Shown here: one piece after another, positions 1 through 64,000 of the stretch
Position numbering within the stretch: position 1 is the first letter of the stretch
How the letters are laid out: each line of letters starts with the position of its first letter
From: a virus
Lineage: Duplodnaviria > Heunggongvirae > Uroviricota > Caudoviricetes
Virus record (IMG/VR): IMGVR_UViG_2909314774_000001
Direction: 5' to 3' (one strand)
Length of the DNA stretch: 64,000 nucleotides
Position numbers and translations under genes: made by a program
The notes under the pieces: generated by a model
Databases searched by the model: none
Told to the model about the DNA's origin: nothing
Seen by the model: only the letters and a program-made list of their open reading frames with translations

Positions 1-12
1 TCATTACGTAAA

Positions 13-3000
13 GTGCAATCAGAGCTAAATGATTTCTCTGATTGGGCGACCTATGCAAGCAAAAGCGCAAGCCGCTTTGGTACGGAGGTCAAAGAAGCCT
101 CTGCGTCCGTGAGTGGCATGAATACGCGCCTTAATACCACGACGAAGCGACTCAGTAATTGGGGTGTCACAACGAGTCAGGCTGCCGAGGGACTGAAAAA
201 GGTTCGTGAGCAGATGGACGAAGTTATCGGACGTCAGCAACTGATTAGCAAGCCGGTACGCGTTCGTACATCTGGAAGTGGCGATGGTGGTAGCGGGCGG
301 CGTAGCGGCGCTTCTGGCCATAGCGGTAAAAGTAACGAAGGAGGTATGTTCTCTGGCCTTCGTGGCAACATTTTCCTGCTTGGCGAGATCGGAGATGCAG
401 CCAGAACGGTTACTGACATCATGTTTGGATGGCAGAAGCCTATTGTTGAAGCTGCGGCCGAAATGGAACGTATGCGGGTGATGCTTCGTGGGTTGAATAA
501 GGAGAAGTCTAACCCTGGCCAGGCTGCCGCCGATGACATGAAGTACATCGTAGACATGGCTCAAAATGCGCCGTTCGCGATGCAGGCGTTAACAGATTCC
601 TTCGTGAAGTTTCGTTCTGCTGGCTTAGATCCAACCGATGGCTCTCTGAAGGCGCTGGTGGACTCCGTTGCTCGTTTTGGTGGTGATAGTGAGCTGTTGA
701 AACGTGCGGCTGTGGCCGTTCAGCAGATGTCCGGTAAGGGCGTCGTGTCAATGGAAGAGCTACGTCAGCAATTAGGTGAAGCCGTTCCTAACGCGATGCA
801 GGCAATGGCAGACGCCGCAGGCATCACTATGGGGGAACTGACTAAAGCCGTTGCCAGCGGTACGGTTGAGGCAAAACAGGCGTTGTCTCTGATGTTTGTT
901 GGTCTGCGTGCGGAGAATGAGAACGCAGCGAAAGACATGATGCAAACCTACACAGGTGCGCTGGCGCAACTTCAGACGTCATTCACGTTATTTGCTGATC
1001 GGGTTGGTCAGGCCGGATATCTGGATTCTCTATCGAAGGGGATGAAAGAACTGGCTTCAATCATGAATAGCGCCGAAGGGATTTCGTTTGCCAATTCTTT
1101 AGGTTCGGGGTTAACAACGGCAATCGATGGGTTGCGTCAGCTTGCTCAATGGTTAGCAAAGAACCAAGAGCTGGTAATTAATCTCGGTAAGGTCGTGGCC
1201 GCGATGGTTGCGTTCAAACTGATGCGAGCAGGGATCATGGGGGTAGTTGGCGCTGGGAGCCAGATGGTTAGCACCTTTGCCACGATGGCGACCGCCATAC
1301 AGACTCCATTTAACCTCGGCGCTACAGCAGTAACTCGATTCAATCGTGCGGCACGTATGGGGCTGGCTCCGATCCCCTCTCTTATTTTCGCCATCCGTGG
1401 GGCGATTACGGGGCTTAAAGGCGCTTTTGCTGGATTAACGGCGTTCATTGCAGCAAACCCTATAGGGGCAGCATTTACAGTTGCCACTGTAGCTGTTGCT
1501 GGCCTAATCACGTACATGACCATGCTCCGCAGCGAAACTTCAAAGGTCGTTGACGAGATTAGGAAAATACCAGAAGCGATGACAGCGGCCAAACGTGCAC
1601 AAATGGCCGACCGCGCAGAAAAGCTCGAAAAGCAGATTCTTGCTGATCAACGAGCATTAAAAACTGGTGAGGGTGTTAATTACGTATCTAACTCTGCCGG
1701 TGTTATTACTCACAAAGAGTCGAAGGCTGACATCGAAGCACGCCTGAAAAAAAATCAGGAGGAGTATCAAAAGATAACCGGCACGATAGCTCTTGGTGAC
1801 GGCGCTGTAGCAAAGCGTTTGGCTAAAGAGGCTGCCGAATCTCAGATTGAGAAAATTCGAGCGGAAAACCAGATTTTCGCGGCAACATTCGTGAAAGCCC
1901 GGCAAGAGGCTCTGGATAAGATCCAGAAAATCAATGATGACGGTTCACTTTCAGATGACGAAAAGAACAAGCTATTGGCACCGTTACGTGAAACGGTAAA
2001 CAAAAGCTATCTGGAGCCTGCGCAAAAACTGGTTGATTCACTTTCTTCTCGTAAGAATGCGACCGAGAAGCAAATTGCGACTCTTAATGATCAGCTTGAA
2101 AAAGCCAAAAAGGATGGAAATACCGAGCAGATCCAGAAACTGCAAGGCAGTATTCGTGGTTATCAGGAGCATTTGGAAGCCGTTGCTCAGGAGCTGACTC
2201 AGGCAGAGTTCGAGAGAGATAACGCGGCCAAAACTGGTAAGGGCGTAATGTCAAACCAGGGGACTGTTCTTGGGTTAGGTACAACTGATAAAGCTGCTCA
2301 GAAGGCGCTGGCGCAATATATGCGAAACCAGATGGATTCTGCGACTTATCAACGTACTTTGCCTGACGGCACTCCGATGATGGACTTCGAAGGTAAGCCG
2401 ATTATTGGGCCTAAACAACTCAAGACGCAGCTTAATTTGCAGAAAGCATCCAGCGCCAGCTCTCTGGAGAAAATGAGCGATGAAGAGCGTGCCGCAGCCA
2501 TTGCTGCACTGACTAAAGCTCGTGAACAGGATGCCGCAGCCGCCGAGAAAGCAGCCCAACGATCAGCTAACGCCTCGCAGCGTGCGGCCAAGAAGGAACA
2601 GGCAGCGCAACAGAAACTGGCAGCCGGATACCAGAAGGCTCTGGACAAAGCCGATCAGCTTATGGGGCAAATGGGTGAAAGCTCTAAGGCTACGGTATCG
2701 TTTGATCAGTCTCTTCGCGATACAACGAAATCGCTGACAGATTTGGCTAATGCGGTTCCTAACGAGTTCATCACTCAAGAGATGATCGACAAGGCGAAAA
2801 AACGTCTTGAAGACCTCAAAAATGCGACACCTGAATATCGCGAGATGTTTAATCGCCGCAATGTTGAGCAGATGATCTCCACCTGGGCACCGGAGGCGGA
2901 TTCCATTATTAGTGCTGGCTATACGCCGTCTCGCGAAGAGAAAGTTGCTGATTTCGAAGACACCTACAACCGCAATCTCAAAGCGTTGATAGAACTTCGT

Positions 3001-4224
3001 GATAAGGCGTCTGATCCTAAAGTTGTGGCGCTTTATACAAAGAAAATCAATCAACTGATTGCTGCTGGCAATACCGCGCTTATTAAAGAGACGGGGATTG
3101 CGACGCAGAAGTTGGCACTGGAATACGAAAACCTGGCAGAGCAGATCGAAAGCACCTGGACTGATTTGTTTAGTGGCTTAACTGATGTCCTGACTGATTT
3201 CGTTATTAACGGGAAGATGAGCTTCTCCAGCCTATCTCAGTCCATTTTGAAAGACATCACCAATATGGTCGTGAAGTCGCAGATCACGCTGCCTCTAATG
3301 AACATGTTGGGGATGGGAACCACCGCAGCTGGTAGTTCACAGAGTGGTAATTTGCTGACCGGGGTTGCTTCCGCCGTTGCCAATCAAGGGGTACGAATGG
3401 GCAACACTGTTAACGGCGACAAGTCGGTAGGAGAAGCCACGAAGGAGACGTCCAGTTCGGTAACTGGATTGGGGCAAACGACACAGCAGACCACCAGCGC
3501 AATTGGCACAGCAACAAATGCGATTGGTAGCTGGGTATCAGGGCTATTTGATAGCACCGAAGCCAAAGATGCTGAGACAAAAGCAGTGAAGGATTCCATC
3601 TTCTCGATGCAGAACCTCAGCTCTGTTACCGGTGCTCTGTCTGCCGCGTTTGCAATGCTTGGAGCTAATGCTTCCGGCTCTGGTAATAAGTGGTTGAATT
3701 TCGGCGCGACAGTTGCATCTGGGTTGGTTTCAGTATGGGCTGGTGGTGGATTCGATGGATTGATGTCCGGTTCTTCTGGCTCAACTTCCGGGTTCAACAA
3801 TCTGACCAGTTCTGCTGCCGATGGCACGAATGGTATTCCTGCAATTCCGAAGTTTGCAAATGGTGGCATATTCGGAAAAGACGGCGTGATCCCGCTCCGG
3901 GCATACCAGAAAGGCGGTATCGCCAACTCACCTCAATTGGCGTTGTTTGGGGAAGGCGATATGAATGAGGCGTATGTTCCATTGCCTGATGGTCGAACAA
4001 TCCCTGTAACGCTCAGTACCGATGGTATGAGTGGAGGAGGAAATGTTCTTTCTCCGGTATCAATTGAGATCAACGTCCATAGTGACGGTAGCACAACTGA
4101 ATCCGGCGATACAGAAAGCATATGGAACAATGCCGCTCAACGGATGAAAGCAATCGCGCTTGAGACTATCGCTCAAGAGAAACGCCCTGGCGGATCACTC
4201 AACCCAAACACTCAACGTAACTAA
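13..4224 (+). CDS. tail tape measure protein (lambda gpH-like)
   Basis: 1403-aa ORF directly upstream of M/L/K/I/J homologues; long alpha-helical Ala/Gln/Lys-rich body, internal hydrophobic segments, Gly-rich C-terminal region. In-frame TAA at 10-12 means the gene starts inside the window; exact start (GTG at 13 or a later ATG) uncertain. Confidence 0.8.
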   Translation: MQSELNDFSDWATYASKSASRFGTEVKEASASVSGMNTRLNTTTKRLSNWGVTTSQAAEGLKKVREQMDEVIGRQQLISKPVRVRTSGSGDGGSGRRSGASGHSGKSNEGGMFSGLRGNIFLLGEIGDAARTVTDIMFGWQKPIVEAAAEMERMRVMLRGLNKEKSNPGQAAADDMKYIVDMAQNAPFAMQALTDSFVKFRSAGLDPTDGSLKALVDSVARFGGDSELLKRAAVAVQQMSGKGVVSMEELRQQLGEAVPNAMQAMADAAGITMGELTKAVASGTVEAKQALSLMFVGLRAENENAAKDMMQTYTGALAQLQTSFTLFADRVGQAGYLDSLSKGMKELASIMNSAEGISFANSLGSGLTTAIDGLRQLAQWLAKNQELVINLGKVVAAMVAFKLMRAGIMGVVGAGSQMVSTFATMATAIQTPFNLGATAVTRFNRAARMGLAPIPSLIFAIRGAITGLKGAFAGLTAFIAANPIGAAFTVATVAVAGLITYMTMLRSETSKVVDEIRKIPEAMTAAKRAQMADRAEKLEKQILADQRALKTGEGVNYVSNSAGVITHKESKADIEARLKKNQEEYQKITGTIALGDGAVAKRLAKEAAESQIEKIRAENQIFAATFVKARQEALDKIQKINDDGSLSDDEKNKLLAPLRETVNKSYLEPAQKLVDSLSSRKNATEKQIATLNDQLEKAKKDGNTEQIQKLQGSIRGYQEHLEAVAQELTQAEFERDNAAKTGKGVMSNQGTVLGLGTTDKAAQKALAQYMRNQMDSATYQRTLPDGTPMMDFEGKPIIGPKQLKTQLNLQKASSASSLEKMSDEERAAAIAALTKAREQDAAAAEKAAQRSANASQRAAKKEQAAQQKLAAGYQKALDKADQLMGQMGESSKATVSFDQSLRDTTKSLTDLANAVPNEFITQEMIDKAKKRLEDLKNATPEYREMFNRRNVEQMISTWAPEADSIISAGYTPSREEKVADFEDTYNRNLKALIELRDKASDPKVVALYTKKINQLIAAGNTALIKETGIATQKLALEYENLAEQIESTWTDLFSGLTDVLTDFVINGKMSFSSLSQSILKDITNMVVKSQITLPLMNMLGMGTTAAGSSQSGNLLTGVASAVANQGVRMGNTVNGDKSVGEATKETSSSVTGLGQTTQQTTSAIGTATNAIGSWVSGLFDSTEAKDAETKAVKDSIFSMQNLSSVTGALSAAFAMLGANASGSGNKWLNFGATVASGLVSVWAGGGFDGLMSGSSGSTSGFNNLTSSAADGTNGIPAIPKFANGGIFGKDGVIPLRAYQKGGIANSPQLALFGEGDMNEAYVPLPDGRTIPVTLSTDGMSGGGNVLSPVSIEINVHSDGSTTESGDTESIWNNAAQRMKAIALETIAQEKRPGGSLNPNTQRN

Positions 4225-4266
4225 CTATCGACTGCCCCGACCGGGGCAGTCTCACAAGGATGTGAG

Positions 4267-4602
4267 ATGGAAAGACAAACGTTTAATTGGTATCCAGATT
4301 ACGAATCTGAAAAAAGCGTAAAACCGAATGTAACGATACTTAATTTTGGTGATGACTACGAGCAGCGACAGGCTCAAGGTCTTAATCGTATTAAAGAAGA
4401 ATGGTCGTTAACCTTTACCAGATCATACAACGAAATTAATGCAATCGATGACTTCCTGACTGAGCGAGCAGGCGTTGAGTCGTTCTATTGGGTTAATCCA
4501 AGAGGAAAACGGATTGTAGTTGTATGTGACAGTCATACGGTCAAGCGATATCAGGGGTACTGTGTCTTAACTGCTACATTCAGACAAGTATTTGAGGCTT
4601 AA
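4267..4602 (+). CDS. minor tail protein M (lambda gpM-like)
   Basis: 111 aa, same size and position as lambda gpM; recalled similarity (FGDGY/FGDDYEQR segment, W-containing C-terminal half). Confidence 0.7.
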   Translation: MERQTFNWYPDYESEKSVKPNVTILNFGDDYEQRQAQGLNRIKEEWSLTFTRSYNEINAIDDFLTERAGVESFYWVNPRGKRIVVVCDSHTVKRYQGYCVLTATFRQVFEA

Positions 4603-4684
4603 GTATCTGGATAAGTAAGTACTAATTTACTATCATTGTGGCGCTGACAGGATGTTAGCGCCTACTTATTTCAAGGATGAAACA

Positions 4685-5383
4685 ATGGGAATTAAAGCTG
4701 ATATTCAGAGCTTATCTCCCTCTGCACTCATTGAGTTGTTCGTACTGGATATGTCGAACACAACTTCAGGGGGGAAGCTATTCTTCCACGCCGGAACAAA
4801 CGAACTGATGCAACCGGTCGTCTGGCAAGGAGTGACATACGAGCCGTGGCCAATCAAAGCATCAGGCTTTGACAAAACTGGCCAGGGAACGTTGCCACGT
4901 CCAAAAATTCAGGTATCGAACTTTGCCGGAACTGTCTCTGCGGAAGTTCAGGCAAACGACGATCTTGTTGGCTGCCGCATTATTCGCAAGATGACACTGG
5001 CTCGCTTCCTCGATGCCGTTAATTTTAAAGACGGCAACCCAACAGCAGATCCAAACCAACATTTCCCGGATGAAATGTGGTTTATCGAACAGAAAACTCT
5101 CGAAACTCATCAGGTTGTCGAGTTTGAATTGTCCAGTGTGTTCGATTTGATGGGGGTGCAACTGCCGTATCGTCAGATCATTAAAAACACCTGCCCGTGG
5201 AAATACCGAGGGCCAGAATGCGGCTATACCGGTCCATATTTCGACAAAAATAACCAGCAGACGTCTATGTCTGGTGCGGATTACTGCACAAAACGTTATG
5301 ACGCCTGTAATGCGCGTCGGAATTATTTTGCCGACGGTGTGATCCATTTTGGCGGATTTATTGGAGCTACGCGGTATGGGTAA
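4685..5383 (+). CDS. minor tail protein L (lambda gpL-like)
   Basis: Strong recalled similarity to lambda gpL (WQGxxYxPxPI, ARFLDAVNF, NTCxWxYRGxECGY, FGGF). Start chosen at ATG 4685 (AAGGA RBS 7 nt upstream) rather than ORF-track start 4652. Confidence 0.8.
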   Translation: MGIKADIQSLSPSALIELFVLDMSNTTSGGKLFFHAGTNELMQPVVWQGVTYEPWPIKASGFDKTGQGTLPRPKIQVSNFAGTVSAEVQANDDLVGCRIIRKMTLARFLDAVNFKDGNPTADPNQHFPDEMWFIEQKTLETHQVVEFELSSVFDLMGVQLPYRQIIKNTCPWKYRGPECGYTGPYFDKNNQQTSMSGADYCTKRYDACNARRNYFADGVIHFGGFIGATRYG

Positions 5384-6173
5384 TAAAGCAATCCCTGAGC
5401 TTGGCTCTGACGTTATGCAGCAAATCTATCTCTGCGCCATAAATCGCTACCCTAATGAAGCGTGTGGCTTTCTGGTTAGAACTAATGGCGACAAATATCG
5501 CTTTATGGAAGCGCGGAATGTTTCGGAGAACCCGCAGAACACTTTTGTAATGCACGTTGACGACATTATGGCGGCAGAGGATGCGGGTGATGTTATCGCA
5601 ATCTGGCATTCACATACTGATGAATCAGCAGAAGCATCTGATGCCGATCGTGCAGGCTGCGAAGCGACGGAAGTTCCGTGGATGATTCTGGCTATTCGCA
5701 AGAATGTTGAGGGAGATGCCCCTTTCCATTTTAGCGAGATGAATGTGATCACACCTGATGGTTTCGAAATGCCATACCTGGGCAGACCGTATGTATTTGG
5801 CGTATTCGATTGCTGGATGTTGTGTCGGGACTATTTGAAGCGTGAGTTTAACGTCGAACTAAACCCGAACGCACACCTGCATATTCCATCGTGGTACACC
5901 GGCGATAACGACATTCTCGATCAGAACTACCGTAACGAGGGATTGGTGCGTCTTGCGCCCGGAACAGAGCCTCAACGTGGGGACATCTTCTTTATCCAAT
6001 ACGGGAAAATGCCTGACCACTGCGCGGTTTATATCGGCGATGGAATGATTCTTCATCACCAGATCGACCGCCTTAGTTGTCGTGCTTATTACGGCGGAAT
6101 GTATCAGAAACATACGACGCATCACTTGCGTCACAGAGACTTGCTCAAGGGAGATGAGACGTGTCTGAGTTAG
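5376..6173 (+). CDS. tail assembly protein K (MPN/JAMM plus NlpC/P60 domains, lambda gpK-like)
   Basis: ACGF...HSHT...S.ADR JAMM-like motif followed by FDCWML and HCAVYIGDG.LHH NlpC/P60-like region; first ATG at 5376 overlaps the stop of L. Confidence 0.8.
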   Translation: MGNKAIPELGSDVMQQIYLCAINRYPNEACGFLVRTNGDKYRFMEARNVSENPQNTFVMHVDDIMAAEDAGDVIAIWHSHTDESAEASDADRAGCEATEVPWMILAIRKNVEGDAPFHFSEMNVITPDGFEMPYLGRPYVFGVFDCWMLCRDYLKREFNVELNPNAHLHIPSWYTGDNDILDQNYRNEGLVRLAPGTEPQRGDIFFIQYGKMPDHCAVYIGDGMILHHQIDRLSCRAYYGGMYQKHTTHHLRHRDLLKGDETCLS

Positions 6174-6754
6174 TTCATGTGCAGCTTGGCGGCCCTATGG
6201 CCAAACATTTTGGCCGCCACTGGCATCTAAAGGTGCGCAATACAAAACAGGCTCTGGATTTAATTGAGGCCAACAAGCCTGGGTTTAAAGCATGGATGAA
6301 GCGCAATATCAAAACCTATGACCGTTACCACATCCAGATCACCAATAAACAGGGCCACAAGTGGTCTGTTGACGAAAGTGAATATCAGATGATGGGGCAG
6401 TCTGACAACATTGCCAAAATCCGCATTACACCTGTTCCGCGAGGAAGCGGTGGATCTGCTTTTGGGTGGTTTCAGACGGTAGTAGGGGCCGCTTTGTTGG
6501 TTGTATCGGCGGTAGTGATGCCTGCTTTAGCACCTATCGGTTTGTCACTGATGATGGGCGGCATATCACAAATCATATCGCCGCAAGCCACTAACGAAAG
6601 TGTGAGACAGGCAGATAACTCGAACTCTTATTATTTCGACGGCCCTCAAAATACAGAAAACCAGGGCAACCCAGTACAACTTATCTATGGCGAGGAAATT
6701 CTGGTTGGCTCACAGGTTGTGAGTTCTTCAATCACGATTGACCAGCTAATGTAA
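6161..6754 (+). CDS. tail assembly protein I (lambda gpI-like)
   Basis: 197 aa between K and J homologues, GTG start overlapping K stop, hydrophobic C-terminal half as in lambda gpI. Confidence 0.65.
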   Translation: MSELVHVQLGGPMAKHFGRHWHLKVRNTKQALDLIEANKPGFKAWMKRNIKTYDRYHIQITNKQGHKWSVDESEYQMMGQSDNIAKIRITPVPRGSGGSAFGWFQTVVGAALLVVSAVVMPALAPIGLSLMMGGISQIISPQATNESVRQADNSNSYYFDGPQNTENQGNPVQLIYGEEILVGSQVVSSSITIDQLM

Positions 6755-9700
6755 ACAAGGATTTTTTTGAACATGGAACAGTTCAAGAAGAAAAAGTTAC
6801 CGCTGTTTATTGCAGGTGCGGGTGGTAAAAAAAGCAGCAAAAGCTCTAGCCGTACACCGGTTGAAGCCGACGATACCGTAAATTCTCGTGCAATGGCCGC
6901 TATCCTCGATCTTCTTGGGGAAGGTGTAATTGGCGGCTTGGTAAATGGCGCAAGATCTATTTTTGTCGACGATCTGCCGATTGTAAATGAAGACGGTTCC
7001 TCCAACTTCAGCGGAATCACATGGGATTTTCGCGACGGTTCGCAAGACCAGACTCCAATGTCTGGCTTTGATTTCGTTGAAACGCCTAAATCCGTCAATA
7101 TCCAGTTAAAAAAAACACATTATGTAACGGTTTCAATCGATAACGATGAAGCTGATCGGGTTCGTGTCATCATGAAGTTTCCTTCTTTGCGAAGCATAGA
7201 TAAAAAAACTGGTGACACGAACGGTACAACCGTTGAGTACAAGTTCCAGATAGCAAATGGCGACTCAACATTTGTAGATGTGGTCGCAGAAGGTGAAAAA
7301 AGCGTTGGCATTAAGCTAACAGCAAAGAAGACAGGTGTTTATTACCGTAGCTATGAGCTGAAGCTGCCTAAGCCTGGACGCGCGTACAAGGTTCGTGTAG
7401 TCCGTATTACCGATGATAACAGCAGCCAGTATCTCTATAACGATACATGGGTGGACTCAATAGGTGAGATTGTAGATACACCGATGAACTACCCAAACTC
7501 TGTGCTGGTGGGTCTGAAGGTTAATTCTGAGCAGTTTGGTAGCACCATGCCATCTCGTTCGTATTTGGTACGTGGATTAAAAATTCGCGTGCCGTCAAAC
7601 TACAACGAGGCCAGCAACACTTATGATGGTGTATGGGATGGCACTTTTAAGCTGTTGTCTTCTTCAAACCCCGCGTGGATTCTCTTTGATTTGCTTACCA
7701 ATGCTCGATATGGCCTTGGTCAGTATGTGTCGGAATCTATGATTGACCTCGGCCAGCTATACCAGATCGGTCGATATTGTGACGAAGAGGTTGATGATGG
7801 CTTTGGTGGTAAAGAGAAACGCTTTGCAATCAATACGCAGATCACCAGTCGACAGGACGCATACCGATTAATTCAGGATATTGCCGGTGCATTCCGCGGT
7901 ATGGTGTTTTGGGCTGGTGGCATGGTTAACATCATGCAGGATAGCCCATCAGATCCGGTAATGATGTTTACCAACTCTAACGTCAAAGATGGATTGTTTA
8001 CCTATAAAGGTTCTGCGCGTAAAGATCGCCCATCCGTTGCGCTCGTAACCTACAACAACAAGGAGGACGGTTATAAGCAAAACATCGAGTACGTTGAAGA
8101 TCAGGACGCAATGCGCCGTTATGGTGAGCGTAAGACAGAAGTCGTAGCATTTGGCTGTACAAGCCGAGGGCAGGCTCACCGAGTTGGTTTGTGGCTTTTA
8201 TATACCGCCAGAATGGAGTCGGATGTAATTACATTTACTGCCGGCTTAGACGCGTCATTTCTGATGCCTGGTGAAACCGTTCTGATTCAGAACAAATATC
8301 GCGCAGGCAAACGTAACTCAGGTCGAATTGTGGCGTTTACCAAAAACAGCGTCACACTCGATGCGCCGGTGTCGTTAGCCAAAGGCGGCTGCTTTATTCG
8401 AATACTGAATCAGGAAGGCAAAATCGTTGAACGCGATGTTCTTGAAACTGGCGAAAATATAACAAAAGTTACGTTTTCAAAATCCCTGTCTTCGGCTGAA
8501 ACGCCTGTTTTGAACGGCGTCTGGACTATTACAGAACCAGACCTCGAACCTATGCGCGTTCGCATCGTTAACATCGCGCAGGGGGAAACGCCGGGTAGCT
8601 TTGACATCACCGCTGTTGAGAACAATCCGTCTAAATATGAGGCAATCGACAATGGTGCAACGCTGATCCCGCAGAATACGACGGTATTGGACCCAACTTA
8701 CTCCAAGCCATCTAATCTGCAAATCACTGAAGGGACTTATCTCTCAAGCCCGGGCAACCTGTCAGTAAAACTGACTGCAACATGGGAAGGGAAATCTCCA
8801 GAGTATTGGATCAGTTGGCGACGTTCTGATGAAAACAATGTATCGAACTGGCAATCGGCGCGTGTAACCGAAGAGCAATACGAAATCGTTAATGTCGCGG
8901 AGAATGGACGCTACGACTTCCAACTGTATGCGGTTTCATTCAACGGTAAAAAAACAGAAATTATCAGTACCGTTTATCAGGTGCTGGGCACAATGACACC
9001 GCCGGATGCACCAACGTCATTAACGGCCGTTGGAGACTATCGTAATGTGATACTGAATTGGGTTAATCCAGATTCGGTGGACCTTGATCACATTAATGTT
9101 TACGCATCCCAGACCAACAATCTGGATACGGCGAAACTGATCGCAGAGTCTGCAAGCACCACCTTTACACATGCTGGTCTTGGGGATAGCGAAACGTGGT
9201 ATTACTGGGTTCGAGCATCGAACAAGCGAGGTATGTTAAGTCCTCCGAACTCAAACTTGGGTACAGAGGCGACAACTCGCGATGTACTGTCGTTCCTGAC
9301 TGGCAAAATTACATCTTCCGAGCTTGGTCAGGCTCTGCTTGAGGACATCAACAGCAAAGCCTCTCAAGAAGCAGTTGACGAGTTAAATGAGCATATCAAC
9401 CAGAGCGTCGAATCTTTGGAGGGGGCGGTAAACGACGTTAAGGAAGATATAGCTGAATTAGATAAGCAGTTCAGCGATAACCTCGCGGATTTTGAAATAA
9501 AATTCAACGAGCGTAGCGATGCTTTGGAGAACGCACAAACCGAGCTTAAAGGTGAGGTTTCGGCAACGATTGACAAGGTCAATGAAGCGTTTGAAAAAAT
9601 TGATGCTACTGATGCTGCAATTGTTGAAATCGAAAACACCGTATCTGAACACGATAAAGCTCTCGCTAATACAGTCGAGGCAATAAAGGCTGCAAGAGAT

Positions 9701-10041
9701 GAAGCGGCGGCTCTTATTGCTAAGGAAAGCGAGGCTCGTGTTGAAGGCGATGCTGCAAACGCTAAACAACTGGAAGTGTTGCAGTCAACGGTAGAGGAAA
9801 GCTCCGCTGCCGTTGAAGAAATGAAAAAGACGGTTGCAGAGGTCGATCGTGCCAGTGCAGAACTGACTACGAACATTGAGGCGTTAGCCAAAACAAATAT
9901 TGACCTGGCTCTTCGTCAAGATGAAGACCAGCACAAGCAGATGGTCAATAACGCGAAGATCGCAACAACACAGAAAACCTTTGCTGATGATATGTCTGCA
10001 ATGGCCACGAAGGTTGAGGAAATTCGGGTAATGACTCCAAC

Positions 10042-10545
10042 TTACTGATAGTGTTTTATGTTCAGATAATGCCCGATGACTTTGTCATGCAGCTCCACCG
10101 ATTTTGAGAACGACAGTGACTTCCGTCCCAGCCTTGCCAGATGTTGTCTCAGATTCAGGTTATGTCGCTCAATGCGCTGAGTGTAACGCTTGCTGATTAC
10201 GTGCAGCTTTCCCTTCAGGCGGGATTCATACAGCGGCCAGCCATCCGTCATCCATACCACGACCTCAAAGGCCGACAGCAGGCTCAGAAGACGCTCCAGT
10301 GTGGCCAGAGTGCGTTCACCGAAGACGTGCGCCACAACCGTCCTCCGTATCCTGTCATACGCGTAAAACAGCCAGCGCTGACGTGATTTAGCACCGACGT
10401 AGCCCCACTGTTCGTCCATTTCAGCGCAGACAATCACATCACTGCCCGGCTGTATGCGCGAGGTTACCGACTGCGGCCTGAGTTTTTTAAGTGACGTAAA
10501 ATCGTGTTGAGGCCAACGCCCATAATGCGGGCGGTTGCCCGGCAT
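10042..10545 (-). CDS. insB: IS1 InsB (transposase made as InsAB' by -1 frameshift)
   Basis: 167-aa frame matching IS1 InsB; the A6C slippery motif (TTAAAAAACTC on the coding strand) lies at 10481-10491 in the insA/insB overlap. Confidence 0.9.
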
Positions 10546-10739
10546 CCAACACCATTCATGGCCATATCAATGATTTTCTGGTGTGTACCGGGTTGAGAAG
10601 CGGTGTAAGTGAACTGCAGTTGCCATGTTTTACGGCAGTGAGAGCAGAGATAGCGCTGATGTCCGGCAGTACTTTTACCGTTACGCACCACGCCTTCAGT
10701 AGCTGAGCAGGAGGGACAACTGATGGAGATGGAAGCCAC
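10464..10739 (-). CDS. insA: IS1 InsA transposition regulator
   Basis: 91 aa [40 protein letters not shown]..., near-identical to canonical IS1 InsA as recalled; zinc finger CPSC...CSHC. Confidence 0.93.
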
Positions 10740-10905
10740 GGGAGCACCTCAAAAACACCATCATACACTAAATCAGTAAGTTGGCACCATTACCGAAATT
10801 CGCGTAGAAATTGGCGAAGACATTAAGGCCAGTATTCTGGAAGAGTCCACCGCTCGTGCCGATGGCGATGAAGCGTTGGCAAAGCGTGTCACTCAGCTGC
10901 AATCT

Positions 10906-11796
10906 AAGTTTGAAGGAGATATCAGCGCGGCGATTAGTACAGAGCAGGAGGCTCGTACATCTGCCGATGAAGCTCTGACGACACAGATCACTCAGCTTGA
11001 GTCGAAAGTAAGCAACGATATCGTCGCAGCTATTAAGGAAGAGCAAGAAGCCCGAGCAACGGAAGATTCGGCTCTGGCAAGCCAGATCACCCAACTTCAG
11101 GCAAAGGTTGATGATGATATTTCTGCTGCAATACGTAGTGAGCAGGAGGCTCGAGCAAGCGGGGACTCTGCGTTAGCCAAACAAATAAACCAGCTTCAGT
11201 CAAAGGTTGACGGTGATATATCCGCTGCCATCACTCAGGAGCAGGAGGCCAGGGCAAGTGCTGACCAGGCGCTCTCACGAGAAATTAACAGCCTGCGAGC
11301 ACAAACCGGAACTGATATTGCCGCAGCGGTTGCTGTAGAGACAAAAGCAAGGACTGATGCCGATAGTGCATTGTCTACCCAGATTACGTCTCTTACAGCA
11401 AAAGCTAATGATCTCGAGGCGTCTCTTGCCAGAGAAACAACGGCTCGTGCAGATGGTGATACCGCTTTAACAAAAGAGGTTTCAAGTTTAAAAGCACAGA
11501 CAGCGAAAGATATTAGTGCGGCCGTTGCAGTTGAAACGCAGGCTCGAACTGATGCTGACTCGGCGTTGTCGTCTCAGATCACCAAGCTGACCTCTCAATA
11601 CAAAGAGGATATTAAAGCGGCTGTAGCAACCGAAACGAAAACGCGTACAGAGCAAGATGCTGCATTGGCGACTCAAATCACAAACTTAGAGTCTCAAACG
11701 GCAGCCAACATTTCCGCGGCGGTAACAACTGAAACGACAGCGAGAACGCAGGCAGATAATGCTTTGAGTGGGCGAATCGATACTCTGAAAGCAGAG
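10906..11796 (+). repeat. nine tandem 99-bp (33-codon) coding repeats inside the J fibre gene
   Basis: Translation shows nine consecutive 33-aa units of the type K-V-D-x-D-I-S-A-A-I-x-x-E-Q-E-A-R-x-S-x-D-x-A-L-x-x-Q-I-T-Q-L-Q-(S/A). Confidence 0.85.
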
Positions 11797-12369
11797 GTGG
11801 ATGGAAATACCGCGACAATTCAACAGCAGGCAACAGCTATTGCTGATACCAACAAAAAAGTGTCAACCGCGTGGACGTTGAAAATGGAAACTTCAACGAG
11901 CGGAGGGCAGAAGTATGTTGCTGGTATTGCGCTTGGTATCGACACCACTGGCCTTTCTCAGTTTTTGGTGCAGGCTGACAGGTTTGGTTTGGTCAACTCT
12001 GTTAACGGGAAGATCACAACGCCATTTGTTATCGAAAACAGTATCGCCTATATGAATGGAGCGTATATCAAGGATGGCACAATCACCAATGCAAAAGTAG
12101 GCGATCTGCAATCTACCAATTTTGTTAGCGGTAGATCTGGATGGCGGTTCGGCAAAAATGGAACGCTTGAGATCAACGGTAATAGCGGCGGCAATGGGCG
12201 ATTGGTTATAAATGGTCAGCGGATTGACGTTTATGACGATAACAACGTCTTACGAGTAAGAATTGGCCGTCTGTGATGGTGGAAAAAAAATTTTATATCG
12301 GTAAAAATAGGTAAGTATTTACTTAATGGCGGGCAAGGATAGCCCGCCAAATCAAGGAGCATATTCAAC

Positions 12370-15300
12370 ATGTGGTACAGGGAAGGTACTATCACATTTA
12401 CACAGGGTAGCAATACTCTGGTTGGGGCAGGGACAGCCTGGAACGTAACAGCTAATGGTGTGTTGCCGGGGATGATCGTCATTGGCCCCGACAATAAGCT
12501 GTATGAGATCAAGCGCGTAACCAGTGATACGAACATTGTTCTCTCAGAACCTTATACCGGCGAAACTCAGTCTGAAGTTCCGTGCCGAATCATTACGACC
12601 TATGAAGGCGACTTAACACAGTTTAGCGCGCGCTTTACAGCACTAATGTCGCGTATGTCGGCTGATTCCAAGTCCATGCGCAGTTGGTTGACTGCTCTGG
12701 ATGAGGTGACAATCGAGCGTGAAGACGGTACAGAAGTGACCGTTAAGCCGCTAATGCAGATCGTCAACGAGCACAACGAAAACGTTGAGTGGTATAAAAA
12801 TAACACTGACGCGATTGATGCTGCTGGCGACAAAGCTCGTGAGGCGGCGGCCAGTGCTGCCGCAGCAGCAGAAAGCGCCAATATCGCTGGAGAAAAAGCC
12901 TCTCAAGCGTCTCAAAGTGCATCCGCTGCGGCATCCTCACAAAGTGCCGCAAGTGCGAGTGCAACTGCTGCGAAAAAATCTGAAACGAATGCTGCAGCGT
13001 CACAAAAATCTGCAGCCACTTCTGCATCCACCGCGACCACGAAAGCGTCAGAAGCTGCCACCTCAGCCAGAGATGCGTCGGCTTCAAAAGAGGCGGCAAA
13101 ATCATCAGAAACGAGCGCAGCCTCCTCGGCAACAGCGGCAGGCAATTCCGCGAAGGCGGCAAAAACGTCCGAGACGAACGCCAGGTCTTCTGAAACGGCA
13201 GCGGGACAGAGTGCCTCAGCTGCGGCAGGCTCAAAAACAGCGGCTGCGTCGTCTGCCAGTGCCGCGTCAACAAGTGCCGGGCAGGCCTCATCCAGTGCCA
13301 CCGCCGCCGGAAAATCGGCAGAAAGTGCCGCATCGTCTGCTTCAACAGCCACAACGAAGGCTGGCGAAGCCACTGAACAGGCCAGCGCAGCAGCGAGGTC
13401 TGCTTCCGCAGCGAAGACATCCGAAACGAACGCGAAAGCGTCGGAAACCCGTGCAGAATCCTCAAAAACGGCAGCCGCATCGTCCGCCAGTTCGGCAGCG
13501 TCATCGGCATCATCTGCGTCTGCTTCAAAAGATGAGGCGACCAGACAGGCGTCAGCAGCGAAGGGCAGCGCCACGACGGCATCCACGAAAGCAACAGAGG
13601 CGGCAGGCAGTGCGACGGCAGCATCTCAGAGCAAAACTGCTGCTGAATCCGCTGCGACCCGTGCGGAAGCTGCTGCTGATCGTGCTGAAGAGATTGCCGG
13701 TGCAGTTGCGATGGAAGACGCAAGCCTTACAACTAAAGGTGTTGTGAAACTTAGCAGTGCTGTCGATAGCACCAGCGAATCACTGGCTGCAACTCCAAAG
13801 GCAGTTAAAGCTGCGAATGACAATGCGAATAGCCGATTGGCGAAGAATCAGAATGGCGCTGATATCCCAGACAAGGGCCGCTTCCTGAGTAACATTAATG
13901 TTTACAGCAAAGGTGAAGTGGATAAGAAAAAGGGGATGCGAAAATACACTTTCTCTGCTCCTGCAAATGCAGTAAGCGGTAAGTGGTATCCTGTAGTCTT
14001 TCGCCGAACTGGTGGTGGCACAGATGAATTAGCCTCACGAGTGGTTATCACCACTTATTCCTCAGCTGGCGGATACGCCATGAATAATTGTGAATTTAAT
14101 GGGTTTGTTATGCCTGGCGGTTGGTCTGATCGCGGTTCATATGCGGCTGGTTTTTTCTCAATATATTCTACTGCTGAGCGAGCTATACACTCGATTATCG
14201 CAAGCGTGAAAGATGATGATTTGTGTAGTGTATTTTACGTTGAGACAAGAGCATTCCCTATCCAGATTTTTGCTGAGGAAGGATTAAATGTGATTGTTCC
14301 AACGGCTGATTATGCAGTTGGTCAAACCACTTATAAGTGGGGGGCAACTGATCCTTTATCAGAAAGTACGAATGCACAGATAATTTTGGACTTTAAAAAT
14401 GGACGAGGTTATTACTGTTCACATCCATTTATTTCAAGTCTTTCAGGAAATGCTGCTACAGCCACGAAATTGCAGACGGCAAGATCTATCGGTGGAGTTG
14501 TTTTCGACGGTTCTGCAAATATTAACCTTCCAGGTGTAAACACTACGGGTAATCAGAACACCACTGGTAATGCTGCAACTGCTACAAAACTTCAGACTGC
14601 AAGAAAAATATCCGGTGTTCCATTTGATGGTTCTACTGATATCACTTTAACCGCCGCGCATGTTGCCGCTTTCGCAAGAAGAGCAACAGGGTCATATGCT
14701 GATGCTGATGGCGGCGTGCCGTGGAATGCTGAATCTGGTGCTTATAATGTAACTAGAACGGGCGACAGTTATATTCTTGCCAACTTTTATACTGGTGTAG
14801 GTAGTTGCCGTACGCTTCAAATTAAGGCTAACTATAAAAATGGTGGGTTGTTTTATCGTTCATCTCGCGATGGCTATGGTTTTGAAAGTGGTTGGGAGCA
14901 GGTTTACACGACTGGATTTAGACCTCAGCCGGCTGATATAAACGCACCAACCGCTGCCGACGGATGGTTAAATAGTGGTAACGGAACAGCATTTACGACT
15001 GCTCAGTTTATAACGTGGCTAAATAATCAGGGTGCATTTTCAAACAAATATTGGATTGCACGGTGCTCATGGTATTACGCCAACAATAATTATATAGACG
15101 ACACTGGTTGCGGTAGGATCGATCTATCTGGTTCCGTGATTGAGGTGTTTAGTAATAAGACAACAAGCAATTACACTATTCGTGTTACAACGACAACAAC
15201 ATCGGGTCATGGTGGCGTTAATAATGCGGAATTTATTTATGTGTACAATGGCAGTGATTACTCGCCAGGCTGGCGTCGTTCTTATAATACTAGAAACAAA

Positions 15301-17655
15301 CCAACAGCTTCTGATGTAGGAGCATTATCGCTTTCTGGAGGAGCGTTAACTGGCGGATTAACTGCTGCTGGCGAGATTATTTCAAAATCGGCGAATGGTC
15401 TGCGCATTGCCTACGGAAACTACGGATTCTTTATCCGAAACGATGGTTCAAGCACATACTTCATGTTGACCGATTCGGGTAACAGCCTGGGAACCTATAA
15501 TAGTTTAAGGCCGCTTATCATTAACAATGCCAATGGTGCTGTTAGGATCGGTAATGGACTCAATGTTACTGGCGGCATCAATGGTAGTTTGAACGGTAAT
15601 GCTTCAACAGCTACGAAGTTGCAAACAGCGAGAAACATCAATGGTGTTAAGTTTGATGGTTCAGGCGATATCAATATTAATACATTGGTATCTCGTGGCC
15701 GAGTTACGGCGTTAAGCGGCTCTACTCAAGGCACTGCTGGCATTCAAATGTATGAGGCGTACAACAATAGCTACCCGACCACGTATGGCAACGTATTGCA
15801 CATGAAAGGTGCGAGTGCTGCTGGTGAGGGCGAGTTGCTTATTGGCTGGAGCGGAACGGATGGTGCTCATGCACCGGTTTATGTTCGTTCACGCCGTGAT
15901 ACTTCGACAGCGAATTGGTCTGGTTGGGCGCAGGTCTATACCACTGCTCATAAACCCACAGCGAAAGATGTTGGGGCTGCACAGACGTTTAGCGCGTCAT
16001 ACAGTACTGGGGCTGGCAACTGGACTACCGCTGAATTTATCGCATGGCTGAAGGAGCGTGGTGCTTTCGCCGTACCGTATTGGATGATGAAAGGCTCTTG
16101 GTCATATGCCGACAATAAAATTATCACTGATACAGGTGTCGGCAATATTTGTCTTGCTGGTGCGGTTATCGAGGTTTTAGGTCACGAAGGCGCAATGACC
16201 ATCCGAGTTACTACGCCTACAACGACAACCGGAGGTGGTATTGCCAGTGCTCAGTTCACCTATATTAATCACGGTAGCGCGTATGCCCCTGCCTGGCGCA
16301 GAGATTACAACACGACTCTCAAACCAACTGCGGCTGATGTTGGTGCGTTGCCGAGCGGTGGCGGCACACTTTCCGGCGCACTCACATTATCTATGGTTGC
16401 GCCGAGTGTTCAATTACGAGGGCAAGGTACTGATACCAGGCAGTACATCATGGCTTACAGAACCGATGGTGCTACATCATGGTATGTAGGTAAGGCTAAC
16501 AACGGCTCTGATAGCGCGATGCTCTGGAACTATACGGGGGCAAACGGAGTCGAGTTGGCTGCCGATGGCAATGTGCGCATTAATGCGAAGGGTAAGCAGT
16601 TTACGTTCGCAAACAACGGCAATTTGGGGCTTGTCGCTTCGTTGGATCAAAGTTCTGTTCCACAGGGCATTTACCATCAAGTTGCTATGAACTCTGGAAC
16701 CAGAGGTGCTAAATCCTATCTTCGTAAGTTCAGGGGTGGGAACGCAGATACCGTCTGGCATGAAACCGTTCAAGACGGAAATTACCGACTTGCTACTGGT
16801 GACACTGATTCTCAGGGTGAAATGTACCTTTCGACTTCGGGTTGGGTTCGTTTCCGTGGTGAAGTTGTTTCAGAATCGGCCAATGGTTTGCGAGCCGCAT
16901 TCGGTAACTTCGGTTTCTTTATCCGAAATGATGGAACGAACACTTATTTCCTTTTGACAGCTTCAGGTGACAAGTACGGTTCTTGGAATGGTTTGCGGCC
17001 TCTGACTATCAACAATGTCAGTGGCGCAGTGTCAATGAGCAACGGACTAACTGTTGCTGGTGGACTTAATGTAACGAGCGGAAACCTGAAAATCTCGACG
17101 TCCAGCACATCGTGGATCGACATGAGAGCAGGCGTAGCCCTTTCGAACTCTTCAGCTGTTTCGACGTCATCCGCTTCGGCGATAGTCCGTCAAGAACACG
17201 CCGATCGCCATTTCATTCTTGGCGGTTTGGGTAACTCGCAGTTCGGGATTTACATGATTAACAAATCTCGAACTGCGAACGGCACTGACGCTGCCGCTTA
17301 TCTCCAGAACGACGGCACTTGGGTTTGCGCAGGCAACGGTAGTTTTAATGACGTTTACATCCGTTCCGACCGCCGTAGTAAGCGCAATATTCGCAAAATT
17401 GAGCGGGCGCTCGACAAGCTGGAGCAGATCGAAGGTGTTCTCTACGAGATTCAGGTCTGTGGCCGTTATGAGCAGTCTGGTGGCCTCATCGCTCAGGATG
17501 TCCAGAATGTTCAGCCTGAACTGGTAACGGTCGACCATAACGATCAGTCAGGAGAGCCTCGTCTGCGTCTTAACTACAACGGCGTTATCGGCATGTTGGT
17601 TGAGGCTGTCAAAGAGCTGCGCGAGGAAGTGCGCGAACTGAAGGCAAAAATGTAA
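12370..17655 (+). CDS. side tail fibre protein (lambda Stf-like N-terminus and shaft, C-terminal S74-type intramolecular chaperone)
   Basis: Residues ~160-480 closely resemble the Ala/Ser-rich shaft of lambda Stf (KTSETNAAASQKSAATSASTATTKASEAATSARDA...ATPKAVK). C-terminal ~120 aa (SDRRSKRNIRKIERALDKLEQIEGVLYEIQ...LVEAVKELREEVRELKAKM) looks like the autoproteolytic chaperone domain found in endosialidase-type fibres. RBS CAAGGAG precedes the ATG. Confidence 0.85.
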   Translation: MWYREGTITFTQGSNTLVGAGTAWNVTANGVLPGMIVIGPDNKLYEIKRVTSDTNIVLSEPYTGETQSEVPCRIITTYEGDLTQFSARFTALMSRMSADSKSMRSWLTALDEVTIEREDGTEVTVKPLMQIVNEHNENVEWYKNNTDAIDAAGDKAREAAASAAAAAESANIAGEKASQASQSASAAASSQSAASASATAAKKSETNAAASQKSAATSASTATTKASEAATSARDASASKEAAKSSETSAASSATAAGNSAKAAKTSETNARSSETAAGQSASAAAGSKTAAASSASAASTSAGQASSSATAAGKSAESAASSASTATTKAGEATEQASAAARSASAAKTSETNAKASETRAESSKTAAASSASSAASSASSASASKDEATRQASAAKGSATTASTKATEAAGSATAASQSKTAAESAATRAEAAADRAEEIAGAVAMEDASLTTKGVVKLSSAVDSTSESLAATPKAVKAANDNANSRLAKNQNGADIPDKGRFLSNINVYSKGEVDKKKGMRKYTFSAPANAVSGKWYPVVFRRTGGGTDELASRVVITTYSSAGGYAMNNCEFNGFVMPGGWSDRGSYAAGFFSIYSTAERAIHSIIASVKDDDLCSVFYVETRAFPIQIFAEEGLNVIVPTADYAVGQTTYKWGATDPLSESTNAQIILDFKNGRGYYCSHPFISSLSGNAATATKLQTARSIGGVVFDGSANINLPGVNTTGNQNTTGNAATATKLQTARKISGVPFDGSTDITLTAAHVAAFARRATGSYADADGGVPWNAESGAYNVTRTGDSYILANFYTGVGSCRTLQIKANYKNGGLFYRSSRDGYGFESGWEQVYTTGFRPQPADINAPTAADGWLNSGNGTAFTTAQFITWLNNQGAFSNKYWIARCSWYYANNNYIDDTGCGRIDLSGSVIEVFSNKTTSNYTIRVTTTTTSGHGGVNNAEFIYVYNGSDYSPGWRRSYNTRNKPTASDVGALSLSGGALTGGLTAAGEIISKSANGLRIAYGNYGFFIRNDGSSTYFMLTDSGNSLGTYNSLRPLIINNANGAVRIGNGLNVTGGINGSLNGNASTATKLQTARNINGVKFDGSGDININTLVSRGRVTALSGSTQGTAGIQMYEAYNNSYPTTYGNVLHMKGASAAGEGELLIGWSGTDGAHAPVYVRSRRDTSTANWSGWAQVYTTAHKPTAKDVGAAQTFSASYSTGAGNWTTAEFIAWLKERGAFAVPYWMMKGSWSYADNKIITDTGVGNICLAGAVIEVLGHEGAMTIRVTTPTTTTGGGIASAQFTYINHGSAYAPAWRRDYNTTLKPTAADVGALPSGGGTLSGALTLSMVAPSVQLRGQGTDTRQYIMAYRTDGATSWYVGKANNGSDSAMLWNYTGANGVELAADGNVRINAKGKQFTFANNGNLGLVASLDQSSVPQGIYHQVAMNSGTRGAKSYLRKFRGGNADTVWHETVQDGNYRLATGDTDSQGEMYLSTSGWVRFRGEVVSESANGLRAAFGNFGFFIRNDGTNTYFLLTASGDKYGSWNGLRPLTINNVSGAVSMSNGLTVAGGLNVTSGNLKISTSSTSWIDMRAGVALSNSSAVSTSSASAIVRQEHADRHFILGGLGNSQFGIYMINKSRTANGTDAAAYLQNDGTWVCAGNGSFNDVYIRSDRRSKRNIRKIERALDKLEQIEGVLYEIQVCGRYEQSGGLIAQDVQNVQPELVTVDHNDQSGEPRLRLNYNGVIGMLVEAVKELREEVRELKAKM

Positions 17656-17721
17656 TCAAGGTGAATGGTGAGGGGCCACCCTCACCAATTCAGGATATTC
17701 ACATCAAAAAGGAGATTAGAT

Positions 17722-18504
17722 GTGCCAATTGTCGGTGTTCCCGGTTGGATTGGGTCTTCGGCTGTCAGTGTGACAGGCCAGAGATGGATGAGTGCGGCTC
17801 GAACGGCGGTGCAACTGCCAGCGGCTGGTTCAATGTCTCAAATGGCCGGGCGATCTAAAGAAGTTCAGTACAGCATCGGTGCGAATCATAACTACAACAA
17901 AGACACACTGATCAACTATTTAAAATCCCAGGGGGCGACGCCAGTCGTTGTTACCATTACAGGGGATCTGGTGTCGTCCAGTAGCGGCGTGCCATGTTTA
18001 GATTTCCCGAGTTCACTTACCAACTCTTATATCAGCCTTGTAATCAACGCAGGTGTGACTGTCTATGGACGCGGTGGCAATGGTGGTAGTAACGCTGCCG
18101 GTGCTGCTGGTGGTAACGCAATTAATAATGGCATCGGTACACGCTTGCGTATTACGAATAATGGTGCAATCGCTGGAGGTGGCGGCGGCGGTGGCGGCGG
18201 TAACAGGGGTAAACTAATATTTGGTGGTGGCGGTGGTCGCCCATTCGGTGCTGGTGGGTCTTCCTCTCATATGAGTTCCGGTGCAACTGCTGGTACTATT
18301 TCCGCTCCTGGTAAAGGATCTGTTGGTGAGGGGTCTCTTAGTGCATATACAGGCGGTTCGGGTGGTAATGTCGGTGCTGCTGGAGGAAGATGTAATACTC
18401 AAGGTAACGGTACAGAATATAACGGCGGAGCAGCTGGTAAAGCCGTAACTGGCAACGCGCCTACATGGACTAAAGCTGGGGCAATTTACGGCGCTCATGT
18501 GTAA
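17722..18504 (+). CDS. glycine-rich protein, possible gp38-like tail-fibre adhesin
   Basis: GTG start with AAAGGAG RBS 7 nt upstream; C-terminal half is made of poly-Gly motifs (GGGGGGGGGNRGK, FGGGGGRPFGAGG, GGSGGNVGAAGG) separated by short variable segments; sits immediately 3' of the fibre gene. Confidence 0.45.
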   Translation: MPIVGVPGWIGSSAVSVTGQRWMSAARTAVQLPAAGSMSQMAGRSKEVQYSIGANHNYNKDTLINYLKSQGATPVVVTITGDLVSSSSGVPCLDFPSSLTNSYISLVINAGVTVYGRGGNGGSNAAGAAGGNAINNGIGTRLRITNNGAIAGGGGGGGGGNRGKLIFGGGGGRPFGAGGSSSHMSSGATAGTISAPGKGSVGEGSLSAYTGGSGGNVGAAGGRCNTQGNGTEYNGGAAGKAVTGNAPTWTKAGAIYGAHV

Positions 18505-18578
18505 GTACTTACCTACCAAGTGTGGGCGTTTTATGATATAAAACCGCCATCCCGATTTGACGATTCATGGAGGAAATA

Positions 18579-18902
18579 ATGTCGAACGAGATGGCAGGCG
18601 TAACGCCAGAGCAGGTAGAGCGCATTGCCGCTATCGTTGCGCGTGAAGTTGTCGGCAAATTAGGTAAGGAGTTGCGTGAGGAAATTGGCCAGGAGGTCAA
18701 CGACCAGCTCAAAACCTACTTTGGCGATATGACGCCTTCGCAACACAGCATTCAGCACTCCAACCTGGACAAACTACTTAATCGGCTAGACGCCATCTCC
18801 AGCGGGTTCTTTGGCGGCATTATCTCAAAGATAACGTCGTTCCTGATTACCGCGCTGCTGCTGGGTCTGGCCGCTTATGGCGTGAAGAATGGACTGCAAT
18901 AA
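18579..18902 (+). CDS. small membrane protein, holin candidate
   Basis: GGAGG RBS; hydrophilic N-terminus then a C-terminal hydrophobic helix (FFGGIISKITSFLITALLLGLAAYGV); first gene of the putative lysis cassette. Confidence 0.35.
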   Translation: MSNEMAGVTPEQVERIAAIVAREVVGKLGKELREEIGQEVNDQLKTYFGDMTPSQHSIQHSNLDKLLNRLDAISSGFFGGIISKITSFLITALLLGLAAYGVKNGLQ

Positions 18903-18914
18903 CAGGAGATCAAG

Positions 18915-19608
18915 GATGAAAACTCCGAGAGGCATTCGTAATAACAACCCTGGCAACCTCGACAAAGGTTCGCCGTGGCAGGGGCTAATCGACAACCCTG
19001 CCGAACCGCGCTTTTGCACGTTTAAAGACCCTGTTTGGGGGATTCGTGCGCTGGCGGTGACTCTAATTACCTACCACGATAAACGTCGCGCAAAAGACGG
19101 CACAAGTATCGATACCATTCGTGAAGTTATTGAACGTTGGGCACCGCCGAATGAAAACAACACTGACGCCTACATTAATGAGGTGTCTAAAGCCGTTGGT
19201 GTAACCGCAGACATGATCATCGATCTGCATGATTACGACATTCTTCGACCTTTGGTTGAGGCAATCATTCGCCATGAGAATGGGCGAGGTCCGCTAAAAA
19301 CGCTGAACACCTGGTATGCGGCAGAAGTTATTGAGGAAGGTCTGCGTCGAGCTGGCGTCGTTAAGCCGGTGAAAACCGTGAAGGCTGTTCCTGTAACTAA
19401 AGAAACTGCAGGCGCAACTGTTACAGCAGGTATTGGTCTGGCGCAGCTGGCCGATGTTATGCCGCAGGTTTCCGCTGCTATGGATAAAGCACAAGGTCAT
19501 ATCTCTAGCGGGGATACAGTACGCATCATCTTCGGTATTGCCACTATTGTTGTGGCAGGATTCATTGCCTGGTCGCAGGTAAGAAAACACCAGAAAGGGA
19601 TGGTCTAA
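18915..19608 (+). CDS. lysis-cassette protein with C-terminal membrane anchor (possible cell-wall hydrolase)
   Basis: AGGAG RBS; N-terminal RNNNPGNL...W motif region; C-terminal TM helix IIFGIATIVVAGFIAW; position between holin candidate and spanins. No catalytic motif I can name with certainty. Confidence 0.3.
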
Positions 19609-19609
19609 T

Positions 19610-19861
19610 ATGCTAGGCAGCCTGATGACAAAGCTAAAAGTTGCTTTGATTACGCTGGCTGCCGTTCTTTTCGTTCTTGTCGGCGCTTACACGATGGGCG
19701 GGAATGCGGCGCGACGAGCAATGGAAGAGAAGGCAAAACAGGAAGACAGAAAACGACTTCAAAACACAGTGAAAGTGGTGAATGAGACGAGCAGTAAAAT
19801 ACGTCAGAAAGATGCTTCTGCCGTTCATCGTGAGTTGTATGATAAGTGGGTGCGTCATTAA
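19610..19861 (+). CDS. i-spanin (Rz-like)
   Basis: 83 aa, N-terminal TM helix (LKVALITLAAVLFVLVGAY) followed by charged coiled-coil-like region; overlapped at its 3' end by a lipoprotein ORF in another frame. Confidence 0.6.
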   Translation: MLGSLMTKLKVALITLAAVLFVLVGAYTMGGNAARRAMEEKAKQEDRKRLQNTVKVVNETSSKIRQKDASAVHRELYDKWVRH

Positions 19862-19997
19862 ACCACAAACAGCCAGCGTGTTGTTCTGCGATGGGGCTGA
19901 GCCTATCTATATCAGCAATAATGATGTAATGACTGAAGAAACCGAACGCCAAATCCTTTTTCACAATACGATGGGAGAGAGGGTTTGTGGTTGGTGA
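19812..19997 (+). CDS. o-spanin (Rz1-like outer membrane lipoprotein)
   Basis: Signal peptide MLLPFIVSCMISGC with lipobox ISG-C; overlaps the last ~50 nt of the Rz-like gene out of frame, the classic Rz/Rz1 arrangement. Confidence 0.5.
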   Translation: MLLPFIVSCMISGCVIKPQTASVLFCDGAEPIYISNNDVMTEETERQILFHNTMGERVCGW

Positions 19998-20029
19998 TGT
20001 CGAAGTTCCCCTCAAATGAGGGGAACACA

Positions 20030-20551
20030 TTATTCTTCGAACAATTTTTCGATAGATTTTGTAGGATAGAACAAAGAACGCTCGTTGTTACCAACCAGCT
20101 GGATAAAGCCTAAACTTTTATAAAACGCCTTGGCTTTGTCATTTAACGCCTCAACGAAAAGTCCATGAATGCCTACAGCAAGAGATGCATTGTACACAAC
20201 GCGCATTGCATGTGTTACAAGCATTGAGCCAAATCCTTGACCTTGAAGGGACTTGTCCAAAGCCAGCCTACCCAAAGTAACACTTGGAACATTCCGATAA
20301 GGAACCTTCTTTTGTTTGCTTCTTGAAGGTAAGGACTCCTTTTCAAAACAACTACCTGACAAAGTGTAATATCCTAACACTTTTGGCCTTTCTTCTTGAG
20401 TGCAAAGCACATAAGCACGAAGAATTTTTCCCTCATGCTGCCTTTTTAAGTGGTTGGCTAAAAAGGCGTTTAGTGACTCTTCGCCGCAATCAAAACCGTT
20501 TAGATCATAATCTTTCTCTCCAGAGAAAATCTCTATCGTTGTATTGCTCAC
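20030..20551 (-). CDS. GNAT-family acetyltransferase toxin (TacT/KacT/AtaT-like)
   Basis: 173 aa with GNAT acetyl-CoA binding signature (LALDKSLQGQGFGSMLV); immediately downstream (8-nt gap) of a DUF1778-type RHH antitoxin gene. Confidence 0.75.
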   Translation of the reverse strand: MSNTTIEIFSGEKDYDLNGFDCGEESLNAFLANHLKRQHEGKILRAYVLCTQEERPKVLGYYTLSGSCFEKESLPSRSKQKKVPYRNVPSVTLGRLALDKSLQGQGFGSMLVTHAMRVVYNASLAVGIHGLFVEALNDKAKAFYKSLGFIQLVGNNERSLFYPTKSIEKLFEE

Positions 20552-20558
20552 GAGTAAA

Positions 20559-20828
20559 CTACTCCATGCTTTTCAGACGATCAGCAGCTCGTTTCAGCTT
20601 GTCGTTCGGTGCCGGAGGATTGCTTATAGCGTCCATAACCAGATTCCAGGATTCTTCATTCAGAACTAGTCTACGGTGTTGCTCTATAACTTTCACGGCA
20701 CGTTCAGATGCACTGCTAACCATAAACTGAGTAATGCTCTGGTTAGACATTGCGGCAGCTTCCTCGATGATGCTTTTATCGTCATCGGTTAATCTCAAAT
20801 CGATGCGCTGCTTTTTTAGTGCTGACAT
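20559..20828 (-). CDS. RHH antitoxin (TacA/KacA-like, DUF1778)
   Basis: ~89 aa from MSALKKQRIDLRLTDDDKSIIEEAA (AGGAGG RBS 6 nt upstream); N-terminal ribbon-helix-helix and C-terminal PAPN-type tail typical of antitoxins paired with GNAT toxins. Confidence 0.7.
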   Translation of the reverse strand: MSALKKQRIDLRLTDDDKSIIEEAAAMSNQSITQFMVSSASERAVKVIEQHRRLVLNEESWNLVMDAISNPPAPNDKLKRAADRLKSME

Positions 20829-21146
20829 GTATTCCTCCTGATGGCCGTGATGTAGGAAGGCCATCAATCTCCTCTGTTCAAACTGAGTTTTCGACTCAAA
20901 AATTACTTTAAAAGGCTATAGCCCATTACGTGTGCATTATCAAATTGTGTACGGCATATCACCGTACTTGTAATATAGAGGTCATTGTTACTTTTTTCAA
21001 CAGACAAATACAAGCTATGATTGCCAATTGTTAATCACAACCTACCATTTAACCTTTACACCGCAGCCGTAGGCATTTAGGCTATATCACATATAAGAAA
21101 ACAAGTTGTTTCAGACGATAATTATATACGCAAAGGGAACTCTCCA

Positions 21147-21815
21147 ATGACCAAGATCTTTGTGGTTGGCGGCACAAAGGGCGGGCCTGGCAAATCCACC
21201 GTTGCCCAGCAAATTGCCGTTTGCCTGAAAGTCAAAAAGAAGAAGAAGGTTTATATTACCGATATAGATATTCAGCGCACGACAACGAGCTGGTGTGAAG
21301 ACCGTCGACAGAACGAAGACCTTGAGCTGATTCCTTTTGCATACGTTCAGGATGACATCATTAAGCACCTAAAATCGCTTCAGGGTAGAGCTGAGTTTGT
21401 AGTGGTAGATGCCGGTGGCTTTGACTCCGAAATTCAGCGACAAGCGATGCTGATGGCTGACGTTATCATTATCCCGCTTCGTCCTAAGCGTCGTGATTTG
21501 AAATCTCTGCGTGACATTGATCCTATTATCGACAATGTTCGTAATGTAAACGATAAAGTGAAGGTCCGCGCGGTCATGAACCAGTGCCCGGCTTTGCCAT
21601 CACAAGTGTCTCGCATTCTGGCGGCTAAAGAGATTGTCGAGACGTTTGGCATCGAGTCTGCGCCAGTCAATCTATATAACCGCAACGTCTATGATGATGC
21701 GGAAGAGTCTGGTCGTTCTATCTTTGAAATGACCGGTAGCGAGCGCGACAAAAAGGCGGAAGCCGAGTTTGAAGAATTTGTAGATTATCTGTTGAGTCTG
21801 GAGGAAGAAGAATAA
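21147..21815 (+). CDS. ParA-type partition ATPase (small, deviant Walker A)
   Basis: VVGGTKGGPGKST deviant Walker A (KGGxGKS/T), 222 aa, followed by an overlapping small RHH protein. Confidence 0.8.
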   Translation: MTKIFVVGGTKGGPGKSTVAQQIAVCLKVKKKKKVYITDIDIQRTTTSWCEDRRQNEDLELIPFAYVQDDIIKHLKSLQGRAEFVVVDAGGFDSEIQRQAMLMADVIIIPLRPKRRDLKSLRDIDPIIDNVRNVNDKVKVRAVMNQCPALPSQVSRILAAKEIVETFGIESAPVNLYNRNVYDDAEESGRSIFEMTGSERDKKAEAEFEEFVDYLLSLEEEE

Positions 21816-22174
21816 TGTCCATGAAAATGGGTGACCTAGCAAAGCGCAAAGAGCCTGATGCACCGGCTAAGAACACAACTCCTTTGCGCCAACCAGTCAG
21901 ACCACAGGGACGCCCGACTCGTGGCAAAGAGAAAATTAAAAGCCGCACAATGTCACTGGAGGACGAATACTTCGAACTGCTGGAGATGATGAAGTTCATC
22001 CCTCGCTTCGAGAAATTCACCCGCTCTGATGTGATTCGTGCTGCTATTTTCCATCTTGCGGAGAAGACACCGCAGGAAATCGAGGACATCGTGAAACTTA
22101 ACGAGGCGATCACAGCTGCCGATGTCACGATGCGTACCGATGAAATTAAACGCGAGTTGATGAAGAAAGGGTGA
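21815..22174 (+). CDS. small centromere-binding partition protein (ParG-like RHH)
   Basis: 119 aa, start overlaps ParA stop; unstructured basic N-terminus and C-terminal RHH-like segment (SLEDEYFELLEMM...RSDVIRAAIFHL). Confidence 0.55.
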   Translation: MSMKMGDLAKRKEPDAPAKNTTPLRQPVRPQGRPTRGKEKIKSRTMSLEDEYFELLEMMKFIPRFEKFTRSDVIRAAIFHLAEKTPQEIEDIVKLNEAITAADVTMRTDEIKRELMKKG

Positions 22175-22225
22175 TTATATTGGGCGTTTGTTACGCCCAA
22201 TATATGAGTTGAAGGATAGACACCA

Positions 22226-23932
22226 ATGGAATCGATAGAAGTATTTTTAAAAAATTTTTTGGACTCAGATCATCGGGTTGCTGTCATAAAAGGAAATTGG
22301 GGAGTAGGTAAAACGCATTATTGGAATAGCTTTTATACTAAACATTCTAAAAAATTAGATTTTAATGCATATTCATATGTTTCTTTGTTTGGAATAAATT
22401 CTATTGGAGACATTAAAAAAGCTCTTTATCATTGTGCCACACCAATTAATGAAAAGAAATATAAAGAACTGATTTTATCTGAAACGGATCGAACTATGAT
22501 TCGTTATAGAAATGGGTTTTGGGGATGGTTGAAATACAACTCCTTGTCAAAATTTTTAATACATTTTGGAAAGAACGATTTTTTTGGGTTCAAAACTGAT
22601 AATCTGCTGTCATCTCTTGAGTATAAATTTGTTAATAATTATTTGGTTTGCATTGATGATATTGAACGAAAAGGTAGTGCGCTAGAAATTAAAGAGATTA
22701 TGGGGGTAATTGATGAGTTGGCAAGAAGAAAAAATTGCAAGGTTGTTCTAATATTAAATGAAGATAACTTACATGAAGAAACTGCACAACAACAGTTTTT
22801 AGAGTATAGAGAAAAAATAATTGATGTGGAAATAAAATACGATCCCACGCCTGAGAAAAACTTAAGAAAAGTTTTTTATGAGACTGACCCTGATTTTCTT
22901 TTGTTAAAAAACCTAGTAAATGATTTAAACATCAAAAACATTAGAATATTAAATAAAATAAAATCATCTCTAGTTATATTTAGAGATGTGCTAAAGTTAG
23001 CAGAGGATAAGGTTAGAGAAAGTTTTATTAATAGATTGGTCTTATTTTCAGTGGTTTACTATTTTGGTGTTCCTAGCGTTGATTATGCTTCATTTAAGGA
23101 GTCAATCAAAAATATACATGCATTCGACTATATGTTAGATGATAAAGATGAAAAGGAAGAAGTTAACTCTGTATATTCATTTGTTAATAGCCTTGATGTT
23201 ATTTATGAACGAGCAGAAAGTGCTTTCGATGATGATATAGATTTTTACCTTAAGAACGGTTATGTTTCTTCTGAAAGCAATATTCTAAATATAATAAAAG
23301 AAAAAAATGAACAATATAGAGATAATAGGGTTTTATGTGAGGTTTATAAAATTTGGGATGTTTTTAGAAACTCTTTTAAAGATAATGAATCAGAGTTTAT
23401 TTTTCAAATTGAGCGCGTAATTAACGATAGTCTGTTGCGTATACCAATTGGACAGTTCGTAGGTTTAATAAATGTCCTAATTAAATTGGATAGAGATTGT
23501 AATAATATTATAGAGGCATATGCAGATGCTTTTGTTAATAAAGAAAATGCGTATGCTACATTTAATTCTTTGCGAGTAGAGATCTTCGGAAATGAAGAAT
23601 TAGGTTTCAGAATTGAAAAAAAATTGAAAGATAGAAATCCAGATGACTATAACTTAGATAAAATTATAAAAAAAATAGCTGGTGGAAGATTTAACCATAG
23701 TGATGTGAATATTCTTAACAGTTTTTCTAAAGATGATTACGTAAACTGGATATTATCCTGTGATCAGGATGCTTTGAATTTAGTAGAAGAGACTATGCTC
23801 AAGTTCAAGGGTATGCAACACCCGACAGACGAACAGAAGAGCATCACTGATAAAGCAATAGAAGCTTTGGAGGAAGTTGCTTCAAAATCAACACTTAATA
23901 AGCTGCGTGTTAATAAAATACTCAATCATTAA
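22226..23932 (+). CDS. KAP-family-like P-loop NTPase in low-GC cargo region
   Basis: Walker A GNWGVGKT at residues ~23-30 and Walker B-like LVCIDDIER ~110 aa downstream (KAP NTPases typically hhhhDDLDR); gene is markedly AT-rich, with Asn/Lys/Ile-rich codon usage unlike its neighbours. Confidence 0.55.
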   Translation: MESIEVFLKNFLDSDHRVAVIKGNWGVGKTHYWNSFYTKHSKKLDFNAYSYVSLFGINSIGDIKKALYHCATPINEKKYKELILSETDRTMIRYRNGFWGWLKYNSLSKFLIHFGKNDFFGFKTDNLLSSLEYKFVNNYLVCIDDIERKGSALEIKEIMGVIDELARRKNCKVVLILNEDNLHEETAQQQFLEYREKIIDVEIKYDPTPEKNLRKVFYETDPDFLLLKNLVNDLNIKNIRILNKIKSSLVIFRDVLKLAEDKVRESFINRLVLFSVVYYFGVPSVDYASFKESIKNIHAFDYMLDDKDEKEEVNSVYSFVNSLDVIYERAESAFDDDIDFYLKNGYVSSESNILNIIKEKNEQYRDNRVLCEVYKIWDVFRNSFKDNESEFIFQIERVINDSLLRIPIGQFVGLINVLIKLDRDCNNIIEAYADAFVNKENAYATFNSLRVEIFGNEELGFRIEKKLKDRNPDDYNLDKIIKKIAGGRFNHSDVNILNSFSKDDYVNWILSCDQDALNLVEETMLKFKGMQHPTDEQKSITDKAIEALEEVASKSTLNKLRVNKILNH

Positions 23933-24113
23933 TAGATTATGACCTGCTTCCGTATGTATTTAATAAGTTACTTATTATTTGTATATACAGAAGCAGGTCT
24001 TTTAAAGACACCCACCAGAACAAGTCCCTTCCGTTTCCACTTCCAAAAACTGCCACCAGTCGCTATCATCCGCTCATTGTGATAAGTAAGTAACTACCTA
24101 CCAGGTGAGCCAC

Positions 24114-24854
24114 ATGAGCCAAATCTTTTTCGATACCATCGACAACGACCAGTACGACTTCATGACAGAGTGGAATACCGCTGTTATGGACAAGTGGGTT
24201 GCTGAAAACATTGGTTTGTCGCGCTGCAAAGACGAGGCTGAACTGTTTGAGACGAAGTGGTTTGATTACCGCGATATGCATCCTCTCATGGCCACCTGTC
24301 TGTTTACGGAGGCATACAAACGTCAGTACTCAAATATCATGCTGACGCACGGTCGTGAACACTTTGAAACAGCTCCGTTCACCACCGGGTTAAAACGCTT
24401 GCCTTATCAGGAGTTGTCGACTGCTAATAAAACGTCGCTATGGAAAGCACGCCAGTTTGCGGATCGCTATTGCTGCTCATACGACTACTTTATCTCCACT
24501 GTTCTTTCCGCAGCTGCACGACGTCTGTGGGACAAGCTGCCTCGCCCACAGCATTTGTGGCAGCCAGAACTGATTGAGATATTTGAAGAGAAATTAGCCA
24601 GACGCGCAACAACCCGTCTGGATGACTCTCTGGTTAGCTTTAAGCATATGGGAGACATGCAGTTCAACCCGATTCAGGAAAGCTATTTTGAGTGGATTCT
24701 GGAGCGTTTGCGCACCATCCCTCGCAGCAAGCGCATACGCGCAATTTTCTCCGCTATCTGGCTAATGGAAATCGTTCCAGAGCGCCTTATTTCCGACCAC
24801 TTTCCAGAAGAACTGGAAGAAGCACGGCGGTTTATTGATCCCCTATCTAATTAA
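24114..24854 (+). CDS. hypothetical protein
   Basis: ORF with backbone-like GC, preceded by the conserved intergenic TAAGTA motif; no recognisable domain. Confidence 0.4.
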   Translation: MSQIFFDTIDNDQYDFMTEWNTAVMDKWVAENIGLSRCKDEAELFETKWFDYRDMHPLMATCLFTEAYKRQYSNIMLTHGREHFETAPFTTGLKRLPYQELSTANKTSLWKARQFADRYCCSYDYFISTVLSAAARRLWDKLPRPQHLWQPELIEIFEEKLARRATTRLDDSLVSFKHMGDMQFNPIQESYFEWILERLRTIPRSKRIRAIFSAIWLMEIVPERLISDHFPEELEEARRFIDPLSN

Positions 24855-24897
24855 CTAATACTAGAAAACAATTTGTTTAAAAAACAAAGGAAAGCAC

Positions 24898-26238
24898 ATG
24901 ACCGAACTTTGCCATACAGGACGCGGGCTGTCCGAAGAGTTTGATGAAGATTTCCAGAACAGACTGACGGCATATTTTTGTCGTGATCACGAGTTTCTTA
25001 CTCGTGCGGGAGATCTGGTTGTGCCTAGCCAGTTTGCCAATGCGGCCAATGCCATATTGGTTAATATGGTTTCGGGCTATTACCGTATGTACAAGAGCGC
25101 GCCCTCTTCATCTGCAATTCTGGATATGCTTAAGCGTGCGAAACGCGATAAGACTATCCGTGAGGAACTATTCGCCGATGTTGTTGCTGCGTTTAAGCGC
25201 ATTCTTGCAGAAAAATTGTCCGATACCTCGTACATGGTTGACCAGGTATCAACCTTCGCAAAAAGTGTAGCGTTTGATGATGCTCTGATTAAGGCTGCTG
25301 AACTGAAAGAGAAAGGCGACTTTCAGGGGGCGATGGCAATCATGGCCAAGGTTCAGCAGATTGGATCGAACGAAGCGACCGGAATCTATGACTACTACAC
25401 CTCCGCAAGTGAGCGATTGAAAGCGCGTGAATATGAGGCTTCAGAGGAGTATGTACCAAACAGTATTACAACTGGACTCCCTCTTCTCGATAGGTTGCTG
25501 TACCAAAAAGGCTGGGCAAAGCGCGAAATGGTGCTCTTCATGGGGTTCGCTAAATCCGGTAAATCGACCGCAATGGGTGAGTTTTCCATAAACGCAACGC
25601 TTGCTGGCTACAATGTTCTGTATCTCTCGCTGGAGGTTCACACCACCATTTTATCCGACCGTTTTGATGCAAGATTGTCGGAGACAGAAATGTCCAAGCT
25701 GGTGGAACGGCGCGATGAGGTTCATCGTAAGTTGGCAGAGTTGGGAGCCACGAAGGGGATTGGTAGTTTGTGGGTGGTTGAGCGTCCGTCAGGAAGTATG
25801 TCACCGGCAGATCTGGACCGTATGCTTAACAGCATGAAAGCCAACGGCATGGTACCTGACATGGTTGTTGTCGACTACGCAGATTTGATGCGTGCCAGTT
25901 ATGACCTTCGTGATGATCGCGCCAACATTCGTAGTATCTACACCGATTTACGTGCTCTTTATGACAAGCATAACGTTGCTGGGATCACGGCATCGCAGAC
26001 AAACCGTGAAGGTGGAGCGTCAGAAGTTGCCACAATGATGCACGCTGCCGACAACATCGAAAAAGTACGTATTGCTGACCTGGTAATAACGATCAACAAA
26101 ACCGAAGAAGAAGAAGCGAAAGGAGAGGCTCGTCTCTACTTTGCTGGTTCACGTAACCAGCAGGGAGGGATCAGCATTCGCGTTAAACAAAACCTCGAAC
26201 AAATGCGCTTCATTGAGCGAATCTTAGACGTTACCTAA
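24898..26238 (+). CDS. DnaB-like replicative DNA helicase (RecA-fold)
   Basis: Walker A FMGFAKSGKST followed by SLEV and VVVDYADLM Walker B-like motifs, as in DnaB/T7 gp4 helicase domains; conserved AAAGGAAAGCACATG start context. Confidence 0.7.
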   Translation: MTELCHTGRGLSEEFDEDFQNRLTAYFCRDHEFLTRAGDLVVPSQFANAANAILVNMVSGYYRMYKSAPSSSAILDMLKRAKRDKTIREELFADVVAAFKRILAEKLSDTSYMVDQVSTFAKSVAFDDALIKAAELKEKGDFQGAMAIMAKVQQIGSNEATGIYDYYTSASERLKAREYEASEEYVPNSITTGLPLLDRLLYQKGWAKREMVLFMGFAKSGKSTAMGEFSINATLAGYNVLYLSLEVHTTILSDRFDARLSETEMSKLVERRDEVHRKLAELGATKGIGSLWVVERPSGSMSPADLDRMLNSMKANGMVPDMVVVDYADLMRASYDLRDDRANIRSIYTDLRALYDKHNVAGITASQTNREGGASEVATMMHAADNIEKVRIADLVITINKTEEEEAKGEARLYFAGSRNQQGGISIRVKQNLEQMRFIERILDVT

Positions 26239-26319
26239 AAAATAAGCGTGGAGAACACCTCCACGCTTGATTCATTGGTGAAACAACTTTTCTTTTGCCA
26301 AACCACAAAAGAAAAACAC

Positions 26320-27498
26320 ATGAGCCTTTATGTTATATCAACATTTAGGTTGGTCACAATATTGCCTGTTAAAAGTGGAATTATCGTGAGCGAGCTGAAA
26401 GAGCTAATTACCGAATTAGATTTTGAACAATGGTTGGATACTGAAGGTATCGTTTATCGACGTGGAGGCGTGAGTGCTCGCGGTCGTGAAGTGAATATCA
26501 AGGAATGTCCGGTATGCGGCAGCTCCAACTGGAAGGTATATTTCAATCTGACCAGTGGCGTCGGCAAATGCTTTGCTGGTGATCATCCCGAAGAGATTCA
26601 GTTCAATAAGCTGGTCTTCCTCAAGCACTACAGCGGCAAATCACGACGACAGTTCGAGGAATATGTGCAGAACGCCCTTCTTTCCCAGGGGTGGGCACCA
26701 AAGAAAGAAGAGATAGTGCTTGCAAGCACAGTCGAGTTAGAGGGACCACTTGCACTCCCTCGTCATTACGAACTTCCTATAGATGGCCGTCTTCCAGACT
26801 ATCTGGTTGAACGAAACATATCGCCTGAAATGGCAAAGTATTTTGACCTACGATACTGCGTCGAAGGCAAGCACGCCTATGTAGATCCGTATACAGATCA
26901 GGTTAAAGGACAGATATTCGATATGCGAATACTGATACCGGTTTACGATCTGGATGGGGTAATGAAGACATTTCAGGGACGAGACATTACCGGTACAGCA
27001 GAACGCCGCTACCTCTTTCCTATGCAGCTTCCAGCTTCAGGTAAGTTTCTCTACAACGGCCATAATGCAGTCGGCAAACAGACTGTAGTTGTCTGTGAGG
27101 GGGCGTTCGATGTTATGGGGGTTAAACGAGCTATTTTTGACGAAGAAACATTACGTGATTACGTGGAACCAATAGGAACGTTCGGGATGCATCTATCTGG
27201 TAACACCACTCAGGATGCAGAAGATCAGTTAGGCGCGTTCCTGACGCTCAAGGCGCGTGGGTTACGTAATGTGATCATGATGTGGGATAGTGAAAAGCAA
27301 GCTATACGTAATACGATGGCCGCAGCCAGGCGACTGACCAGTATTGGTCTTAATGTCAAAGTGGCGTGTTTGGGCGAGGAAGGACTCGACCCGGGCGATG
27401 CAACGCCAGAGCAAATCATCAAAGCCTATTATCGGGCAAAACCGTATACCAAGCAGTTGGAGTTACAAAGCAAGGTTTTGGGCATTAAGGCTCTATGA
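26320..27498 (+). CDS. DNA primase (zinc-ribbon plus TOPRIM)
   Basis: CPVCGSS...CFAGDH zinc-binding motif then TOPRIM-like VVVCEGAFDVMGV and MMWDSEKQ; start moved to ATG 26320, which carries the conserved AAGAAAAACACATG context. Confidence 0.65.
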   Translation: MSLYVISTFRLVTILPVKSGIIVSELKELITELDFEQWLDTEGIVYRRGGVSARGREVNIKECPVCGSSNWKVYFNLTSGVGKCFAGDHPEEIQFNKLVFLKHYSGKSRRQFEEYVQNALLSQGWAPKKEEIVLASTVELEGPLALPRHYELPIDGRLPDYLVERNISPEMAKYFDLRYCVEGKHAYVDPYTDQVKGQIFDMRILIPVYDLDGVMKTFQGRDITGTAERRYLFPMQLPASGKFLYNGHNAVGKQTVVVCEGAFDVMGVKRAIFDEETLRDYVEPIGTFGMHLSGNTTQDAEDQLGAFLTLKARGLRNVIMMWDSEKQAIRNTMAAARRLTSIGLNVKVACLGEEGLDPGDATPEQIIKAYYRAKPYTKQLELQSKVLGIKAL

Positions 27499-27576
27499 TA
27501 ACAATCACCTTTAAAATAAGTAGATGATTACTTATCTTTCTGTGAGAATACTTTCATCTGTTAGCTAGGAGTTGGT

Positions 27577-28353
27577 ATGAAAGACGAAATTCAGAAATTA
27601 GCCTGCGACATCATTGATAAAACTGGTTTAGAAATCAGCGAGAGCAATCGGCTAGACATCATTGAAAAAGCCGTAAAAACAGCAATGGATCATATCGCCA
27701 CTCGTTTGGTCGAGATCCCGCTACCAGGGCTACCTTATCTGAAAGTTGAGTTACACGTATGGGGTGAACCTTCTTGTTCACGGCGTTCTGCATTAGTTGT
27801 TTTTATTAGCAAAGAAAACCCGCTCAGTCTTAAAGTGCAGGTTGGTGCATGGATGGATGGAAAAGTGATCTACACAAATACCGTTTTTTGTCTTTCAAAC
27901 GACGAAACTATTGAAGCGGCCATTCAAGAAGCAGTTCTAGCAATGCGCAGCAGCGGTTTGATGAAGAATAACTACGAAGAGTACTTGCGTTCGATAAGTG
28001 GTGAAAAGACATTATCTCTGAAAGCAGATTTCGTTACCCCGAAAAATCTGTTGGAAGTCTTGCTTAATAAAGGGGCTAATGATGCCGTAAATGTAATCAG
28101 AGAGAGTGAGTATGCGTCTCTTTGCGACATGTGCAAAAGCCAGTTGGATCTGGTGCATATCGTTATTGATGCTGGGAAGGCATGTGATGGCGTAATGGCG
28201 GAATTTGCTTGGAAGGTGGTCAGGATTGCTAACGAATTACCGATGATAGAGCAAGAGGCCAAATCATACGCCACCAATCATGTCACAGAGCTTCTTGTCC
28301 CCTATCGCTTAGAAAGCAATCAGCGCAAGATGGTTAGCTGGGGAAGTTGGTAA
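27577..28353 (+). CDS. hypothetical protein
   Basis: 258-aa ORF with AGGAG RBS; no recognisable motif. Confidence 0.35.
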   Translation: MKDEIQKLACDIIDKTGLEISESNRLDIIEKAVKTAMDHIATRLVEIPLPGLPYLKVELHVWGEPSCSRRSALVVFISKENPLSLKVQVGAWMDGKVIYTNTVFCLSNDETIEAAIQEAVLAMRSSGLMKNNYEEYLRSISGEKTLSLKADFVTPKNLLEVLLNKGANDAVNVIRESEYASLCDMCKSQLDLVHIVIDAGKACDGVMAEFAWKVVRIANELPMIEQEAKSYATNHVTELLVPYRLESNQRKMVSWGSW

Positions 28354-28408
28354 TCTCTCCGCGCGTCGTTTTTTACGCAAATAACGATAGGTAAGTACAA
28401 GATTATTT

Positions 28409-28891
28409 ATGGCGGTAGTTGTGAAAGCTGATTTGTCAAAAATCCCTTCTATTTCAGGAAATAACGGTTATTCACTTCGTTGTGAGGAAGTAAAGATAAA
28501 CGGTGAGTCGGCATATTGCAGCTATTCCGTTTGCCAGCACACCATTCTTGCCTTCAAAGAAAACCGTCTTCCTCGAACTTCTTTCCAGTCGTGCGCAACC
28601 GCTATCAAAGAAGGCAAATGCAAGGCGTTAAAAATGATGGTTGAAGAGATTCGTAAAGGAGAATCTCTGTATTTCGAAGATATGACCGCGCTCATTAAGG
28701 AGGTTGAAGAACGGAATAAACAAGCCAGAACTATAAAACGAAAACGTGACAGTGTAACGATTAATAGCATGGTTAAGAAGAGCACCACATCACAAACAGC
28801 GATCACTGACGTGTATGCGGCGTTGCTTGAAGAAACAACAAAAGAAACACATGAGCAAATCGATCAACATATGGAGGCAAAACAACAATGA
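28409..28891 (+). CDS. hypothetical protein (Cys-containing)
   Basis: 160-aa ORF preceded by TAAGTA motif; C..C....C.H cluster near N-terminus. Confidence 0.35.
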   Translation: MAVVVKADLSKIPSISGNNGYSLRCEEVKINGESAYCSYSVCQHTILAFKENRLPRTSFQSCATAIKEGKCKALKMMVEEIRKGESLYFEDMTALIKEVEERNKQARTIKRKRDSVTINSMVKKSTTSQTAITDVYAALLEETTKETHEQIDQHMEAKQQ

Positions 28892-30210
28892 AAAAGTTGA
28901 TCGCACTTAAGCATAAGCTGGACGAAATGAAAGCTATGGGAACCAATGCAAAAAAAGAGGCATTGGCCAACATGGATGACTTCGAGCAAAGCATGGTTTC
29001 ATTGATGCTCAACCCTTTCATCCGTTTTGGGGTAAAGAAATACAAAGTGGCAGAGCCGCTTAGTGAGTCCGTCCCAAGTGACGAAAAAGCCATTGATATA
29101 CTGAATAAGCTGGCCTCTCGCGAGCTGACGGGGAACGCAGCAATAGCTGCTGTTGAGTCTATCGTGGCGTCAATGTGCGCCGATGGGCAGGACGTGTTCC
29201 GTCGTTTCCTCTTAAAAGATCCGAAAGCTGGCGTTGGGATTAGCCTATGCAACAAGGTTTTTGAAAATCCCATTCCGAAATTTGAGGTGCAGCTGGCGTC
29301 ACCGTATAAAGAAAAAGGCGACAAATACCCCTTCAAGCCAAATCCTAAAGCCAAATGGCCGATGATTGGCAGCCTTAAGCTCGATGGTTTGCGAGTAATT
29401 TGTGAGGTTATTGTTGACGAGGAAGAGGTGAACTTCCTTTCTCGTACTGGTAATCCAATCACGTCTCTCGATCACCTAAAGCCAGCCATGCTCGAATTAG
29501 GCAAACTTTCAGGCCACAAACACATCTTCTTCGATGGTGAAGGAACAGCCGGTTCATTTAACCAGTCCGTATCTGCATTGCGCAAAAAGAACGTGCAGGC
29601 AATTGGCGCTATTTATCATGTTTTCGACTTCTTCCTACCGGAATGGCGGGCACAGGCTAAATCCAAAGAGTATGCAAAGACAGGTATGAAGCTGAAAGAG
29701 CGCCTGGCTATTCTCGTGGCGTTGTTCAAAAACGATCGCAGTGAAGACTACGCGCAAGACATTCACCTACATCCGTTCTACATCATCCATAGCCACGAAG
29801 ACTTCATCGAACGCTTCATGAAACGCCTGGACGATAACGAAGAAGGGGAGATGGGCAAAGATCCGAACTCTGTTTACGAGTTTAAACGTACCCGCAGCTG
29901 GTGGAAGTTAAAAGACGAAGATTCAGAAGATGGTGAAATTATCGACTTTGAGCCTGGCGACCCGGACTCTGGTTTTGCCAACACGCTTGGAAAAATTGTT
30001 ATTCGTCTTGAAAACGGCGTCATCGTTCGTGCGAGTGGCATTAAGCATAAATATCTGGACGAGATCTGGAACAACAAAGAGAAGTACCGTGGTCGTATTG
30101 TCGAGGTTCATTGTCACGAGAAAACACCTGATGGCAGCTTACGCCACCCACGACTGAAATGGCCGCGTTGCTTACGCGATACCGAAGATCGAATCGGAGA
30201 TAAAGAATGA
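28888..30210 (+). CDS. ATP-dependent DNA ligase
   Basis: Adenylation motif I K-L-D-G (IGSLKLDGLRV), further nucleotidyltransferase-like motifs (FFDGEG, WWKLK) and C-terminal OB-fold-like region. Confidence 0.75.
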   Translation: MKKLIALKHKLDEMKAMGTNAKKEALANMDDFEQSMVSLMLNPFIRFGVKKYKVAEPLSESVPSDEKAIDILNKLASRELTGNAAIAAVESIVASMCADGQDVFRRFLLKDPKAGVGISLCNKVFENPIPKFEVQLASPYKEKGDKYPFKPNPKAKWPMIGSLKLDGLRVICEVIVDEEEVNFLSRTGNPITSLDHLKPAMLELGKLSGHKHIFFDGEGTAGSFNQSVSALRKKNVQAIGAIYHVFDFFLPEWRAQAKSKEYAKTGMKLKERLAILVALFKNDRSEDYAQDIHLHPFYIIHSHEDFIERFMKRLDDNEEGEMGKDPNSVYEFKRTRSWWKLKDEDSEDGEIIDFEPGDPDSGFANTLGKIVIRLENGVIVRASGIKHKYLDEIWNNKEKYRGRIVEVHCHEKTPDGSLRHPRLKWPRCLRDTEDRIGDKE

Positions 30211-31636
30211 TCGTATTAAGTAAAAGGGAGAAAGAAACGCTTCATGAAATCAGTAAGTGGCCGGAGTTCCCTGAGTACTGGAAGCCTAAAACGCGAGCTA
30301 AGTTAGAGCGTTTAGGGTTGGTTGCAAACGTTTCTGAAACGTGGTGCTCGGCCAACTACCAGTTAACTGATAAAGGGAAAGTATTGCTACAGCAATTAGT
30401 AGAATCAGGAGTGTTAAAATGATTCCATACATCTCATTAGCTTTTATGGGTGGCTTCCTTATCGGCTTCGGCATCTGTCGTGATTTAATTAAGCAGGAAC
30501 TTAAAACCAAAACACTGTGCATCGGAAAGCGTGTGTATCGGGTAGTTCATGAAACAAAGGTTAGAAAATGAGCAATTTAACTTCTTGGGACTGGTGGTTG
30601 GCCACCTATTTCTTAGCGGCCGGAGTCGCATTCGCCTTTTACGTAGGTCAGTTAGTCGTAAAACTGCTGCTGATTAAATTTGCCAGTCATAAACGTATCG
30701 ATGATGGTCTGTGGCGTCTTGGCACCCTGGTGGAAACTCGCTACGGGCAACTTAAGGAGAACGAAACCATTACTATCCAAGCGAAACGGTTCACTGCCAC
30801 CATCACAAGAACACCTAGTCGTAGAGTGGCCTTGATCAAAAAAGTCACAACCGAATAAAAATACAATGATAAGTATTTACTTACTTATCTTTTATGTATA
30901 AGATGACTTTGTTTTCGTTGAGACGCGACTGTTTGAACTTAAATACAAGTGCAAACGAAGAAGTCTATCTGGCAGTAGCCTAATAAGCCAAACACCAGCG
31001 AGGTCAGTTTCCAGCCTCGTTACCGAAATGGGACACACTGAGCGAGTGTGATTGCAGAACGCAGGAGGGAACATTCATGTTCCCTCCGATGAAGTAACAG
31101 AATGGGCGGTTGGTATATTTTCAACTCCATATGACTCCCGGATTCTTAGCCACTGACCGCCCATCCTGTTACGTCATTTTGTTCAATTATGCCGTTTATA
31201 CTGGGTTAAAAAGCGGCGACGTAGCCCGGCTGGTATGGTTAGCCAGCACACAACGTTGAGGCCATTACATTTTTATCAATTCTAAGGTTCTATTCACAGA
31301 GATACCGGCGAGCGTTGATATGTAACATGTTGGGCAAACATTCAATCGGAGTAGTGGCCTCAACGTTGTGAAGACGGGATTGTTGTGTAGGTTTAACCAC
31401 TGTTGCCATTGGTGCCTGTTTTCACAACAAATGATTCCATACATCACATTGTATAAATTACAAAGTAGGTGCTGTCCTCAGAAACATCATCTACTTAAAG
31501 ATTTTGCCTTCTACTATTGAGCGAAGTCGAAAGCGTCTGGCACTAACGAAAAGTGCAAGTAGCGGTGCGTTTCCTGGCAGAAACTAAACCGTCGCGATTG
31601 GCACTGTTGAGTAATAAATACTGGCAGTGCTGAATT

Positions 31637-31711
31637 GATGGTGTAGCTCAGCGGTAGAGCAGTTGGCTGTTAACCAACTGGTCGGTGGTTCGAATCCACC
31701 CACCATCGCCA
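31637..31711 (+). tRNA. tRNA-Asn (GTT)
   Basis: Hand-folded cloverleaf: acceptor GATGGTG/CACCATC, D-arm GCTC-AGCGGTA-GAGC, anticodon arm GTTGG-CTGTTAA-CCAAC, T-arm GGTGG-TTCGAAT-CCACC, encoded CCA. Confidence 0.85.
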
Positions 31712-31716
31712 ATTTA

Positions 31717-31803
31717 GGGGAGTTAGTCCGTAGGGGCAGCGGGGTAGACTGTAAATCTACTGTCATTGCGACTCGGGTGGTTCGACTCCATCACTCCCCA
31801 CCA
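31717..31803 (+). tRNA. tRNA-Tyr (GTA)
   Basis: Acceptor GGGGAGT/ACTCCCC, anticodon arm GTAGA-CTGTAAA-TCTAC, long variable arm, T-loop TTCGACT, encoded CCA; resembles E. coli tRNA-Tyr. Confidence 0.8.
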
Positions 31804-31807
31804 AATT

Positions 31808-31883
31808 GCCGGTTTAGCTCAGTTGGTAGAGCGCCTGCCTTGTAAGCAGGATGTCAGCGGTTCGATCCCGTTAACCGGCACCA
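31808..31883 (+). tRNA. tRNA-Thr (TGT)
   Basis: Acceptor GCCGGTT/AACCGGC, D-arm GCTC-AGTTGGTA-GAGC, anticodon arm CCTGC-CTTGTAA-GCAGG, T-arm AGCGG-TTCGATC-CCGTT, encoded CCA. Confidence 0.8.
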
Positions 31884-32203
31884 ACACAACAGGTAAGAGC
31901 ATTGGGCGAATCGGCGATACTGACCACAAGCCCGTAAATCGATAGAGTCAGACCAGTGCTCTTACCGTTGTGAGGAAGTGCAGCTCTTTGAAGCAACCAG
32001 AAGATAAGCATCTGGCTTCACAACACAACGATAAGATCATTACGGTTAATCGTCGTTCATGTGCACAATGACTGGTCGAAAGGTAGTGATCTTACCGTTG
32101 TGATGAATGCACAGGCTGATGTGCCGCAACTACAGTAGTGCGCGCTTTGCGGGGCTTGCTACAACCCTGTGTCGGAGTTCAGCACCGACCATCACAATAG
32201 CTG

Positions 32204-32290
32204 GAGAGTAGGGAGCATGGTGCTCAAGCGGTCTTGAAATCCGTCCCATTGTGCAAACGATGATGGTTCGATTCCATTACTCTCCGCCAG
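32204..32290 (+). tRNA. divergent tRNA-Ser-like gene (anticodon TGA), possibly degenerate
   Basis: Acceptor GGAGAGT/ACTCTCC, T-arm GATGG-TTCGATT-CCATT and CCA end are good; anticodon loop CTTGAAA as in tRNA-Ser(UGA), but the D-arm and anticodon stem fold poorly. Confidence 0.45.
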
Positions 32291-32443
32291 ACACAGCGTT
32301 GAGCGGTTTGGCCTTTTAATCAACCAGATTAAGACTCCGCTAACATAAACCAGACCGCTCAACGCTGTGATAGACAATTACGGCAGACGTTCTTAACCAT
32401 AGCTTGCTAACATCCTAGCAACACTTTTTTCAGCGCAAAATTC

Positions 32444-32466
32444 AAAGGGGCTTCGGCCCCTTTTTT
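32444..32466. terminator. bidirectional intrinsic terminator
   Basis: AAAGGGGC-TTCG-GCCCCTTTTTT hairpin with A-tract upstream and T-tract downstream, between the tRNA cluster and the 3' end of the minus-strand 420-aa gene. Confidence 0.7.
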
Positions 32467-32481
32467 GTTGAACAGTGCAAT

Positions 32482-33744
32482 TTACTTTGCATAGTCGCCC
32501 AATTTTAATATTTCGCGCTTATATTCATTAACCATGCTACTGGATTCAGTATAAATTCGATTTAAAAGATTATCGTTATCTTTATTTTCATTTATCTTAA
32601 TTAGTGCTAATTTATATTCATAGTCATCAAATGCCACAATTAAATGGTGGCCTGGGATTATATCTTCGTCACTCTTAAAGTATATATCTTCAAGTATGTA
32701 ATCTAGTTGATTAGATTTTCTTTTCTCGATGTAATCTTCAGCCATAGCTATTACATCATTCCTGTCATTTAACCTGTTTTTTTCGGAAGGCACATCTTCG
32801 TAATGTTGCACGATTGAACAACCAATAAGGCGTGGGATGTAAACGTCAAAATGAGTAACTCTATCATTCGCGGTTTTAAGTAGTTCCTCAAAGTAGTTTC
32901 TTACATGTAAAGGCAACTTCTCAAAGTAATCATTAATTATAGGAGAACAAGGAGTTTTATAATTCATAAGAACCGACGGTACGAGCTTTGGGTGTCGAAA
33001 CATCCAGTCCCTTTTAACGTCCGATGGAACATAATAACTTTTAATGATATTATCAAAATAATTTATCATTCGAGATTTGAATATTTTGTTGAATCTAAGG
33101 TTTATGAATGTATCCAGATAAGGCATATTTGAATAAGCATCATCAAAAAATATTTCATCATTGAAAAAATCATATTTATTCAATAAACAACACAGTTTTT
33201 CCGAATTAATATGTTCACAATAATCGATTTTTAATCCAAAGATAGCAATGATCAACTTCATCTGAGGTGGGATTTTAAAAATTAATTGTGACACATACGC
33301 TCTTTTTTCCTTGAGACATTCCCCATCAATATAAAATGAACCATCCACATACTCAAATATATTAATAATATGCTTCACATACTGTATTACCTCATGCTGT
33401 CTTACCAATGGGTAATATAGTCTATGTAACTCATCGCTGTTTAAATTAATTTTGTGTTTATCGATAATTTGTTTTGCAAGAAGACATAACTCATCATGTT
33501 GATTTAATAAGGAATCAAACCATTGTTTAAATGCACTCTTTCGCATTTCGAACAATGATTCAGTTGTTAATTGAAGGGCTGAAAAAGCTGCTTTTGCACT
33601 TTTTCTCGCTTCGTAGGCATTCCATGCTGTTGCTATAAAAGCAAATGCTGTAGCCAATGTTCCAACAGTTTGACCATTTAAAACAACCCAATCCCAAAAA
33701 ATGACGGTGAGCAGTAGTATAATAATGAAAATTAAAAAAGGCAT
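32482..33744 (-). CDS. membrane-anchored protein of unknown function in low-GC cargo region (abortive-infection-like candidate)
   Basis: 420 aa; two N-terminal hydrophobic helices (FLIFIIILLLTVIFWDWVV, GTLATAFAFIATAW) then a large Asn/Tyr/Asp-rich soluble domain; opposite strand to neighbours, AT-rich, own promoter region and terminator. Confidence 0.5.
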   Translation of the reverse strand: MPFLIFIIILLLTVIFWDWVVLNGQTVGTLATAFAFIATAWNAYEARKSAKAAFSALQLTTESLFEMRKSAFKQWFDSLLNQHDELCLLAKQIIDKHKINLNSDELHRLYYPLVRQHEVIQYVKHIINIFEYVDGSFYIDGECLKEKRAYVSQLIFKIPPQMKLIIAIFGLKIDYCEHINSEKLCCLLNKYDFFNDEIFFDDAYSNMPYLDTFINLRFNKIFKSRMINYFDNIIKSYYVPSDVKRDWMFRHPKLVPSVLMNYKTPCSPIINDYFEKLPLHVRNYFEELLKTANDRVTHFDVYIPRLIGCSIVQHYEDVPSEKNRLNDRNDVIAMAEDYIEKRKSNQLDYILEDIYFKSDEDIIPGHHLIVAFDDYEYKLALIKINENKDNDNLLNRIYTESSSMVNEYKREILKLGDYAK

Positions 33745-33918
33745 GTATGTATTTCACTCTACTAACTATAAAATATTAGGCTAATGTTAACCAAACAATG
33801 CCTTAATTAATAGATTGATCGAGGCTTTAATAGCTTTATAATGCAGATTGCAAAGATAAGTATGCACACACCTATCTTCTTTGTAAGTAAAGTTGCATAT
33901 CAATTCTATGAGGTAACA

Positions 33919-34164
33919 ATGACAATCACTATCTACGGACGAGATAACTGCTCATACTGCAAACGTGCGGTCGAGCTGGCGAAGCAACTAAAGGGACATG
34001 GCTACGGTGATTATGAGTACATCGACATCACTACTGCCGGTATCGACAAGGAAAAACTTAGTGAAATTGTTGGTAAACCGGTAGAGACTATCCCCCAAGT
34101 ACTGATCGATGGTCAACCGATTGGCGGATACACAGAACTGGCTGCATACGTCAGCACCCTCTGA
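33919..34164 (+). CDS. glutaredoxin-like protein (NrdH/Grx type)
   Basis: MTITIYGRDNCSYCKRA with CxxC active site and GGY..L C-terminal motif of glutaredoxins; GAGG RBS; followed by hairpin terminator 34169-34194 (AACGGCTC-ACAG-GAGCCGTT + T-run). Confidence 0.75.
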   Translation: MTITIYGRDNCSYCKRAVELAKQLKGHGYGDYEYIDITTAGIDKEKLSEIVGKPVETIPQVLIDGQPIGGYTELAAYVSTL

Positions 34165-34375
34165 TTTTAACGGCTCACAGGAGCCGTTTTTTATTCCCAC
34201 CAAACTCACTCCTGTTTCCCTTAAAATTCAAAAAACAACGTCTAAATGATTCCATACCTACTATGTATGGAATCATTGCTGAAAATGAGTTACTTTTACT
34301 CTTGATCCTATAAGAATCTATGCCTAATATACTGTTTACTTATACAGTGCATCGGCGTAACTCGGTGATTGTCAT

Positions 34376-35479
34376 ATGAAAAATAGCTTTGACAGAGCAC
34401 GCGCTGCGGAGAACACCTCAAAAGAGGCGATAGAGTATCTCGAAAGAGCATCTCAAATGCAGGCCGTTATGATCTCCCAGGTCAGCAATGACATGAGATT
34501 CTCGGACGCATTCATGTTATTCACTCGCTTATCTCTGCTGATAACCAGACGTCGGCCAGAGATCGCTGTTCATTGTATTTTGATACATGTTTTGCCGCAC
34601 ATTGCCGATGTAAAAGTAAGTGACATTAATAGGTTCATGGTGAACCAACTGGTCAACCCACTAATACTGGATGGCAAAATTGTTATGGGCCGCCGCGTTT
34701 TCTCTCTGATGAAGCAGTTCCTTAGCTGGTGCGCCTTCCAGGGGATGATAGACGTGTCACCGTTAAACGATATGTCACTTAACAAAGTTGCCGGTGGCGC
34801 AAAGCCCACACCTCGCGAGCGGAAGCTGACCGACGCAGAGGTATGGGTGTTCTGGAATATATGGGACTACTTCAATGTGTGTGCTGGTACAAAATGGGCG
34901 GCCAGGCTATGTCTTGTATCCGCAAGACGACCTGACGAAGTACTGCGGGCTAAAAAAAGTGAGTTCAATCTTAAGCGTGGGGTTTGGAATCAAGGCAAGA
35001 GGAACAAATCTGCCCGTGAGCATTCTCTGCCTTTAAGCTCATTAATGCGCACTTGTATTGAAGAGTTGTTCGAATATGGTAAAGACAGCCAGTGGCTCGT
35101 GCCTTCGAATAAAAAAATCGGGAAAGACCTTCCTATGTCTAAAGTGGCAATAGCCCAGGCATTACGTCGTATTCTGGAACGACCAGAACTGATGGAGCTT
35201 GAGCCATTTACACCCCGAGATTTGCGCCGTACTGCGCGTAGTTACTTCCCAGCATTAGGCATAAGCCAGGAGGTATCACGTAAAATCATGAACCACAGTC
35301 TTGAGGGGATAGATCGGGTCTACGACCGGCACGATTATATGGACGAGATGCGAGACGCCTTAGAAAGTTTCTCGACGTACATCGCATCAATCGTAGAGCA
35401 ACCGGATTTAGACGAAATTGACCACAAATTTAAGGGAGATCGTCTATCAACAGAGCTTATTCGTGTAAATTTTTCATAG
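34376..35479 (+). CDS. tyrosine site-specific recombinase
   Basis: C-terminal catalytic region with LVSARRPDEVL (box I Arg), PRDLRRTARS (box II) and IMNHSLEGIDRVYDRHDY (HxxxxxxxxY, Tyr nucleophile). N-terminal region unusual, start uncertain. Confidence 0.7.
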   Translation: MKNSFDRARAAENTSKEAIEYLERASQMQAVMISQVSNDMRFSDAFMLFTRLSLLITRRRPEIAVHCILIHVLPHIADVKVSDINRFMVNQLVNPLILDGKIVMGRRVFSLMKQFLSWCAFQGMIDVSPLNDMSLNKVAGGAKPTPRERKLTDAEVWVFWNIWDYFNVCAGTKWAARLCLVSARRPDEVLRAKKSEFNLKRGVWNQGKRNKSAREHSLPLSSLMRTCIEELFEYGKDSQWLVPSNKKIGKDLPMSKVAIAQALRRILERPELMELEPFTPRDLRRTARSYFPALGISQEVSRKIMNHSLEGIDRVYDRHDYMDEMRDALESFSTYIASIVEQPDLDEIDHKFKGDRLSTELIRVNFS

Positions 35480-35860
35480 AGACTTTATGGCCTCAACAAC
35501 CTTTTGTGATGCGCCTTTCTCTTTACCGAATCGCTCGTTATATGCAGCAAGAACCTGTTTTTCGTCCTCGTTAAGAGGAGCAGTGCCTTCTTTGTATAAA
35601 AATGCTGCGAGTTCGGGTTGGCGTTCTTCCAGCACCATCATCATAAGACGACTTGGCTCAATACCCAGTGCCAGCGCCAGCGGACGAACCTTATCGATAG
35701 GCAAAGGAATTTTGCCGCTTTTAATTAAAGAAAGGTTGTTGGCGTTTTTATACCCAATTGTTTTGGCTATCTGGGCCTGGCTCATAGGTGAGGATTCAAT
35801 CAACCCTGCGATAAAAGCAGCGTAGCGACTTTCTATAAATTCAATCTTGTTATCAGACAT
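35474..35860 (-). CDS. XRE-family helix-turn-helix transcriptional regulator
   Basis: 128 aa, convergent with the recombinase; HTH segment SQAQIAKTIGYKNANNLSLIKSG resembles Cro/CI-type DNA-binding domains. Confidence 0.6.
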   Translation of the reverse strand: MSDNKIEFIESRYAAFIAGLIESSPMSQAQIAKTIGYKNANNLSLIKSGKIPLPIDKVRPLALALGIEPSRLMMMVLEERQPELAAFLYKEGTAPLNEDEKQVLAAYNERFGKEKGASQKVVEAIKSL

Positions 35861-36422
35861 GGTTACAACCTTTGCGCGTTCAATTCTCTCTGGTAAGTGC
35901 TTACCGATATTACATCAAAGGTTAGGGTTGTAAAGCTATTATCATTTTTTTCGATAGGCACTTAAAAGACCGGTTAAAGGCCATTGCACGGAGAAAAATT
36001 AGCCCAAAACAGGTAAGAAAATCAACTTGCATATGATATGAATGTATTCAGTATTGATACAAATTTTAGTAGTATTCCTTACCATAATATAAGTTAGAAT
36101 GGATTGATTGAATGAACACCACTATTTCCAGCCTAATCGCTCTTGAGATCGGACACGTACAGAAATTAGCTGATGAGTGTGTAGCTGACATCCTCACCGA
36201 TCTACCGAATGAGCAGATTCAGGTTGGTGTGAATGACACAACTGGATTTATATTCGAACTTAACAACAAACGCTTCACGCTTCTCAATACCGGCTCCGGG
36301 TCTTTAGCCGTCAGAATCTGTTAACCCCTCTTCTCCCTGCGCGAATGGCTTAGTTCCCTGTTCGCGCAGTGCTACATTAAACACACTAGTAAATAATTTG
36401 TTTTCATAACAAAGGATTAGCC

Positions 36423-38531
36423 ATGTCTAAAAAACGTTCCATCAAAGAGGTTCAGGACTTCCGTGACAGTGTAAAACGAGTAGTCGCTCTCCTTTCAGGT
36501 AAAAACATCCCTGTTGCAGAACGAGGGGACGACGCTTATGTACGCTATAACGATGATGGAGAGCCAATTCTCGTAAACATCCCATCAATCCCGGATAACG
36601 CAACACCGGCATTGATGAATGCTGTGCGCGGATTTCTCGATCATGAGGTTGCTCACATTTTGTTTACCGATATTCGTGTGTCCAACAAAATGAGAGAAAA
36701 AGGACGCGTTCCTTCCTGGTCGCTATGGAATGCCTTAGAAGACGTGTTCATCGAGCGAAAAATGGGTCAGGTCTTTAACGGAACAAGACGTAATCTGATG
36801 GCAACTCAGCGCCTTATAATCGAAAAAGTCTTTAAACCAAAGGCTTCAGAGGCTATTGCTTATTGTGGCAAAGATCAGCGCGCGCTTTTTCTAAACTTCT
36901 TTCTCTGTCCGGTTGTAAGAGCCTGGGATGGCCAAGCACCGTTCGTAGATTTCATGGATGAATATTGGCCTGTCATTGAGAAACCAATTTCATTATTAAA
37001 AGAACATGGTATCGATGTGGCCGTGCGTAACATGTCTTGCACCGAGGATTGTGTAAAGGTGGCTGCGACCATAGCTAAGATCCTCAAAGACACTGAAAGT
37101 GAAAGCAAAGGTAAGGAGTCAGCTCCGGGAAAAACTTCCGATCCTTCAGACGCTGACCAGACGGATGCCTCTGGAGAAAACAATGAAGACAACGAAGATC
37201 ATGAGACACCCTCATCGTTAGATAATCACAAATCTATTAAATCAGAGTCACATAGTAAGCACAAACATGATAATAACGACAGTGATGATTCAGATAATCC
37301 TGAATCATCAGAAACAATATTCGATGATACAGAAAATGATAAAGCGGTATCAGATTCTGATGCTTCTGATAACGCGGCGTCAGAATCATTAACCGCTGAC
37401 CACGAAAAAAGAAAAACGACAGAAGACGGCTCTTCAGACATTCCAACTCCGTCAAAAATGAGTCTGGAAGAGGCTTTAGAGGAGTTGGATAGCATGGAAG
37501 ATGAAGTCGGAGGCATGACAGAAGATGCGCTATCCGAAACGATTAAAAGCGAGTTAACAGAAAGCTCGAAAAGCGAATACAGGCCATACAATCGCTCATA
37601 CGACTTCATCGGCTCGATTGATCAGGCAGAAGCCCATATCAAACGGCTTATTAAAACATTCTCCGATATTGATTTAGGTGGATATCCAATCAGCCGTTAT
37701 CGCATCGTTCCTGAAGGCAACCAACTCTTCGACAAATATATTGAAAAGCACCTTTCGTCAGGTGTTTCGTCGACGCTGGCAAAAGACCTGGAACGTGCAA
37801 TAGCAAGCAGAAACAGAGTTCAGTTTATACCTGGCCAGCGTCGGGGGCGCATTCATGGTTCAAGTATCTACAGATTAACAATGAATGATGATCGCGTGTT
37901 TCGTAAAAAAGAAGAATCTAAAGCCGTTAACGCCTGTGTTCAACAAGTGATTGATTTATCGGGTTCAATGAGTGGCGAAACGATAAAACTAGCTCTTGCA
38001 AGTGCATATACCATCGCCGATGCACTTGATCGAATAAATGTTCCCAACATTATCACCGGCTTCACTACATTTGGCAGTCATATGGCAGCAGGAGAACTTA
38101 AGGCTATCAAATATGAGTTCTCTCGCTTTGAATCTTTAATGCTACCTATCATCAAAAATTGGAATGAAAAAGCAAATTCTCGCGAAGTTCGCTCACGTAT
38201 GGGGTGCGTAGGCTACACATTCCCACTTCTTAATAACGTGGATGGTGAAAGCATAGCCAGCCTTGCATCGTTATTTTCCGGTCGCTTGGAGGACAGGAAG
38301 ATCATGCTTGTTCTGAGCGATGGCGCGCCGTGGGCTGTTGGGAGAGGTTTTGACGCCCATTTGCGTTCGGTTACGAAGCAAATTGAAACGCAGACTGACA
38401 TTGATTTGATGGCAATTGGCATCATGACTGATGCACCGGAGAGATTTTACGCAAATCATGCCCTGGTAACTAGTGTTGATAGTCTTGGTTCATCTGTAGT
38501 TACTGAACTATCTCGTATCATTTTGAAGTAA
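36423..38531 (+). CDS. VWA-domain protein (CobT-like) with acidic Ser/Asp-rich linker
   Basis: C-terminal von Willebrand A domain with MIDAS motif D-L-S-G-S-M-S-G; central low-complexity acidic stretch (DNNDSDDSDNPESSE...). Confidence 0.65.
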   Translation: MSKKRSIKEVQDFRDSVKRVVALLSGKNIPVAERGDDAYVRYNDDGEPILVNIPSIPDNATPALMNAVRGFLDHEVAHILFTDIRVSNKMREKGRVPSWSLWNALEDVFIERKMGQVFNGTRRNLMATQRLIIEKVFKPKASEAIAYCGKDQRALFLNFFLCPVVRAWDGQAPFVDFMDEYWPVIEKPISLLKEHGIDVAVRNMSCTEDCVKVAATIAKILKDTESESKGKESAPGKTSDPSDADQTDASGENNEDNEDHETPSSLDNHKSIKSESHSKHKHDNNDSDDSDNPESSETIFDDTENDKAVSDSDASDNAASESLTADHEKRKTTEDGSSDIPTPSKMSLEEALEELDSMEDEVGGMTEDALSETIKSELTESSKSEYRPYNRSYDFIGSIDQAEAHIKRLIKTFSDIDLGGYPISRYRIVPEGNQLFDKYIEKHLSSGVSSTLAKDLERAIASRNRVQFIPGQRRGRIHGSSIYRLTMNDDRVFRKKEESKAVNACVQQVIDLSGSMSGETIKLALASAYTIADALDRINVPNIITGFTTFGSHMAAGELKAIKYEFSRFESLMLPIIKNWNEKANSREVRSRMGCVGYTFPLLNNVDGESIASLASLFSGRLEDRKIMLVLSDGAPWAVGRGFDAHLRSVTKQIETQTDIDLMAIGIMTDAPERFYANHALVTSVDSLGSSVVTELSRIILK

Positions 38532-38626
38532 TTAAAACAGCCTTAATGATAAGTAACTACTTACCATAGTTAATGGTATATTTATATAAGAACTTGAACG
38601 CTCATTAGAGAACAAAGGAAAAGCGC

Positions 38627-39862
38627 ATGACTACTACTGCACTGCAAAATGATAAAAATCCTTCTGATTACCTTGTTTGCAAGTGGTGCGGCAAATCATT
38701 TCACTATTTTAAGTCCCATGTAGCCAATGGTAATTGCGAGGGCATTCCTGAGTCAGTAAAAGATGCCGATCCTGACACCGTACTGAAAATGTACACAACG
38801 CAGTTTCCAGATGAACCAACGCTATCGAAAAAGGCACTTGATGCAATTCAAGCTAAACGTGCCGAGCAAAAAAGCGAAATGGCGAAATCTTCTGGCTTGA
38901 CCAGTAGCCCAGGCTACACAGGCACAGTTGAGTACAAGACAGATCTGGTCGCAGCTCACGAACTGCTAAACGTAACGGTGGAAGAACTCGGAACAAAACG
39001 TGGGACGCCGCTCATGGTTAGCGTCAACGTCAATACGCCGTATCCAGAGTTCGTTCCAGAAGTGAAGAAGGGCTACGTATATGGCGACTTCGAACTGATC
39101 AAAGATATTTTCATGATGCTTGAACTTGGCATACCTGGCTATTTGTGGGGTCATGCAGGAACAGGCAAATCGTCATTGCCTACACAGCTATGTGCTTTGC
39201 TCAATCGTCCGTTGATCCGTGCCCAACATACAGCATCAATGGAAGAGGCACATGTTACGGGGCAAATTCTGGCGCGTGATGGCTCTACGTATTTCGAGCC
39301 TGGCTTGCTTGCGCTCGCAATGAAGCATGGCTGGGTTTACCTCGCGGATGAATACGACTTTGCGTTTCCACAAATTCTTGGCGTGTATCAGCCAGTGCTG
39401 GAAGGTGAGGCGTTGGTCATCAAAGAGGCAACTCCAGAATGGCGTCGCATTACTCCGCATGAACGGTTTGCTTTCATTGGCACTGGCAACACAAACGGTT
39501 CTGGTGATGAAACCGGCTTGTACCAGGGTACAAACATCCAGAACGCCGCGAACTTTTCACGTTTTGGCATCGTTTCGAATGTGAAATACATGAGCAAAGA
39601 GGCAGAGATCAACATGTTGATAAATGCCGGCATCGTGGATGAATACGCTGAAAAGATGGTTAAGTTTGCCGGTATCGTTCGCGATGGATATGAAGAACAC
39701 CTTATCAGCCAGCCAATTGGGCCTCGTGAGCTTTTGTTGTCGGCCAAGATTGGAATGATGCGAGGCGACTTTGTGACAGGTATTGAGCGTTCTTTCATTA
39801 ACAAACTCCCTTCAGCTTCTGCGCAAGCGGCTCGTGAAGTTGTTCAAAAAATATTTGGTTAA
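38627..39862 (+). CDS. AAA+ ATPase (CobS/MoxR-like)
   Basis: Walker A GHAGTGKSS, Walker B-like VYLADEYD, arginine-finger region; immediately downstream of the VWA protein, the usual CobS/CobT or MoxR/VWA pairing. Confidence 0.7.
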   Translation: MTTTALQNDKNPSDYLVCKWCGKSFHYFKSHVANGNCEGIPESVKDADPDTVLKMYTTQFPDEPTLSKKALDAIQAKRAEQKSEMAKSSGLTSSPGYTGTVEYKTDLVAAHELLNVTVEELGTKRGTPLMVSVNVNTPYPEFVPEVKKGYVYGDFELIKDIFMMLELGIPGYLWGHAGTGKSSLPTQLCALLNRPLIRAQHTASMEEAHVTGQILARDGSTYFEPGLLALAMKHGWVYLADEYDFAFPQILGVYQPVLEGEALVIKEATPEWRRITPHERFAFIGTGNTNGSGDETGLYQGTNIQNAANFSRFGIVSNVKYMSKEAEINMLINAGIVDEYAEKMVKFAGIVRDGYEEHLISQPIGPRELLLSAKIGMMRGDFVTGIERSFINKLPSASAQAAREVVQKIFG

Positions 39863-40042
39863 TCGTGCGTAAAGGATGTTTCGGCTCTCTTATCGCTGCT
39901 TCTGAAACTGGCAAGGCTTGTCTGGGGTGTCCAGACAAGCCCGATTGTCACCAATCAGCAAAAGAAGTTGCGATTTCGATGTATGGGAAGTTCGTAGGCT
40001 TCCCCAATGACAAAATCAAAAAAACCAGAAAGGTAAAAACAC

Positions 40043-43000
40043 ATGAAGGCACTGATGGTTCGAACTGACTTCTCACTTGGGGAGTCGGCTCTAAAAGCAG
40101 AAAACGCGGTGAAGATTGCCAGAGAAGCTGGCTACACCGCTGTAATTTCAGCAGATAGCATGAATATTGCAAGTGTTATTCCACTACAACGTGCCGCTGG
40201 TGACGACATGGCGGTTATTTGTGGTGTGAAACTAAACATTGTTGATGATCCCACATACGAGCACCGGGCTAAACTTGCTAAAGAATCTATGAGATGTATG
40301 GAATCATTAGAGCGGGGACGTAACTACTCGTTTACCGCTCTAATTAAAAATGAGCAAGGATATCGCGACATCTGCGAACTAATGACGGCGGCCAACACAC
40401 GAGAACAGTTCTACTTTGTACCGCGTCTCTCGCTCGAACAGTTGGTTTCTACATATGCCAAAGGCAACATCATCCTGCTTACTTCCGACATCGGTAGCGT
40501 GTTCCAACGCAACGATTTTGCAAAAATCATAAGCACACTGATTACAGCGGGTGGAAAAGACAACTTCTATAGTGTGGTTTATCCGCACCCTACCCCATTC
40601 TACGACCAGATTAACGTCCGGGCGATGAAAGTCGCCAGCGCATTGAAAATAGAGCCAGTGGCGTTCTATCCCGCTTATTACGAATCGATCGACGATGCAG
40701 ACATTAAAGACATTGCGCACATGGTTACGAACAACATCAAAATCGACCAGCCGCATCGTCTGCGTATCCCCCACCAGCGAGATAACGCCGTCAATGGTCG
40801 CCGCCATCTCCTTGAGGCGCTTAAAGCCTTCTCCGTTCGCATGGATGTGCCGGTAACAGCTGCAATGGCCTCAACAACGCAGGATACCATTATCGATGCC
40901 TGCACATGGCGCTGGCATGAATTGCCGCCAGCACTGCCAAAGATGGCAGACGACGAGCCTGCAACGCTTATGAAACTGGCTGTTGCAGGGCTGCGTAAAC
41001 GTCTTACCACAAAAGAGTTTGGCTACACACCACCTGCTTCTGAGAACAGGGTTTATGTTGAGCGGCTAAAGTACGAAATGGACACGCTGACTCGCCTGGG
41101 ATTTTGTGGTTACTTCCTGATGGTACGCGATCTGATGAATCATAGTCGTGAAACTGGCATTCCCGTTGGGCCTGGTCGTGGTTCCTCTGCCGGTTCTCTG
41201 GTGGCGTGGTGCATAGGCATAACCAACGTCGACCCAATCCGTCACGGTCTTCTGTTTGAGCGTTTCATCAACCCTGAGCGTCTCGACTTGCCGGATGCGG
41301 ACTTGGACTTCAGCCAGGCACGTCGCCATGAGGTGATCGAGTATCTGAATGAACGCTACGGCGAAGATTACGTTGCGGGTATTCCGAACTTCACCTACCT
41401 GGGCGCAGCCTCTGCACTACGTGATACCGCTCGTATTTATGGTGTGGAGTCCGCAGATATGGCGGTATCAAAAGAACTGAAGAACGCTGAGGATGATAGC
41501 CTTCCATTGGAAGAACTGCGCGAACAACTGGCAAGTCTCGACAAATACGCAACAAAATATCCTGATGCATTCAATGCAGCCTGCAAGTTACAAAGCCTTA
41601 TGCGTGGCTTTGGTAGACATGCGGCAGGGATGATCGTAGCAGGTGTTCCTCTGACAGAACGTACACCGGTTGAGCGCCGTGGTGACGCGCGTTGTATCGC
41701 ATTTGACAAGCGTTACTGCGAGGCTATGGGCCTAATTAAGCTGGACGTGCTTGGCCTGGCAACTCTCGATTTGCTCGATAGTGCAAAACGCTACATAAAA
41801 GAGAACACAGGTGAAGATATCAATCTTGATGCCATTTCTCTTGAAGATCGCAAGGTGCTGGATGGTTTTGCTGCTGGGTACACTCAAGGTGTTTTCCAGC
41901 TTGAATCAGGCCCAATGCGCAAGCTGCTTAAAGATTTAGGTGGTGGAATTGAGCCAATGAGCTTTAAAACGGTCGTCGCTACAACTGCGCTCTTCCGGCC
42001 GGGGCCAATTCAATCAGGCATGTTGGATGACTATGTTTCTGTCGCCAAAGGCTTTATGACGCCGGAATCATTACACCCCGTTCTTGATGAACTTACCGCG
42101 GAAACAAATGGCGTGATTCTCTATCAGGAACAGACGATGAACGCGACTCGATTGCTTGCCGGCTTCACAATGGCTGAAGCTGACGCTGTGCGTTCCGCAA
42201 TCGGTAAGAAGAACATGGAAAAAATGAAGAGCATGGGCGAGAAGTTCATCGTTCAGGCTCAAGCTGGCTGGATAGACGTTGAGCTGGAAGATGGCACTAC
42301 ACAGCGCATTCACCGTGCGGAACATTTTAAATGCGAAGACGGAACTCTGAAAACTGTCGAAGAGGCACTTGAGCACGGCGCAAAACTACCTATAAACGCA
42401 GTACGCGTTACAGCGTCACATCCAGGGCTATCAGAGATGAAAGCGAAGGAGATCTGGACCGCATTTGAGAAAAACGGAGCCTATCAGTTCAATAAATCAC
42501 ACTCCGTTGCTTATTCTTTAATCAGTTATCAGTCTATGTGGCTAAAGACGCACTACCCTGCTGAGTTCTTCGCAGCTGCGCTCACCATTCTGGGCGAGGA
42601 TAAGCATCAGGGGCTGGTGAAGGATGCGCTGACCTATGGCATTCGCGTATTGCCACCAGACGTTAATGTGTCATCTAACCGAATTGAGATCCGCACACTC
42701 GAAGACGGCAGTCAGGCACTGTATGCGCCATTCTCTGCTGTGAAAGGCTGTTCTGAAAATGGTTGTCAGGCAATTATGCGTGCGCGTGAGAAAGTTGGTG
42801 GCAAATTCGAGTCAGTGGCACAATTCGATGAAGCGGTCGAGAAGCGTGCATGTAACAGTCGTGTACGCGAGTCGCTTCATAAAGTAGGGGCTTTTGCGTC
42901 AATTGAGCCAGGCAGTCTTCCAGCAACTGATCCTGAACGACTGCGCGACCAGGCTGAGCTGATGGGCAATCTCATCATTGACGCTGTTAAAGCATCACGT

Positions 43001-43561
43001 CCGTTCGAAATGAATCCTAAGCGTTCTGCCGAAATCAACGTACTCATGACACGTATGGCGGCTGAAATGGGCTTGGGTGAGGAGTTGATACGCCCGACTA
43101 TTGGTATTAAACCCAAAATCATGATCATTCTGGACAATGCGAACGGCAATGACGCTCGTACCGGCTACTTCATGGAGAACGGATACGACGACTTTAAGGC
43201 AAAACTACTGACAGTTGGAGATCTGCGCATGGGCGATCTTTATGTCACGGGTGTTTGTAAGAAGGTTAAGGACAAAGAGAAAGACTATACCAAAGACGAG
43301 ATAGGCCAGTTCACAGACTTTATGCGGGAAGAAATTAATCTTGTACGACCAACCTACATTTTGACGTGTGGTAGTCGTTCAACCGCACTATTTAACAATA
43401 AGAGTAAACCATCAGATCTGATTGGTCGTAAGGAGTACTTCCCAGAGCTTGATGCAACCGTCTTCTACGGATTTAACCCGAATATCCTGTACTTCCGACC
43501 GGAAGAAGGAGAGCGACTGGAGGCCATTCTGGCTGATATCGCGGAGACAATAAATAAGTAA
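40043..43561 (+). CDS. dnaE: DNA polymerase III alpha subunit homologue (DnaE-type, PHP domain)
   Basis: 1172 aa; hallmark Pol III alpha segment GFCGYFLMVRDLMNHSRETGIPVGPGRGSSAGSLVAWCIGITNVDPIRHGLLFERFINPER and downstream catalytic Asp region LPDADLDF; followed by intrinsic terminator 43566-43592 (AAACCCGCC-TGTT-GGCGGGTTT). Confidence 0.85.
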   Translation: MKALMVRTDFSLGESALKAENAVKIAREAGYTAVISADSMNIASVIPLQRAAGDDMAVICGVKLNIVDDPTYEHRAKLAKESMRCMESLERGRNYSFTALIKNEQGYRDICELMTAANTREQFYFVPRLSLEQLVSTYAKGNIILLTSDIGSVFQRNDFAKIISTLITAGGKDNFYSVVYPHPTPFYDQINVRAMKVASALKIEPVAFYPAYYESIDDADIKDIAHMVTNNIKIDQPHRLRIPHQRDNAVNGRRHLLEALKAFSVRMDVPVTAAMASTTQDTIIDACTWRWHELPPALPKMADDEPATLMKLAVAGLRKRLTTKEFGYTPPASENRVYVERLKYEMDTLTRLGFCGYFLMVRDLMNHSRETGIPVGPGRGSSAGSLVAWCIGITNVDPIRHGLLFERFINPERLDLPDADLDFSQARRHEVIEYLNERYGEDYVAGIPNFTYLGAASALRDTARIYGVESADMAVSKELKNAEDDSLPLEELREQLASLDKYATKYPDAFNAACKLQSLMRGFGRHAAGMIVAGVPLTERTPVERRGDARCIAFDKRYCEAMGLIKLDVLGLATLDLLDSAKRYIKENTGEDINLDAISLEDRKVLDGFAAGYTQGVFQLESGPMRKLLKDLGGGIEPMSFKTVVATTALFRPGPIQSGMLDDYVSVAKGFMTPESLHPVLDELTAETNGVILYQEQTMNATRLLAGFTMAEADAVRSAIGKKNMEKMKSMGEKFIVQAQAGWIDVELEDGTTQRIHRAEHFKCEDGTLKTVEEALEHGAKLPINAVRVTASHPGLSEMKAKEIWTAFEKNGAYQFNKSHSVAYSLISYQSMWLKTHYPAEFFAAALTILGEDKHQGLVKDALTYGIRVLPPDVNVSSNRIEIRTLEDGSQALYAPFSAVKGCSENGCQAIMRAREKVGGKFESVAQFDEAVEKRACNSRVRESLHKVGAFASIEPGSLPATDPERLRDQAELMGNLIIDAVKASRPFEMNPKRSAEINVLMTRMAAEMGLGEELIRPTIGIKPKIMIILDNANGNDARTGYFMENGYDDFKAKLLTVGDLRMGDLYVTGVCKKVKDKEKDYTKDEIGQFTDFMREEINLVRPTYILTCGSRSTALFNNKSKPSDLIGRKEYFPELDATVFYGFNPNILYFRPEEGERLEAILADIAETINK

Positions 43562-43864
43562 TAAAGAAAACCCGCCTGTTGGCGGGTTTATAAAGAATTA
43601 TGGCGCTTGTTGAGGAAGTCACTCCTCTTACGCACTTTGTTTTGCCATGCCGGCAGTTAGCTTCTGCCTTTGACTATTCATGCGGCAACCCCGCATTTCG
43701 CCACAATGGGCAATTCACTTTTATGGAATAAACTGGCCGTTGTGTCGATTTAATTAGCATGGCCTTACCATGCTAATTTATTCAACTTGTACAATCCTGC
43801 AAATCTATCCACTCAGGCTTACACCGTCTTCGTTATTGTAGAAATGAGGATCATCAGCGTTGAA

Positions 43865-44080
43865 TCAGCTTAGAGCAATGACATTTGCTGCTGCTGGGCC
43901 TTTAGCCCCATTCTCGATAGAGAATTCGACCTGCTGGCCTTCTTCCAAAGTGCGGAAATTATTACTCTGAATTGCCGAAAAATGTACAAAAACATCTTTA
44001 CTGCCATCAGCAGGAGAAATAAAGCCAAAGCCTTTATCAGAGTTAAACCATTTTACTAAACCAGTCATTTTATTAGACAT
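43865..44080 (-). CDS. cold-shock protein (CspA family)
   Basis: [38 protein letters not shown]: RNP1/RNP2 motifs of CspA-type OB-fold proteins; start placed at the internal ATG (70 aa). Confidence 0.85.
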
Positions 44081-44409
44081 AGATATTACCTTCTTAATTT
44101 TGTGAGCCACATAGTGCGGCGAGAATTTGATCTGTATAGATTGGGACTTACTTAGGCACTTAAGGAGGAGACTCACGAAGAAGGGAAATCAGAAGATAAC
44201 ACTGAACTGAGACTGCTTTACTAAAACTGCTTACATAAGGTCTGTCTTGCAAACCAACGATGCTATTAACGCATACCCCTTCTTTTCATGCAACCTTTAT
44301 TTTTCAAAGATAACTAATTTTTGTCACCATTGGTTTAGTAAACGTTAACGAACCAGACGATGCCAGACACCTTTACAGAGAACAGATGCCCGCCAATTGG
44401 CGGGCATCA

Positions 44410-44973
44410 TTATGCGCATTTCGCAATATCTTTGCGGCGTTTAATCAGTTTCTCCGCAATTTGCTCTATTTCGTTGAAATCTTTCGAGACGCTGTTTCGA
44501 AGCGCCAGATTCCATTTACTCAAAGTTCGGGCATTTTGGACAATTTGATCGCCCTCTTTAAGTCGTCCGTTATTCATGAGCCATTCAGCCACATCAGCCC
44601 AATCCCAGAGAGGAGACTGGCCTTTTATGCGTTGTACAGGGCAAGGGAAGTCGCCGCTTCCGCGCTTACCGTCTTTGAGCAACGCCACTGCCTGGCGAGA
44701 CAGGTCTGTCAGTTCCGCGATATCGCTTAAGCCCACAAGAGCCGAGTCGACGGATTCAACAATTGCACCGATACCGGCTGATTCAATATTGTCGACCGCA
44801 GATGCGATAGCTGCATCAAGTGATTGTGCTTCGCGGTCAAATTCTACATAGACGGAGTTTCCATATGCGCAAATTAGCGCATCGTCACAGCCGTTTTGGT
44901 ACAGCGCGTCTTCCAGTCCTTCCGTCTCATACGATACGCCTGAGAGCGTCAGAGTGAAGTTATAAAGCGCCAT
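44410..44973 (-). CDS. DNA-binding protein with AlpA/MerR-like HTH (second gene of a two-gene operon)
   Basis: 187 aa from MALYNF (start context CAAAGGAAAACTATG); central segment LSRQAVALLKDGKRGSGDFPCPVQRIKGQSPLWDWADVAEWL resembles AlpA-type excisionase/regulator HTH domains. Confidence 0.45.
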   Translation of the reverse strand: MALYNFTLTLSGVSYETEGLEDALYQNGCDDALICAYGNSVYVEFDREAQSLDAAIASAVDNIESAGIGAIVESVDSALVGLSDIAELTDLSRQAVALLKDGKRGSGDFPCPVQRIKGQSPLWDWADVAEWLMNNGRLKEGDQIVQNARTLSKWNLALRNSVSKDFNEIEQIAEKLIKRRKDIAKCA

Positions 44974-45033
44974 AGTTTTCCTTTGAAGATAGTTGGACAG
45001 TTTCTGCAAAAGGCGGCTAATGCCGCCTTGAAA

Positions 45034-45258
45034 TCATTTACAACGATCAACCATTCGTTTGATCTGTTTGGCATGGTTTTCGGGATTACCCGGAGTCGAC
45101 CATACGCTCATTTGGTGAGTTTTGTGTTCACCTTCTGGATTACCGCATCGCAGTCTGCAAAAACAATGTGCAGCACCACCAGCTGCTACCCAGATCCAGC
45201 CTTTACTTAATGCATAGTCAATGGCTGCTTGAATATGCTTATTCGGATGTTGCTTCAT
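45034..45258 (-). CDS. small Cys/His-rich protein (first gene of the operon)
   Basis: 74 aa with GGAGG RBS; HCFCRLRC and H..H cluster suggests metal binding; no family recognised. Confidence 0.4.
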   Translation of the reverse strand: MKQHPNKHIQAAIDYALSKGWIWVAAGGAAHCFCRLRCGNPEGEHKTHQMSVWSTPGNPENHAKQIKRMVDRCK

Positions 45259-45275
45259 TCGCCTCCGATAATAGT

Positions 45276-45304
45276 ATTCTATTCACAGTGTTGACATCTG
45301 TCAA
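45276..45304 (-). promoter_or_regulatory. sigma70-type promoter with overlapping palindromic operator
   Basis: On the minus strand: TTGACA - 17 nt - TAGAAT, about 20 nt upstream of the ATG at 45258; the -35 lies inside the perfect inverted repeat GTTGACATCTGTCAAC (45290-45305). Confidence 0.65.
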
Positions 45305-45512
45305 CGGCGACTGAATTTCATCCGTTCATGCCACACCCCCATCCATCTCATGTATGTGACCTAAAGATGGTCAGCACAGCTTACCAAAATAAGACAACTA
45401 ATTATCTTCGGTGATCTCAATATTTTCCCCTGAACAAAGTTGACATGACGCCATAAACCCGTTCTCTGTTTGATATAATTGATACAGATTTTATAAGTAG
45501 GAACCTATTAGA

Positions 45513-45944
45513 GTGAACACTGATATTTTTTCTAAAATCATGGCCGATCTGGAGTTCGACCGCGACAACCTTGAGGAAGTATGGCGTAAACAGCCACGGC
45601 TTTTAATGGAGTATGGGTCAAAACTAGCGCAGGCAGATCGAGATGTCGCAGAGGCAAAACTTAACCTTGAAGCTGTTGAAGCAAAGCTATACGACACAGA
45701 GCGTAAGAACTTGAGTATGAACGGCATTAAGTTCAACGAGTCTGTACTGGACGCTAAGGTTAAAACAAACCCACAGTATCTGTCTAAACGGCAGAAGTTG
45801 GATGAAGCACGGCACATCGCAGACATATACAAACATGCTGTCGCCGCCTTTTCGCATCGCCGAGACATGATCGTTCAGGCGTCAAAGATGGCCATCGTTG
45901 AATTAGAGCGATTAGGCTCTGAACGCTTTATTACTCCCCGTTGA
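45513..45944 (+). CDS. hypothetical protein
   Basis: 143-aa ORF (GTG start), coiled-coil-like composition; no motif recognised. Confidence 0.35.
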   Translation: MNTDIFSKIMADLEFDRDNLEEVWRKQPRLLMEYGSKLAQADRDVAEAKLNLEAVEAKLYDTERKNLSMNGIKFNESVLDAKVKTNPQYLSKRQKLDEARHIADIYKHAVAAFSHRRDMIVQASKMAIVELERLGSERFITPR

Positions 45945-46061
45945 TTTTTGATAGATAATAAGTAAGTACTGATCTATCATTTAACAGCTCGAAAGAGCCA
46001 CGAATGAACGAAAGCCCAACGCGCATAGCGCCATCGGCCAAATCACAACAAGGAGAAACAC

Positions 46062-47090
46062 ATGTCTAAGACATTACTTGATTTGCTTAACAAAACTCGT
46101 GAAGACATTGCCGCCAAACGTGGCAACAACGTTGATCTGACTCGCTTAAAAGACGGCGTCAACTATATCCGCATCTTCCCGAATAAAGACGACCCAAACG
46201 GTAAGTTCTTCCAGACTTTCGGTATGCACTACGTTAAGTATCAGAACGAGGAAGGTAAAGAAGCAACCAACGCTTATATTTGTGAGCAACATACTCACGG
46301 TCGCGCTTGTCAGCTATGCGAAATGGTTATGGAAGGTCGCGCTCGTCACAAGGGTAACAAAGCAATGGAAGAACGCATCGGTCAAATGCGTGCCACTCCT
46401 CGCTACCTGGTCAACGGCATTCTTTCTGCTCGTGAGGATTTCGCAGATGCTGAGAAATGCCAGTTAATCGAGCTGCCGTCTACTGTATTCGATGATATCT
46501 GCAAAGCAATCACCGAAGACATCGCTGATGATATCGGCAATCCACTGAGCAAAGAGGAAGGCTACGCATTCCTGATTAAACGTACTGGCTCTGGTCGCGA
46601 TACCAAATATGACGTCTCGCCTAAGCGTAAAGTCTACAAAGGCGATATCGAAGATAAATTCTGGAACACCCAGCATGATCTGATCGCATACGCAAATCAG
46701 GCTGATGAAACTCGTCTTCTGTCGACAGTTCGCACTATGGGTCGTCTGATTGGCATCGCTGCACCAACTGCCGCAGCATCTGCACCAGCAATTTCCTCAA
46801 CCGCGAAAACATCGGCTGCGGCACTACCTGGATTTGGCTCTGTCACTGGTCATACGGAGGGTGCGACTGCTGTAGCAACCGCTCACACCCCAGCTTCTGA
46901 ACCAACCAGTCTGGTTGATGAAGAAATCCTCCGTGCCGTTGAAACTGAATTTAAACCAGAAGCAAGTTCCGCTGCCGTTGCCGTATCAGTCAAAGAGTCT
47001 GAAGCAGTCGCAGCGACATCTGTAGCAGCCGCATCTGCGACGGAAGACGAAGGTCTGGATGACCTACTGAGAGAGCTGGACTCTCTGTAA
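46062..47090 (+). CDS. single-stranded DNA-binding protein (T4 gp32-like)
   Basis: gp32-like segments (IRIFPNKDDPNGKFF; zinc-binding H/C cluster CEQHTHGRACQLCE) and acidic C-terminal tail (EDEGLDDLLRELDSL); followed by intrinsic terminator 47108-47135. Confidence 0.6.
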   Translation: MSKTLLDLLNKTREDIAAKRGNNVDLTRLKDGVNYIRIFPNKDDPNGKFFQTFGMHYVKYQNEEGKEATNAYICEQHTHGRACQLCEMVMEGRARHKGNKAMEERIGQMRATPRYLVNGILSAREDFADAEKCQLIELPSTVFDDICKAITEDIADDIGNPLSKEEGYAFLIKRTGSGRDTKYDVSPKRKVYKGDIEDKFWNTQHDLIAYANQADETRLLSTVRTMGRLIGIAAPTAAASAPAISSTAKTSAAALPGFGSVTGHTEGATAVATAHTPASEPTSLVDEEILRAVETEFKPEASSAAVAVSVKESEAVAATSVAAASATEDEGLDDLLRELDSL

Positions 47091-47150
47091 TCCCATTACG
47101 TGACCAGTAAGGCGTCTACGGACGCCTTACTTTTTGGAAGGAATGTACCG

Positions 47151-48095
47151 GTGAATTATCTCTTCGTAGATGGCAATAGCCTGGGTTATTACCACCAACA
47201 ATCTGACAAATTGCACAACGGCGAAATGGAAGTACAGGCTGCTTTCGGCTTTGTTAAGAACGTCCGTCGTTATGCCTCCATCCTCCATGCCCGACCTATG
47301 ATTCTTTGGGATGGATTTAGTGACAAGCGTCGCGACTTTTACCCGGACTACAAAGCAAATCGCGACGACGATCCTGATATGAAAAAGATGAAGGAAGGCT
47401 TTGCTATCCAGAAGCCATACATCCTCAAAATGATGACCGCGCTTGGAGTTACCCAACTCATTGCAAAAGATGCAGAAGCGGATGATCTGGCCGGGCTGCT
47501 GGTATCCCGCATGGCACCGCAGCCAACCGTTGAACACATCTATCTGTTAACAGGCGATAGCGACTGGCTTCAGTTAGTTCGTGAAAACGTAAGCTGGGTA
47601 AGCCTGCGTGAAGACGCCAAAAACAAGCAGGTTAATTTTGAGCAATTTGCGGAGCTGACAGGATTCGCCACGCCTCGCGCATTTTTGGAAGCAAAAGCAT
47701 TACAAGGCGATAACTCGGACAACATTAGCGGTGTTGGTGGCATTGGTGCTGGCGGTGCGAAAGAGCTGCTGCATGAATGGGGAAGTGTCGCAACGATGGT
47801 ACGCGGCATCAACGACGGCTCAATCGTGGTTAATAAAGGGCGTCATAAGACCGCCTTCAACAAACTAGCGAAGAATGCCTTCAACGAGAAAACAGGCTGT
47901 CGAATGCTCGAAGCGTTCAAGAGAAACATCACGCTAATGAACCTGATTGAGACGAAGTTTCCGCCTACCGAAATCGAAACAATCAAAGGCAATCGTGACG
48001 TGAAAGCATTCGAGCAACTGTGCTACGAGCTGAATTTCCGTTCGTTCCTTGAAGACCTTGAAGTGTTTGTTCTTCCATTCGAAAGGTATTGCTAA
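47151..48095 (+). CDS. 5'-3' exonuclease / flap endonuclease (FEN family)
   Basis: N-terminal LFVDGNSLGYY (PIN-like nuclease motif), acidic catalytic residues and Gly-rich H3TH-like region GVGGIGAGGAKELL; GTG start after terminator, GGAAGG RBS. Confidence 0.75.
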   Translation: MNYLFVDGNSLGYYHQQSDKLHNGEMEVQAAFGFVKNVRRYASILHARPMILWDGFSDKRRDFYPDYKANRDDDPDMKKMKEGFAIQKPYILKMMTALGVTQLIAKDAEADDLAGLLVSRMAPQPTVEHIYLLTGDSDWLQLVRENVSWVSLREDAKNKQVNFEQFAELTGFATPRAFLEAKALQGDNSDNISGVGGIGAGGAKELLHEWGSVATMVRGINDGSIVVNKGRHKTAFNKLAKNAFNEKTGCRMLEAFKRNITLMNLIETKFPPTEIETIKGNRDVKAFEQLCYELNFRSFLEDLEVFVLPFERYC

Positions 48096-48363
48096 TGCTT
48101 AAATCGATTATCAATGGCGCTACAACCACCCCTGCCCAACTGGCAAAAGAGATTGTCTTTTATCACGGTGAGTACGCTGTCATCGCACTGCCGTCAATTC
48201 TAGGCGCTGCCGGAATGAAAGCGACAGATCGCGAGTTTGGATTAGTCAGCGAGCAGGTCGTAAAAATCCTCGCTCGTGTATCCAGACTCCTTAACCACGA
48301 TGCGATTGTATTCGATGAATCCGCCGCTTTAAAACGAATCAACGAAACAAAAGGAGCCTGATC

Positions 48364-49437
48364 ATGGCAAAAGGAAAATCCGCACTGGCACTTGCTCTGA
48401 AAAAGAAAATCGGTAGCAACGACGAAATTCAGAAAGTAACTCATTGGATTGATACAGGCTTTCCACCGTTAAACAAAGCTATTTCTGGTCGTTACGATGG
48501 CGGCTTCCCATGTGGTCGTATCGTCGAAGTATTCGGTCCTCCAAGTGCAGGGAAAACGTTCCTTGCAACAGCAGCGATGATCTCCGCTCAAAAACAAGAT
48601 GGTCTGGCGGTATTCCTCGATCATGAAAACAGTTTTGACGTTGGCCTGGCTGTAGCCAATGGCCTGAACGCAGATGAGGATGACGGTCAGTGGGTATACA
48701 AGCAGCCAGATACCTTCGAAGACTCTGTAGAGTTGATCGGCACAATACTTAAATTGGTTCGTGATGAAGAGCTTATCCCCGAATCAGCACCTATCTGTAT
48801 CGTGGCTGACTCTCTTGCGTCTATGGTTCCGAACTCCAAAGCCGAGAAGTTCGAAAAGATGGCTGAAGGCACTGCCAAAGACAAAGATCAGCTAAACATG
48901 AACGACAATACGGCACTGGCTCGTGCGACGAGTGCGAACTTCCCTACTCTGGCTTTGTGGGCACGCAAATACAACGCCTGCATCATCTTCTTGAATCAGG
49001 TTCGCACAAAAATCGGTGTAATGTTTGGCGACCCTACTACGTCGCCAGGTGGAGATTCACCGAAGTTCTACGCTTCTGTACGTATCCGTCTTGGTGCATC
49101 GGTGATGAAGGATGGTAAAGAGAAGATCGGCCAGGACGTAGGCGCAGAATGCATCAAAAACAAAGTTGCACCACCGTATGGCAAATGCACCTGGAAATTC
49201 TACTTCGATCCTACTCGTGGCCTCGACGTTATCGAATCGCTCGTCGAGTACATGCTGGAAGAAGGATACCTGCCAAAGAACGCCAGCGGGCGAGTTGAAA
49301 TTGGTGACAAGAAATACACCAAATCGCAGATCGTTGAGATGTATCGGGAGAAGCCACTGGCTGAAATCATTGCGGCTTTGCAGGCAATCGACGACCGAAG
49401 AGCAAAAGACAACCCCACCGAGTCAGTAGAAGAGTAA
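48364..49437 (+). CDS. RecA/UvsX-like recombinase
   Basis: Walker A GPPSAGKT and RecA-fold core (VFLDHENSFD, IIFLNQVR); 357 aa; followed by intrinsic terminator 49441-49468. Confidence 0.7.
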   Translation: MAKGKSALALALKKKIGSNDEIQKVTHWIDTGFPPLNKAISGRYDGGFPCGRIVEVFGPPSAGKTFLATAAMISAQKQDGLAVFLDHENSFDVGLAVANGLNADEDDGQWVYKQPDTFEDSVELIGTILKLVRDEELIPESAPICIVADSLASMVPNSKAEKFEKMAEGTAKDKDQLNMNDNTALARATSANFPTLALWARKYNACIIFLNQVRTKIGVMFGDPTTSPGGDSPKFYASVRIRLGASVMKDGKEKIGQDVGAECIKNKVAPPYGKCTWKFYFDPTRGLDVIESLVEYMLEEGYLPKNASGRVEIGDKKYTKSQIVEMYREKPLAEIIAALQAIDDRRAKDNPTESVEE

Positions 49438-49529
49438 ACACAAGGCGTCCACAGGACGCCTTGTTTATCTCTTGAAAATATATAAGTACTTACTTATTAT
49501 TTTCGCATAACAACCACATAGGAAAACAC

Positions 49530-49730
49530 ATGATCAAAATCTATCTATTGGCAGTAGCCACAGGCCTTTCAGTGGCTCTCATCTACGGTTTACTGGTTCC
49601 GTCGCTGATTTCTACCAAGAGTGATTTAGCCGTCATGTTTGGAGTTATCGTTGGTTTTGGTGCTCCTGTAATCGGTCTTATTGCTGGTCGTAAGTTTATC
49701 AACTCATTAATCAAAGCAAAGGGGAAATAA
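49530..49730 (+). CDS. small two-helix membrane protein
   Basis: 66 aa, two hydrophobic helices; ends 4 nt before the SPFH lipoprotein gene. Confidence 0.4.
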   Translation: MIKIYLLAVATGLSVALIYGLLVPSLISTKSDLAVMFGVIVGFGAPVIGLIAGRKFINSLIKAKGK

Positions 49731-49733
49731 GTA

Positions 49734-50564
49734 ATGAAGAAAGGTTTACTTGCAGTTGCTCTGGCGGCTATTTGCACAATGGGTCTTACTGGCTGCGATC
49801 GCGTGGAGCCTGGATACGTTGGCATCAAAGTAAACAAATTAGGTGAAGACAAAGGGATTGGTGAAGTGGTTGGCGTTGGTCGCCAATGGACAGGTCTTAA
49901 CACCGAACTTTACGTATTCCCGACCTTCAAACAAATGAAGACCTACGACGAGCCGTTCACATTCCAGATGAGTGACGGTACTGCTATTGGTCACAAAATT
50001 GGCGTTGCGTATCTGGTTAATCGTGACAAGGTAACGACGGTGTTCCAGACCTATCGCAAAGGCGTAGACGATATCACCGAATCAGATCTGCGTCAGAAAA
50101 TTGCCGACTCTCTAAACCGTTTGGCCAGCCGTATGACCACTGACTCATTTATCGACGGTGGTAAGGCACAATTGCTGGACAACGCACTGAAAGATATTCA
50201 GAAAGAGATGTCTCCGGTTGGTATTGAGGTACTGAGCCTGTCATGGGTTGGAAAGCCTGATTACCCAAAAACTGTCATTGAATCTATTAACGCCAAAGTA
50301 ACGGCTAACCAGCGTACTCTGCAACGTCAGCAGGAAGTTGAACAACGTAAAGCTGAGGCGAATATGCTACGTGAACAGGCTAATGGTGAAGCTGATGCTA
50401 TCCGTGCTCGTGCGCAAGCAGAAGCAGACGCCATTCGTCTACGCGGTGAAGCTCTGCGTCAAAACCCGAACGTTATGGAACTGGAAGCCATCAATAAATG
50501 GAATGGCCAGTTACCGCAGTACATGACTCAAGGGGCTAACACTCCTTTCATTACAGTGAAATAA
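49734..50564 (+). CDS. SPFH/band-7 domain lipoprotein (prohibitin/HflC-like)
   Basis: Signal peptide with lipobox LTG-C; SPFH-like core and C-terminal Ala/Glu/Arg-rich coiled coil (EADAIRARAQAEADAIRLRGEALRQ); followed by terminator 50581-50607. Confidence 0.6.
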   Translation: MKKGLLAVALAAICTMGLTGCDRVEPGYVGIKVNKLGEDKGIGEVVGVGRQWTGLNTELYVFPTFKQMKTYDEPFTFQMSDGTAIGHKIGVAYLVNRDKVTTVFQTYRKGVDDITESDLRQKIADSLNRLASRMTTDSFIDGGKAQLLDNALKDIQKEMSPVGIEVLSLSWVGKPDYPKTVIESINAKVTANQRTLQRQQEVEQRKAEANMLREQANGEADAIRARAQAEADAIRLRGEALRQNPNVMELEAINKWNGQLPQYMTQGANTPFITVK

Positions 50565-52230
50565 CTCCCCTAAAAAGTTCAGGCGTCCAGTTGGACGCCT
50601 TTTTTATCGCAATTATCTTATTAAGAAAACAATTTGTTTAAAAGGATAAGAAAACATGACAACTATTAAGAAACTCTACGATGCCGCAAACGTGGCTCTG
50701 GATGTTATTGATGATGAAGTAGCAAAAGGCTTTCCTGAACCTGATTGGGCGCATCAGCTACGAAACGCTATCGCAGAAATGACCCCACCAGATCCAACCC
50801 CCGACGAGACAGACTGGCAGCGATTCATCCGTATGTACGCTCAGGAAATAGGTCCAACGCCAACGGCAGAGCAGGCAATGCTGCTGAAATACTTCAAAGA
50901 GGCGGGAGAGGATTTACCAATTGATGACTCAGCATATTGGTTCCACTGCGCATGGCGTAAGTATGACGTGATATTCACACAAGGCATGGGAAGCAAAGAT
51001 ATGGTTGTGTGGCATCTACTCCATATAGACACAGCCGTTGACAGAGTTATTGAACAGTTTTTCCCTAAACAAGAAGATTGATCGCCTATTCATAACTAAC
51101 AAAATAAGTAAACACTAACCACAAAAGGAAAAACACATGAGAGTTTTAGTTCGAATCGTTACCAGCACTGTCTATGACGTGTTTCCGCTTTTTATGGTCA
51201 AAGCCGATGGCCTTAACGACGAAGAAACTGACGCGCTGATCCAGCGTATTCTCGTTGAATATACAGGTCATGACGCTGATTCAGTGATGGTTGATGATGA
51301 TGGTGTTTGTTGGCATAACGGCAACTGTTGGTACGTAGAAGAGACTCAACAAATCAGTGATGAAGATGCCGAACATCTTGAGCGTATTTTAAGCATCAGC
51401 ACTTTTGAGTGAGTTTACAGTAAAATTTATATAAGTTAGTATCTACCTATCATGAAGATTTTTATTGAATACTTGTTACTCATCGTTTCAATAGCTTTTG
51501 TCATCGACTGCATTTTCACTGGTGTCATTCGTAAAGTCTTTTCCCCGGTGCACGACGTAGTCATAAACGCTTTGGCTATCGTGCTCGTATTTAATTCAGC
51601 ATTTGATGTAATCAAAGAGGTGGCAGCATGAAGGCCATCCCATTCGCGCTGTTGTTCCTTTCTTCGATCGTTGTGGCCGACACCACTGTTTATCAGTGTG
51701 AAATGTCTGTAGCCGACGTTAAGAATGGCGCTCTTACCGACGTCATAAAAGCACCATATGGAGCGATGGTCGTAGACAGCGGCGACCAGTTCTATGTTGT
51801 GCGTGACGATCGAGTGTTGTCATCCCCATATCTCACAAATCGTAATGGCAAATTAACCGGCGTCGGAGAAGACCACTTCGTATACAACAAATACAAGGGC
51901 TTCTATGGCGTTCACGCTTCTCAGCAAAGCTACCTTTTCGATGACTGCAAGGAGGTTGGATAATGGCATTAACACTGGCAGGTCTGGAAATCGAGAAAAC
52001 AAGCGGCTACTGGCGTGCTAAGGGTTTCAAGCAGCCTGGCATTCTTGAGCGTCTGGAACGTGAAGATGGGTATATCGTCCACCAGCGGCGTGAATGGCGT
52101 ATGTACGATCCAGAAACAGGAAAACTGACTACAAAAGCCGGAACACTTTGGGGTCTGTTGAAGAAAATTCACTGATAACACCAACCACTGCGGTGAGTAG
52201 TCTGCTCACCGCATTCGTATCCAGCTCATT

Positions 52231-52662
52231 ATCCACTGTAGTCAGTAACAAAACCTTCCTACATATCTGCTAACCACTGTAGCGAGTAGACAGCCTTTCA
52301 TTCGCATCAAACAACCACTATGGTGAGTATTGGAGTGAGATGTCCAGCGGGTATCCACTATGGTGAGTAAGCCTTTGCTGTTTTCAGTGGATATCCACTC
52401 GCCACAGTGGATACGCTCAAAGATGAGGGCGACAACAACCACTATAGACAGTAAATTTTCCAAGATACCCAGTGACCACTAACCTCGCAGCCCTTGTTTC
52501 ATCAGTGTTAGTGATCACTAACATTTAATTCAGTATTTGCATTCTACTGCCTACAGTGGTTATCAACAGATAACGATACTCACTATAGTGGATAGCGAAT
52601 TACAGATATAAGTAAGGCTCACTACAGTGGATAGTGAGCCTTACTACTAACTACAGTGGTTG
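52231..52662. repeat. iteron array downstream of repA (incA-like), both orientations
   Basis: About nine copies of a ~19-bp unit with core CCACTRTAG / CTAYAGTGG (e.g. ccactgtagtcagtaac, ccactatggtgagta, cactatagtggatag, ctacagtggatag) plus palindrome GTGGATATCCAC at 52387-52398. Confidence 0.8.
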
Positions 52663-52664
52663 GG

Positions 52665-53720
52665 CTATTTGCGAGTCTTTGCCTTGCGCAACTCTTCGAG
52701 AAGCGCCAGTTCTTCTTTACTCAACATGACCATTTTGCCTTCTTTTTCGTCAGGCACAACGTCGATAATGTCATCTTGATTCTCATCTGGGAGGCTATAT
52801 TCCGTCTCATCATTATCGATTTTTGTTGATATTTGTGCCTGGCGTAACTTTGGCCGCCTATAGTGGATGACGAAGTAGACCGAGTTTCCGCGCTTAACTT
52901 CCGTGTAATCGAGATATCCTATCTCTCGCAGCTGTTCCATAGCCTTTCTTACCGTCGCATTCTGAGTAATAGTGCGACTTGTCAGATTAAGTCTGGCGCG
53001 TAAACGGGCTAGTGATATTGGTGCCGGATCAGGCGGCAAACTTTCAATAAAAGTATAAAGCGCCTGAGCGGATTCTTTTCTTGAGAGTTCGTTTATAGCC
53101 CGGAGTTGCAGAAGAACCTTTTTGTCGAACTGGTAGAGTTCGAAAATCTTGGGATCTGCTTTCAGTTCGACCGTATCGTGCTTGACACTATATTTTGCCG
53201 TTTGCACAAGATGCGTTACGTAAAACTCATCAGAGCCTTTGCTACGGAACGAGATGGTATTTGTGGCAATACGGCTTAGCGAACTGTCCAGGCGTTTGCG
53301 TAACTTCGCTGATGACCTGGCGGTCGGAATGCCACACAGCCTTACAAACTCAACGAACGGCAATGTGACAGTATCGCCAACGACCTTGTGTTTGGCAAAC
53401 GCGTGGATTATTCCCACCCACGTTTTAAAGTCGTTATCCATATCAAGCCGAAGGCCAGAGATCCTTATGTCTTCGTACCCTTCGGCTTTTGCCAGAGACA
53501 GCTGTTTGAGTTCAGCAGAGGCATCCATAGAGACCATTTGCCCCTTTCTTCCTCTGGATGTCGATTTCAGCGTCGGAACGAAGAGGCCCAGACGCATCAA
53601 AGCAACAGGCTGAACAGTGTTATTAGTGTTAGGAACCAACGTAACAACTTCGCCTGTCTTTTTATCTGTTTCTGAAAATGCTTCAACGATCGCTATGTTT
53701 TTATTGCCGTTTTCGCTCAT
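52665..53720 (-). CDS. repA: iteron-binding replication initiator (RepA-like)
   Basis: 351-aa ORF flanked on both sides by arrays of its likely binding sites and adjacent to DnaA boxes and an AT-rich stretch; call is from context, I cannot verify the family by sequence. Confidence 0.6.
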
Positions 53721-53764
53721 TCCAAATGTCTCTTGTTATTCGACGGCTTTGGTGGCCTTTGCTG

Positions 53765-53888
53765 ATTACAGTGGATAGTAGCACTCATCACAGCGGTTAT
53801 CCTACCGTCTATAGTGGTTTTTCTCCTCTCTATAGTGGTTGCTTTGCTCCCTATAGTGGATTATTCGCTCTCTATAGTGGATATCGAT
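53765..53888. repeat. origin iterons immediately upstream of repA
   Basis: Five to six direct repeats spaced ~21 bp with core CTATAGTGG (gtctatagtggttt, ctctatagtggttg, ccctatagtggatt, ctctatagtggata). Confidence 0.8.
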
Positions 53889-53995
53889 CATGTCTGAAGG
53901 CAGATGGCACAACGGTTTGAGGTTGGCGGGGATCTTATTGGGTCTTTATGGGTCTCTTTGGTTCTCTTTGTGATCTGAATTACTGGATCGGGCCT

Positions 53996-54051
53996 GTGGA
54001 TAAAAATCAGAGGATTTCAAGAACAGGTAACTCTACTCTTCTGTGGATATT
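53996..54051. promoter_or_regulatory. DnaA boxes in AT-rich origin region
   Basis: TGTGGATAA (53996-54004, perfect DnaA box on opposite strand) and TGTGGATAT (54043-54051) between two iteron arrays; a third iteron array (CTCTACAGTGG-like, 5 copies) lies at 54161-54270. Confidence 0.6.
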
Positions 54052-54462
54052 TAAGGACATAAGAATCATGACTAAGAGTAGAGTTGAGATATATCTATGT
54101 ATATCAGTATGTTAATGAAGAATTAAGTCATTAAGTTATCCATAAAAGACAATGTGCTCTACTCTCTACAGTGGATATATACAGCTCTCCAGAGTGGTTG
54201 TTTTACTCTTCATAGCGGTTATTCAGCTCTCTACAGAGGTTTCTTTGCTCTCCATAGTGGATGGCAACACCCTTTCAGACCAGTAACCGCAACGGCTAGA
54301 GGCGATCGGGGATCTCTTTGGATCTTCTATTTGATCTTACTTGGGATCTCTTATTTGGATCTATCCAGTGGATAACTGGGATAAGTAAAACAGGCAAATG
54401 CAGATTAAGGTATGCCTAATGAGTTATCGTAGCATCGGCCAATAACTACTGAAAAAACGATT

Positions 54463-55107
54463 ATGGATCTAAAACGCACGCGCTGGGTTCGTCGTCTTGA
54501 GGACGGCTCCTACACTATCGAATCAAATTCCAACCTGAATAAGCAGAAGTTACTTTGTGATATCTGCGGTATAGCGGCGAAGTGCCCGATCTACGAAACC
54601 AGAATTAAACTTGATAAGGCTGGTGTGAACTTTCATTTGAATAGTTGTATCAGGTACGTTCCATTGCTCGCATTTCGTAAACCGATCATCGGATTGGATG
54701 CGCCCTACTTCAACACACTCCGTTCAGGAGTAACGTGGCGAGATCGTTTATCACCAGACAAACTGATTTGCCTTGTATCCGCAGATACAGGAAAAATCAT
54801 TCGTTTTGGGAAAGTAGACAAGGTTTACTCAGGCCCAGTTGACGAGATGTTGCGGAAACACAGCCGGTTTAATCACCTCTGCATGGGTGGTGAGAAAATC
54901 GAGAAGGTTGAAGAAGTGATCCGCAAATCCTACGGACACTTCCTGACCAAAGATAGCCTGCTCACTGCAATCTACATCAGACATGTAAAACGTGAGTTCG
55001 ACCTTGAATACCATAGCGAAGAAGAACTGAACCTTGTCGATCCACGTCCTAAAGCTGGCGTCATAAGCATAAATGCAGCGCGTAAAAAGCCCACTGACGC
55101 GCTGTAA
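54463..55107 (+). CDS. hypothetical protein
   Basis: 214-aa ORF next to the replicon; Cys cluster CDICG...C near N-terminus. Confidence 0.35.
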   Translation: MDLKRTRWVRRLEDGSYTIESNSNLNKQKLLCDICGIAAKCPIYETRIKLDKAGVNFHLNSCIRYVPLLAFRKPIIGLDAPYFNTLRSGVTWRDRLSPDKLICLVSADTGKIIRFGKVDKVYSGPVDEMLRKHSRFNHLCMGGEKIEKVEEVIRKSYGHFLTKDSLLTAIYIRHVKREFDLEYHSEEELNLVDPRPKAGVISINAARKKPTDAL

Positions 55108-55362
55108 CCCTCCAGATCGTATATTGGCGTAGATAGAATCTACGCCCCCTCAAAATAGCTCTCATAGCGTTCTACAGTGATCCTGTCTTATTTTTAGTCA
55201 TACAGACAAGCAAAGTTGCGCCACGATAAATAGGTATATACTTACTTATAAATTTTTGTATATTAAGGCGCTCGTTTCATTCCTAACATACCGTTATGCA
55301 TAGTTGTTTACCTCCTCATTGCTCTTAGAATTTGTATCAAAATAACCACAAAGGAAAAACAC

Positions 55363-56448
55363 ATGACTTTGCCATACGGCGTCATTTCTGACTGCCACTA
55401 CCATAAATGGGATGCGTTCTCCACGACGAACGCTGAGGGGCTTAACTCCAGACTTGAAATACAGTTGGAAGCAACGAAAGAAGCAGCCATCGCCATGAAG
55501 AAGGCCGGTTGTAAGTACATGTTGGTTGCCGGTGATACATTTCACGTCCGAGGAACTGTGTCCCCTTCTGTTTTGCATTACGTAACTGAAACGTACAAGT
55601 GGATTATCAACGAGCTTGATCTGACAGTAGTAATGCTGGCCGGTAATCACGATCTTGAAACCAACGATTCAGTATATAGCGCCAACGCAGCAGCATCGCT
55701 GAGTTCTATCGGCGTGGTAATCGTATGTGGCAAGCGCCCACACTCAATAAAAATTGGTGATGTGACTGTCCACCTGATTAGCTGGCGTAACAATCATGCG
55801 GAGCTTATCAGCGATCTGAAAGCATTACGTAAGAGCGTAGAAGGTGATAATCATGACGTTGTTATCCATACATCCATTAACAAAGCCATTCCAACAATGC
55901 CTGACGTCGGTATCGATGCGCAGGAGTTAAAGGATATCGGCTTTCGTCTCGTGCTTAGTGGGCATTACCACAACCACAAAGAGGTCATTCCTGGAGTTAT
56001 CAGTGTCGGTGCACTGACTCATCAAAATTGGGGAGATGTTGGATCTCTGGCTGGCTACATGATCGTAAACCCGGACGGCAGTTTCAGTCACTACGAAACC
56101 AGTGCGCCTAAATTCATTAACCTGGAAGATGATGTTGCTGATGACCAAATTCGCGGCAACTACGTGCGTTTCCGCGCCGTAATTGAGAACGATGAAGAAG
56201 GCATTAAGTACCAGAACATCCTCAAAACAATGGGTGCAAAAGGTGTCGTGTGCAACTTCATCCGTAAGTCATCAATGATGGAAGGTACAGCCAGCACAAC
56301 TGAAACCAGCAAAATCGATAGCCTGGGAGAGTCGGTATCTGCTTATTGCAAGATTGTCCACGATACTGACGGCGGATTTGATCTGAGCAAATTGGATATT
56401 TTGTGTCAGGAAATCCTCACCGAAGCGGAGAGTTCGGAGGCTGTGTGA
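55363..56448 (+). CDS. SbcD/Mre11-like nuclease (calcineurin-like phosphoesterase)
   Basis: Phosphoesterase motifs LVAGDTFH, MLAGNHD, LSGHYHN; conserved AAAGGAAAAACACATG start context; followed by the SbcC-like gene. Confidence 0.75.
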   Translation: MTLPYGVISDCHYHKWDAFSTTNAEGLNSRLEIQLEATKEAAIAMKKAGCKYMLVAGDTFHVRGTVSPSVLHYVTETYKWIINELDLTVVMLAGNHDLETNDSVYSANAAASLSSIGVVIVCGKRPHSIKIGDVTVHLISWRNNHAELISDLKALRKSVEGDNHDVVIHTSINKAIPTMPDVGIDAQELKDIGFRLVLSGHYHNHKEVIPGVISVGALTHQNWGDVGSLAGYMIVNPDGSFSHYETSAPKFINLEDDVADDQIRGNYVRFRAVIENDEEGIKYQNILKTMGAKGVVCNFIRKSSMMEGTASTTETSKIDSLGESVSAYCKIVHDTDGGFDLSKLDILCQEILTEAESSEAV

Positions 56449-56677
56449 AGCAAAGTCGTTATGGGAGCTTTCGAGACTTTGCCATCACGATGAAAAGACT
56501 TGAACGAGGCCAGACGGTGATGTTTCACAAGCCCTACCCGCCACAAGGAAATCCCGTAGCGTTTTATCTTGGAAGGTTAACAAGAAAAGGCGTATTGAGG
56601 CGCAGATCCTTCCCGGCGCATACGGAGTTCAGATTGAAAGAAGGCCAAAAGCTAACACACGGTATCAGAGGTGTTAT

Positions 56678-58594
56678 ATGAAGTTTTTAAAGCTCCAGGT
56701 TGAGAATTTTATGGCTATCGCCAGCGCGGAGGTCGAGTTAGATCAGCGTGGTTTAGTGCTTATTCAGGGTGTTAATAGTGATGATAGTTCCGCATCAAGT
56801 AATGGCTCTGGAAAGTCAACTCTAATGAATAGCCTGATGTGGTGTCTTTATGGCGAAACAGCTCATGGTGTGAAGGGTGACGATGTGTTGTCTACCGACC
56901 ATGAAAAGAACTGTCGTGTTGCAGTAACCATCGAGGATGAAGGCAAGAGATACGCAATCATTCGTCACCGTAAACACAAAGAGTTCAAAAATCGTCTTAT
57001 CGTTCGTGGTGAAGATGGCGATATGACGAAAGGCAAAGATGCGCTGACGCAGGAGTTCGTCGAGCGTCTGATCGGTGCATCTAAAGAGGTTTTCATGGCT
57101 TCCATCTATGCGAGCCAAGAAGCTATGCCAGATTTACCTGGAATGTCCGACAAAAACCTCAAAACCATCGTAGAAGAAGCCGCTGGCGTTGACAGACTGA
57201 CACGCGCCTACGCTATTGCTCGTGAGCGAGCTAATGCAGCTGCCGCACGTATGGATGTGGTTAAAACCAAATTGGAGTCGACAATCTCGACCATTGAGGC
57301 AACACAGTCAGAAATTGAGTCAGCGAAAGCCTCCTCTGAATCATGGGAGCAAGAGCGTTCTAAACGTTATGACGATGCCCTGGCTGGGCTGGCCAGTGCC
57401 GAAGTTGAGTTAACGGAAGTTGAACTTGAGATCCGCACTCTTCCCGAACAGATACGTGATACCGAGAAGGCAATCGAAAGTGAGCGCAAAAAGTTAGCCT
57501 CAAAAGAAGAACATGACGCCAAGTTGCTCAAAGTTCGTGGTGCGATAACTGATATTCGGGCAAGCATCAAAGCTACAGAAAATAGTCAGGCTGATGCAAT
57601 GAGCCGCGCGCGTAATTTTAAGACCAAAGCAGAAGAGGTTGGTACTAAAGTGGGATCACCATGCCCTACTTGTGGCAAAGCCTACTGCGAAGAAGATCTA
57701 TCAACGGTGAAGGAGAATTTCATTGAACAAGCACGTCAGGAAATTGGTCAGGCGAAGACACTTGCAGAGGCAATGGCTAAACACAAAACGAATCTTGAGA
57801 AAGCGTTAAGCATTGAGTCTGCCCTTGTTAAAACGACACCTGATGTAACGGCTATCATTGCCCGGATTGAAGAGCTTACGAAACAACTCTCATCTTTGCG
57901 TCATCGTGAGAAGGAGGTTGTTGCTATTGAGTCTCTTGTGACTCGTGCTCGTACTGAGGTCGATCGTATATCAAAAGAGATTAATCCGTTTATTGCTCTT
58001 ATCGCCAGACACGAAGATAACCTGGTATCCAGTAAGTCTACCTTCAAGTCCTTAAAAGATGAGTTGAAGGCTATTCAGGAACAAACGTTGCTATTGGAAA
58101 AAGCTCGTCAGGTCTACTCTCCTGCCGGGGTGCGTTCTCATATTTTGACGTCTGTTACGCCTTTCCTGAATACACGCACTGCCGAGTATCTCAATACGTT
58201 GTCTGACGGGAATATTACTGCTGAGTGGTCGACGATGGATGTCACTAAAAAAGGTGAGTATCGCGACAAATTCAACATTAGTGTGCAGAAGAAAGGTTCA
58301 AGTAAGTCGTTCCAGACCCTCTCTGGTGGTGAGAAGCGGAAGGTTCGCATTGCGTGTTCTTTGGCATTGCAGGATCTGGTTAGTAACCGGGCGAGTAAAA
58401 ACATCGATTTGTTTATCGGCGACGAAATTGACGATGCACTCGATACAGCCGGTCTTGAACGCCTCATGGGTATTCTGGAGTCCAAAGCTCGCGAGCGAGG
58501 TACTGTGCTGATTATCTCCCATAAAGAGATGAAGTCATGGTTCCGGGAAACTATTACGCTGGAAGTTAAAGAGGGGCGCAGCTATGTCGTTTAA
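56678..58594 (+). CDS. SbcC/Rad50-like ATPase
   Basis: N-terminal Walker A GSGKST, long central coiled coil with CPTCG zinc-hook-like motif, C-terminal signature and Walker B (LSGGEKRK, LFIGDEIDDALD). Confidence 0.75.
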   Translation: MKFLKLQVENFMAIASAEVELDQRGLVLIQGVNSDDSSASSNGSGKSTLMNSLMWCLYGETAHGVKGDDVLSTDHEKNCRVAVTIEDEGKRYAIIRHRKHKEFKNRLIVRGEDGDMTKGKDALTQEFVERLIGASKEVFMASIYASQEAMPDLPGMSDKNLKTIVEEAAGVDRLTRAYAIARERANAAAARMDVVKTKLESTISTIEATQSEIESAKASSESWEQERSKRYDDALAGLASAEVELTEVELEIRTLPEQIRDTEKAIESERKKLASKEEHDAKLLKVRGAITDIRASIKATENSQADAMSRARNFKTKAEEVGTKVGSPCPTCGKAYCEEDLSTVKENFIEQARQEIGQAKTLAEAMAKHKTNLEKALSIESALVKTTPDVTAIIARIEELTKQLSSLRHREKEVVAIESLVTRARTEVDRISKEINPFIALIARHEDNLVSSKSTFKSLKDELKAIQEQTLLLEKARQVYSPAGVRSHILTSVTPFLNTRTAEYLNTLSDGNITAEWSTMDVTKKGEYRDKFNISVQKKGSSKSFQTLSGGEKRKVRIACSLALQDLVSNRASKNIDLFIGDEIDDALDTAGLERLMGILESKARERGTVLIISHKEMKSWFRETITLEVKEGRSYVV

Positions 58595-59327
58595 ATTAAG
58601 CCGCTCGCAGTTTTTGCAGGTATTTGCAGTGATGCAGTCGATAAAACTGATCAATGGGCATACTTCCAATGGTGCGGCTCCACGTATTCTGTGGGGCAGC
58701 AACAATATTGACGGAGTACAATTCGCCGCGTTGCTTGGTCTAATATCCGAGACGCCATTGATGCAAAGTTTGAAATCACTACCACCTGGATGTATTGCGC
58801 CGATCCTGATTAATCCTTTTGTTGAGGGGGGATATCTTCCCAACGTCGGGCCTGGGTTTATTGCATCCCATGAAACTGAAGATCTTAACATTAATAGCGA
58901 AGGGTTCTTTGGGGGAATGGGTGCGCATCACTGTATGGCTTTCACGAACCTTATTCGACTTGCCAATAAGCGGGTGGATAGTTTGGCATCGCCAGGTGAT
59001 GCTTTTACTGGTTTCCTTATCCAAAGGAGGGATAAAAAGTACAGTGCGGACAAACTACAGTTTGTTGGTAAGTATGGAGAAATGGTAGAAATCGAACTTC
59101 AGCTCCCTCATGTTTTAGCAAACGATAGTGCAGACAGTCGGAGGCTATTGGGCATCATGCGTCATTTCATAGCAAGTGGTGTTAAACATGCCGCAGATAA
59201 ACGTGTCACGCAGGAAAATGAGTATTCAGACTTTGCAAACTATCCCCAACCAACGTTGCAAACGGCAATAGTAGCCAATTCGTTGGAGGCGAGATTATTG
59301 GAAAACCCTATATGGGGAACATGGTAA
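58584..59327 (+). CDS. hypothetical protein
   Basis: 247-aa ORF between the SbcC-like and RuvC-like genes; no motif recognised. Confidence 0.35.
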   Translation: MSFKLSRSQFLQVFAVMQSIKLINGHTSNGAAPRILWGSNNIDGVQFAALLGLISETPLMQSLKSLPPGCIAPILINPFVEGGYLPNVGPGFIASHETEDLNINSEGFFGGMGAHHCMAFTNLIRLANKRVDSLASPGDAFTGFLIQRRDKKYSADKLQFVGKYGEMVEIELQLPHVLANDSADSRRLLGIMRHFIASGVKHAADKRVTQENEYSDFANYPQPTLQTAIVANSLEARLLENPIWGTW

Positions 59328-59336
59328 GGAGACTAT

Positions 59337-59906
59337 ATGAGTAAAAAAATCAGCGTAGTTGGTGTTGATCCCTCAATGAGCAACTTTGGGCTTGCTGTGG
59401 GCACTTTAGACCTTGAGACGGACGAACTTGAGATTCACGGCCTTACTCTTGTTGAGACTAAAGCGGGGAGTAACAAAAAGACCGTTCGTGTGAACAGTGA
59501 CGATCTGCGCCGCGCCAGTGAAATATGGCGTGTTGCGAAGCCAATCATTGATAAGGCAAATATGGTTTTTTGTGAGCTACCGGTTGGGAGCCAAAACTCT
59601 CGTTCGCAGACGTCTTACGGTATTTGTATCGGTGTACTTGCGTGTGTGGATAAGCCATTGATCCAGGTTACTCCAAACGAAATCAAGCATTTTGTCGGCA
59701 ATAAACTTACTACATCGAAAGAAGAGATTATCCAGTGGGCTACGAAAAAACACCCTAAAGCACCGTGGCTGCGTCGTAAGCAATCTGGACAGGATGTTCT
59801 CGTGAACAAAAACGAACATTTGGCTGATGCGGTGGCTGCCATCCATACCGGTATGCAAACAGATCAGTTCCGCCAGGTGCGCGATGTTCTTAAGTCTCTC
59901 ATTTGA
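59337..59906 (+). CDS. RuvC-like Holliday junction resolvase
   Basis: N-terminal ISVVGVDPSMSNFGLAV (RuvC-type first catalytic Asp in a beta-strand) and C-terminal acidic catalytic region; 189 aa. Confidence 0.55.
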   Translation: MSKKISVVGVDPSMSNFGLAVGTLDLETDELEIHGLTLVETKAGSNKKTVRVNSDDLRRASEIWRVAKPIIDKANMVFCELPVGSQNSRSQTSYGICIGVLACVDKPLIQVTPNEIKHFVGNKLTTSKEEIIQWATKKHPKAPWLRRKQSGQDVLVNKNEHLADAVAAIHTGMQTDQFRQVRDVLKSLI

Positions 59907-59979
59907 TTTCATTGATAGGTAAGTGCTTATCTATTAACATGGGCCACTATATTTAGTGGCCCTCTTTATTTGGTGATAC

Positions 59980-62295
59980 ATGATAAGCATCGTAAAACGT
60001 AACGGCCAAACAGAGCCGTTATCCGAAGAAAAATACAACCGCGTCGTAATGTATGGCGTAGAAGGCATTCGTGGTGTAAGCGCATCCGCTGTAGCAATGG
60101 GAGCTGCGGCCAGCATTTTTGATGGGATTACCACCAGCCAGTTGCATGAGGCTTTGGTTAAATCTGCCGCTGATTTGATCTCACCAGAAGCACCAAATTA
60201 CTCACAGGTGGCTGCCCGCCTGAACATTTTTAAAATCCGCAAAGATGCCTTCGGTCGTTACGACTATCCGAACTTCTACCAACACATTGTCAAGAACGTT
60301 AACAAGGGCGTTTATGACAAGGATTTGCTGACACATTATTCGTTTGAAGAGATCGAAGAACTCGGCAATTACATTAAGCCGAAACGTGACGATCTTTTTG
60401 GCTATGCAGCTACGGTGCAGTTGCAAAGCAAATACCTCGTTCAAAACCGTGTTACTGGTGAGATTCATGAGGGGCCGCAACATATCTATATGCTGGTAGG
60501 CATGTGTCTGTTCCAGAATTGGGAAGACGACTGCGCTGGCAAAACACGTATGGAGATGGTCAAAGGTTTCTATGACGTTACAAGTACGTTCAAACTGTCT
60601 CTGCCCACACCAATCATGGCCGGCGTCCGTACTCCAACCCGTCAGTTCTCCAGTTGTGTGCTGATTGAGTCTGGCGATAGTCTGAAAGGGATTAGTGCAG
60701 CTTCAGCCGCAATTATCGACTACGTTTCACGTCGTGCTGGAATTGGTATTGGTTTTGGCCGTATCCGTGCGCTGGGCAGCGAGATCCGCAATGGTGAAGC
60801 CACCCATACCGGAGTTATTCCATTCCTGAAGCATTTCCAGACTGCTGTTAAATCTTGCTCGCAAGGTGGTGTCCGTGGTGGCGCAGCAACAGCGTTTTAC
60901 CCGATCTGGCATCTTGAAGTTGAAAGTCTGCTGGTGGTGAAAAATAACCGTGGTATCGATGAAAACCGCGTTCGCCATCTTGATTACGGCGTCATGAGTA
61001 ACCGTCTGATGTACCGTCGACTCGTCAGAAGCGAGAACATCACTCTGTTCAGCCCGCATGATGTGCCTGATATGTACGAAGCCTTCTTCACAGATCAGGA
61101 TCTGTTTGAAAAGCTGTACCATAAATACGAAGCCGATGATTCAATTCGCAAGAAGTCAGTACCTGCCATTGAGCTGTTCTCATCTCTGATGCAGGAACGA
61201 GCGTCCACGGGCCGAATTTATATTGCGAACGTCGATCATATTAACGAGCATGGCGCTTTCATTCCTGCTCTTGCACCTGTTCGCCAGTCAAACCTGTGCA
61301 TGGAGATCACTCTACCCACCCGTCCACTGGCATTTACCGACGACCCGAACGGTGAGATCGCGCTATGCACTTTATCCGCTTTTAACCTCGGAGCCATCCG
61401 TTCACTGGAGTCTCTTAAAGAGGTGGCGTTCTATGCCGTTGCTGCACTGGATTCGTTACTGGATTATCAAGACTATCCGATGGAGGCAGCCGAAGTGCCT
61501 GCCAAAGCTCGTCGTAGCTTGGGAATTGGTGTAACCAACTTTGCTTATTACCTGGCAAAGAATGGCGTTCGTTATTCTGATACCGCTGGCAATAAACTGG
61601 TGCATGAAACGTTCGAAGCTATCCAGTATTACCTTCTTGATGCCAGCTGCCGACTTGCTGAAGCAAAAGGTGAGTGTGACTGGTTTGAGCAGACCAAGTA
61701 CGCAATTGGTCAGTTGCCGATCGACCATTACCGTTCTTCATTAGACGAAAGTGGCGAAACCAACTTTGAGTTAAAGATGCCGTGGGAAGAACTGCGTGAA
61801 CGTATTGCAAAATACGGCCTTCGCAACTCCACACTGACGGCACAAATGCCATGCGAGACTTCCAGCCAGATCACTAATTCCACCAACGGCATCGAACCGC
61901 CTCGTGGCCCGGTGTCGGTGAAATCTTCTAAGGACGGCATCGTTAAGATGGTCGTGCCTGAGTTTGAAAAACTGAAGGAACAGTATGAATACCTGTGGGA
62001 TATGCCGGACAACCGCGGCTATCTGACAAAGGTGGCGATCATCCAGAAGTTCTTTGACCAGGCTATTTCAGCCAATACCAACTATGACCCTTCTCGCTTT
62101 GAAGGCGATAAAGTCCCAATGATGACGCTACTGTCAGATTTGCTTCTCGCCTACAAGATGGGAGTTAAAACGCTTTACTACCACAACACCAGAGATGGGG
62201 CAGGAAAGCGTGATGACGACGAACCGCAGAATCCACTGACGCAAGCTGTAGCCGTCGAGCCAGAAGATGAGTGCGACGGGGCCTGCAAAATCTGA
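59980..62295 (+). CDS. nrdA: ribonucleotide reductase large subunit (class Ia NrdA-like)
   Basis: N-terminal ATP-cone-like VKRNGQTEP...E.Y, catalytic Cys/Asn/Glu region (SNLCMEI, PCETSS) and C-terminal Cys pair (ECDGAC); 771 aa. Confidence 0.85.
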   Translation: MISIVKRNGQTEPLSEEKYNRVVMYGVEGIRGVSASAVAMGAAASIFDGITTSQLHEALVKSAADLISPEAPNYSQVAARLNIFKIRKDAFGRYDYPNFYQHIVKNVNKGVYDKDLLTHYSFEEIEELGNYIKPKRDDLFGYAATVQLQSKYLVQNRVTGEIHEGPQHIYMLVGMCLFQNWEDDCAGKTRMEMVKGFYDVTSTFKLSLPTPIMAGVRTPTRQFSSCVLIESGDSLKGISAASAAIIDYVSRRAGIGIGFGRIRALGSEIRNGEATHTGVIPFLKHFQTAVKSCSQGGVRGGAATAFYPIWHLEVESLLVVKNNRGIDENRVRHLDYGVMSNRLMYRRLVRSENITLFSPHDVPDMYEAFFTDQDLFEKLYHKYEADDSIRKKSVPAIELFSSLMQERASTGRIYIANVDHINEHGAFIPALAPVRQSNLCMEITLPTRPLAFTDDPNGEIALCTLSAFNLGAIRSLESLKEVAFYAVAALDSLLDYQDYPMEAAEVPAKARRSLGIGVTNFAYYLAKNGVRYSDTAGNKLVHETFEAIQYYLLDASCRLAEAKGECDWFEQTKYAIGQLPIDHYRSSLDESGETNFELKMPWEELRERIAKYGLRNSTLTAQMPCETSSQITNSTNGIEPPRGPVSVKSSKDGIVKMVVPEFEKLKEQYEYLWDMPDNRGYLTKVAIIQKFFDQAISANTNYDPSRFEGDKVPMMTLLSDLLLAYKMGVKTLYYHNTRDGAGKRDDDEPQNPLTQAVAVEPEDECDGACKI

Positions 62296-62400
62296 CATAT
62301 GGTGGGGTATAACCCCACCTTCTCTTTGATTTGTAAGCCTTGTTTAAACAAATAAGATAACAACTTGTTTAAACACATCAAAAAGCAAAAGGAAAAACAC

Positions 62401-63543
62401 ATGTCATATTCAACGTTCCGTTTGGGTGCTAATGATGCAACCAAAGAGCCTATGTTCCTCGGACAATCTGTCAACGTGGCACGTTACGATCAGCAAAAAT
62501 ACCGTGATTTTGAAAAGTTGATTGAACGTCAATTGTCTTTCTTCTGGCGGCCGGAAGAAGTTGATATTTCGAGCGATCGTATCGACTTCAACACGAAGCT
62601 GCGGGACCACGAACGTCACATTTTTCTGAGCAATCTCCGTTATCAAACGTTACTCGATTCAGTTCAGGGACGTAGCCCAAATGCAACGCTGCTGCCGCTT
62701 ATCTCTATTCCTGAACTGGAAACGTGGGTTGAAACATGGTCTTTCTCTGAGACTATCCATAGCCGCAGCTACACCCACATTATTCGTGGCATGGTGGACG
62801 ATCCGAGCATTGTTTTTGACGGTATTGTTACGGATGAAGAAATCATCAACCGAGCGATCAGTATCTCTGCTGAATATGACAGGCTTTATGGGATGACCTG
62901 CGAGCGCCAGTCGTTAGGTGAGAAGGAGTTTGAACGTCTGTACGTAAATGAATATGGCTGGGAGCCATACCCTTTGCACCGTCAGCTTTTCCGCACGTTG
63001 GTGTCCATTAATGCGCTTGAGGCGATCCGTTTCTATGTAAGTTTTGCATGTACGTTTGCCTTTGGCGAACGGAAGTTGCTTGAGGGTAACACCAAAATTA
63101 TGCGCTTTATTGCCCGTGATGAAGCTCTGCATTGCGAAGGAACTGAACGCATGATCCGCTTCATGCGTACCGGTCGCGAAGGTTTATTGTGGAAAGAGAT
63201 TGCTGCTGATGAAGAAAACGTCATTTACGACACCATGAAATCAGTAGCCGAACAAGAAATGAACTGGGCAGACTATCTCTTCAAAGACGGTTCGATGATT
63301 GGTTTAAACGCGGACATTCTCAAAACCTATGTAAAATACCGCACCAATCTGGCTATGAATCGTCTTGGCCTGAAGGCTTTATTTCCAGAAGTTACCACTG
63401 ATCCGCTGGTCTGGATGAACAAGTGGTTGTTAACCGACACACTGCAAATTGCACCACAAGAGGCAGAGCAAAGTACATATCTGGTAGGTCAGATCGATTC
63501 TACCGTGGATAAGGCTTCTCTAAGCCAGTTTGCTGACCTGTAA
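62401..63543 (+). CDS. nrdB: ribonucleotide reductase small subunit (NrdB-like, di-iron tyrosyl radical)
   Basis: Iron-ligand and radical-site motifs ([22 protein letters not shown]), C-terminal tail for R1 binding; start at ATG 62401 with AAAGGAAAAACACATG context. Confidence 0.85.
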
Positions 63544-63620
63544 ACCGATACAAAGCATTATGTGGCCTGGCAACGCTGGGCCACAATGGATCACAAGAAT
63601 TAAGAAGGAACAAAACTAGC

Positions 63621-64000
63621 ATGAACTTTACCAAACTGACTGACCACCTGAAACTTGCCACCGATCGACTCATTGGATTTAAGCCAGAACCATATGAGTT
63701 GCATGAAGGTCATGGTGTAGCTACTGAAAGTATTTACAAGATGGTCGATCAGTTTCATGAACTATTCCAGCATCCGAGACGCGTTATGCCGACACCAGAG
63801 CTGCTTCGTCTCCGTGCAAGCCTGATTCATGAAGAAGCTGTAGTGGAAGGTATTCCAGCCGCAATGAATGGGGATATTGAGCAACTGCTGGATGCAATGG
63901 CCGACTTTTTATACGTTGGTGTTGGTACGATGGTCGCCATCAAAGGTGGTATTTCTACCGGCATGACCTATTACACGCAGGAACAGAGCATTGATCGCTT
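63621..64000 (+). CDS. partial ORF, possibly MazG-like all-alpha NTP pyrophosphohydrolase (runs off window end)
   Basis: ELHEGHGVATESIYK ... LIHEEAVVE ... LLDAMADFLYVG, reminiscent of MazG/dUTPase-type all-alpha NTP-PPases; 3' end truncated by the window. Confidence 0.35.
   Translation, partial: MNFTKLTDHLKLATDRLIGFKPEPYELHEGHGVATESIYKMVDQFHELFQHPRRVMPTPELLRLRASLIHEEAVVEGIPAAMNGDIEQLLDAMADFLYVGVGTMVAIKGGISTGMTYYTQEQSIDR

Follow-up and report, generated by a model that had tools for sequence, protein, structure and literature searches.

A predicted core recombination site upstream of the tyrosine recombinase of an SSU5/Cyrano-type phage-plasmid, and conserved single copies of its arm

What is the function of a perfect palindrome lying just upstream of a recombinase gene, and why does its arm recur singly, kilobases away? 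The question arises in a 64,000-nucleotide stretch of viral DNA, hereafter the window, which belongs to an SSU5/Cyrano-type phage-plasmid. The sequence AATGATTCCATAC-CTACTAT-GTATGGAATCATT forms a perfect 13-7-13 palindrome at 34245-34277 (left arm 34245-34257, spacer CTACTAT 34258-34264, right arm 34265-34277), as had been originally predicted, and the recombinase ATG (34376) lies 98 bp downstream, close to the 100 bp first estimated. By chance, 0.02 perfect inverted repeats with arms of 13 bp and a spacer of 3-12 bp would be expected in a window, as estimated from 200 Markov resamplings. The palindrome arms are invariant in 64 distinct related sequences and the spacer occurs in 10 variants, constant in length at 7 bp, free in sequence and almost always beginning with a pyrimidine. 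Only one full site is present per genome. About 10 bp to the left of the palindrome, at 34223-34235, lies a loosely conserved A-rich box, AAAATTCAAAAAA. Boxes resembling AGATTTCAAAAAA or AGAATTTAAA are found at an equal distance from the palindrome in left contexts that are otherwise unrelated, and may serve as an accessory or bending element or else mark the module's outer edge.

The downstream gene (34376-35479, + strand) encodes a 367-aa tyrosine recombinase of the simple type, annotated as an integrase, with a Pfam Phage_integrase match (2.9e-10). Its catalytic residues R185, K211, R284, H307 and Y316 are conserved and intact. The nearest relatives in sequence are P4-type integrases, with identity of at most 34%, and the solved structure closest to the AF2 model of the recombinase (pLDDT 88) is that of the core-binding and catalytic domains of lambda Int on core DNA; IntI matches more weakly, and SroF is also among the structural fold matches. 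The overlap of lambda is 7 bp, matching the palindrome spacer. Unlike these P4/lambda-type integrases, the recombinase lacks the N-terminal arm-binding domain PF13356 and carries Arg281 in place of the His of the HxxR box.

Comparison of about 150 related loci revealed that the arms of the palindrome follow the recombinase. Recombinases at least 56% identical to that of the window are all accompanied by TGATTCCATAC arms, and those 44-50% identical by TGACTCCAGAC arms, again arranged 13-7-13 and placed 20-130 bp ahead of the gene. Members of the latter group include Providencia, Xenorhabdus, Erwinia, Pantoea and Rahnella, Photorhabdus being intermediate. Palindrome and recombinase also occur together on replicons of Erwinia, Pantoea (507 kb) and Rahnella (723 kb), where the vicinity of the module lacks the HTH partner, dnaE and phage genes. 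Since the same geometry is combined with different arms in distant recombinases, including those of non-phage plasmids, these alignments establish that the site co-varies and is co-transferred with the recombinase. The distribution is plasmid-only: all 254 occurrences in 251 complete E. coli genomes are plasmid-borne, none being chromosomal, and the recombinase clade is present on 932 PLSDB plasmids. The properties of the palindrome fit a tyrosine recombinase core site, as first proposed, and the neighbouring recombinase almost certainly acts on this DNA.

The explanation that we favour, and regard as reasonably probable, is that the palindrome is the core site of a plasmid dimer-resolution module of the Cre/loxP or ResD/rfsF type and that the single copies of the arm are monomer-binding sites. 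Among the three roles initially envisaged for the palindrome, multimer resolution agrees best with its co-variation and movement with the recombinase and with the 254 of 254 plasmid-borne copies. Each 13-bp arm would be occupied by one recombinase monomer, with the strands exchanged across the 7-bp spacer. Recombinase and site would constitute a self-contained plasmid-borne module, most likely converting the dimers produced by homologous recombination into monomers, and this module may also circularise incoming phage DNA. The role of the site is probably to keep the phage-plasmid as single circles. A similar organization is found in Cre/loxP of the phage-plasmid P1, ResD/rfsF of F and Rsd/crs of Salmonella virulence plasmids, namely a plasmid-borne tyrosine recombinase beside a simple site with two 13-bp inverted arms and a short asymmetric spacer, no arm-type sites, and multimer resolution in a low-copy plasmid prophage as the expected role. 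On the other hand, the recombinase has no detectable sequence relationship to Cre and resembles it only distantly in fold (Foldseek E about 8e-3, versus 1e-7 for lambda Int), its spacer is 7 bp and not 8, its promoter carries a LexA-type box, lone half-sites lie kilobases off, and its activity is a predicted one.

A candidate recombinase promoter can be read from the sequence at 34302-34330 (+ strand), with TTGATC at 34302-34307, a 17-bp spacer and TAATAT at 34325-34330. Its 8 of 12 consensus matches are under the threshold of a consensus scanner, and both hexamers stand out as conserved islands when 64 distinct upstream regions are aligned. A LexA-type SOS box, TACTGTTTACTTATACAGTG (34330-34349), overlaps the -10 and the start region; its CTGT-N8-ACAG core (34332-34347) occurs once in the window, and CTG(T/G)-N8-ACAG is found in 57 of the 64 distinct class I upstream regions, where the AT-rich centre varies. 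We infer LexA control of this promoter. Since the box lies in the recombinase promoter of this enterobacterial lineage, expression would be low during normal growth and raised in SOS, when recombination and dimer formation increase. The Cyrano orthologue is up about 19-26-fold in macrophages (log2 transcript 5.6 in LB and 6.1 in medium at 6 h, to 10.3), a condition reported as SOS-inducing for LF82 in the paper of these expression data. CYRAN_98, the other LexA-box gene of Cyrano, rises from 7.2 to 12.2, and dnaE, repA and metRS stay flat. Two points count against the favoured explanation here. The rise is not specific to LexA-box genes, as hicAB and CYRAN_46 are also up, and LexA repression is an uncommon feature for the promoter of a maintenance resolvase, although in LB the basal level of Cyrano int is already about 5 times that of its neighbours.

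The single copies raise the second part of the question. Exact matches to the 13-mer lie at 30418(+), 31430(+), 34245(+), 34265(-) and 40296-40308(-), and five matches were reached in 0 of 100 shuffles, with the same outcome for the 16-mer. The first two had been noticed from the outset and the last, inside dnaE, missed; for the 17-mer AAATGATTCCATACATC, the position 31429-31445 was right, but the first copy lies at 30417-30433 and not at 30418-30434. What is conserved in the single copies is the 15-mer ATGATTCCATACA(T/C)C. Copy 1 (AATGATTCCATACATC, 30418-30433, + strand) overlaps the stop of a 71-aa ORF and the start codon of a 50-aa ORF; its position is conserved in relatives and its 15-mer is invariant amid variable flanks. 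Copy 2 (31430-31445, + strand) is non-coding, about 200 bp upstream of tRNA-Asn, with a mean column conservation of 0.93 in the motif versus 0.62 in the flanks (19 distinct sequences). The third copy (40293-40308, - strand) covers the codons C-M-E-S-L of dnaE (DNA pol III alpha, coding sequence 40043-43561). There, 37 of 38 distinct dnaE 5' sequences share TGTATGGAATCATT unaltered, third-codon positions included, while adjacent codons change amino acid. In addition, the recombinase gene contains a degenerate copy (TTGATTCCAAAC, 34982-34993, - strand), probably non-functional in the window; it is intact (cTTGATTCCATACATC) at +606 of int in relatives with 56-87% identical recombinases, and Cyrano has a one-mismatch version. 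The alignments demonstrate constraint on the single copies at the nucleotide level, the 15-mer being invariant amid variable flanks wherever it lies.

The arrangement of these copies is tied to the palindrome. Over the whole Cyrano genome they lie no further than about 9 kb from it, and they were found only where the palindrome of the same genome has the identical arm sequence; class II phage-plasmids were examined within 10 kb either side. At all five distinct positions the orientation is + to the left and - to the right, so that every copy points toward the palindrome. The single copies and the palindrome are not strictly equivalent, because the conserved ATC that follows the arm in the former is never found in palindrome spacers. 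The single copies are probably extra recombinase-binding half-sites: those on the left (two), in dnaE (one) and, in some relatives, in int (one) would most likely each accept a single monomer. Having no partner arm, they cannot recombine, and would probably act as regulatory or architectural sites. Binding, resolution activity and any role of the single copies are what we infer from the comparisons. Accessory motifs outside the core, with an orientation set relative to the crossover site, are known from the third repeat of FRT and the DR1/DR2 repeats of the Tn4430 TnpI resolution site, and polar KOPS converge on dif. However, known accessory repeats are found no more than tens of bp from the core; the single copies are 0.7-6 kb away and partly inside genes, and KOPS are numerous and read by FtsK, not by the recombinase.

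An alternative, which we consider unlikely, is that all copies, the palindrome included, are operators of a regulator other than the recombinase, whether the repressor encoded by the adjacent HTH gene or a protein of the backbone, for instance the 71-aa ORF product. The -35 of the recombinase promoter does follow about 25 bp after the palindrome, and the single copies are asymmetric 15-mers spread over 9 kb, comparable to the dispersed asymmetric C1 operators of P1. Furthermore, SSU5 keeps three single copies and has neither recombinase nor palindrome, making a backbone-encoded binder other than the recombinase possible for these copies. Since the module is present in every other relative with enough upstream sequence, we read SSU5, the sole exception, as a recent deletion derivative. 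The arms change with the recombinase clade, and the palindrome accompanies the recombinase into plasmids without the HTH gene or any phage genes. Besides, 13-bp arms with centres 20 bp apart are a poor fit for a small HTH dimer. The HTH gene (35474-35860, - strand), outside the site, converges on the recombinase gene with a 6-bp overlap, and the divergent region it shares with orf70 has its own, different repeats, the candidate operators GGTAAG-TG-CTTACC at 35893-35906; its Cyrano orthologue is a putative master repressor (PMC9928086). A tyrosine-recombinase fold, an asymmetric 15-bp motif dispersed over several places of a temperate phage genome, and a link to SOS induction also characterize MrpR/YopR/SroF, the recombinase-fold master repressors of SPbeta-like phages (PMC10516654; bioRxiv 10.1101/2025.11.27.690993), motif binding being predicted for the protein of the window. 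MrpR, however, is a lysogenic repressor that has lost most catalytic residues and does not recombine, whereas the present recombinase retains these residues and a full palindromic site and appears to be SOS-induced.

It is quite improbable that the palindrome serves as a point of cargo insertion or exchange, like integron attI, and that the direct single copies are hybrid sites left by earlier insertions. In its favour, the DNA to the left of the palindrome is highly variable among plasmids with identical recombinases, in several relatives megablast homology picks up again at the outer edge of the left arm (34243-34245), and the left copies have the orientation expected of such scars. Integrons also have a LexA-controlled tyrosine recombinase, IntI, with its site just upstream and adjoining variable genes, but attC-type sites and a cassette array are absent here. 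Homology between relatives is unbroken across both direct copies (30418 and 31430), and variable DNA sits in two other slots, at about 32467-33907 and about 34146-34243, which the half-sites do not bound. The copies in dnaE and in the recombinase gene cannot be cassette ends or scars, because they are embedded in continuous coding sequence and are themselves subject to purifying selection. Moreover, there is a single full site per genome, the bases that take the place of a spacer in the single copies (ATC...) never equal palindrome spacers, and persistence of the A-rich box across contexts places the break outside the spacer. The earlier suggestion that half-sites bracket swappable cargo is therefore not supported.

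The single copies could instead act as RNA, with transcripts carrying the motif (the start of the 50-aa ORF, the tRNA-cluster leader) pairing in trans, as antisense control, with the complementary stretch of dnaE mRNA and, in some relatives, with int mRNA. Genes here are all on the + strand, so left copies would yield sense RNA and right copies its complement; copy 1 and the dnaE copy have 20 identical nucleotides in common in the window, and two observed substitutions would keep G-U pairs. Nevertheless, there is no co-variation past the fixed 15-mer, the flanks of each copy diverging independently, no Rfam family matches the motif, and if the motif were an RNA seed, its identity with a recombinase arm that changes with the clade would have to be put down to coincidence, with no explanation. 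The RNA reading accordingly has little probability. Very little can be given to an attP core serving chromosomal integration, another of the roles first envisaged: the integrase annotation, descent from P4-type integrases and the order site-int-repressor-cro-like, which resembles that of integrative phages, speak for it, but the arm-binding domain is missing, the module also resides on megaplasmids, and the lack of E. coli chromosomal integration, which sets it apart from P4/lambda-type integrases, already weakly refutes it for this species. Finally, ATG ATT CCA TAC occurs in each copy, but duplicated 5' gene ends for short MIPY peptides, also proposed earlier, are rejected by the sequence itself and have next to no chance of being right: the palindrome arms are intergenic, the dnaE copy, antisense in its gene, gives MIPYIS-stop, copy 2 of SSU5 gives MIPYIQ-stop, and it is only copy 1 that begins a real ORF, of 50 aa.

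With ~97% identity to both CMS-2020a and Escherichia phage Cyrano (pLF82), the window represents a phage-plasmid of the SSU5/pHCM2 type. At 34245-34277, two perfect 13-bp arms surround a 7-bp spacer, AATGATTCCATAC-CTACTAT-GTATGGAATCATT; the ATG of a 367-aa ORF (34376-35479) follows 98 bp downstream. This is the palindrome that the original prediction had placed in front of a recombinase gene, and chance would yield only 0.02 such perfect repeats (arms of 13 bp, spacer of 3-12 bp) per window. Its inverted arms of ~13 bp, asymmetric spacer in the 6-8 bp range and adjacent gene are those of a simple recombinase/site module. A loosely conserved A-rich box, ~10 bp to the left of the palindrome, is retained in unrelated left contexts, so that the conserved module begins there and not in the spacer. 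The exact 13-mer is found five times in the window, at 30418 (+), 31430 (+), 34245 (+), 34265 (-) and 40296-40308 (-), a number reached in 0 of 100 shuffles. The two left-hand copies and the palindrome arms had been recognized previously; the exact copy at 40296-40308 (-) had been missed.

The ORF encodes a tyrosine recombinase and matches Pfam Phage_integrase. It has the R-K-H-R-H/W-Y catalytic residues of this superfamily, with R185, K211, R284, H307 and Y316 invariant or nearly so among 54 homologues, and Arg281 replaces the usual first His of the HxxR box in its clade. The AF2 model (pLDDT 87.9, pTM 0.81) shows the two-domain DNA-clamping fold, composed of core-binding and catalytic domains. 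Both domains are covered by the best PDB fold match, lambda Int on COC' DNA (E 1e-7), which is followed by Tn1549 Int, Xer and IntI, with SroF also among the matches. Cre is a distant match at the fold level only (E ~8e-3), and a PDB sequence search with the recombinase gave nothing at E<0.01, so that no sequence homology of the kind that defines the Cre family was detected. The nearest relatives are P4-type integrases, which are at most 34% identical and sharply apart from the recombinase clade. Their N-terminal arm-binding domain, PF13356, is missing from this clade, and the module is also devoid of arm-type sites, as is typical of simple systems. One more distant homologue (L067, 27% identity) is an integrase of the classical kind, has an arm domain and lacks a comparable palindrome, and so is uninformative.

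Comparison of related loci, collected via the recombinase (64 loci), via DnaE as an unbiased anchor (80) and via distant homologues (nine), revealed that the palindrome occupies the same place in every locus whose recombinase is at least 56% identical (class I). In the 64 distinct relatives, the arms TGATTCCATAC are unchanging and the spacer length is fixed at 7 bp, with ten different spacer sequences. Recombinases that are 44-50% identical (class II) also have a 13-7-13 site directly in front of their gene, built from other arms (TGACTCCAGAC). For instance, the Providencia site reads TATGACTCCAGAC-TACATAG-GTCTGGAGTCATT, similar sites are present in Xenorhabdus, Erwinia, Pantoea and Rahnella, and Photorhabdus is intermediate. 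The two classes of arms, TGATTCCATAC and TGACTCCAGAC, track the recombinase clades. Furthermore, on the Erwinia plasmid and the 507-kb Pantoea and 723-kb Rahnella replicons, no HTH partner, dnaE or phage genes are found near the module. Since the arms follow the recombinase clade and the module resides on non-phage plasmids, the site co-varies and moves with the recombinase between unrelated replicons. Such co-variation and co-transfer, which tie specificity to the recombinase as expected of a simple module, are the strongest evidence available that the recombinase is the predicted binder of the palindrome. The putative repressor encoded by the neighbouring HTH gene (35474-35860, minus strand) was rejected as an alternative binder, because its own control region has other repeats and the HTH gene is absent from the non-phage carriers.

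In complete E. coli genomes, the palindrome was detected at 254 places in 251 of 5,426 genomes, all of them plasmid-borne. Members of the recombinase clade occur on 932 PLSDB plasmids, which include SSU5-type phage-plasmids, plasmids of Yersinia pestis and the megaplasmids of Pantoea and Rahnella. A simple recombinase without arm domain, an adjacent lox-like site, a drifting spacer and a plasmid-only spread fit plasmid multimer resolution, which is the most likely role of the module. Free drift of the spacer is tolerable when a site recombines with identical sister copies alone. Cre/loxP of P1 and ResD/rfsF of F are multimer-resolution systems, and the fit of the window's module can be likened to theirs. 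Among the readings put forward in the original prediction, lox-like multimer resolution therefore appears the best supported. In the literature, tyrosine recombinases count among the persistent genes of the SSU5 supergroup, and dimer resolution is a general expectation; no site is named there, and the palindrome sequence appears in no relevant paper found by literature search. The reading of the palindrome as an attP core is not supported, given that 0 of the 254 E. coli places are chromosomal and that the arm-binding domain of integrative phages is absent; for E. coli, chromosomal integration is thus improbable.

The three remaining copies of the 13-mer, copy 1 (30418), copy 2 (31430) and the dnaE copy (40296), are lone half-sites with a 15-mer, ATGATTCCATACA(T/C)C, as conserved unit. 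The dnaE copy is located within the DNA polymerase III alpha gene (40043-43561) and covers the codons C-M-E-S-L. Of 38 distinct sequences, 37 carry its TGTATGGAATCATT unchanged, third-codon positions included, and the adjacent codons change amino acid. For the non-coding copy 2, an alignment anchored on the motif gives a mean column conservation of 0.93 within the motif versus 0.62 in the flanks. Across the whole genome of Cyrano, only these positions carry the motif, all within ~9 kb around the palindrome. Relatives with a 56-87% identical recombinase carry an extra intact copy inside the recombinase gene, which is degenerate in the window (34982-34993), and one 60% relative has a lone copy at a new left-hand position. 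At all five distinct positions the copies point toward the palindrome, those to its left being on the plus strand and those to its right on the minus strand; the chance of such an orientation is about 1 in 32. Lone copies were found solely in genomes whose palindrome shares the same arm, and in class II phage-plasmids the 10 kb to either side contain no such copy. In one relative (L033), a 9-bp tandem duplication (TATGAGATG twice) directly beside the dnaE half-site adds three codons to the 5' region of dnaE.

The lone copies have no second arm and their spacer-equivalent bases read ATC..., which the palindrome spacers, almost always pyrimidine-first, never match. In addition, the genes keep their order and orientation in ~150 loci. 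The lone copies are therefore not recombination partners in the usual sense. Binding of single recombinase monomers, for a regulatory or architectural purpose, would be the most economical reading. The MrpR/YopR/SroF proteins of SPbeta-like phages, recombinase-fold repressors that bind a dispersed 15-bp motif, offer a precedent (PMC10516654; bioRxiv 10.1101/2025.11.27.690993). The likeness to MrpR/SroF lies in the dispersed asymmetric sites of ~15 bp, represented here by three to four single 15-mers in a 9-kb stretch and constrained at the nucleotide level; however, catalysis and recombination are lost in MrpR/SroF, whereas the window recombinase keeps the catalytic set plus a full palindromic site. 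A protein other than the recombinase may instead bind the lone copies, as SSU5 retains the three of them and has neither the palindrome nor the recombinase and HTH genes. Taking SSU5 as a natural knockout that makes the lone copies recombinase-independent is a weak argument, since SSU5 is the lone exception: in the DnaE-anchored set, every other relative with enough sequence carries the module, and SSU5 is thus read as probably a recent deletion derivative.

Other explanations of the repeats fared less well. RNA-RNA pairing is unlikely, as there is no co-variation beyond the fixed 15-mer, and a search for known RNA families found tRNAs and otherwise nothing but tmRNA-like matches below threshold. 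Shufflon (Rci/sfx)-like inversion, in which asymmetric inverted sites flip the intervening DNA, does not agree with the constant synteny; the spacer-equivalent bases differ between copies and inversion would split dnaE. The half-sites had also been proposed to bracket exchangeable cargo, but block mapping of relatives shows homology running uninterrupted through copies 1 and 2, with the variable DNA placed elsewhere, in the slots ~32467-33907 and ~34146-34243 and in the tRNA cluster, so that cassette boundaries are rejected. Integron-like cassettes bounded by attC-type sites beside an attI are likewise absent, there being one full site per genome. The proposal of paralogous peptides starting with MIPY is contradicted by the reading frames, because the dnaE copy would read MIPYIS-stop; what is repeated is thus a stretch of DNA rather than a set of related peptide starts. 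A replication origin or terminus at the palindrome finds no support in the skew analysis, which shows no GC-skew switch there. The first variable slot is filled in the window by a low-GC 420-aa ORF without Pfam match (32482-33744, minus strand), in place of which relatives with an identical recombinase have other genes.

The region between the palindrome and the ATG contains the promoter hexamers TTGATC-17-TAATAT (34302-34330), both of which are conserved islands in the alignment, and a LexA-type box TACTGTTTACTTATACAGTG (34330-34349), whose CTGT-N8-ACAG core lies over the -10. This core occurs once in the window with 0.93 expected by chance, so its mere presence is not significant. Of the 64 distinct upstream regions of class I, however, 57 retain CTG(T/G)-N8-ACAG with an AT-rich variable centre. 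Neither class II relatives nor the class I relatives at 56-60% identity have the box, which indicates a lineage-specific addition. Integrons have a LexA box at the integrase promoter, and the candidate box of the window recombinase is similarly placed. In LF82, the Cyrano recombinase transcript has log2 values of 5.6 in LB, 6.1 in medium at 6 h and 10.3 in macrophages at 6 h; the S24 gene CYRAN_98 rises from 7.2 to 12.2, about 30-fold, in macrophages, and dnaE, repA and metRS are flat (PMC9928086 S1 Table). Macrophages provoke the SOS response in LF82, and ciprofloxacin induces Cyrano 39-fold (PMC9928086). These observations are consistent with LexA control of the recombinase, though the expression evidence is correlative because hicAB and CYRAN_46 are likewise up in macrophages (PMC9928086 S1 Table). 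In Cyrano (OV696614, 89277), a near-consensus LexA box TACTGTATGTGTATACAGTA is located directly upstream of CYRAN_98, which encodes an S24 LexA-like peptidase. In another relative (L143, ~2197-4105), a group II intron (495-aa reverse transcriptase/maturase, 5' GTGCG) follows the LexA-type box directly and puts 2 kb between the palindrome/promoter and the recombinase gene.

Returning to monomer binding, the recombinase could have two jobs, a tentative proposal that we regard as rather improbable. Besides recombination at the palindrome, DNA damage would induce occupancy of the lone half-sites, linking SOS to replication or to lysis-lysogeny. The occupied half-sites would lie at a small-ORF start, ahead of the tRNA cluster, inside the recombinase gene and inside dnaE, symmetrically around the palindrome. 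The protein might act there as a regulator or architectural factor, being MrpR/SroF-like yet catalytically competent; alternatively, it could work as a polar system, KOPS- or Ter-like, or by site-specific nicking. If true, such a recombinase would tie SOS to replication or to the lysis-lysogeny choice in a very widespread phage-plasmid family.

The recombinase (+) and putative repressor (-) genes converge with a 6-bp overlap and no terminator between them (34376-35860), a layout also seen in four distant phage-plasmids (L148, L149, L152 and L156). Transcripts started at the recombinase promoter upon SOS induction would enter the repressor gene antisense, providing a possible induction route. 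Between the divergent HTH gene and 70-aa ORF lie GGTAAG-TG-CTTACC (35893-35906) and further GGTAAG/CTTACC units at 36012-36017 and 36077-36083. These units are candidate repressor operators, distinct from the recombinase motif.

The recombinase/site pair is a new representative of a known kind, set apart by its SOS box and by the conserved lone half-sites that converge on the palindrome, dnaE containing one of them. Phage-plasmids of the SSU5/pHCM2 type are found in ~5% of complete E. coli genomes (251/5,426), occur frequently in Klebsiella, Salmonella, Enterobacter and Yersinia pestis as well, and can carry resistance genes. Their conserved recombinase is now assigned a concrete candidate site, and the analysis points to its SOS control. 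The two natural recombinase/site specificity classes share an identical geometry and could become orthogonal lox-like tools. The analysis also reveals a set of strictly conserved, convergent half-sites, including one within the coding sequence of the replicative polymerase, for which no known resolution system accounts.

Several other repeats were observed. Where the module is missing from SSU5 (L003), a 12-9-12 inverted repeat, CTGTACGAACAG-attagatac-CTGTTCGTACAG (15567-15599), sits between tRNA-Asn and a CobT-like gene. In the window, the stretch 52540-52660, just downstream of repA (52665-53720, minus strand), holds four CTA(C/T)AGTGG iteron-like repeats and a perfect 14-7-14 palindrome, AGTAAGGCTCACTA-CAGTGGA-TAGTGAGCCTTACT (52611-52645); this region, at ~52.5 kb, is probably the plasmid replication origin. 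A perfect 12-5-12 palindrome without T-run, TATATTGGGCGT-ttgtt-ACGCCCAATATA (22176-22204), immediately follows the operon of parA (21147-21815) and its 119-aa partner (21815-22174), and could serve as a terminator or in partition. Finally, long hairpins with CACAAC...GTTGTG ends are interleaved with tRNA genes at 30860-32400, in a region conserved in SSU5. Rfam gave only sub-threshold tmRNA-like matches there, at 30853-31034. These hairpins (31089-31177, 31249-31370, 31892-31966, 32019-32103 and 32292-32369) may be structured RNAs or processing elements.

Follow-up and report, generated by a model that had tools for sequence, protein, structure and literature searches.

Five long hairpins lie among four tRNA genes and further structured modules on the + strand of a 64,000-nucleotide stretch of DNA (the window), which is an E. 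coli phage-plasmid of the SSU5/pHCM2 type. Comparison of the copies indicates that these hairpins are one family, with a nearly fixed stem box and a freely varying loop. The family is spread across Enterobacterales in the phages P1 and lambda, many prophages and phage-plasmids, where it occupies untranslated stretches, and it has apparently not been described so far. We suggest, with somewhat less than even confidence, that the hairpins may serve as double-stranded punctuation signals, probably as substrates of RNase III, separating tRNAs, read-through leaders and small RNA payloads from one another.

If the family is what the data suggest, hundreds of prophages and phage-plasmids, as well as lambda and P1, carry the same unannotated RNA element. 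Such an element would explain the release of tRNAs and small RNAs from long untranslated phage transcripts, the swapping of tRNA and small-RNA cassettes between unrelated temperate phages, and the tolerance of the slot downstream of PR' for RNAs and morons, including near Shiga toxin genes. It is also testable directly in lambda by standard genetics.

Organization of the array

The four tRNAs, five long hairpins and structured modules are packed within 1.6 kb of untranslated array, and the linkers between abutting modules are of 0–6 nt. The features are as follows:

31088..31179, + strand: hairpin H0, TAACAG subtype (about 25 paired positions, loop of about 37 nt, folding z = -6.0)
31249..31370, + strand: hairpin H1, CAACGTTGAG subtype (stem of 20–23 bp, loop of 76–82 nt, z = -6.5)
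31637..31711, + strand: tRNA-Asn(GTT) (ARAGORN; Rfam tRNA model, 75.5 bits; PGAP in relatives)
31717..31803, + strand: tRNA-Tyr(GTA) (ARAGORN; Rfam tRNA model, 39.7 bits; PGAP in relatives)
31808..31883, + strand: tRNA-Thr(TGT), CCA encoded (ARAGORN; Rfam tRNA model, 73.1 bits; PGAP)
31885..31972, + strand: hairpin H2, bulged-A subtype CACAAC-A-GGTAAGAGCATTGG (z = -6.0)
31974..32020, + strand: small conserved stem-loop module (GAAGC-AA-CCAGA...TCTGG-CTTC at 31990–32019)
32021..32105 (core 32024–32102), + strand: hairpin H3, CAACGATAAG subtype (z = -4.4)
32097..32199, + strand: module 2, a tRNA-like frame around a variable insert, overlapping the 3' arm of H3
32203..32289, + strand: tRNA-Ser(TGA), atypical (ARAGORN, PGAP, compensatory changes)
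32292..32369, + strand: hairpin H4, CAGCGTTGAG subtype (z = -10.2)
32444..32470, + strand: intrinsic terminator that closes the array

No sigma-70-like promoter was detected in 30400–32700, and the array is therefore probably co-transcribed with the replication genes upstream on the + strand. From this arrangement we infer a transcript that would run from the replication genes (DnaB-like helicase, DNA ligase) through the array to the terminator at 32444–32470. The window also carries a tyrosine recombinase gene at 34376–35479.

The tRNA genes

A first, sequence-only reading of this DNA had listed three well-formed tRNAs (Asn, Tyr and Thr) and a fourth, divergent tRNA-Ser(TGA). ARAGORN, the Rfam tRNA model and PGAP agree on the first three, which are the only genes of the four to reach the gathering score of that model (RF00005). 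The fourth is likewise borne out: ARAGORN calls it at 32203–32289 as an 87-nt tRNA with an encoded CCA, and PGAP annotates the same four tRNAs in near-identical RefSeq plasmids. It is atypical in that the D-loop is short, the variable arm long and the anticodon stem closed by a U.U pair. The predictors divide over it: ARAGORN recovers the gene, whereas it stays below the gathering thresholds of the Rfam tRNA-clan models (tRNA-Sec comes closest, with 41.1 bits where 47 are required). The annotators of D6 similarly noted that tRNAscan-SE had left the amino acid of the counterpart tRNA uncalled. In relatives the acceptor stem changes from GGAGAGTA/TACTCTCC to GGAGGATA/TATCCTCC and GGAAGGTA/TACCTTCC, and the D arm and variable arm covary too (10 distinct orthologues, judged by inspection). 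Judging by these comparisons, tRNA-Ser(UGA) is a real tRNA under selection.

A family of hairpins with a nearly fixed box and a variable loop

All copies follow a common cassette plan, with a stem of about 20 bp (20–27 paired positions) enclosing a loop of 24–82 nt. The proximal box of the stem is nearly invariant, pairing 5'-CAAC-A-GG-U-AAG with 5'-CUU-U-CC-GUUG and including a bulged A and a U.U opposition, albeit with variants among the subtypes, while the distal half covaries and needs only pairing. That the conserved box keeps its irregularities argues for sequence-specific recognition. Among 35 distinct bulged-A copies 94.1% of the cells pair, as against 87.5% in shuffles (0/500 as high); eight pairs are altered on both sides in this set, and its covariation score is 0.240, compared with at most 0.066 when the partners are slid. 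G.U exceeds A.C by 63 to 24 under a strand-symmetric definition, and one stem position holds a U.G wobble in 24 of the 35 copies. Both the covariation and the G.U excess support a stem formed by the + strand RNA.

In the window the pattern CACARC-N50-80-GYTGTGA has 5 matches, against 0.29 expected. Hairpins with at least 16 Watson-Crick pairs number six in the 64 kb, four of them within 31089–32369, and ten shuffles gave 0–1. Folding z-scores of the five hairpins range from -4.4 to -10.2, with 0/200 shuffles folding as well. The two long inverted repeats that the earlier reading had placed on the flanks of the cluster do exist and correspond to the arms of H1 (31249–31268/31351–31370) and H4 (32292–32311/32350–32369), each 20 nt long and 95% complementary; H0, H2 and H3 had escaped it. 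The short motif that it saw recurring twice, CTTACCGTTGTGA at 31955–31977 and 32085–32107, is real as well: the two copies are 91% identical and form the 3' arms of H2 and H3.

The individual hairpins differ in what their loops retain. H0, which is akin to the hairpin upstream of trnA in P1 and D6, has orthologues in SSU5, Klebsiella pJN2-26 and about 70 loci; its loop carries a conserved TCCCGG and otherwise drifts like spacer. In H1, 4 of 19 stem pairs show compensatory changes among 23 orthologues, and the loop, with a diversity of 0.008 versus 0.034 in the adjoining spacer, is conserved about as strongly as a tRNA. H2 begins 1 nt past the CCA of tRNA-Thr and has the same stem as the phage lambda copy. 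H4 begins 2 nt past the CCA of tRNA-Ser; its orthologue set displays compensatory changes, and its loop contains an inner hairpin that covaries and an invariant AAGACTCCGC. The folding and the covariation in relatives that had been proposed as a check on the hairpins came out in their favor.

Over the whole family the loops vary extremely, with 77 different versions in the 120 matches, and one loop sequence is found within different stems in lambda and D6. At a single locus among about 70 the loop is exactly inverted between the arms, too rare an event for a regular inversion switch, which we rejected.

Modules between the hairpins

The stem-loop module at 31974–32020 is bracketed by GTTGTG...CACAAC and is 89–100% identical to its counterparts in P1-like phages. 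Module 2 combines an acceptor-like helix (GUGAUG/CAUCAC), the 5' strand of which begins inside the hairpin 3' arm, with D-like (GCAC..GUGC) and T-like (GUCGG..CCGAC) helices. The module is 99.1% paired in the comparison of its copies, and three helices have compensatory changes; an identical copy is present in P1 (L002:1920–2022). The segment 32108–32176 on its own has no significant structure (z = +1.35) and becomes intelligible only as the insert of module 2. The window copy of this module runs straight into tRNA-Ser, with neither a terminator nor an Hfq-type 3' end found there.

Distribution and genomic settings

The family occurs in several distinct settings: 1) In lambda a copy lies at 44787–44862, beginning 6 nt after the T-run of tR'. 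2) In P1 the hairpins and the same modules occupy the leader of the C1-controlled ban operon; the hairpins there are overlapped by plp and upl, two ORFs assigned to the other strand that are probably spurious. 3) In many lambdoid prophages a copy is situated between Q and the holin gene. 4) Another copy comes after the isrJ terminator. The cryptic prophages of E. coli K-12 are without copies, the late regions of DLP12 and Qin included, and published RNase III datasets from K-12 hence do not extend to the family. In every context examined the orientation of the hairpin is that of transcription. Of 129 distinct tRNA-run ends, 56 (43%) have a hairpin starting at most 3 nt from the 3' end; 60% of the distinct copies are more than 600 nt away from any tRNA, and the family is hence not strictly a tRNA accessory.

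The novelty of the family is suggested by several searches. With 4227 Rfam 15 models, run at both gathering and permissive cut-offs, the hairpins of the window, of P1 and of 22 further loci yielded only chance-level matches to miRNA precursors, and module 2 of the window yielded nothing. RefSeq and a literal full-text search with the sequences gave no match to the hairpins, and the literature found on the P1 ban operon, on hairpins in phage tRNA clusters and on the lambda late leader does not describe them; a P1vir transcriptome preprint leaves the region uncovered.

Hairpins as candidate RNase III signals

The earlier reading had offered processing signals or small stable RNAs among its explanations, and these remain the best-supported ones. 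Under the punctuation model that we tentatively prefer, a host endonuclease specific for double strands, most likely RNase III, would cut the stem. Such a cut would part a tRNA abutting the 5' side from the next module, detach read-through leaders such as that of lambda 6S/tR', and free the loop as a small clamped RNA. The abutment of tRNA and hairpin would leave RNase E no single-stranded room, and the substrates of RNase P would be the tRNAs together with the tRNA-like frames starting inside the 3' arm. Stems of 20–27 bp fit RNase III substrates. The copies present about two helical turns of double-stranded RNA (20–27 paired positions, with covariation), and by position they lie between functional RNAs in one, presumably continuous, transcript. 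The conservation of the H1 loop and the recurrence of one loop sequence in different stems favor the release of a payload, while the spacer-like drift of the H0 loop speaks against it.

The RNase III sites of the T7 early region (such as R1.1) and the stems around 16S and 23S rRNA provide the closest comparison. These are likewise long stems between functional RNAs of one transcript and, like the window hairpins, exist as paralogous copies within a genome; the rRNA stems moreover bracket an RNA that is released when the stem is cut, and the hairpin loops would be alike in this. In contrast to both, the hairpins described here have an invariant proximal box and loops of 24–82 nt, and their cleavage is predicted; unlike the T7 sites, they are common to unrelated phage groups (lambda, P1 and the SSU5 type). 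Some aspects speak against this model. Firstly, RNase III needs no conserved sequence, so the invariant box may have another reader. Secondly, punctuation alone would make the long, structured and sometimes conserved loops needless. With 60% of the copies remote from any tRNA, the maturation of tRNA 3' ends cannot be the general role.

Possible structural insulators

The stems might instead remain uncleaved, the intact hairpins insulating neighboring tRNAs, terminators and tRNA-like modules so that each folds independently, while blocking 3' exonucleases and 5'-end-dependent scanning by RNase E and denying Rho a loading site. The great stability of the stems, the near-absence of linkers and the location of the arrays in long untranslated leaders (1.6 kb long in the window, some 1.5 kb for the ban operon of P1 and roughly 400 nt for the late leader of lambda) all accord with this possibility. 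However, it leaves the invariant box with its bulged A and U.U unexplained, and offers no account of how the CCA of a tRNA would be freed from a hairpin only 0–3 nt downstream; we consider it unlikely, while granting it some weight.

Possible regulatory RNAs and exchangeable payloads

A more far-reaching conjecture, which we hold to be doubtful, is that temperate enteric phages share a plug-and-play system for small RNAs, in which the boxed stem and the tRNA-like frame, processed by the host, would bracket exchangeable payloads acting on the host, for example by titration or mimicry of GcvB. If this is true, phage lambda would harbor, unannotated, a bacterial analogue of clustered pri-miRNA or tRNA-linked small-RNA arrays.

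In another and rather unlikely reading, the stem would be a scaffold for expression and processing, and the loop or exposed arms would pair with, or sponge, host RNAs, possibly GcvB. The hairpins would then have their analogues in AgvB, an anti-sRNA of prophages, and in the PasD/STnc100 sRNAs of the same genomic slot. The diversity of the loops, the tRNA-like conservation of the H1 loop and the short invariant motifs kept in the loops of H4 and H0 could be read in this manner, although the H0 loop as a whole is unconstrained, the hairpins have no terminator or Hfq-type 3' end, and no Rfam sRNA family matches them.

The case for GcvB begins with CACAACA, the consensus of GcvB R1 targets, through which AgvB, encoded in a 'moron' slot downstream of PR', binds the GcvB seed (PMC4104026). 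The same motif stands at the 5' base of the hairpins. Furthermore, the 3' arm of H3 with its flank, CUUACCGUUGUGAUG, matches nt 57–72 of GcvB at 14 of 16 positions (0/300 shuffles), and perfect 10-nt complements to R1 occur at 31882 and 32020. Against this, the CACAAC/GUUGUG motifs lie hidden within the stem, and the commonest lambdoid subtype attains only 12/16, which is not significant (87/300 shuffles), leaving the mimicry significant for two subtypes only. The anti-sRNAs AgvB and AsxR of lambdoid prophages share with the hairpins the slot downstream of PR' and a build of conserved and variable parts. Yet each is a primary transcript of 51–60 nt that has a promoter and a terminator of its own and converges on the late transcript, whereas the hairpins lie in the direction of that transcript, lack a terminator and are matched by neither of the two Rfam families.

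The likeness to STnc100 (RF02076)/PasD concerns module 2 and not the hairpins. The genomic neighborhood (Q antiterminator, holin, TerB/tciA, tRNAs) is shared (doi 10.64898/2026.05.13.724894), as is the design of the frame, with UG-GUGAAU..., a 5' hairpin, a variable middle, a hairpin with a CCGG stem and CACC-CA. The STnc100-like matches begin where a P1-type hairpin ends, directly after it, a point in favor of the regulatory reading. The related modules of the P1 type score 33.4–42.4 bits, below the RF02076 gathering threshold of 47, and the window has no match to this model at E up to 10. The resemblances to the GcvB seed, and those to boxA considered below, are leads only.

Possible DNA-level elements

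The inverted repeats could also act as DNA, either as recombination linkers or as a non-autonomous mobile element (MITE- or attC-like) that shuffles cassettes, with RNA structure being incidental. Several observations lend themselves to this explanation: plasmids with ligase genes 99–100% identical carry arrays of different content; the direct repeat ACACAAC, at the 5' bases of successive hairpins, contains one deletion junction; P1-like and SSU5-like elements, although unrelated, have modules in common; the array shows CACAAC and GTTGTG in alternation; and there is the one inverted loop. Nevertheless, we judge it improbable. The excess of G.U over A.C and the conserved U.G wobble are asymmetries selected on one strand only, the hairpins are always co-directional with transcription in the contexts examined, and inversion is confined to 1 of about 70 loci.

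The specific candidates were rejected on anatomical grounds. MITEs have inverted repeats as do the hairpins, but here the loops are unrelated (77 versions in 120 matches), and the copies show neither flanking target-site duplications nor a MITE-style shared internal sequence. Integron attC sites resemble the hairpins in their imperfect inverted repeats, AAC 5' and GTT 3' ends, variable center and cassette arrays. The hairpins differ in that they have no RYYYAAC/GTTRRRY cores, no unpaired spacer at the center and none of the typical extrahelical bases; their stems are near-perfect but for one bulged A and one U.U; and the observed deletion junction is at the 5' bases, not at G/TT as in attC. 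The P1 and lambda copies are far from any tyrosine recombinase gene, and neither a recombinase nor an integron integrase is common to lambda, P1 and the SSU5-type elements. The G.U asymmetry, in contrast to the situation in attC, implies that selection acts on the RNA.

Improbable readings: boxA-like sites and decayed tRNA genes

A very improbable suggestion is that the 3' arm of the bulged-A subtype is a masked, boxA-like site for NusB/NusE that would permit processive antitermination through the array, as in rRNA operons. The arm CAGTGCTCTTT agrees with the boxA region of the rrnB leader, CACTGCTCTTT, at 10 of 11 positions, and GCTCTTAC of H2 equals the boxA core of lambda nutR. The comparison is, however, post hoc, the motif belongs to one subtype and is absent from H1, H3 and H4, and it is locked in a stable helix although boxA acts single-stranded.

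Finally, the proposal of the sequence-only reading that the hairpins are decayed tRNA genes is contradicted and scarcely credible: despite a T-arm-like motif in two loops (AGGGTTCGAATCCCT in P1 and GAGGGTTCGAGTCCC at the lambdoid locus L133), ARAGORN (-ps80 and -mt) gave only 2 spurious opposite-strand calls in 19 seed hairpins, with no credible cloverleaf, the Rfam tRNA model did not match the seeds, and the conserved part is a long stem, which tRNAs lack.

A hairpin family around the tRNA genes

The 64 kb of the window come from an SSU5/pHCM2-type E. coli phage-plasmid. Its segment 30900-32500 shares 99.9% identity with RefSeq plasmids of roughly 110 kb and has relatives in the phages CMS-2020a, Cyrano and SSU5; P1, P7 and D6 have part of it in common. 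A sequence-only reading had recognized three tRNA genes, a divergent tRNA-Ser and two long inverted repeats here; all four genes are called by ARAGORN and annotated by PGAP, both repeats (H1 and H4) exist, and the recurring motif CTTACCGTTGTGA that it recorded is the 3' arm of two further hairpins, H2 and H3. With a fifth hairpin, H0, the array comprises:

31088-31179, hairpin H0
31249-31370, hairpin H1
31637-31711, tRNA-Asn(gtt), reaching the Rfam gathering score
31717-31803, tRNA-Tyr(gta), reaching the Rfam gathering score
31808-31883, tRNA-Thr(tgt), reaching the Rfam gathering score
31885-31972, hairpin H2
32021-32105, hairpin H3
32097-32199, window copy of a tRNA-like frame
32203-32289, tRNA-Ser(tga), below Rfam gathering
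32292-32369, hairpin H4
32444-32470, single strong terminator

The hairpin pattern has 5 matches in the window against 0.29 expected, with folding z-scores of -4.4 to -10.2, and four of the six hairpins with at least 16 Watson-Crick pairs in the 64 kb lie within 1.3 kb, against 0-1 in 10 shuffles; this clustering is far above chance. The remaining two (23941-23999 and 52351-52414) fall outside the CACAAC family. Adjoining H0 upstream, at 31064-31087, 11 perfectly paired bp close a 2-nt loop (GGAGGGAACAT TC ATGTTCCCTCC), and no T-run follows. No sigma-70-like promoter was found in 30400-32700, and the terminator lies at 32444-32470, so the untranslated 1.6 kb of the array probably share a transcript with the + strand replication genes upstream. 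Elsewhere, the cspA thermoregulator model (Rfam RF01766) matches 43840-44258 (- strand) over its full length at 183 bits, so the phage-plasmid carries the leader of a cold-shock protein.

Among Rfam models, tRNA-Ser(tga) scores best with tRNA-Sec (41.1 bits; threshold 47). Compensatory changes in its orthologues, affecting the acceptor, D and variable arms, mark it as a tRNA that is atypical yet under selection. Immediately 3' of its anticodon loop (32236-32246 and orthologues), one base differs between close relatives (AAAACC, AAATCC, AAAGCC, AAAATC), and in the window a U.U pair closes the anticodon stem. In another locus (L083:7618-7692), a gene called tRNA-His(gtg) is 74/75 identical to the SSU5-type tRNA-Asn, with one anticodon base changed (GTT to GTG), and is an anticodon-switched phage tRNA.

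Signs of selection on the RNA and anatomy of the stem

Hairpin orthologues are displayed by 80 SSU5-like loci fetched through the ligase gene. Covariation in relatives, proposed in the sequence-only reading as a check, is present: 4 compensatory pairs in H1 and 2 in H4, with 19-20 pairs kept. Counted by a strand-symmetric definition, there are 63 G.U pairs to 24 A.C oppositions, with the caveat that the set was initially gathered with G.U allowed. The excess points to selection on the + strand RNA rather than on a DNA palindrome, and a reading of the hairpins as DNA-level linkers fits it poorly. In 35 distinct copies of the bulged-A stem, the subtype of H2, 94.1% of cells are paired against 87.5% in shuffles (0/500), both sides have changed at 8 pairs, and slid controls collapse. 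The proximal half is near-invariant, irregularities included (CAAC, the bulged A, GG, a U.U opposition in 27/35 copies, and AAG), whereas the distal 8 bp covary freely, which argues for a stem base recognized sequence-specifically; a U.G wobble higher up the stem occurs in 24/35.

The hairpins are a real, conserved RNA family, apparently undescribed: a literal full-text search returned no paper containing their conserved sequences. The earlier interpretation is partly borne out: decayed tRNA genes fell away, as neither low-stringency ARAGORN nor Rfam found a tRNA within the hairpins, while processing signals became the favoured hypothesis, a testable one that comes with the family.

A tRNA-like second module

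Directly 3' of many hairpins lies a tRNA-like frame, in 30 distinct versions, whose acceptor-like strands are GUGGUG/CACCAC and whose D-like and T-like hairpins stand before and after a variable 40-110 nt insert. Pairing in the frame reaches 99.1%, and three helices each have one compensatory position; the D-loop/T-loop complementarity is invariant and hence beyond covariation testing. A P1-type variant starting at the hairpin end has sub-threshold matches (33-42 bits) to STnc100 of Rfam. One locus (L190:8547-8881) has the order hairpin, tRNA-like module, two tRNAs.

Modularity of the arrays

The same kind of hairpin occurs in P1 and D6 upstream of trnA and downstream of trnT, within the C1-controlled ban operon leader and beneath the opposite-strand ORFs plp and upl. 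In P1 (NC_005856 69472-70041; L002:1575-2144) these ORFs, annotated antisense to the ban operon, coincide exactly with the stretch of conserved hairpins and the tRNA-like module, and there is also an overlap between plp and trnT. As the window has no ORF equivalent to either, plp and upl are probably spurious.

Phage-plasmids with 99-100% identical ligase genes vary in content: H2 plus H3, H2 only, H3 only, another hairpin, with or without Tyr, or Asn only. A hairpin typically follows each tRNA run, -6 to +1 nt from the CCA end, and one deletion junction falls within ACACAAC, a direct repeat that successive hairpins have in common at their 5' bases. Across all fetched loci, a biased sample, a hairpin lies within 3 nt of 56/129 distinct tRNA-run ends, but a tRNA lies within 600 nt in only 155/386 distinct hairpin contexts. 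Two H1 orthologues (L053:7060-7136 and L051:7060-7136; 98.8% identity) have loops that are exact reverse complements between identical 20-bp arms, a DNA inversion of the inter-arm segment in 1 of ~70 loci. A tyrosine recombinase gene (34376-35479), considered for an attC idea, lies 2 kb downstream of the array.

Distribution beyond phage-plasmids

The bulged-A pattern matched at least 120 IMG/VR contigs; among the matches listed there are 77 distinct versions, with almost identical stems and unrelated loops, and most contigs are prophage-sized with one copy each. In prophages the copy sits in the late leader, which is untranslated, with the Q antiterminator gene on one side and the holin gene on the other. 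That of phage lambda (44787-44862), where annotation is absent, begins 6 nt past the tR' T-run where 6S RNA ends; the lambda-type segment occurs in 679/5426 RefSeq E. coli genomes, with no annotation beneath it. In locus L170 the Salmonella-type sRNA isrJ (2710-2786, - strand) has a family hairpin directly behind its terminator, comparable to the lambda copy after 6S/tR'.

One-genome-per-species data yielded about 21 genuine copies, across Enterobacterales; 21 matches were discounted as lambda contamination and 9 as chance. Among the contig matches L254-L302, the contaminants are byte-identical lambda sequence in 21 species representatives of unrelated taxa (Pseudomonas, Shewanella, Oceanobacillus, Bradyrhizobium, Enterococcus, others). 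Their contigs are often about 48.4 kb long or have roughly 1x coverage, indicating that lambda DNA had been spiked in.

Next to the lambda hairpin, at 44855-44940 (L251:1056-1141), comes a second element, closed by GTTGTGCTG...CAGCACAAC, for which the 3' arm of the first hairpin is used again. Its interior is the loop sequence of the D6 hairpin after tRNA-Ser. CACAAC and GTTGTG thus take turns as linkers shared by neighbouring elements, and they could pair in two registers.

Possible functions

Our tentative preference is that the hairpins are punctuation, predicted to be cleaved by an endonuclease specific for double strands, with RNase III the likeliest. Such an enzyme would cut the stems between RNAs of one transcript, where they abut tRNA 3' ends, follow read-through terminators or precede RNase P substrates. 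We favour this because the stem size is right and the position is exactly where an endonucleolytic cut would be needed. rRNAs are bracketed by stems, and the hairpins seem, from such established knowledge, to be of similar design.

The stems might instead be insulators that stay uncleaved, or scaffolded regulators. The loops may be payloads: the H1 loop roughly equals tRNA-Asn in conservation (diversity 0.008; 0.034 in neighbouring spacer), unlike the H0 loop, which drifts like spacer. A masked boxA is a further reading, as the bulged-A 3' arm agrees with the rrnB boxA region at 10/11 positions and H2 with the lambda nutR core at 8/8, but the motif is missing from H1, H3 and H4.

This resemblance, like the following one to GcvB, is a lead and not a finding. 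CACAACA is the GcvB R1 target consensus, and the anti-GcvB sRNA AgvB sits in the PR' slot that the hairpins share (Tree et al., PMC4104026). With GcvB nt 57-72, the 3' arm of H3 agrees at 14/16 positions (0/300 shuffles) but the common lambdoid arm at only 12/16 (87/300 shuffles), and perfect 10-nt complements of GcvB R1 lie at 31882 and 32020.

Follow-up and report, generated by a model that had tools for sequence, protein, structure and literature searches.

A minus-strand gene between a tRNA cluster and grxA

The window analysed here is a 64,000-nucleotide stretch of an SSU5-type E. coli phage-plasmid, coded mostly on the plus strand. On the minus strand at 32482..33744 lies an ORF of 420 amino acids with an ATG start, here called the abiC-like gene, whose product has profile links to putAbiC and AbiC/P. 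These coordinates confirm a first-pass annotation that had placed such an ORF inside a plus-strand block. Very few real genes in the window share its strand; the others are those for a GNAT protein (20030-20551), an XRE repressor (35474-35860) and a Rep3 initiator (52665-53720). The start codon was confirmed by the homologues, in which M1 is invariant and P2 nearly so.

The gene is markedly AT-rich, as had been noted, with a GC content of 0.315 compared with a window mean of 0.461 (z = -3.5 in 1263-bp sliding windows) and a GC3 of 0.283 compared with 0.475 ± 0.039 for 30 other genes. Elsewhere in the window similarly low GC was seen in one island only, at 22-24 kb. Comparison with the E. albertii allele gave a dN/dS of 0.33, with a regional maximum of 0.51 at residues 201-306; the overall value is taken as the mark of a functional gene.

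To the left the gene is flanked by a plus-strand cluster of four tRNA genes (Asn-GTT, Tyr-GTA, Thr-TGT and Ser-TGA; 31637..32289), followed by a GC-rich hairpin terminator at 32444..32463 (8-bp stem with 5 GC pairs, 4-nt loop). A bidirectional terminator had been claimed at 32444-32466, and a T-run after the hairpin on the plus strand together with an A-run before it makes bidirectional function plausible. The hairpin is nevertheless not specific to the gene: it is identical in relatives that do not carry the abiC-like gene and is therefore backbone sequence, the terminator of the tRNA cluster that the gene shares. To the right lies grxA, encoding an 81-residue glutaredoxin (33919..34164, plus; Pfam PF00462, E 7e-11). 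Alignment fixes its start at the conserved ATG at 33919, preceded by GAGG, and a 107-codon glutaredoxin ORF beginning at 33841 was discarded as over-extended. With this start the divergent intergenic region, which is specific to the cassette described below, spans 33745..33918 (174 bp), so that the upstream region previously assigned to 33745-33840 is real but longer than proposed.

Within this region a candidate promoter for the abiC-like gene (TTGGTT-18-TATAGT, 33794 to 33765, minus) is a weak consensus match that does not rise above the chance level for AT-rich DNA, where 6 such sites were found against 9.7 expected. A predicted grxA promoter (TTGATC-16-TATAAT, 33815-33842, plus) is a good sigma-70-like match, and a palindrome, AGATAAGT-N8-ACCTATCT, lies at 33854-33877.

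Comparison with relatives defines a replaceable cargo cassette consisting of the gene and its upstream region (32469..33918). Its left junction, at ~32468, falls directly past the terminator hairpin and its right junction coincides with the grxA ATG at 33919. The 1.45-kb cassette holds a single ORF, and an Rfam search found no RNA element inside it. Beyond grxA the backbone encodes a tyrosine recombinase/integrase (34376..35479, plus; PF00589, phrog_1). Copies of AATGATTCCATAC at 31430-31442 and within a palindrome at 34245-34277 do bracket the locus, as the first-pass annotation had stated, but they sit away from the cassette junctions. We therefore rejected the idea that these recombinase-site-like repeats bound a mobile unit that causes the polymorphism.

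Protein architecture and homology to the putAbiC family

The N-terminus had been described as two hydrophobic helices. The first of these is strongly supported (residues 3-22, FLIFIIILLLTVIFWDWVVL, codons 33679..33738, minus), with a Kyte-Doolittle 19-mer maximum of 2.83 and a helical conformation in the AlphaFold model. The putative second helix (residues 26-44, TVGTLATAFAFIATAWNAY, codons 33613..33669, minus) is Ala/Thr-rich and only marginally hydrophobic (~1.45 on the same scale); at least two hydrophobic peaks were present in 36 of 54 homologues, and in the model it runs unbroken into a long helix spanning residues 24-96. At the end of this segment and in the basic juxtamembrane helix lies the best-conserved motif of the clade (residues 38-53, ATAWNAYEARKSAKAA, codons 33586..33633, minus). 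In the alignment of 18 clade sequences seven of its positions do not vary (T39, A40, W41, A43, A46, S49 and A53), the motif is invariant in A1, and a putAbiC protein of Pantoea has ATAWSAREARRSAKVA in its place. Residues 45-75 carry a net charge of +3.

The stretch that corresponds to the putAbiC core of Pfam (residues ~113-197, codons 33154..33408, minus) is where the PF16872 matches of homologues map, and it was aligned by hhalign. Across 54 sequences including the window protein, Y122, F193 and F194 are invariant in the superfamily, and H83, L79, L80, L130, I158, A167 and L188 are at least 90% conserved. The C-terminal half (residues 201-420, codons 32485..33144, minus) consists of helices and a small three-stranded sheet (310-364) and is hypervariable. 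Within the group of 25-60% overall identity it is only 20-21% identical, compared with 39-55% for residues 1-200, and many distant matches align to residues 1-200 only. The sequence pattern makes residues 201-420 a candidate specificity or sensor region. The parts conserved family-wide are the N-terminal hydrophobic hairpin, the long stalk helix and the helical putAbiC core.

As the first reading had it, the soluble part (residues 51-420) is rich in Asn (7.0%), Tyr (7.0%), Asp (8.4%) and Phe (5.9%), and Pfam and NCBIfam searches returned no catalytic family for it. A connection between this composition and the adjacent tRNA-Asn and tRNA-Tyr genes was ruled out, as relatives that do not have the gene keep the tRNA cluster. 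AlphaFold2 run with 7 sequences gave an unusable model (pLDDT 61.6), and the 54-sequence alignment was used instead to obtain a mostly helical model with a pLDDT of 85.5. Foldseek searches with it found no significant neighbour in BFVD (best E 0.4) or in the PDB (best E 0.42). A likeness to ClyA/HlyE (Foldseek probability 0.06) was too weak to count as evidence for pore formation. With an N-terminal transmembrane segment, a helical extramembrane domain and no recognisable enzymatic fold the protein fits the AbiC/P pattern; lactococcal AbiC and AbiP are likewise reported to be without a known fold match.

Searched singly, the protein matched nothing in Pfam (E ≤ 1), NCBIfam or PADLOC, and its best PDB sequence match was insignificant (E 0.13); a profile built on the 54-sequence alignment and searched against the PDB returned only noise. 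PHROGs v4 contains what is effectively the same (pro)phage protein family at full length (phrog_18168, E 2e-217, residues 14-420), but this family is unannotated and so adds no functional information. Although the protein falls below the 22-bit gathering threshold of PF16872 (putAbiC), it is demonstrably homologous to proteins that pass it. BLASTP linked residues 28-331 to the Pantoea protein (E 6e-18), which itself scores 45.4 bits on PF16872. An exhaustive search of 1.84e9 representatives with a 7-member clade profile recovered 66 clusters, and nine of the ten matches at E 1e-36 to 6e-12 scored above the Pfam cutoff, at 32-45 bits. (A word-indexed profile search gained little over the exhaustive search.) In all, putAbiC was matched by 39 of 53 homologues (E ≤ 0.01), and hhalign aligned the clade with the Pfam-positive proteins at 100% probability (E 1.9e-50, 309 columns, residues 2-319). 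One allele from the same slot (CP058309, 31% identical) just reaches the cutoff at 22.1 bits, and other clade members score 15-18 bits, below it. The remote-homology searches thus identified the putAbiC family, and no match to a structural or metabolic family was found. The Pfam family named Abi_C, the C-terminal HEPN domain of AbiJ, is different from putAbiC.

The PADLOC models for AbiC and AbiP (PDLC02343 and PDLC02351) were matched by 7 of 53 (best E 1.3e-6) and 5 of 53 (best E 1.1e-4) homologues, respectively, all of them more distant. Ten distant members gave weak AbiC matches only, and both models missed the window protein and all ten clade alleles. Given these misses by PADLOC and Pfam, the link to lactococcal AbiC is transitive, running through the models and intermediate sequences. 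Judged by these profile comparisons, the protein is a very divergent and previously unannotated relative of the AbiC family and probably a new member of the AbiC/P group.

Its closest counterparts among known proteins are Proteobacterial PF16872 members such as Pantoea agglomerans WP_161569778, annotated as a 'putative phage abortive infection protein'. These belong to the same length class (~400-470 residues), have the N-terminal hydrophobic hairpin, the stalk helix, the putAbiC core with Y122, F193 and F194 and a near-identical juxtamembrane motif (ATAW-A-EAR-SAK-A), and are likewise carried on plasmids or integrase-flanked islands. In contrast to them, the window protein has no reportable score on the Pfam model, shares only ~20-23% identity, is essentially unalignable by sequence beyond residue ~320 and occupies a single fixed, syntenic slot in SSU5-type phage-plasmids. 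A tblastn search with the Pantoea protein found matches in Enterobacterales and Vibrio plasmids only. Of three distant putAbiC relatives, two are found in islands flanked by integrases, the first alongside AAA_15/AAA_21 with HNH and DndB and the second alongside RelA_SpoT, HEPN-RES and RNase/CdiI genes; one distant homologue is solitary among housekeeping and metabolic genes.

AbiC is a protein of ~340 residues, shorter than the 420 of the window protein. Like the AbiC/P group, the abiC-like gene is a single gene on a mobile element with a GC content below that of its carrier (0.315 versus 0.461). Lactococcal AbiC (Prf, plasmid pTN20) and AbiP have been grouped as 'AbiC/P' (2026 FEMS review, PMC13064643); the window protein differs from these two in coming from a Gram-negative host, in being carried on a phage-plasmid and in matching the PADLOC models only through intermediates.

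Distribution and replacement of the cassette

The window allele was found in 39 of 5426 complete E. coli genomes, always on plasmids, and these 39 make up ~18% of the ~217 with a matching backbone. Counting any allele, the gene is present in ~137 of ~649 SSU5-type plasmids. It is thus an accessory gene, neither universally present nor of native codon usage. The closest sequenced phages, Cyrano among them, lack it; a tblastn search of 50,697 phage records gave no match, and the gene occurs only in records deposited as plasmids.

On near-identical backbones the slot lacks such a gene, contains an allele of 31% identity or is taken by an unrelated gene. CP027358, CP058309, OZ121086 and phage Cyrano exemplify the alternatives, four different contents in all, on backbones whose integrase and repressor are 98.4-100% identical. 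Other occupants are gp49 (PF13876) and a 298-residue protein with no Pfam match, and relatives also carry a YafO toxin gene near the slot region. Both the slot and the opposite orientation are kept in elements of E. albertii, Klebsiella, Enterobacter and Salmonella. With conserved flanks and cargo that is interchangeable among closely related elements, the tRNA-grxA slot is a phage-plasmid cargo hotspot that turns over by whole-cassette replacement, so that related elements carry different alleles. The allele differences are consistent with selection for different phage specificities.

The arrangement resembles the P2 and P4 defence hotspots of temperate phages and satellites, reportedly described by Rousset et al. 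in 2022, in its fixed flanks (here the tRNA terminator and the grxA start) and its sharply bounded, interchangeable, low-GC cargo in opposite orientation. In contrast to those hotspots, a large share of the occupants here come from one highly diversified family (alleles 31-55% identical) rather than from many unrelated systems, and the other occupants, gp49 and the 298-residue protein, are not known defence genes.

A putative anti-phage function

Four independent lines of evidence, namely homology to putAbiC, accessory presence, foreign composition and a bounded slot, agree with the first suggestion that this is cargo of the abortive-infection or superinfection-exclusion type, and the gene is most likely an anti-phage gene carried by the element to protect its host. 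More specifically, we favour, with some reservation, the reading that it is lysogeny-type cargo (a "moron") of the SSU5-type phage-plasmid encoding a divergent, single-protein, membrane-anchored abortive-infection defence of the AbiC/AbiP family.

In such a defence the gene would be transcribed from its own cassette-borne promoter during maintenance of the plasmid-prophage; the repressor gene is oriented in the same direction. The positive-inside rule predicts that both termini are cytoplasmic with a periplasmic loop of only 3-5 residues, so the entire soluble domain would lie on the cytoplasmic side of the inner membrane. If AbiC and AbiP are a guide, the variable C-terminal half may recognize some component of an unrelated phage during infection. 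The conserved module next to the membrane would then execute the block, either by perturbing the membrane or by sequestering phage nucleic acid or protein at a membrane tether. Late phage development would fail and the host population of the phage-plasmid would be protected.

Published work on AbiC describes a late block in which production of the major phage capsid protein is lowered and DNA replication is unaffected. AbiP requires its membrane anchor, binds RNA and single-stranded DNA and disturbs the switch from early to late expression. AbiC was described in 1992 and still lacks a mechanism and a fold assignment, and for this reason the division into effector and sensor proposed here is one that we infer. 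Membership of the family is also no guarantee of activity, since an AbiC-like lactococcal protein with 38% identity to AbiC failed to protect against the phages used in the tests (PMC11381338). At the level of the element type, rather than of the gene, curing the SSU5-like Klebsiella plasmid p2 (CP085480) raised the efficiency of plating of three lytic phages 10-100-fold, a phenotype that its authors credit to a restriction-modification system (PMC8969562).

Superinfection exclusion, in which an inner-membrane protein stops genome entry or an early membrane step of phages or phage-plasmids and the host is neither killed nor arrested, would suit a membrane hairpin that keeps a cytoplasmic domain close to the inner membrane. 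It would also suit the prophage (moron) location with its own regulatory region and its orientation opposite to the lytic genes, and allelic diversity in a fixed slot is typical of exclusion genes too. We nevertheless regard this explanation as unlikely. The only detectable relatives belong to the putAbiC/AbiC group, for which the published block is late, at capsid protein production; entry blockers usually act in the periplasm, to which this protein would expose almost nothing; and Pfam, PHROGs and PADLOC revealed no similarity to a Sie family. Slightly less likely again, in our view, is membrane cargo that shares only its ancestry with Abi proteins and serves envelope physiology, virulence, fitness or plasmid competition and incompatibility. 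The inactive 38%-identical lactococcal protein, the one solitary distant homologue among metabolic genes and the effects of the SSU5-like Klebsiella plasmid on plasmid uptake and virulence (PMC8969562) all speak for it. Against it, the Pfam and PADLOC links all lead to the Abi family, two of three distant relatives lie in defence islands, and a hypervariable half combined with cassette swaps on identical backbones is an arms-race pattern that housekeeping envelope functions do not display.

That the gene serves the element's own life cycle, as a lysis-timing or antiholin-like protein or as a membrane tether for replication or partition, is suggested by the membrane anchor and by replication-type neighbours (primase, ligase, tRNAs, grxA, integrase and dnaE). 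We consider this very improbable for a gene of foreign composition that runs opposite to the surrounding operon, is lacking in ~80% of near-identical elements and in infectious relatives, Cyrano for one, and yields its slot to unrelated genes. Least probable of those weighed is a post-segregational killing or addiction toxin that stabilizes the phage-plasmid. Membrane-active single proteins can be toxic, and YafO is encoded near the slot region in other relatives, but the 1.45-kb cassette contains no partner ORF and no antisense or antitoxin RNA detectable by Rfam, the homology is to the Abi family, and at 420 residues the protein is far larger than membrane toxins of the hok/ldr type.

Returning to the favoured reading of an AbiC/AbiP-type defence, the tRNA-grxA slot might, more tentatively, be a dedicated immunity locus. 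There a series of AbiC-like alleles would combine a common N-terminal effector (hairpin, stalk and putAbiC core) with an exchangeable C-terminal domain for phage-sensing specificity. SSU5-type phage-plasmids carry few defence systems according to recent surveys, and clinical E. coli, Shigella, Klebsiella and Salmonella commonly contain them. Should the family prove active, a widespread determinant of phage resistance has gone unnoticed because current HMMs are blind to the clade, with a bearing on host-range prediction for phage therapy and on the persistence of "cryptic" plasmids. Were the slot an immunity locus, a clade unseen by Pfam, PADLOC and DefenseFinder and present in about one-fifth of elements in Escherichia, Klebsiella, Enterobacter and Salmonella would contribute, so far unrecognised, to phage resistance among clinical Enterobacteriaceae. 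The 30-year-old problem of the AbiC mechanism would likewise gain its first genetically tractable model in E. coli, and trigger identification and dissection of the effector would be eased by the E. coli allele series, in which natural C-terminal swaps occur on isogenic backbones.

An AT-rich minus-strand gene and its protein family

The window derives from an Escherichia coli SSU5-type phage-plasmid: the 7 kb around the abiC-like gene share ~98% identity with Escherichia phage CMS-2020a and phage Cyrano, with 73-76% of the length aligned, and resemble SSU5 more distantly. The ORF (32482..33744, minus strand, 420 aa) is genuine, and the conservation of M1 (invariant) and P2 (nearly invariant) among homologues of its product, the window protein, confirms the start codon. 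To its left lies the tRNA cluster (Asn, Tyr, Thr, Ser; 31637-32289) and to its right the genes for glutaredoxin (grxA) and then a tyrosine recombinase (34376-35479). As the first-pass annotation had described, this is a minus-strand gene in a plus-strand block, nearly all other long ORFs of the 64-kb window being on the plus strand; the XRE-type repressor gene (35474-35860) shares its orientation. Its AT-richness was likewise borne out, and its composition is foreign to the window: GC is 31.5% versus 46.1% for the window (z = -3.5 against same-length sliding windows) and GC3 is 28.3% versus 47.5 ± 3.9% for 30 other genes. The only other comparable low-GC island in the window is 22226-23932 (plus strand; GC 0.293, GC3 0.234). 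Its product is a 568-aa P-loop NTPase of the KAP family (PF07693, 25.8 bits). The gene lies directly downstream of a ParA/MipZ-like ATPase gene (21147-21815) and is a candidate second defence-type cargo gene.

When compared with Pfam, NCBIfam and PADLOC the window protein gave no match, and PDB sequences yielded insignificant matches only (best E 0.13). The sole database family matched was phrog_18168, annotated as of unknown function and aligned near end-to-end (E 2e-217). A tblastn search of plasmids returned a distant Pantoea protein annotated "putative phage abortive infection protein", which scores 45.4 bits on putAbiC (PF16872; cutoff 22) and aligns with residues 28-331 of the window protein at E 6e-18, including the clade-invariant motif ATAWNAYEARKSAKAA. 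A profile restricted to the close clade retrieved 66 representative clusters from 1.84 billion proteins. Among 53 full-length homologues, 39 matched putAbiC, 7 PADLOC AbiC and 5 AbiP. Of ten profile hits with E values from 1e-36 to 6e-12, nine exceeded the Pfam cutoff, their putAbiC matches aligning to window-protein residues ~113-197. Aligning the 18-sequence SSU5 clade with 10 Pfam-positive proteins by hhalign gave 100% probability (E 1.9e-50, 309 columns). The proposed remote-homology search thus reached the putAbiC superfamily through clade profiles, and on this chain of sequence homology (Pantoea protein, profile, hhalign) we place the window protein in a divergent clade of that superfamily. 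The protein itself falls below the Pfam putAbiC threshold, and PADLOC missed 10 of 10 clade alleles. A large survey that applied DefenseFinder to SSU5-type elements does not report AbiC, as would be expected if current models overlook the clade. The similarly named Pfam family "Abi_C" was discarded, being the AbiJ/HEPN domain and unrelated to AbiC.

Of the two N-terminal hydrophobic helices originally proposed, TM1 (residues 3-22) is strongly hydrophobic, but the second segment (26-44), rich in Ala and Thr, is marginal; at least two N-terminal hydrophobic peaks occur in 36 of 54 family members. A basic segment follows (residues 45-75, net charge +3), and the positive-inside rule would place the soluble domain in the cytoplasm. 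An AlphaFold2 model from a 54-sequence alignment was confident (pLDDT 85.5, pTM 0.73). Besides a hairpin it has one very long helix spanning residues 24-96, a core of helices, a small sheet of three strands (310-364) and, towards the C terminus, further long helices.

The cassette and its regulatory signals

Aligned with four relatives, the window shares sequence identity with them as far as the terminator's end (~32468) and again from the grxA ATG (33919), and the sequence between is unrelated; this delimits a cassette with sharp junctions at ~32469-33918. The backbones compared were 98.4-100% identical in integrase and repressor. In CP027358 and phage Cyrano the slot holds only gp49, fused upstream of grxA; in CP058309 it holds a 432-aa homologue (31% identical, just at the putAbiC threshold), and in OZ121086 an unrelated 298-aa minus-strand gene (2677-3573 of that locus) with no Pfam match. 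At this position, and likewise in opposite orientation, Klebsiella, Enterobacter and Salmonella elements carry 32-36%-identical homologues and E. albertii an 86%-identical allele. Between grxA and the integrase gene, OZ121086 (4179-4733 of the same locus) and Cyrano (6049-6603 of its locus) encode a 184-aa minus-strand protein with no Pfam match, and Klebsiella and Enterobacter relatives a YafO toxin; these differing genes define a second variable slot, empty in the window.

As claimed, there is a good intrinsic terminator, a hairpin at 32444-32463. However, relatives without the abiC-like gene have an identical copy, so this terminator belongs to the tRNA backbone and the gene shares it. The glutaredoxin ORF had been listed as 107 aa from 33841, 78 nt too early: alignment with the four relatives places the grxA start at a conserved ATG (33919) preceded by a GAGG Shine-Dalgarno sequence, giving 81 aa and matching annotated GrxA. 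The upstream region ascribed to the abiC-like gene is thus real but longer than the 33745-33840 first noted, forming a divergent intergenic region of 174 bp (33745-33918). Here grxA has a good sigma-70-like promoter (33815-33842) and the abiC-like gene a weak candidate promoter (33794 to 33765, minus strand); between the grxA -10 box and start lies a palindrome, AGATAAGT-N8-ACCTATCT (33854-33877). The upstream regions in the CP058309, E. albertii and Klebsiella cassettes, unrelated in other respects, retain imperfect versions of the palindrome, which may be an operator for grxA and/or the divergent abiC-like gene.

Distribution, selection and a putative defence role

The presence/absence comparison that had been suggested revealed an accessory distribution. 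At ≥90% nucleotide identity this allele occurs in 39 of 5,426 complete E. coli genomes, always on plasmids; a backbone marker at ≥95% occurs in ~217. In PLSDB some allele is present in ~137 records versus ~649 with the SSU5-type ligase. No copy was found by tblastn in INPHARED (50,697 GenBank phage records). A phrog_18168 match with none in phage records illustrates how the cargo of phage-plasmids is divided between 'phage' and 'plasmid' databases; phrog_18168 presumably stems from prophage or plasmid-prophage data.

Conservation is modular. Identity to the window protein over residues 1-200 is 39-55% in the 25-60% group and 22-31% in the far group (<25%), and over residues 201-420 it is 20-21% and 12%, respectively; many distant matches cover residues 1-200 only. 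Compared with the E. albertii allele, the gene as a whole has a dN/dS of 0.33; the value is ~0.2 for the N-terminal module and 0.51 for residues 201-306. This indicates that purifying selection maintains the gene, whose membrane-proximal module is conserved and whose distal half evolves fast. Two of three distant relatives examined lie in integrase-flanked islands, one with AAA_15/AAA_21, HNH and DndB genes, the other with RelA_SpoT, HEPN-RES and RNase/CdiI genes; the third is inserted alone among housekeeping genes.

Lactococcal AbiC (Prf) reduces phage major capsid protein output, leaving DNA replication unaffected; its mechanism and mode of toxicity are unknown (PMC13064643). A 2026 review groups it on structural grounds with AbiP, which depends on its TM anchor and has a binding preference for RNA over ssDNA (PMC13064643). 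AbiC has been called "not classifiable into a known domain family". An AbiC-like protein (38% identical) was inactive against the phages tested (PMC11381338), and an SSU5-like Klebsiella plasmid lowered the EOP of lytic phages 10-100-fold, an effect that its authors attributed to an RM system (PMC8969562).

The early reading of the gene as abortive-infection or superinfection-exclusion cargo is supported by putAbiC homology, accessory distribution, foreign composition and the cassette junctions. The gene is best explained as a single-gene, membrane-anchored defence of the AbiC/P type, carried by the phage-plasmid in a cargo hotspot. Such a protein would be expressed during plasmid-prophage carriage and act against phages, possibly with a C-terminal sensor and an N-terminal effector, and the outcome could be either abortive infection or exclusion. 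The protein adds a highly divergent new member to a known, mechanistically unsolved family, at a locus of recognisable kind (a defence/cargo hotspot). This will not surprise a specialist; it usefully exposes an annotation blind spot and offers an E. coli system for the study of AbiC.

Repeats around the tRNA genes

Some 100 bp upstream of the gene for the tyrosine recombinase lie perfect 13-bp inverted arms with a 7-bp spacer, AATGATTCCATAC-CTACTAT-GTATGGAATCATT (34245-34277), which resemble a lox/dif-like core site. A third arm copy (31430-31442) lies upstream of the tRNA cluster. The abiC-like gene is indeed within the repeat-bracketed interval, together with the tRNAs and grxA; the arms do not coincide with the cassette junctions. 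The tRNA cluster is itself polymorphic, as tRNA-Tyr (31717-31803) is present in the window, CP027358 and OZ121086 and absent from Cyrano and CP058309 (Asn, Thr and Ser only). Directly after tRNA-Ser, a 20-nt inverted repeat (32292-32369; 95% complementary, 38-nt loop) is fully conserved in all compared relatives. A 23-nt direct repeat, AGTG-TCTTACCGTTGTGA-GAA, occurs three times in spacers around the tRNA genes (31353-31375, 31955-31977 and 32085-32107; 74-100% identity), and 30932-31034 gives a weak tmRNA/tRNA-like Rfam match (E 0.025); these repeats and the Rfam match may be tRNA remnants.

What the first reader, a model, noticed from the sequence alone, without database searches (positions are those of the whole stretch)
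44410..45310. Two-gene minus-strand operon with consensus sigma70 promoter and palindromic operator
On the minus strand a near-consensus promoter TTGACA-17-TAGAAT sits ~20 nt upstream of a 74-aa Cys/His-rich protein, followed ~60 nt later by a 187-aa protein with a central AlpA/MerR-like HTH. The -35 is embedded in the perfect inverted repeat GTTGACATCTGTCAAC, suggesting autoregulation by a dimeric DNA-binding protein. The pair sits with a cspA-type gene as a small minus-strand island between the dnaE terminator and plus-strand recombination genes. A small possibly zinc-binding protein plus a DNA-binding partner under a strong host-type promoter could be a toxin-antitoxin-like, regulatory or anti-defence module. 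I do not recognise either family with confidence.
Basis: partly seen in the sequence, partly recalled or inferred. Interest (0 to 1): 0.55.

Follow-up and report, generated by a model that had tools for sequence, protein, structure and literature searches.

The report
Self-repressed toxin-antitoxin-like gene pair
This is a small, self-regulated two-gene cassette on an SSU5-type phage-plasmid that looks like an uncharacterised relative of HicAB toxin-antitoxin modules; it is widespread in bacteria, and its function has never been tested.

Summary
On the minus strand a TTGACA-17-TAGAAT promoter drives a 74-aa gene (A) and, 60 nt later, a 187-aa gene (B), ending at a hairpin terminator. The window is 99.7% identical to E. 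coli LF82 phage-plasmid Cyrano, where published RNA-seq shows both genes expressed in lysogens.

A and B have no Pfam or NCBIfam family. They match PADLOC's untested defence candidate PDC-M06.

- **B:** it has a ferredoxin-like N-domain (not the HicB fold), a weak AlpA-like HTH, and C-terminal helices.
- **Pairing:** across 74 genomes from many phyla, A is always followed by B.
- **Operator:** GTTGAC-N4-GTCAAC overlaps the -35 in 37 of 40 loci where B has the HTH, and in 0 of 13 where it lacks it.
- **Decay pattern:** A is broken with B intact in nine loci, never the reverse.

Best reading: a type II toxin-antitoxin-like module, with A the effector and B the neutraliser and autorepressor. It probably serves plasmid addiction and/or phage exclusion. 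Toxicity, RNase activity and DNA binding are untested.

The parts
45276..45304 (-). Sigma-70 promoter: -35 TTGACA (45304..45299), 17-nt spacer, -10 TAGAAT (45281..45276)
   Evidence: 11/12 consensus match and the only match of 11/12 or better in the window. The same -35/17/-10 layout occurs in related loci. Both downstream genes are transcribed 14-30x above prophage background in LF82 lysogens (PMC9928086).
45290..45305 (.). Operator: inverted repeat GTTGACA-2-TGTCAAC (conserved core GTTGAC-N4-GTCAAC). The left arm covers the -35 and the right arm lies in the promoter spacer.
   Evidence: The arms are invariant and the central 4 nt are free in 37/40 loci whose B protein has the HTH, versus 0/13 loci whose B lacks it; the chance rate is 0.5%. 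The site is unique in the whole phage-plasmid.
45262..45266 (-). Shine-Dalgarno GGAGG, 3 nt before the ATG of gene A
   Evidence: Read directly from the sequence. GGAGG is conserved in most enterobacterial loci.
45034..45258 (-). Gene A, 74 aa: small His/Cys-rich protein of PHROG 5923 / PADLOC PDC-M06A with a HicA-like alpha-beta-beta-beta-alpha model; the putative toxin or effector
45010..45029 (-). Intercistronic GC-rich hairpin (AAGGCGGC-ATTA-GCCGCCTT followed by TTTT), a possible attenuator or mRNA-stability element
   Evidence: Hairpins at the same place with different sequences occur in many related loci. In LF82, gene A is 30x above local background and gene B 14x.
44410..44973 (-). Gene B, 187 aa: ferredoxin-like N-domain (1-77), AlpA-like HTH (~80-140) and a helical hairpin (143-186); PHROG 2620 / PADLOC PDC-M06B; the putative antitoxin and autorepressor
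44385..44408 (-). Intrinsic-terminator-like hairpin (12-bp perfect stem) 1 nt after the stop codon of gene B

Best explanation
This is an autoregulated, type II toxin-antitoxin-like cassette carried as a lysogeny-expressed 'moron' by an SSU5-type phage-plasmid.

1. A near-consensus sigma-70 promoter makes one A-B transcript. This step is shown by the consensus match, its conservation and RNA-seq.
2. B, probably as a dimer, binds the GTTGAC-N4-GTCAAC site through its HTH. The site covers the -35 and spacer, so B would shut off its own operon. This is inferred from the co-occurrence of site and domain.
3. B's ferredoxin-like N-domain binds and neutralises A. This is inferred from obligate pairing, which persists down to 84-aa versions of B that consist of this domain only.
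4. A is a small HicA-like protein. His31 sits where HicA has its catalytic histidine, and a conserved Cys38 / Cys-or-His48 / Cys73 cluster probably holds zinc or a disulfide. A most likely cleaves RNA and arrests growth when freed from B. This step is inferred and is the weakest.
5. In the phage-plasmid the module would punish plasmid loss (addiction) and/or abort infection by other phages.
For: - **Operon anatomy:**
- **Expression in LF82 lysogens:** CYRAN_51 is 30x and CYRAN_50 14x above local background (PMC9928086).
- **Conserved residues in A:** His31 is 96% conserved. It aligns in register with the HicA GSH histidine in a collinear but non-significant hhalign.
- **Gene order:** effector first, as in hicAB.
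- **Pairing:** A is followed by B in every one of 74 loci spanning Proteobacteria, Planctomycetota, Bacteroidota, Cyanobacteria, Nitrospinota and Acidobacteria. One in-frame A-B fusion exists.
- **Modularity:** B has a constant N-domain and an optional HTH, as in many antitoxins.
- **Operator:** it is present only with the HTH, 37/40 versus 0/13, and is unique in the element.
- **One-sided decay:** A is inactivated by stops, frameshifts or deletions with B intact in 9 loci. B is never lost with A intact, although B is a 2.5-fold larger target.
- **Mobility:** the cassette is patchy and mobile. It occurs in 312 plasmids including the 96-kb Y. pestis CO92 plasmid, in phage SSU5, in a P2-like prophage next to Phd/YoeB, and as a lone chromosomal cassette in Providencia.
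- **PADLOC:** both proteins match PDC-M06A/B (1e-19, 1e-32).
Against: - **No experiment** shows toxicity, neutralisation, RNase activity or DNA binding for any member.
- **B is not HicB.** Its N-domain is a generic ferredoxin-like fold.
- **The HTH region is uncertain.** It is modelled at low confidence (pLDDT 56-59) and is only sub-threshold for AlpA.
- **Metal binding by A is inferred** from conservation and topology only; the coordinates could not be inspected.
- **Some A frameshifts may be errors,** particularly those in metagenome-assembled genomes (MAGs).
- **The element already has other TA-like modules** (KacT-type and RelE/ParE-type), so a need for a further addiction system is not obvious.
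Confidence: 0.55

Rival explanations
1. The cassette is primarily an anti-phage defence (abortive infection or superinfection exclusion) system, PADLOC candidate PDC-M06. A would be the effector released on infection, and the phage-plasmid would carry it to exclude competing phages. This overlaps with the toxin-antitoxin reading rather than excluding it.
For: - Both proteins match the PDC-M06A/B models strongly.
- PDC systems were nominated because instances are embedded inside BREX, DISARM or type I RM loci (bioRxiv 10.1101/2024.01.29.577857). PDC-M06 is cassette CAS_00046 with 497 RefSeq occurrences.
- The cassette is expressed in lysogens as a moron.
- It sits in a prophage accessory region next to another TA module.
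Against: - The authors list PDC-M06 among 145 untested candidates, and no paper in the library mentions it.
- The Providencia chromosomal copies sit among housekeeping-type genes rather than inside a defence locus.
- No sensor domain is evident.
Confidence: 0.25
2. The pair is a non-toxic regulatory module. B would be a transcription factor and A a small zinc-binding co-regulator or anti-repressor that modulates B, for instance as a switch in the phage-plasmid life cycle.
For: - B has a DNA-binding domain and a conserved operator.
- A is His/Cys-rich with a likely metal site.
- PHROG 2620 is labelled 'excisionase and transcriptional regulator'.
- The structural link of A to HicA is weak.
Against: - The operator occurs only once in the ~108-kb element, at the pair's own promoter, so there is no visible regulon.
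- The cassette moves as a self-contained unit among chromosomes, plasmids and prophages of many phyla.
- In many phyla B has no DNA-binding domain at all yet still accompanies A.
- The one-sided decay of A is not expected for a co-regulator pair.
Confidence: 0.12
3. B is an excisionase or recombination directionality factor of the AlpA/Xis type, with A as an accessory, acting in site-specific recombination of the element.
For: - PHROG labels for families 2620, 66 and 2790.
- SSU5 annotates the homologue as 'AlpA-like'.
- Sub-threshold PF05930 hits occur in 6 of 54 members.
- The module lies next to recombination genes.
Against: - The Pfam AlpA threshold is not reached.
- The binding site is a single palindrome inside the pair's own promoter, not an array at an attachment site.
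- Chromosomal copies have no adjacent integrase.
- HTH-less B versions exist.
- The element replicates as a plasmid at about 5.5 copies per cell.
Confidence: 0.04

Closest known systems
HicAB type II toxin-antitoxin systems (HicA, Pfam PF07927; E. coli HicA PDB 6hpb, B. pseudomallei 6g26, Y. pestis HicA3 4p78, S. pneumoniae 5yrz)
   Same: - A conserved His lies at the start of strand 2, where HicA has its catalytic His.
- The toxin gene precedes the antitoxin gene.
- The partner combines a neutralising-type N-domain with an optional C-terminal DNA-binding domain.
- The operator overlaps the promoter.
- The pair is already labelled HicA/HicB in the Cyrano GenBank record.
   Different: - There is no HicA_toxin HMM match in any of the 89 members scanned, and no significant profile-profile or Foldseek match.
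- A carries extra conserved His4, His62 and a Cys38 / Cys-or-His48 / Cys73 cluster, plus a short helix or Cys-rich insert between strands 2 and 3. By my recollection, these features are not part of HicA.
- B's N-domain is ferredoxin-like (beta-alpha-beta-beta-alpha-beta), not the partial RNase H-like HicB fold.
- Its DNA-binding domain is AlpA/excisionase-like rather than RHH or Xre.
PADLOC phage defence candidate PDC-M06 (Payne et al. 2024, bioRxiv 10.1101/2024.01.29.577857)
   Same: Both proteins match the A and B models (1.2e-19 and 1.3e-32) and are adjacent in the A-then-B order. This is the same family.
   Different: PDC-M06 is a name for an untested candidate found by 'guilt by embedding'. 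It carries no mechanism, fold or operator description. The copy here is on a phage-plasmid, not embedded in a defence system.
MqsRA and HigBA (other type II modules with the toxin gene first)
   Same: The gene order is toxin then antitoxin. The antitoxin has a separate N-terminal domain plus a C-terminal HTH and represses its own promoter at a palindrome. This comparison rests on my own knowledge of these families, not on a test here.
   Different: No sequence or fold relationship was seen. In MqsRA the zinc site is in the antitoxin, whereas here the Cys/His cluster is in the putative toxin. MqsR and HigB are RelE-fold proteins.
AlpA / Xis-type winged-helix regulators (Pfam PF05930, PF12728)
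   Same: The central region of B (about 80-140) is predicted as helix-turn-helix plus a beta wing. It hits excisionase-type PHROGs at 2e-4 and PF05930 weakly.
   Different: The matches are below the family threshold. B has an extra N-terminal ferredoxin-like domain and a C-terminal helical hairpin, and it is always paired with A. The target is a single palindrome in its own promoter.

Membership tests
HicA toxin (PF07927) | Significant match to the HicA_toxin profile | tested here: not met
   There is no PF07927 hit at E<=1 for the window protein or for any of 89 diverse family members. True HicA proteins in the same database do carry PF07927. hhalign against HicA alignments gives 66% probability over 18 out-of-register columns or 6% in register.
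HicA toxin (PF07927) | dsRBD-like alpha1-beta1-beta2-beta3-alpha2 fold | tested here: inconclusive
   [not shown]
HicA toxin (PF07927) | Conserved catalytic histidine at the beta1-beta2 turn (G-S-H motif) | tested here: inconclusive
   His31 is 96% conserved in 150 representatives and is preceded by G/S/A. It aligns with the HicA histidine only in a low-confidence greedy hhalign.
HicA toxin (PF07927) | Ribosome-independent mRNA cleavage and growth arrest, neutralised by the partner | not testable with these tools
   The only indirect evidence is that A is inactivated with B intact in 9 of 74 loci, and never the reverse.
HicB antitoxin | N-terminal partial RNase H-like (beta-beta-beta-alpha-beta) HicB fold, or a HicB Pfam match | tested here: not met
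   [not shown]
HicB antitoxin | C-terminal RHH or Xre-type DNA-binding domain | tested here: not met
   The DNA-binding region resembles AlpA/excisionase-type HTH instead, and only weakly. It is functionally analogous but not the same domain.
Type II toxin-antitoxin module (generic) | Two small adjacent co-directional genes that always occur together and move horizontally | tested here: met
   A is followed by B in all 74 loci. The cassette is found on plasmids, phage-plasmids, prophages and chromosomes of many phyla.
Type II toxin-antitoxin module (generic) | Antitoxin carries a DNA-binding domain and an operator overlaps the operon promoter (autoregulation) | tested here: met
   GTTGAC-N4-GTCAAC covers the -35 in 37/40 HTH-bearing loci and 0/13 HTH-less loci. 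The promoter geometry is conserved, and there is a single site in the element. Physical binding has not been shown.
Type II toxin-antitoxin module (generic) | Toxin is toxic, antitoxin neutralises it by direct binding and is the more labile partner | not testable with these tools
   Only indirect hints exist: one-sided decay of A and one in-frame A-B fusion in a cyanobacterial MAG.
PADLOC PDC-M06 (candidate defence system) | Adjacent genes matching PDC-M06A and PDC-M06B models | tested here: met
   PDLC04383 scores 1.2e-19 for A and PDLC04388 scores 1.3e-32 for B. The order A>>B matches CAS_00046.
PADLOC PDC-M06 (candidate defence system) | Protection against phage infection | not testable with these tools
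   The authors list it among 145 untested candidates, and no paper mentions it.
AlpA / excisionase-type regulators (PF05930) | Match above the family threshold | tested here: not met
   The window protein has no hit. Six of 54 homologues hit at best E 0.025. PHROG excisionase-type families score 2e-4 to 1e-3.

The most novel reading that the evidence does not exclude
A and B would found a distinct, very widespread toxin-antitoxin/defence family, with at least 740 clusters at 50% identity across many phyla. Its toxin would be a metal-stapled, HicA-like mini-nuclease, and a ferredoxin-like domain would neutralise it. That toxin/antitoxin fold pairing has not been described. The module would be a conserved fixture of SSU5-type phage-plasmids, including the 96-kb plasmid of Yersinia pestis CO92, where it would contribute to plasmid maintenance or phage exclusion.
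Probability: 0.35. Interest if true: 0.55.

Novelty: new variant of a known kind. Interest (0 to 1): 0.42.

Why it matters
The pair belongs to a large family with no Pfam or NCBIfam model and no experimental study. Yet it sits in clinically relevant phage-plasmids of E. coli, Enterobacter, Klebsiella, Citrobacter and Salmonella, and in the 96-kb plasmid of Y. pestis CO92. It also occurs in chromosomes from Proteobacteria to Planctomycetota.

If it is a working toxin-antitoxin or abortive-infection module, it would help explain how these low-copy, non-mobilisable phage-plasmids persist. It would also add a new antitoxin fold and a metal-bearing HicA-like effector to the catalogue.

The operator result is immediately usable. 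It defines a 6-4-6 site and predicts which homologues are autoregulated.

Tried and rejected
- **Family libraries:** Pfam, NCBIfam and PDB sequence searches of both proteins, and of family profiles, gave only noise such as RuBisCO small chain, CagE and lectins.
- **hhalign, narrow HicA profile:** family A against E. coli-type HicA gave an 18-column out-of-register match (HPNKEI versus PRHPxxEI). I rejected it as a short motif coincidence.
- **hhalign, broader HicA set:** with the PDB HicA sequences added, the alignment was collinear and in register but only 6% probable.
- **Foldseek:** A against the PDB gave nothing significant. The afdb50 library was not available.
- **Locus retrieval:** The search for related loci with the broad alignment A3 failed for lack of a conserved stretch. 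The narrower A1 worked.
- **Literature:** a search for PDC-M06 found nothing. The supplement of the PADLOC paper gives only a cassette id and a count.
- **Rfam:** it found no RNA family in the operon itself, only the neighbouring cspA leader.
- **Intercistronic hairpin:** its fold is not more stable than shuffles (z -0.95). Its only support is recurrence in relatives.
- **Rejected readings:** excisionase/RDF, because the site is a single palindrome at the pair's own promoter and no integrase is linked; global regulator, because the operator is unique; anti-defence, because there is no evidence of any kind.
- **Window coordinates:** mapping them onto Cyrano by a constant offset failed because the two are not collinear throughout.

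Full report
**1. What is in the sequence**

All features below are read on the minus strand.
- The region contains TTGACA (45304..45299), a 17-nt spacer and TAGAAT (45281..45276).
- GGAGG lies at 45266..45262 and an ATG at 45258.
- The promoter scan scores the site 11/12. It is the only site of that quality in the 64-kb window.
- About 1.2 such sites are expected by chance in that much sequence, so the consensus match alone proves nothing.
- The -35 lies inside an inverted repeat, GTTGACA-2-TGTCAAC, at 45290-45305. No other copy with up to two mismatches occurs in the window.
- A 74-aa ORF (45258..45034; 4 Cys, 6 His) is followed after 60 nt by a 187-aa ORF (44973..44410).
- A GC-rich hairpin sits between them (45010-45029).
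- A 12-bp perfect hairpin follows the second stop codon (44385-44408).
- The neighbouring cold-shock gene (43865..44080, PF00313 1.6e-33) brings its own cspA 5'UTR thermoregulator (RF01766, 183 bits, 43840..44258). It is therefore a separate transcription unit.

**2. Where the window comes from**

- The region is 99.7% identical to Escherichia phage Cyrano (OV696614), the SSU5-type phage-plasmid pLF82 of E. coli LF82.
- In that record the two genes are annotated 'HicA toxin protein' (CYRAN_51) and 'putative antitoxin HicB' (CYRAN_50).
- That annotation came from BLASTP transfer and Pfam, not from an experiment (PMC9928086).
- The same paper lists both genes among Cyrano's 'morons'. In LB cultures of the lysogen they are transcribed 30-fold and 14-fold above the local prophage background. 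This is direct evidence that the promoter is active in the plasmid state.
- The pair occupies the same position, between dnaE and the UvsY-like, gp32-like and exonuclease genes, in several relatives. These are SSU5 itself, the 96-kb plasmid of Y. pestis CO92, and about 100-113-kb non-mobilisable IncFIB plasmids of Citrobacter, Enterobacter, Klebsiella and Salmonella. In all, 312 plasmid records carry it.

**3. The proteins**

Neither protein has a Pfam or NCBIfam family.
- A belongs to PHROG 5923 (function unknown).
- B belongs to PHROG 2620 ('excisionase and transcriptional regulator').
- Both match PADLOC's candidate system PDC-M06 (A 1.2e-19, B 1.3e-32).
- PDC-M06 is one of 145 untested 'phage defence candidates'. 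They were nominated because copies are embedded in BREX, DISARM or type I RM loci (bioRxiv 10.1101/2024.01.29.577857).

Family A is large.
- It has 740 cluster representatives at 50% identity.
- The best-conserved positions are His4 (97%), Lys7, Trp21, His31 (96%), Cys38 (98%), position 48 (Cys 74% or His 20%), Thr55-Pro56, His62 (82%) and Cys73 (92%).
- The AlphaFold model (pLDDT 88) is helix, three strands and helix, with a short extra helix between strands 2 and 3.

That similarity is modest.
- Foldseek finds nothing significant against the PDB.
- None of the 89 members scanned touches the HicA Pfam model.
- hhalign against HicA alignments is non-significant.
- The one in-register alignment does place His31 on the HicA G-S-H histidine.

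From the topology I infer two clusters. Cys38, residue 48 and Cys73 would lie at one end of the sheet, as a likely zinc site or disulfide. His4, His31 and His62 would lie at the other end. I could not inspect the model coordinates, so this is inference only.

B has three parts.
- Residues 1-77 form a confident beta-alpha-beta-beta-alpha-beta domain.
- Residues about 80-140 form a poorly modelled helix-turn-helix-plus-wing region.
- Residues 143-186 form a helical hairpin.
- The HTH is AlpA-like only at sub-threshold level.

**4. Comparative evidence**

A genome scan returned 74 loci from Enterobacterales, Pasteurellaceae, Neisseria, Pseudoalteromonas, Planctomycetota, Verrucomicrobiota, Bacteroidota/Rhodothermota, Cyanobacteria, Nitrospinota, Acidobacteria and others.

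- **Pairing.** In every locus the A gene is followed on the same strand by a B homologue. The two apparent exceptions have divergent B-like ORFs.
- **Modularity of B.** In Planctomycetota, Nitrospinota, Rhodothermales and Methylococcales, B is only the 84-95-aa N-domain. In Pasteurellaceae and Neisseria it is the N-domain plus the HTH. In Enterobacterales it has all three parts. The ferredoxin-like domain is therefore the obligate partner of A, and the DNA-binding part is an add-on.
- **Operator.** GTTGAC-N4-GTCAAC (up to 2 mismatches, or the swapped GTTGTCA-N-TGACAAC form in cyanobacteria and Marinospirillum) lies 26-53 nt upstream of A. It occurs in 37 of 40 loci whose B has the HTH, and in none of 13 whose B lacks it. 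Shuffled upstream regions contain it 0.5% of the time. The arms are invariant while the central four bases vary freely.
- **Promoter geometry.** The left arm supplies the -35, and a TAnnnT -10 follows at 17 nt in 36 of 42 loci.
- **Single target.** The site occurs once in the window plus the remainder of Cyrano. B therefore appears to have no target other than its own promoter.
- **One-sided decay.** A is disrupted by a stop, frameshift or deletion while B is intact in nine loci: L022, L050, L053, L076, L077, L078, L079, L080 and L081. No locus has intact A without B. B is the 2.5-fold larger mutational target. Under neutrality a 9:0 split has a probability of about 1e-5 by my own arithmetic. 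Some frameshifts in MAGs may be assembly errors.
- **Fusion.** One cyanobacterial MAG encodes an in-frame A-B fusion.
- **Contexts.** These include a lone chromosomal cassette in Providencia and the accessory region of a P2-like prophage beside a Phd/YoeB pair in Histophilus.

**5. Mechanism**

The best-supported model is a type II toxin-antitoxin-like module.
1. The promoter makes an A-B transcript. This is shown.
2. B represses it at the palindrome. This is inferred, with strong comparative support.
3. B's N-domain neutralises A. This is inferred from obligate pairing.
4. A is a HicA-like, probably metal-stabilised, effector that most likely cuts RNA. This is inferred and is the weakest step.

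On a low-copy phage-plasmid (about 5.5 copies per cell) such a module would act in post-segregational killing and/or exclusion of other phages.

The intercistronic hairpin recurs with different sequences in relatives, although its fold is not more stable than shuffles. It could lower B relative to A transcript levels, which would fit the 30x versus 14x RNA-seq values. This is speculative.

**6. Comparison with known systems**

- The pair works like hicAB in several respects: the toxin gene comes first, the toxin is small and alpha/beta, the antitoxin is modular, and the operator lies at the promoter.
- It fails the tested HicA and HicB membership criteria. There is no HMM match, and B has a different fold and a different DNA-binding domain.
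- It is a member of PADLOC PDC-M06, which is a label without a mechanism.
- The excisionase reading suggested by the PHROG name is not supported.

**7. Verdict**

- The module is a new variant of a known kind: an uncharacterised, widespread toxin-antitoxin-like family with a well-defined operator.
- Interest is moderate. Nothing here overturns expectations, but the family is large, unstudied and present in medically relevant phage-plasmids. The operator and domain-covariation results make it directly testable.

Noticed in passing
window 43840-44258 (-): The phage-plasmid carries a cspA-type cold-shock gene complete with the cspA 5'UTR thermoregulator (Rfam RF01766, 183 bits, full-length model; CSD domain 1.6e-33). 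Related phage-plasmids have an unrelated 142-147-aa gene at this position, so this looks like a host-derived insertion.
   Followed up: partly
window 45010-45029 (-), and L008, L011, L013, L015, L016, L019, L021, L028, L035, L037, L044 intergenic regions: A GC-rich hairpin sits between genes A and B in many enterobacterial loci. The stem sequences differ, so the structure is kept while the sequence changes. Some hairpins are followed by a short T run. This may be an attenuator or mRNA-stability element that sets the A:B ratio. In the window its fold is not more stable than shuffles (z -0.95).
   Followed up: partly
L062, L063, L067, L080 (upstream of gene A): In cyanobacteria and Marinospirillum the operator half-sites are swapped (GTTGTCA-N-TGACAAC instead of GTTGAC-N4-GTCAAC). 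This implies a different arrangement of the HTH dimer on the same hexamer.
   Followed up: no
L003 (phage SSU5) about 20-80 nt upstream of its gene A; L002/L019 (Y. pestis plasmid): SSU5 has two related inverted repeats (GTGTTAAC-CCC-TCAACAC and GTGTTGAC-TCAA-GTTAACAC) instead of one. The Y. pestis copy has a degenerate right arm (GTGTTGACACGCGCTCACAC). This suggests lineage-specific operator changes.
   Followed up: no
L067 3995-4792: A Xenococcaceae cyanobacterial MAG encodes gene A fused in frame to gene B (265 aa). An internal Met lies at the usual B start. It could be a genuine fusion or an assembly artefact.
   Followed up: partly
window 21147-22174 (+): Adjacent 222-aa and 119-aa ORFs have the same lengths as Cyrano's ParA (CYRAN_28) and 'RelE/ParE putative toxin' (CYRAN_29). 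Cyrano also carries a KacT-type toxin pair. The element therefore seems to hold several toxin-antitoxin-like modules. The window is not collinear with Cyrano here: a 568-aa ORF follows instead of a 267-aa one.
   Followed up: partly
window 31637-32289 (+): The window has four tRNA genes (Asn-GTT, Tyr-GTA, Thr-TGT, Ser-TGA), whereas the Cyrano record annotates three (Asn, Thr, Ser). The window's element therefore differs from Cyrano in this cluster.
   Followed up: no
window 43568-43589: A palindromic hairpin (AAACCCGCC-AACA-GGCGGGTTT) lies just after the dnaE stop codon (43561). Both strands can form this hairpin, so it may serve as a bidirectional terminator for dnaE (+) and the cspA unit (-).
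   Followed up: no
plasmid hits H42-H48 (pig and chicken E. coli / E. fergusonii plasmids): Some SSU5-type plasmids match only the middle of gene B (window about 44581-44894) at about 73% identity, with no detectable DNA match to gene A. They may carry a more divergent version of the pair.
   Followed up: no
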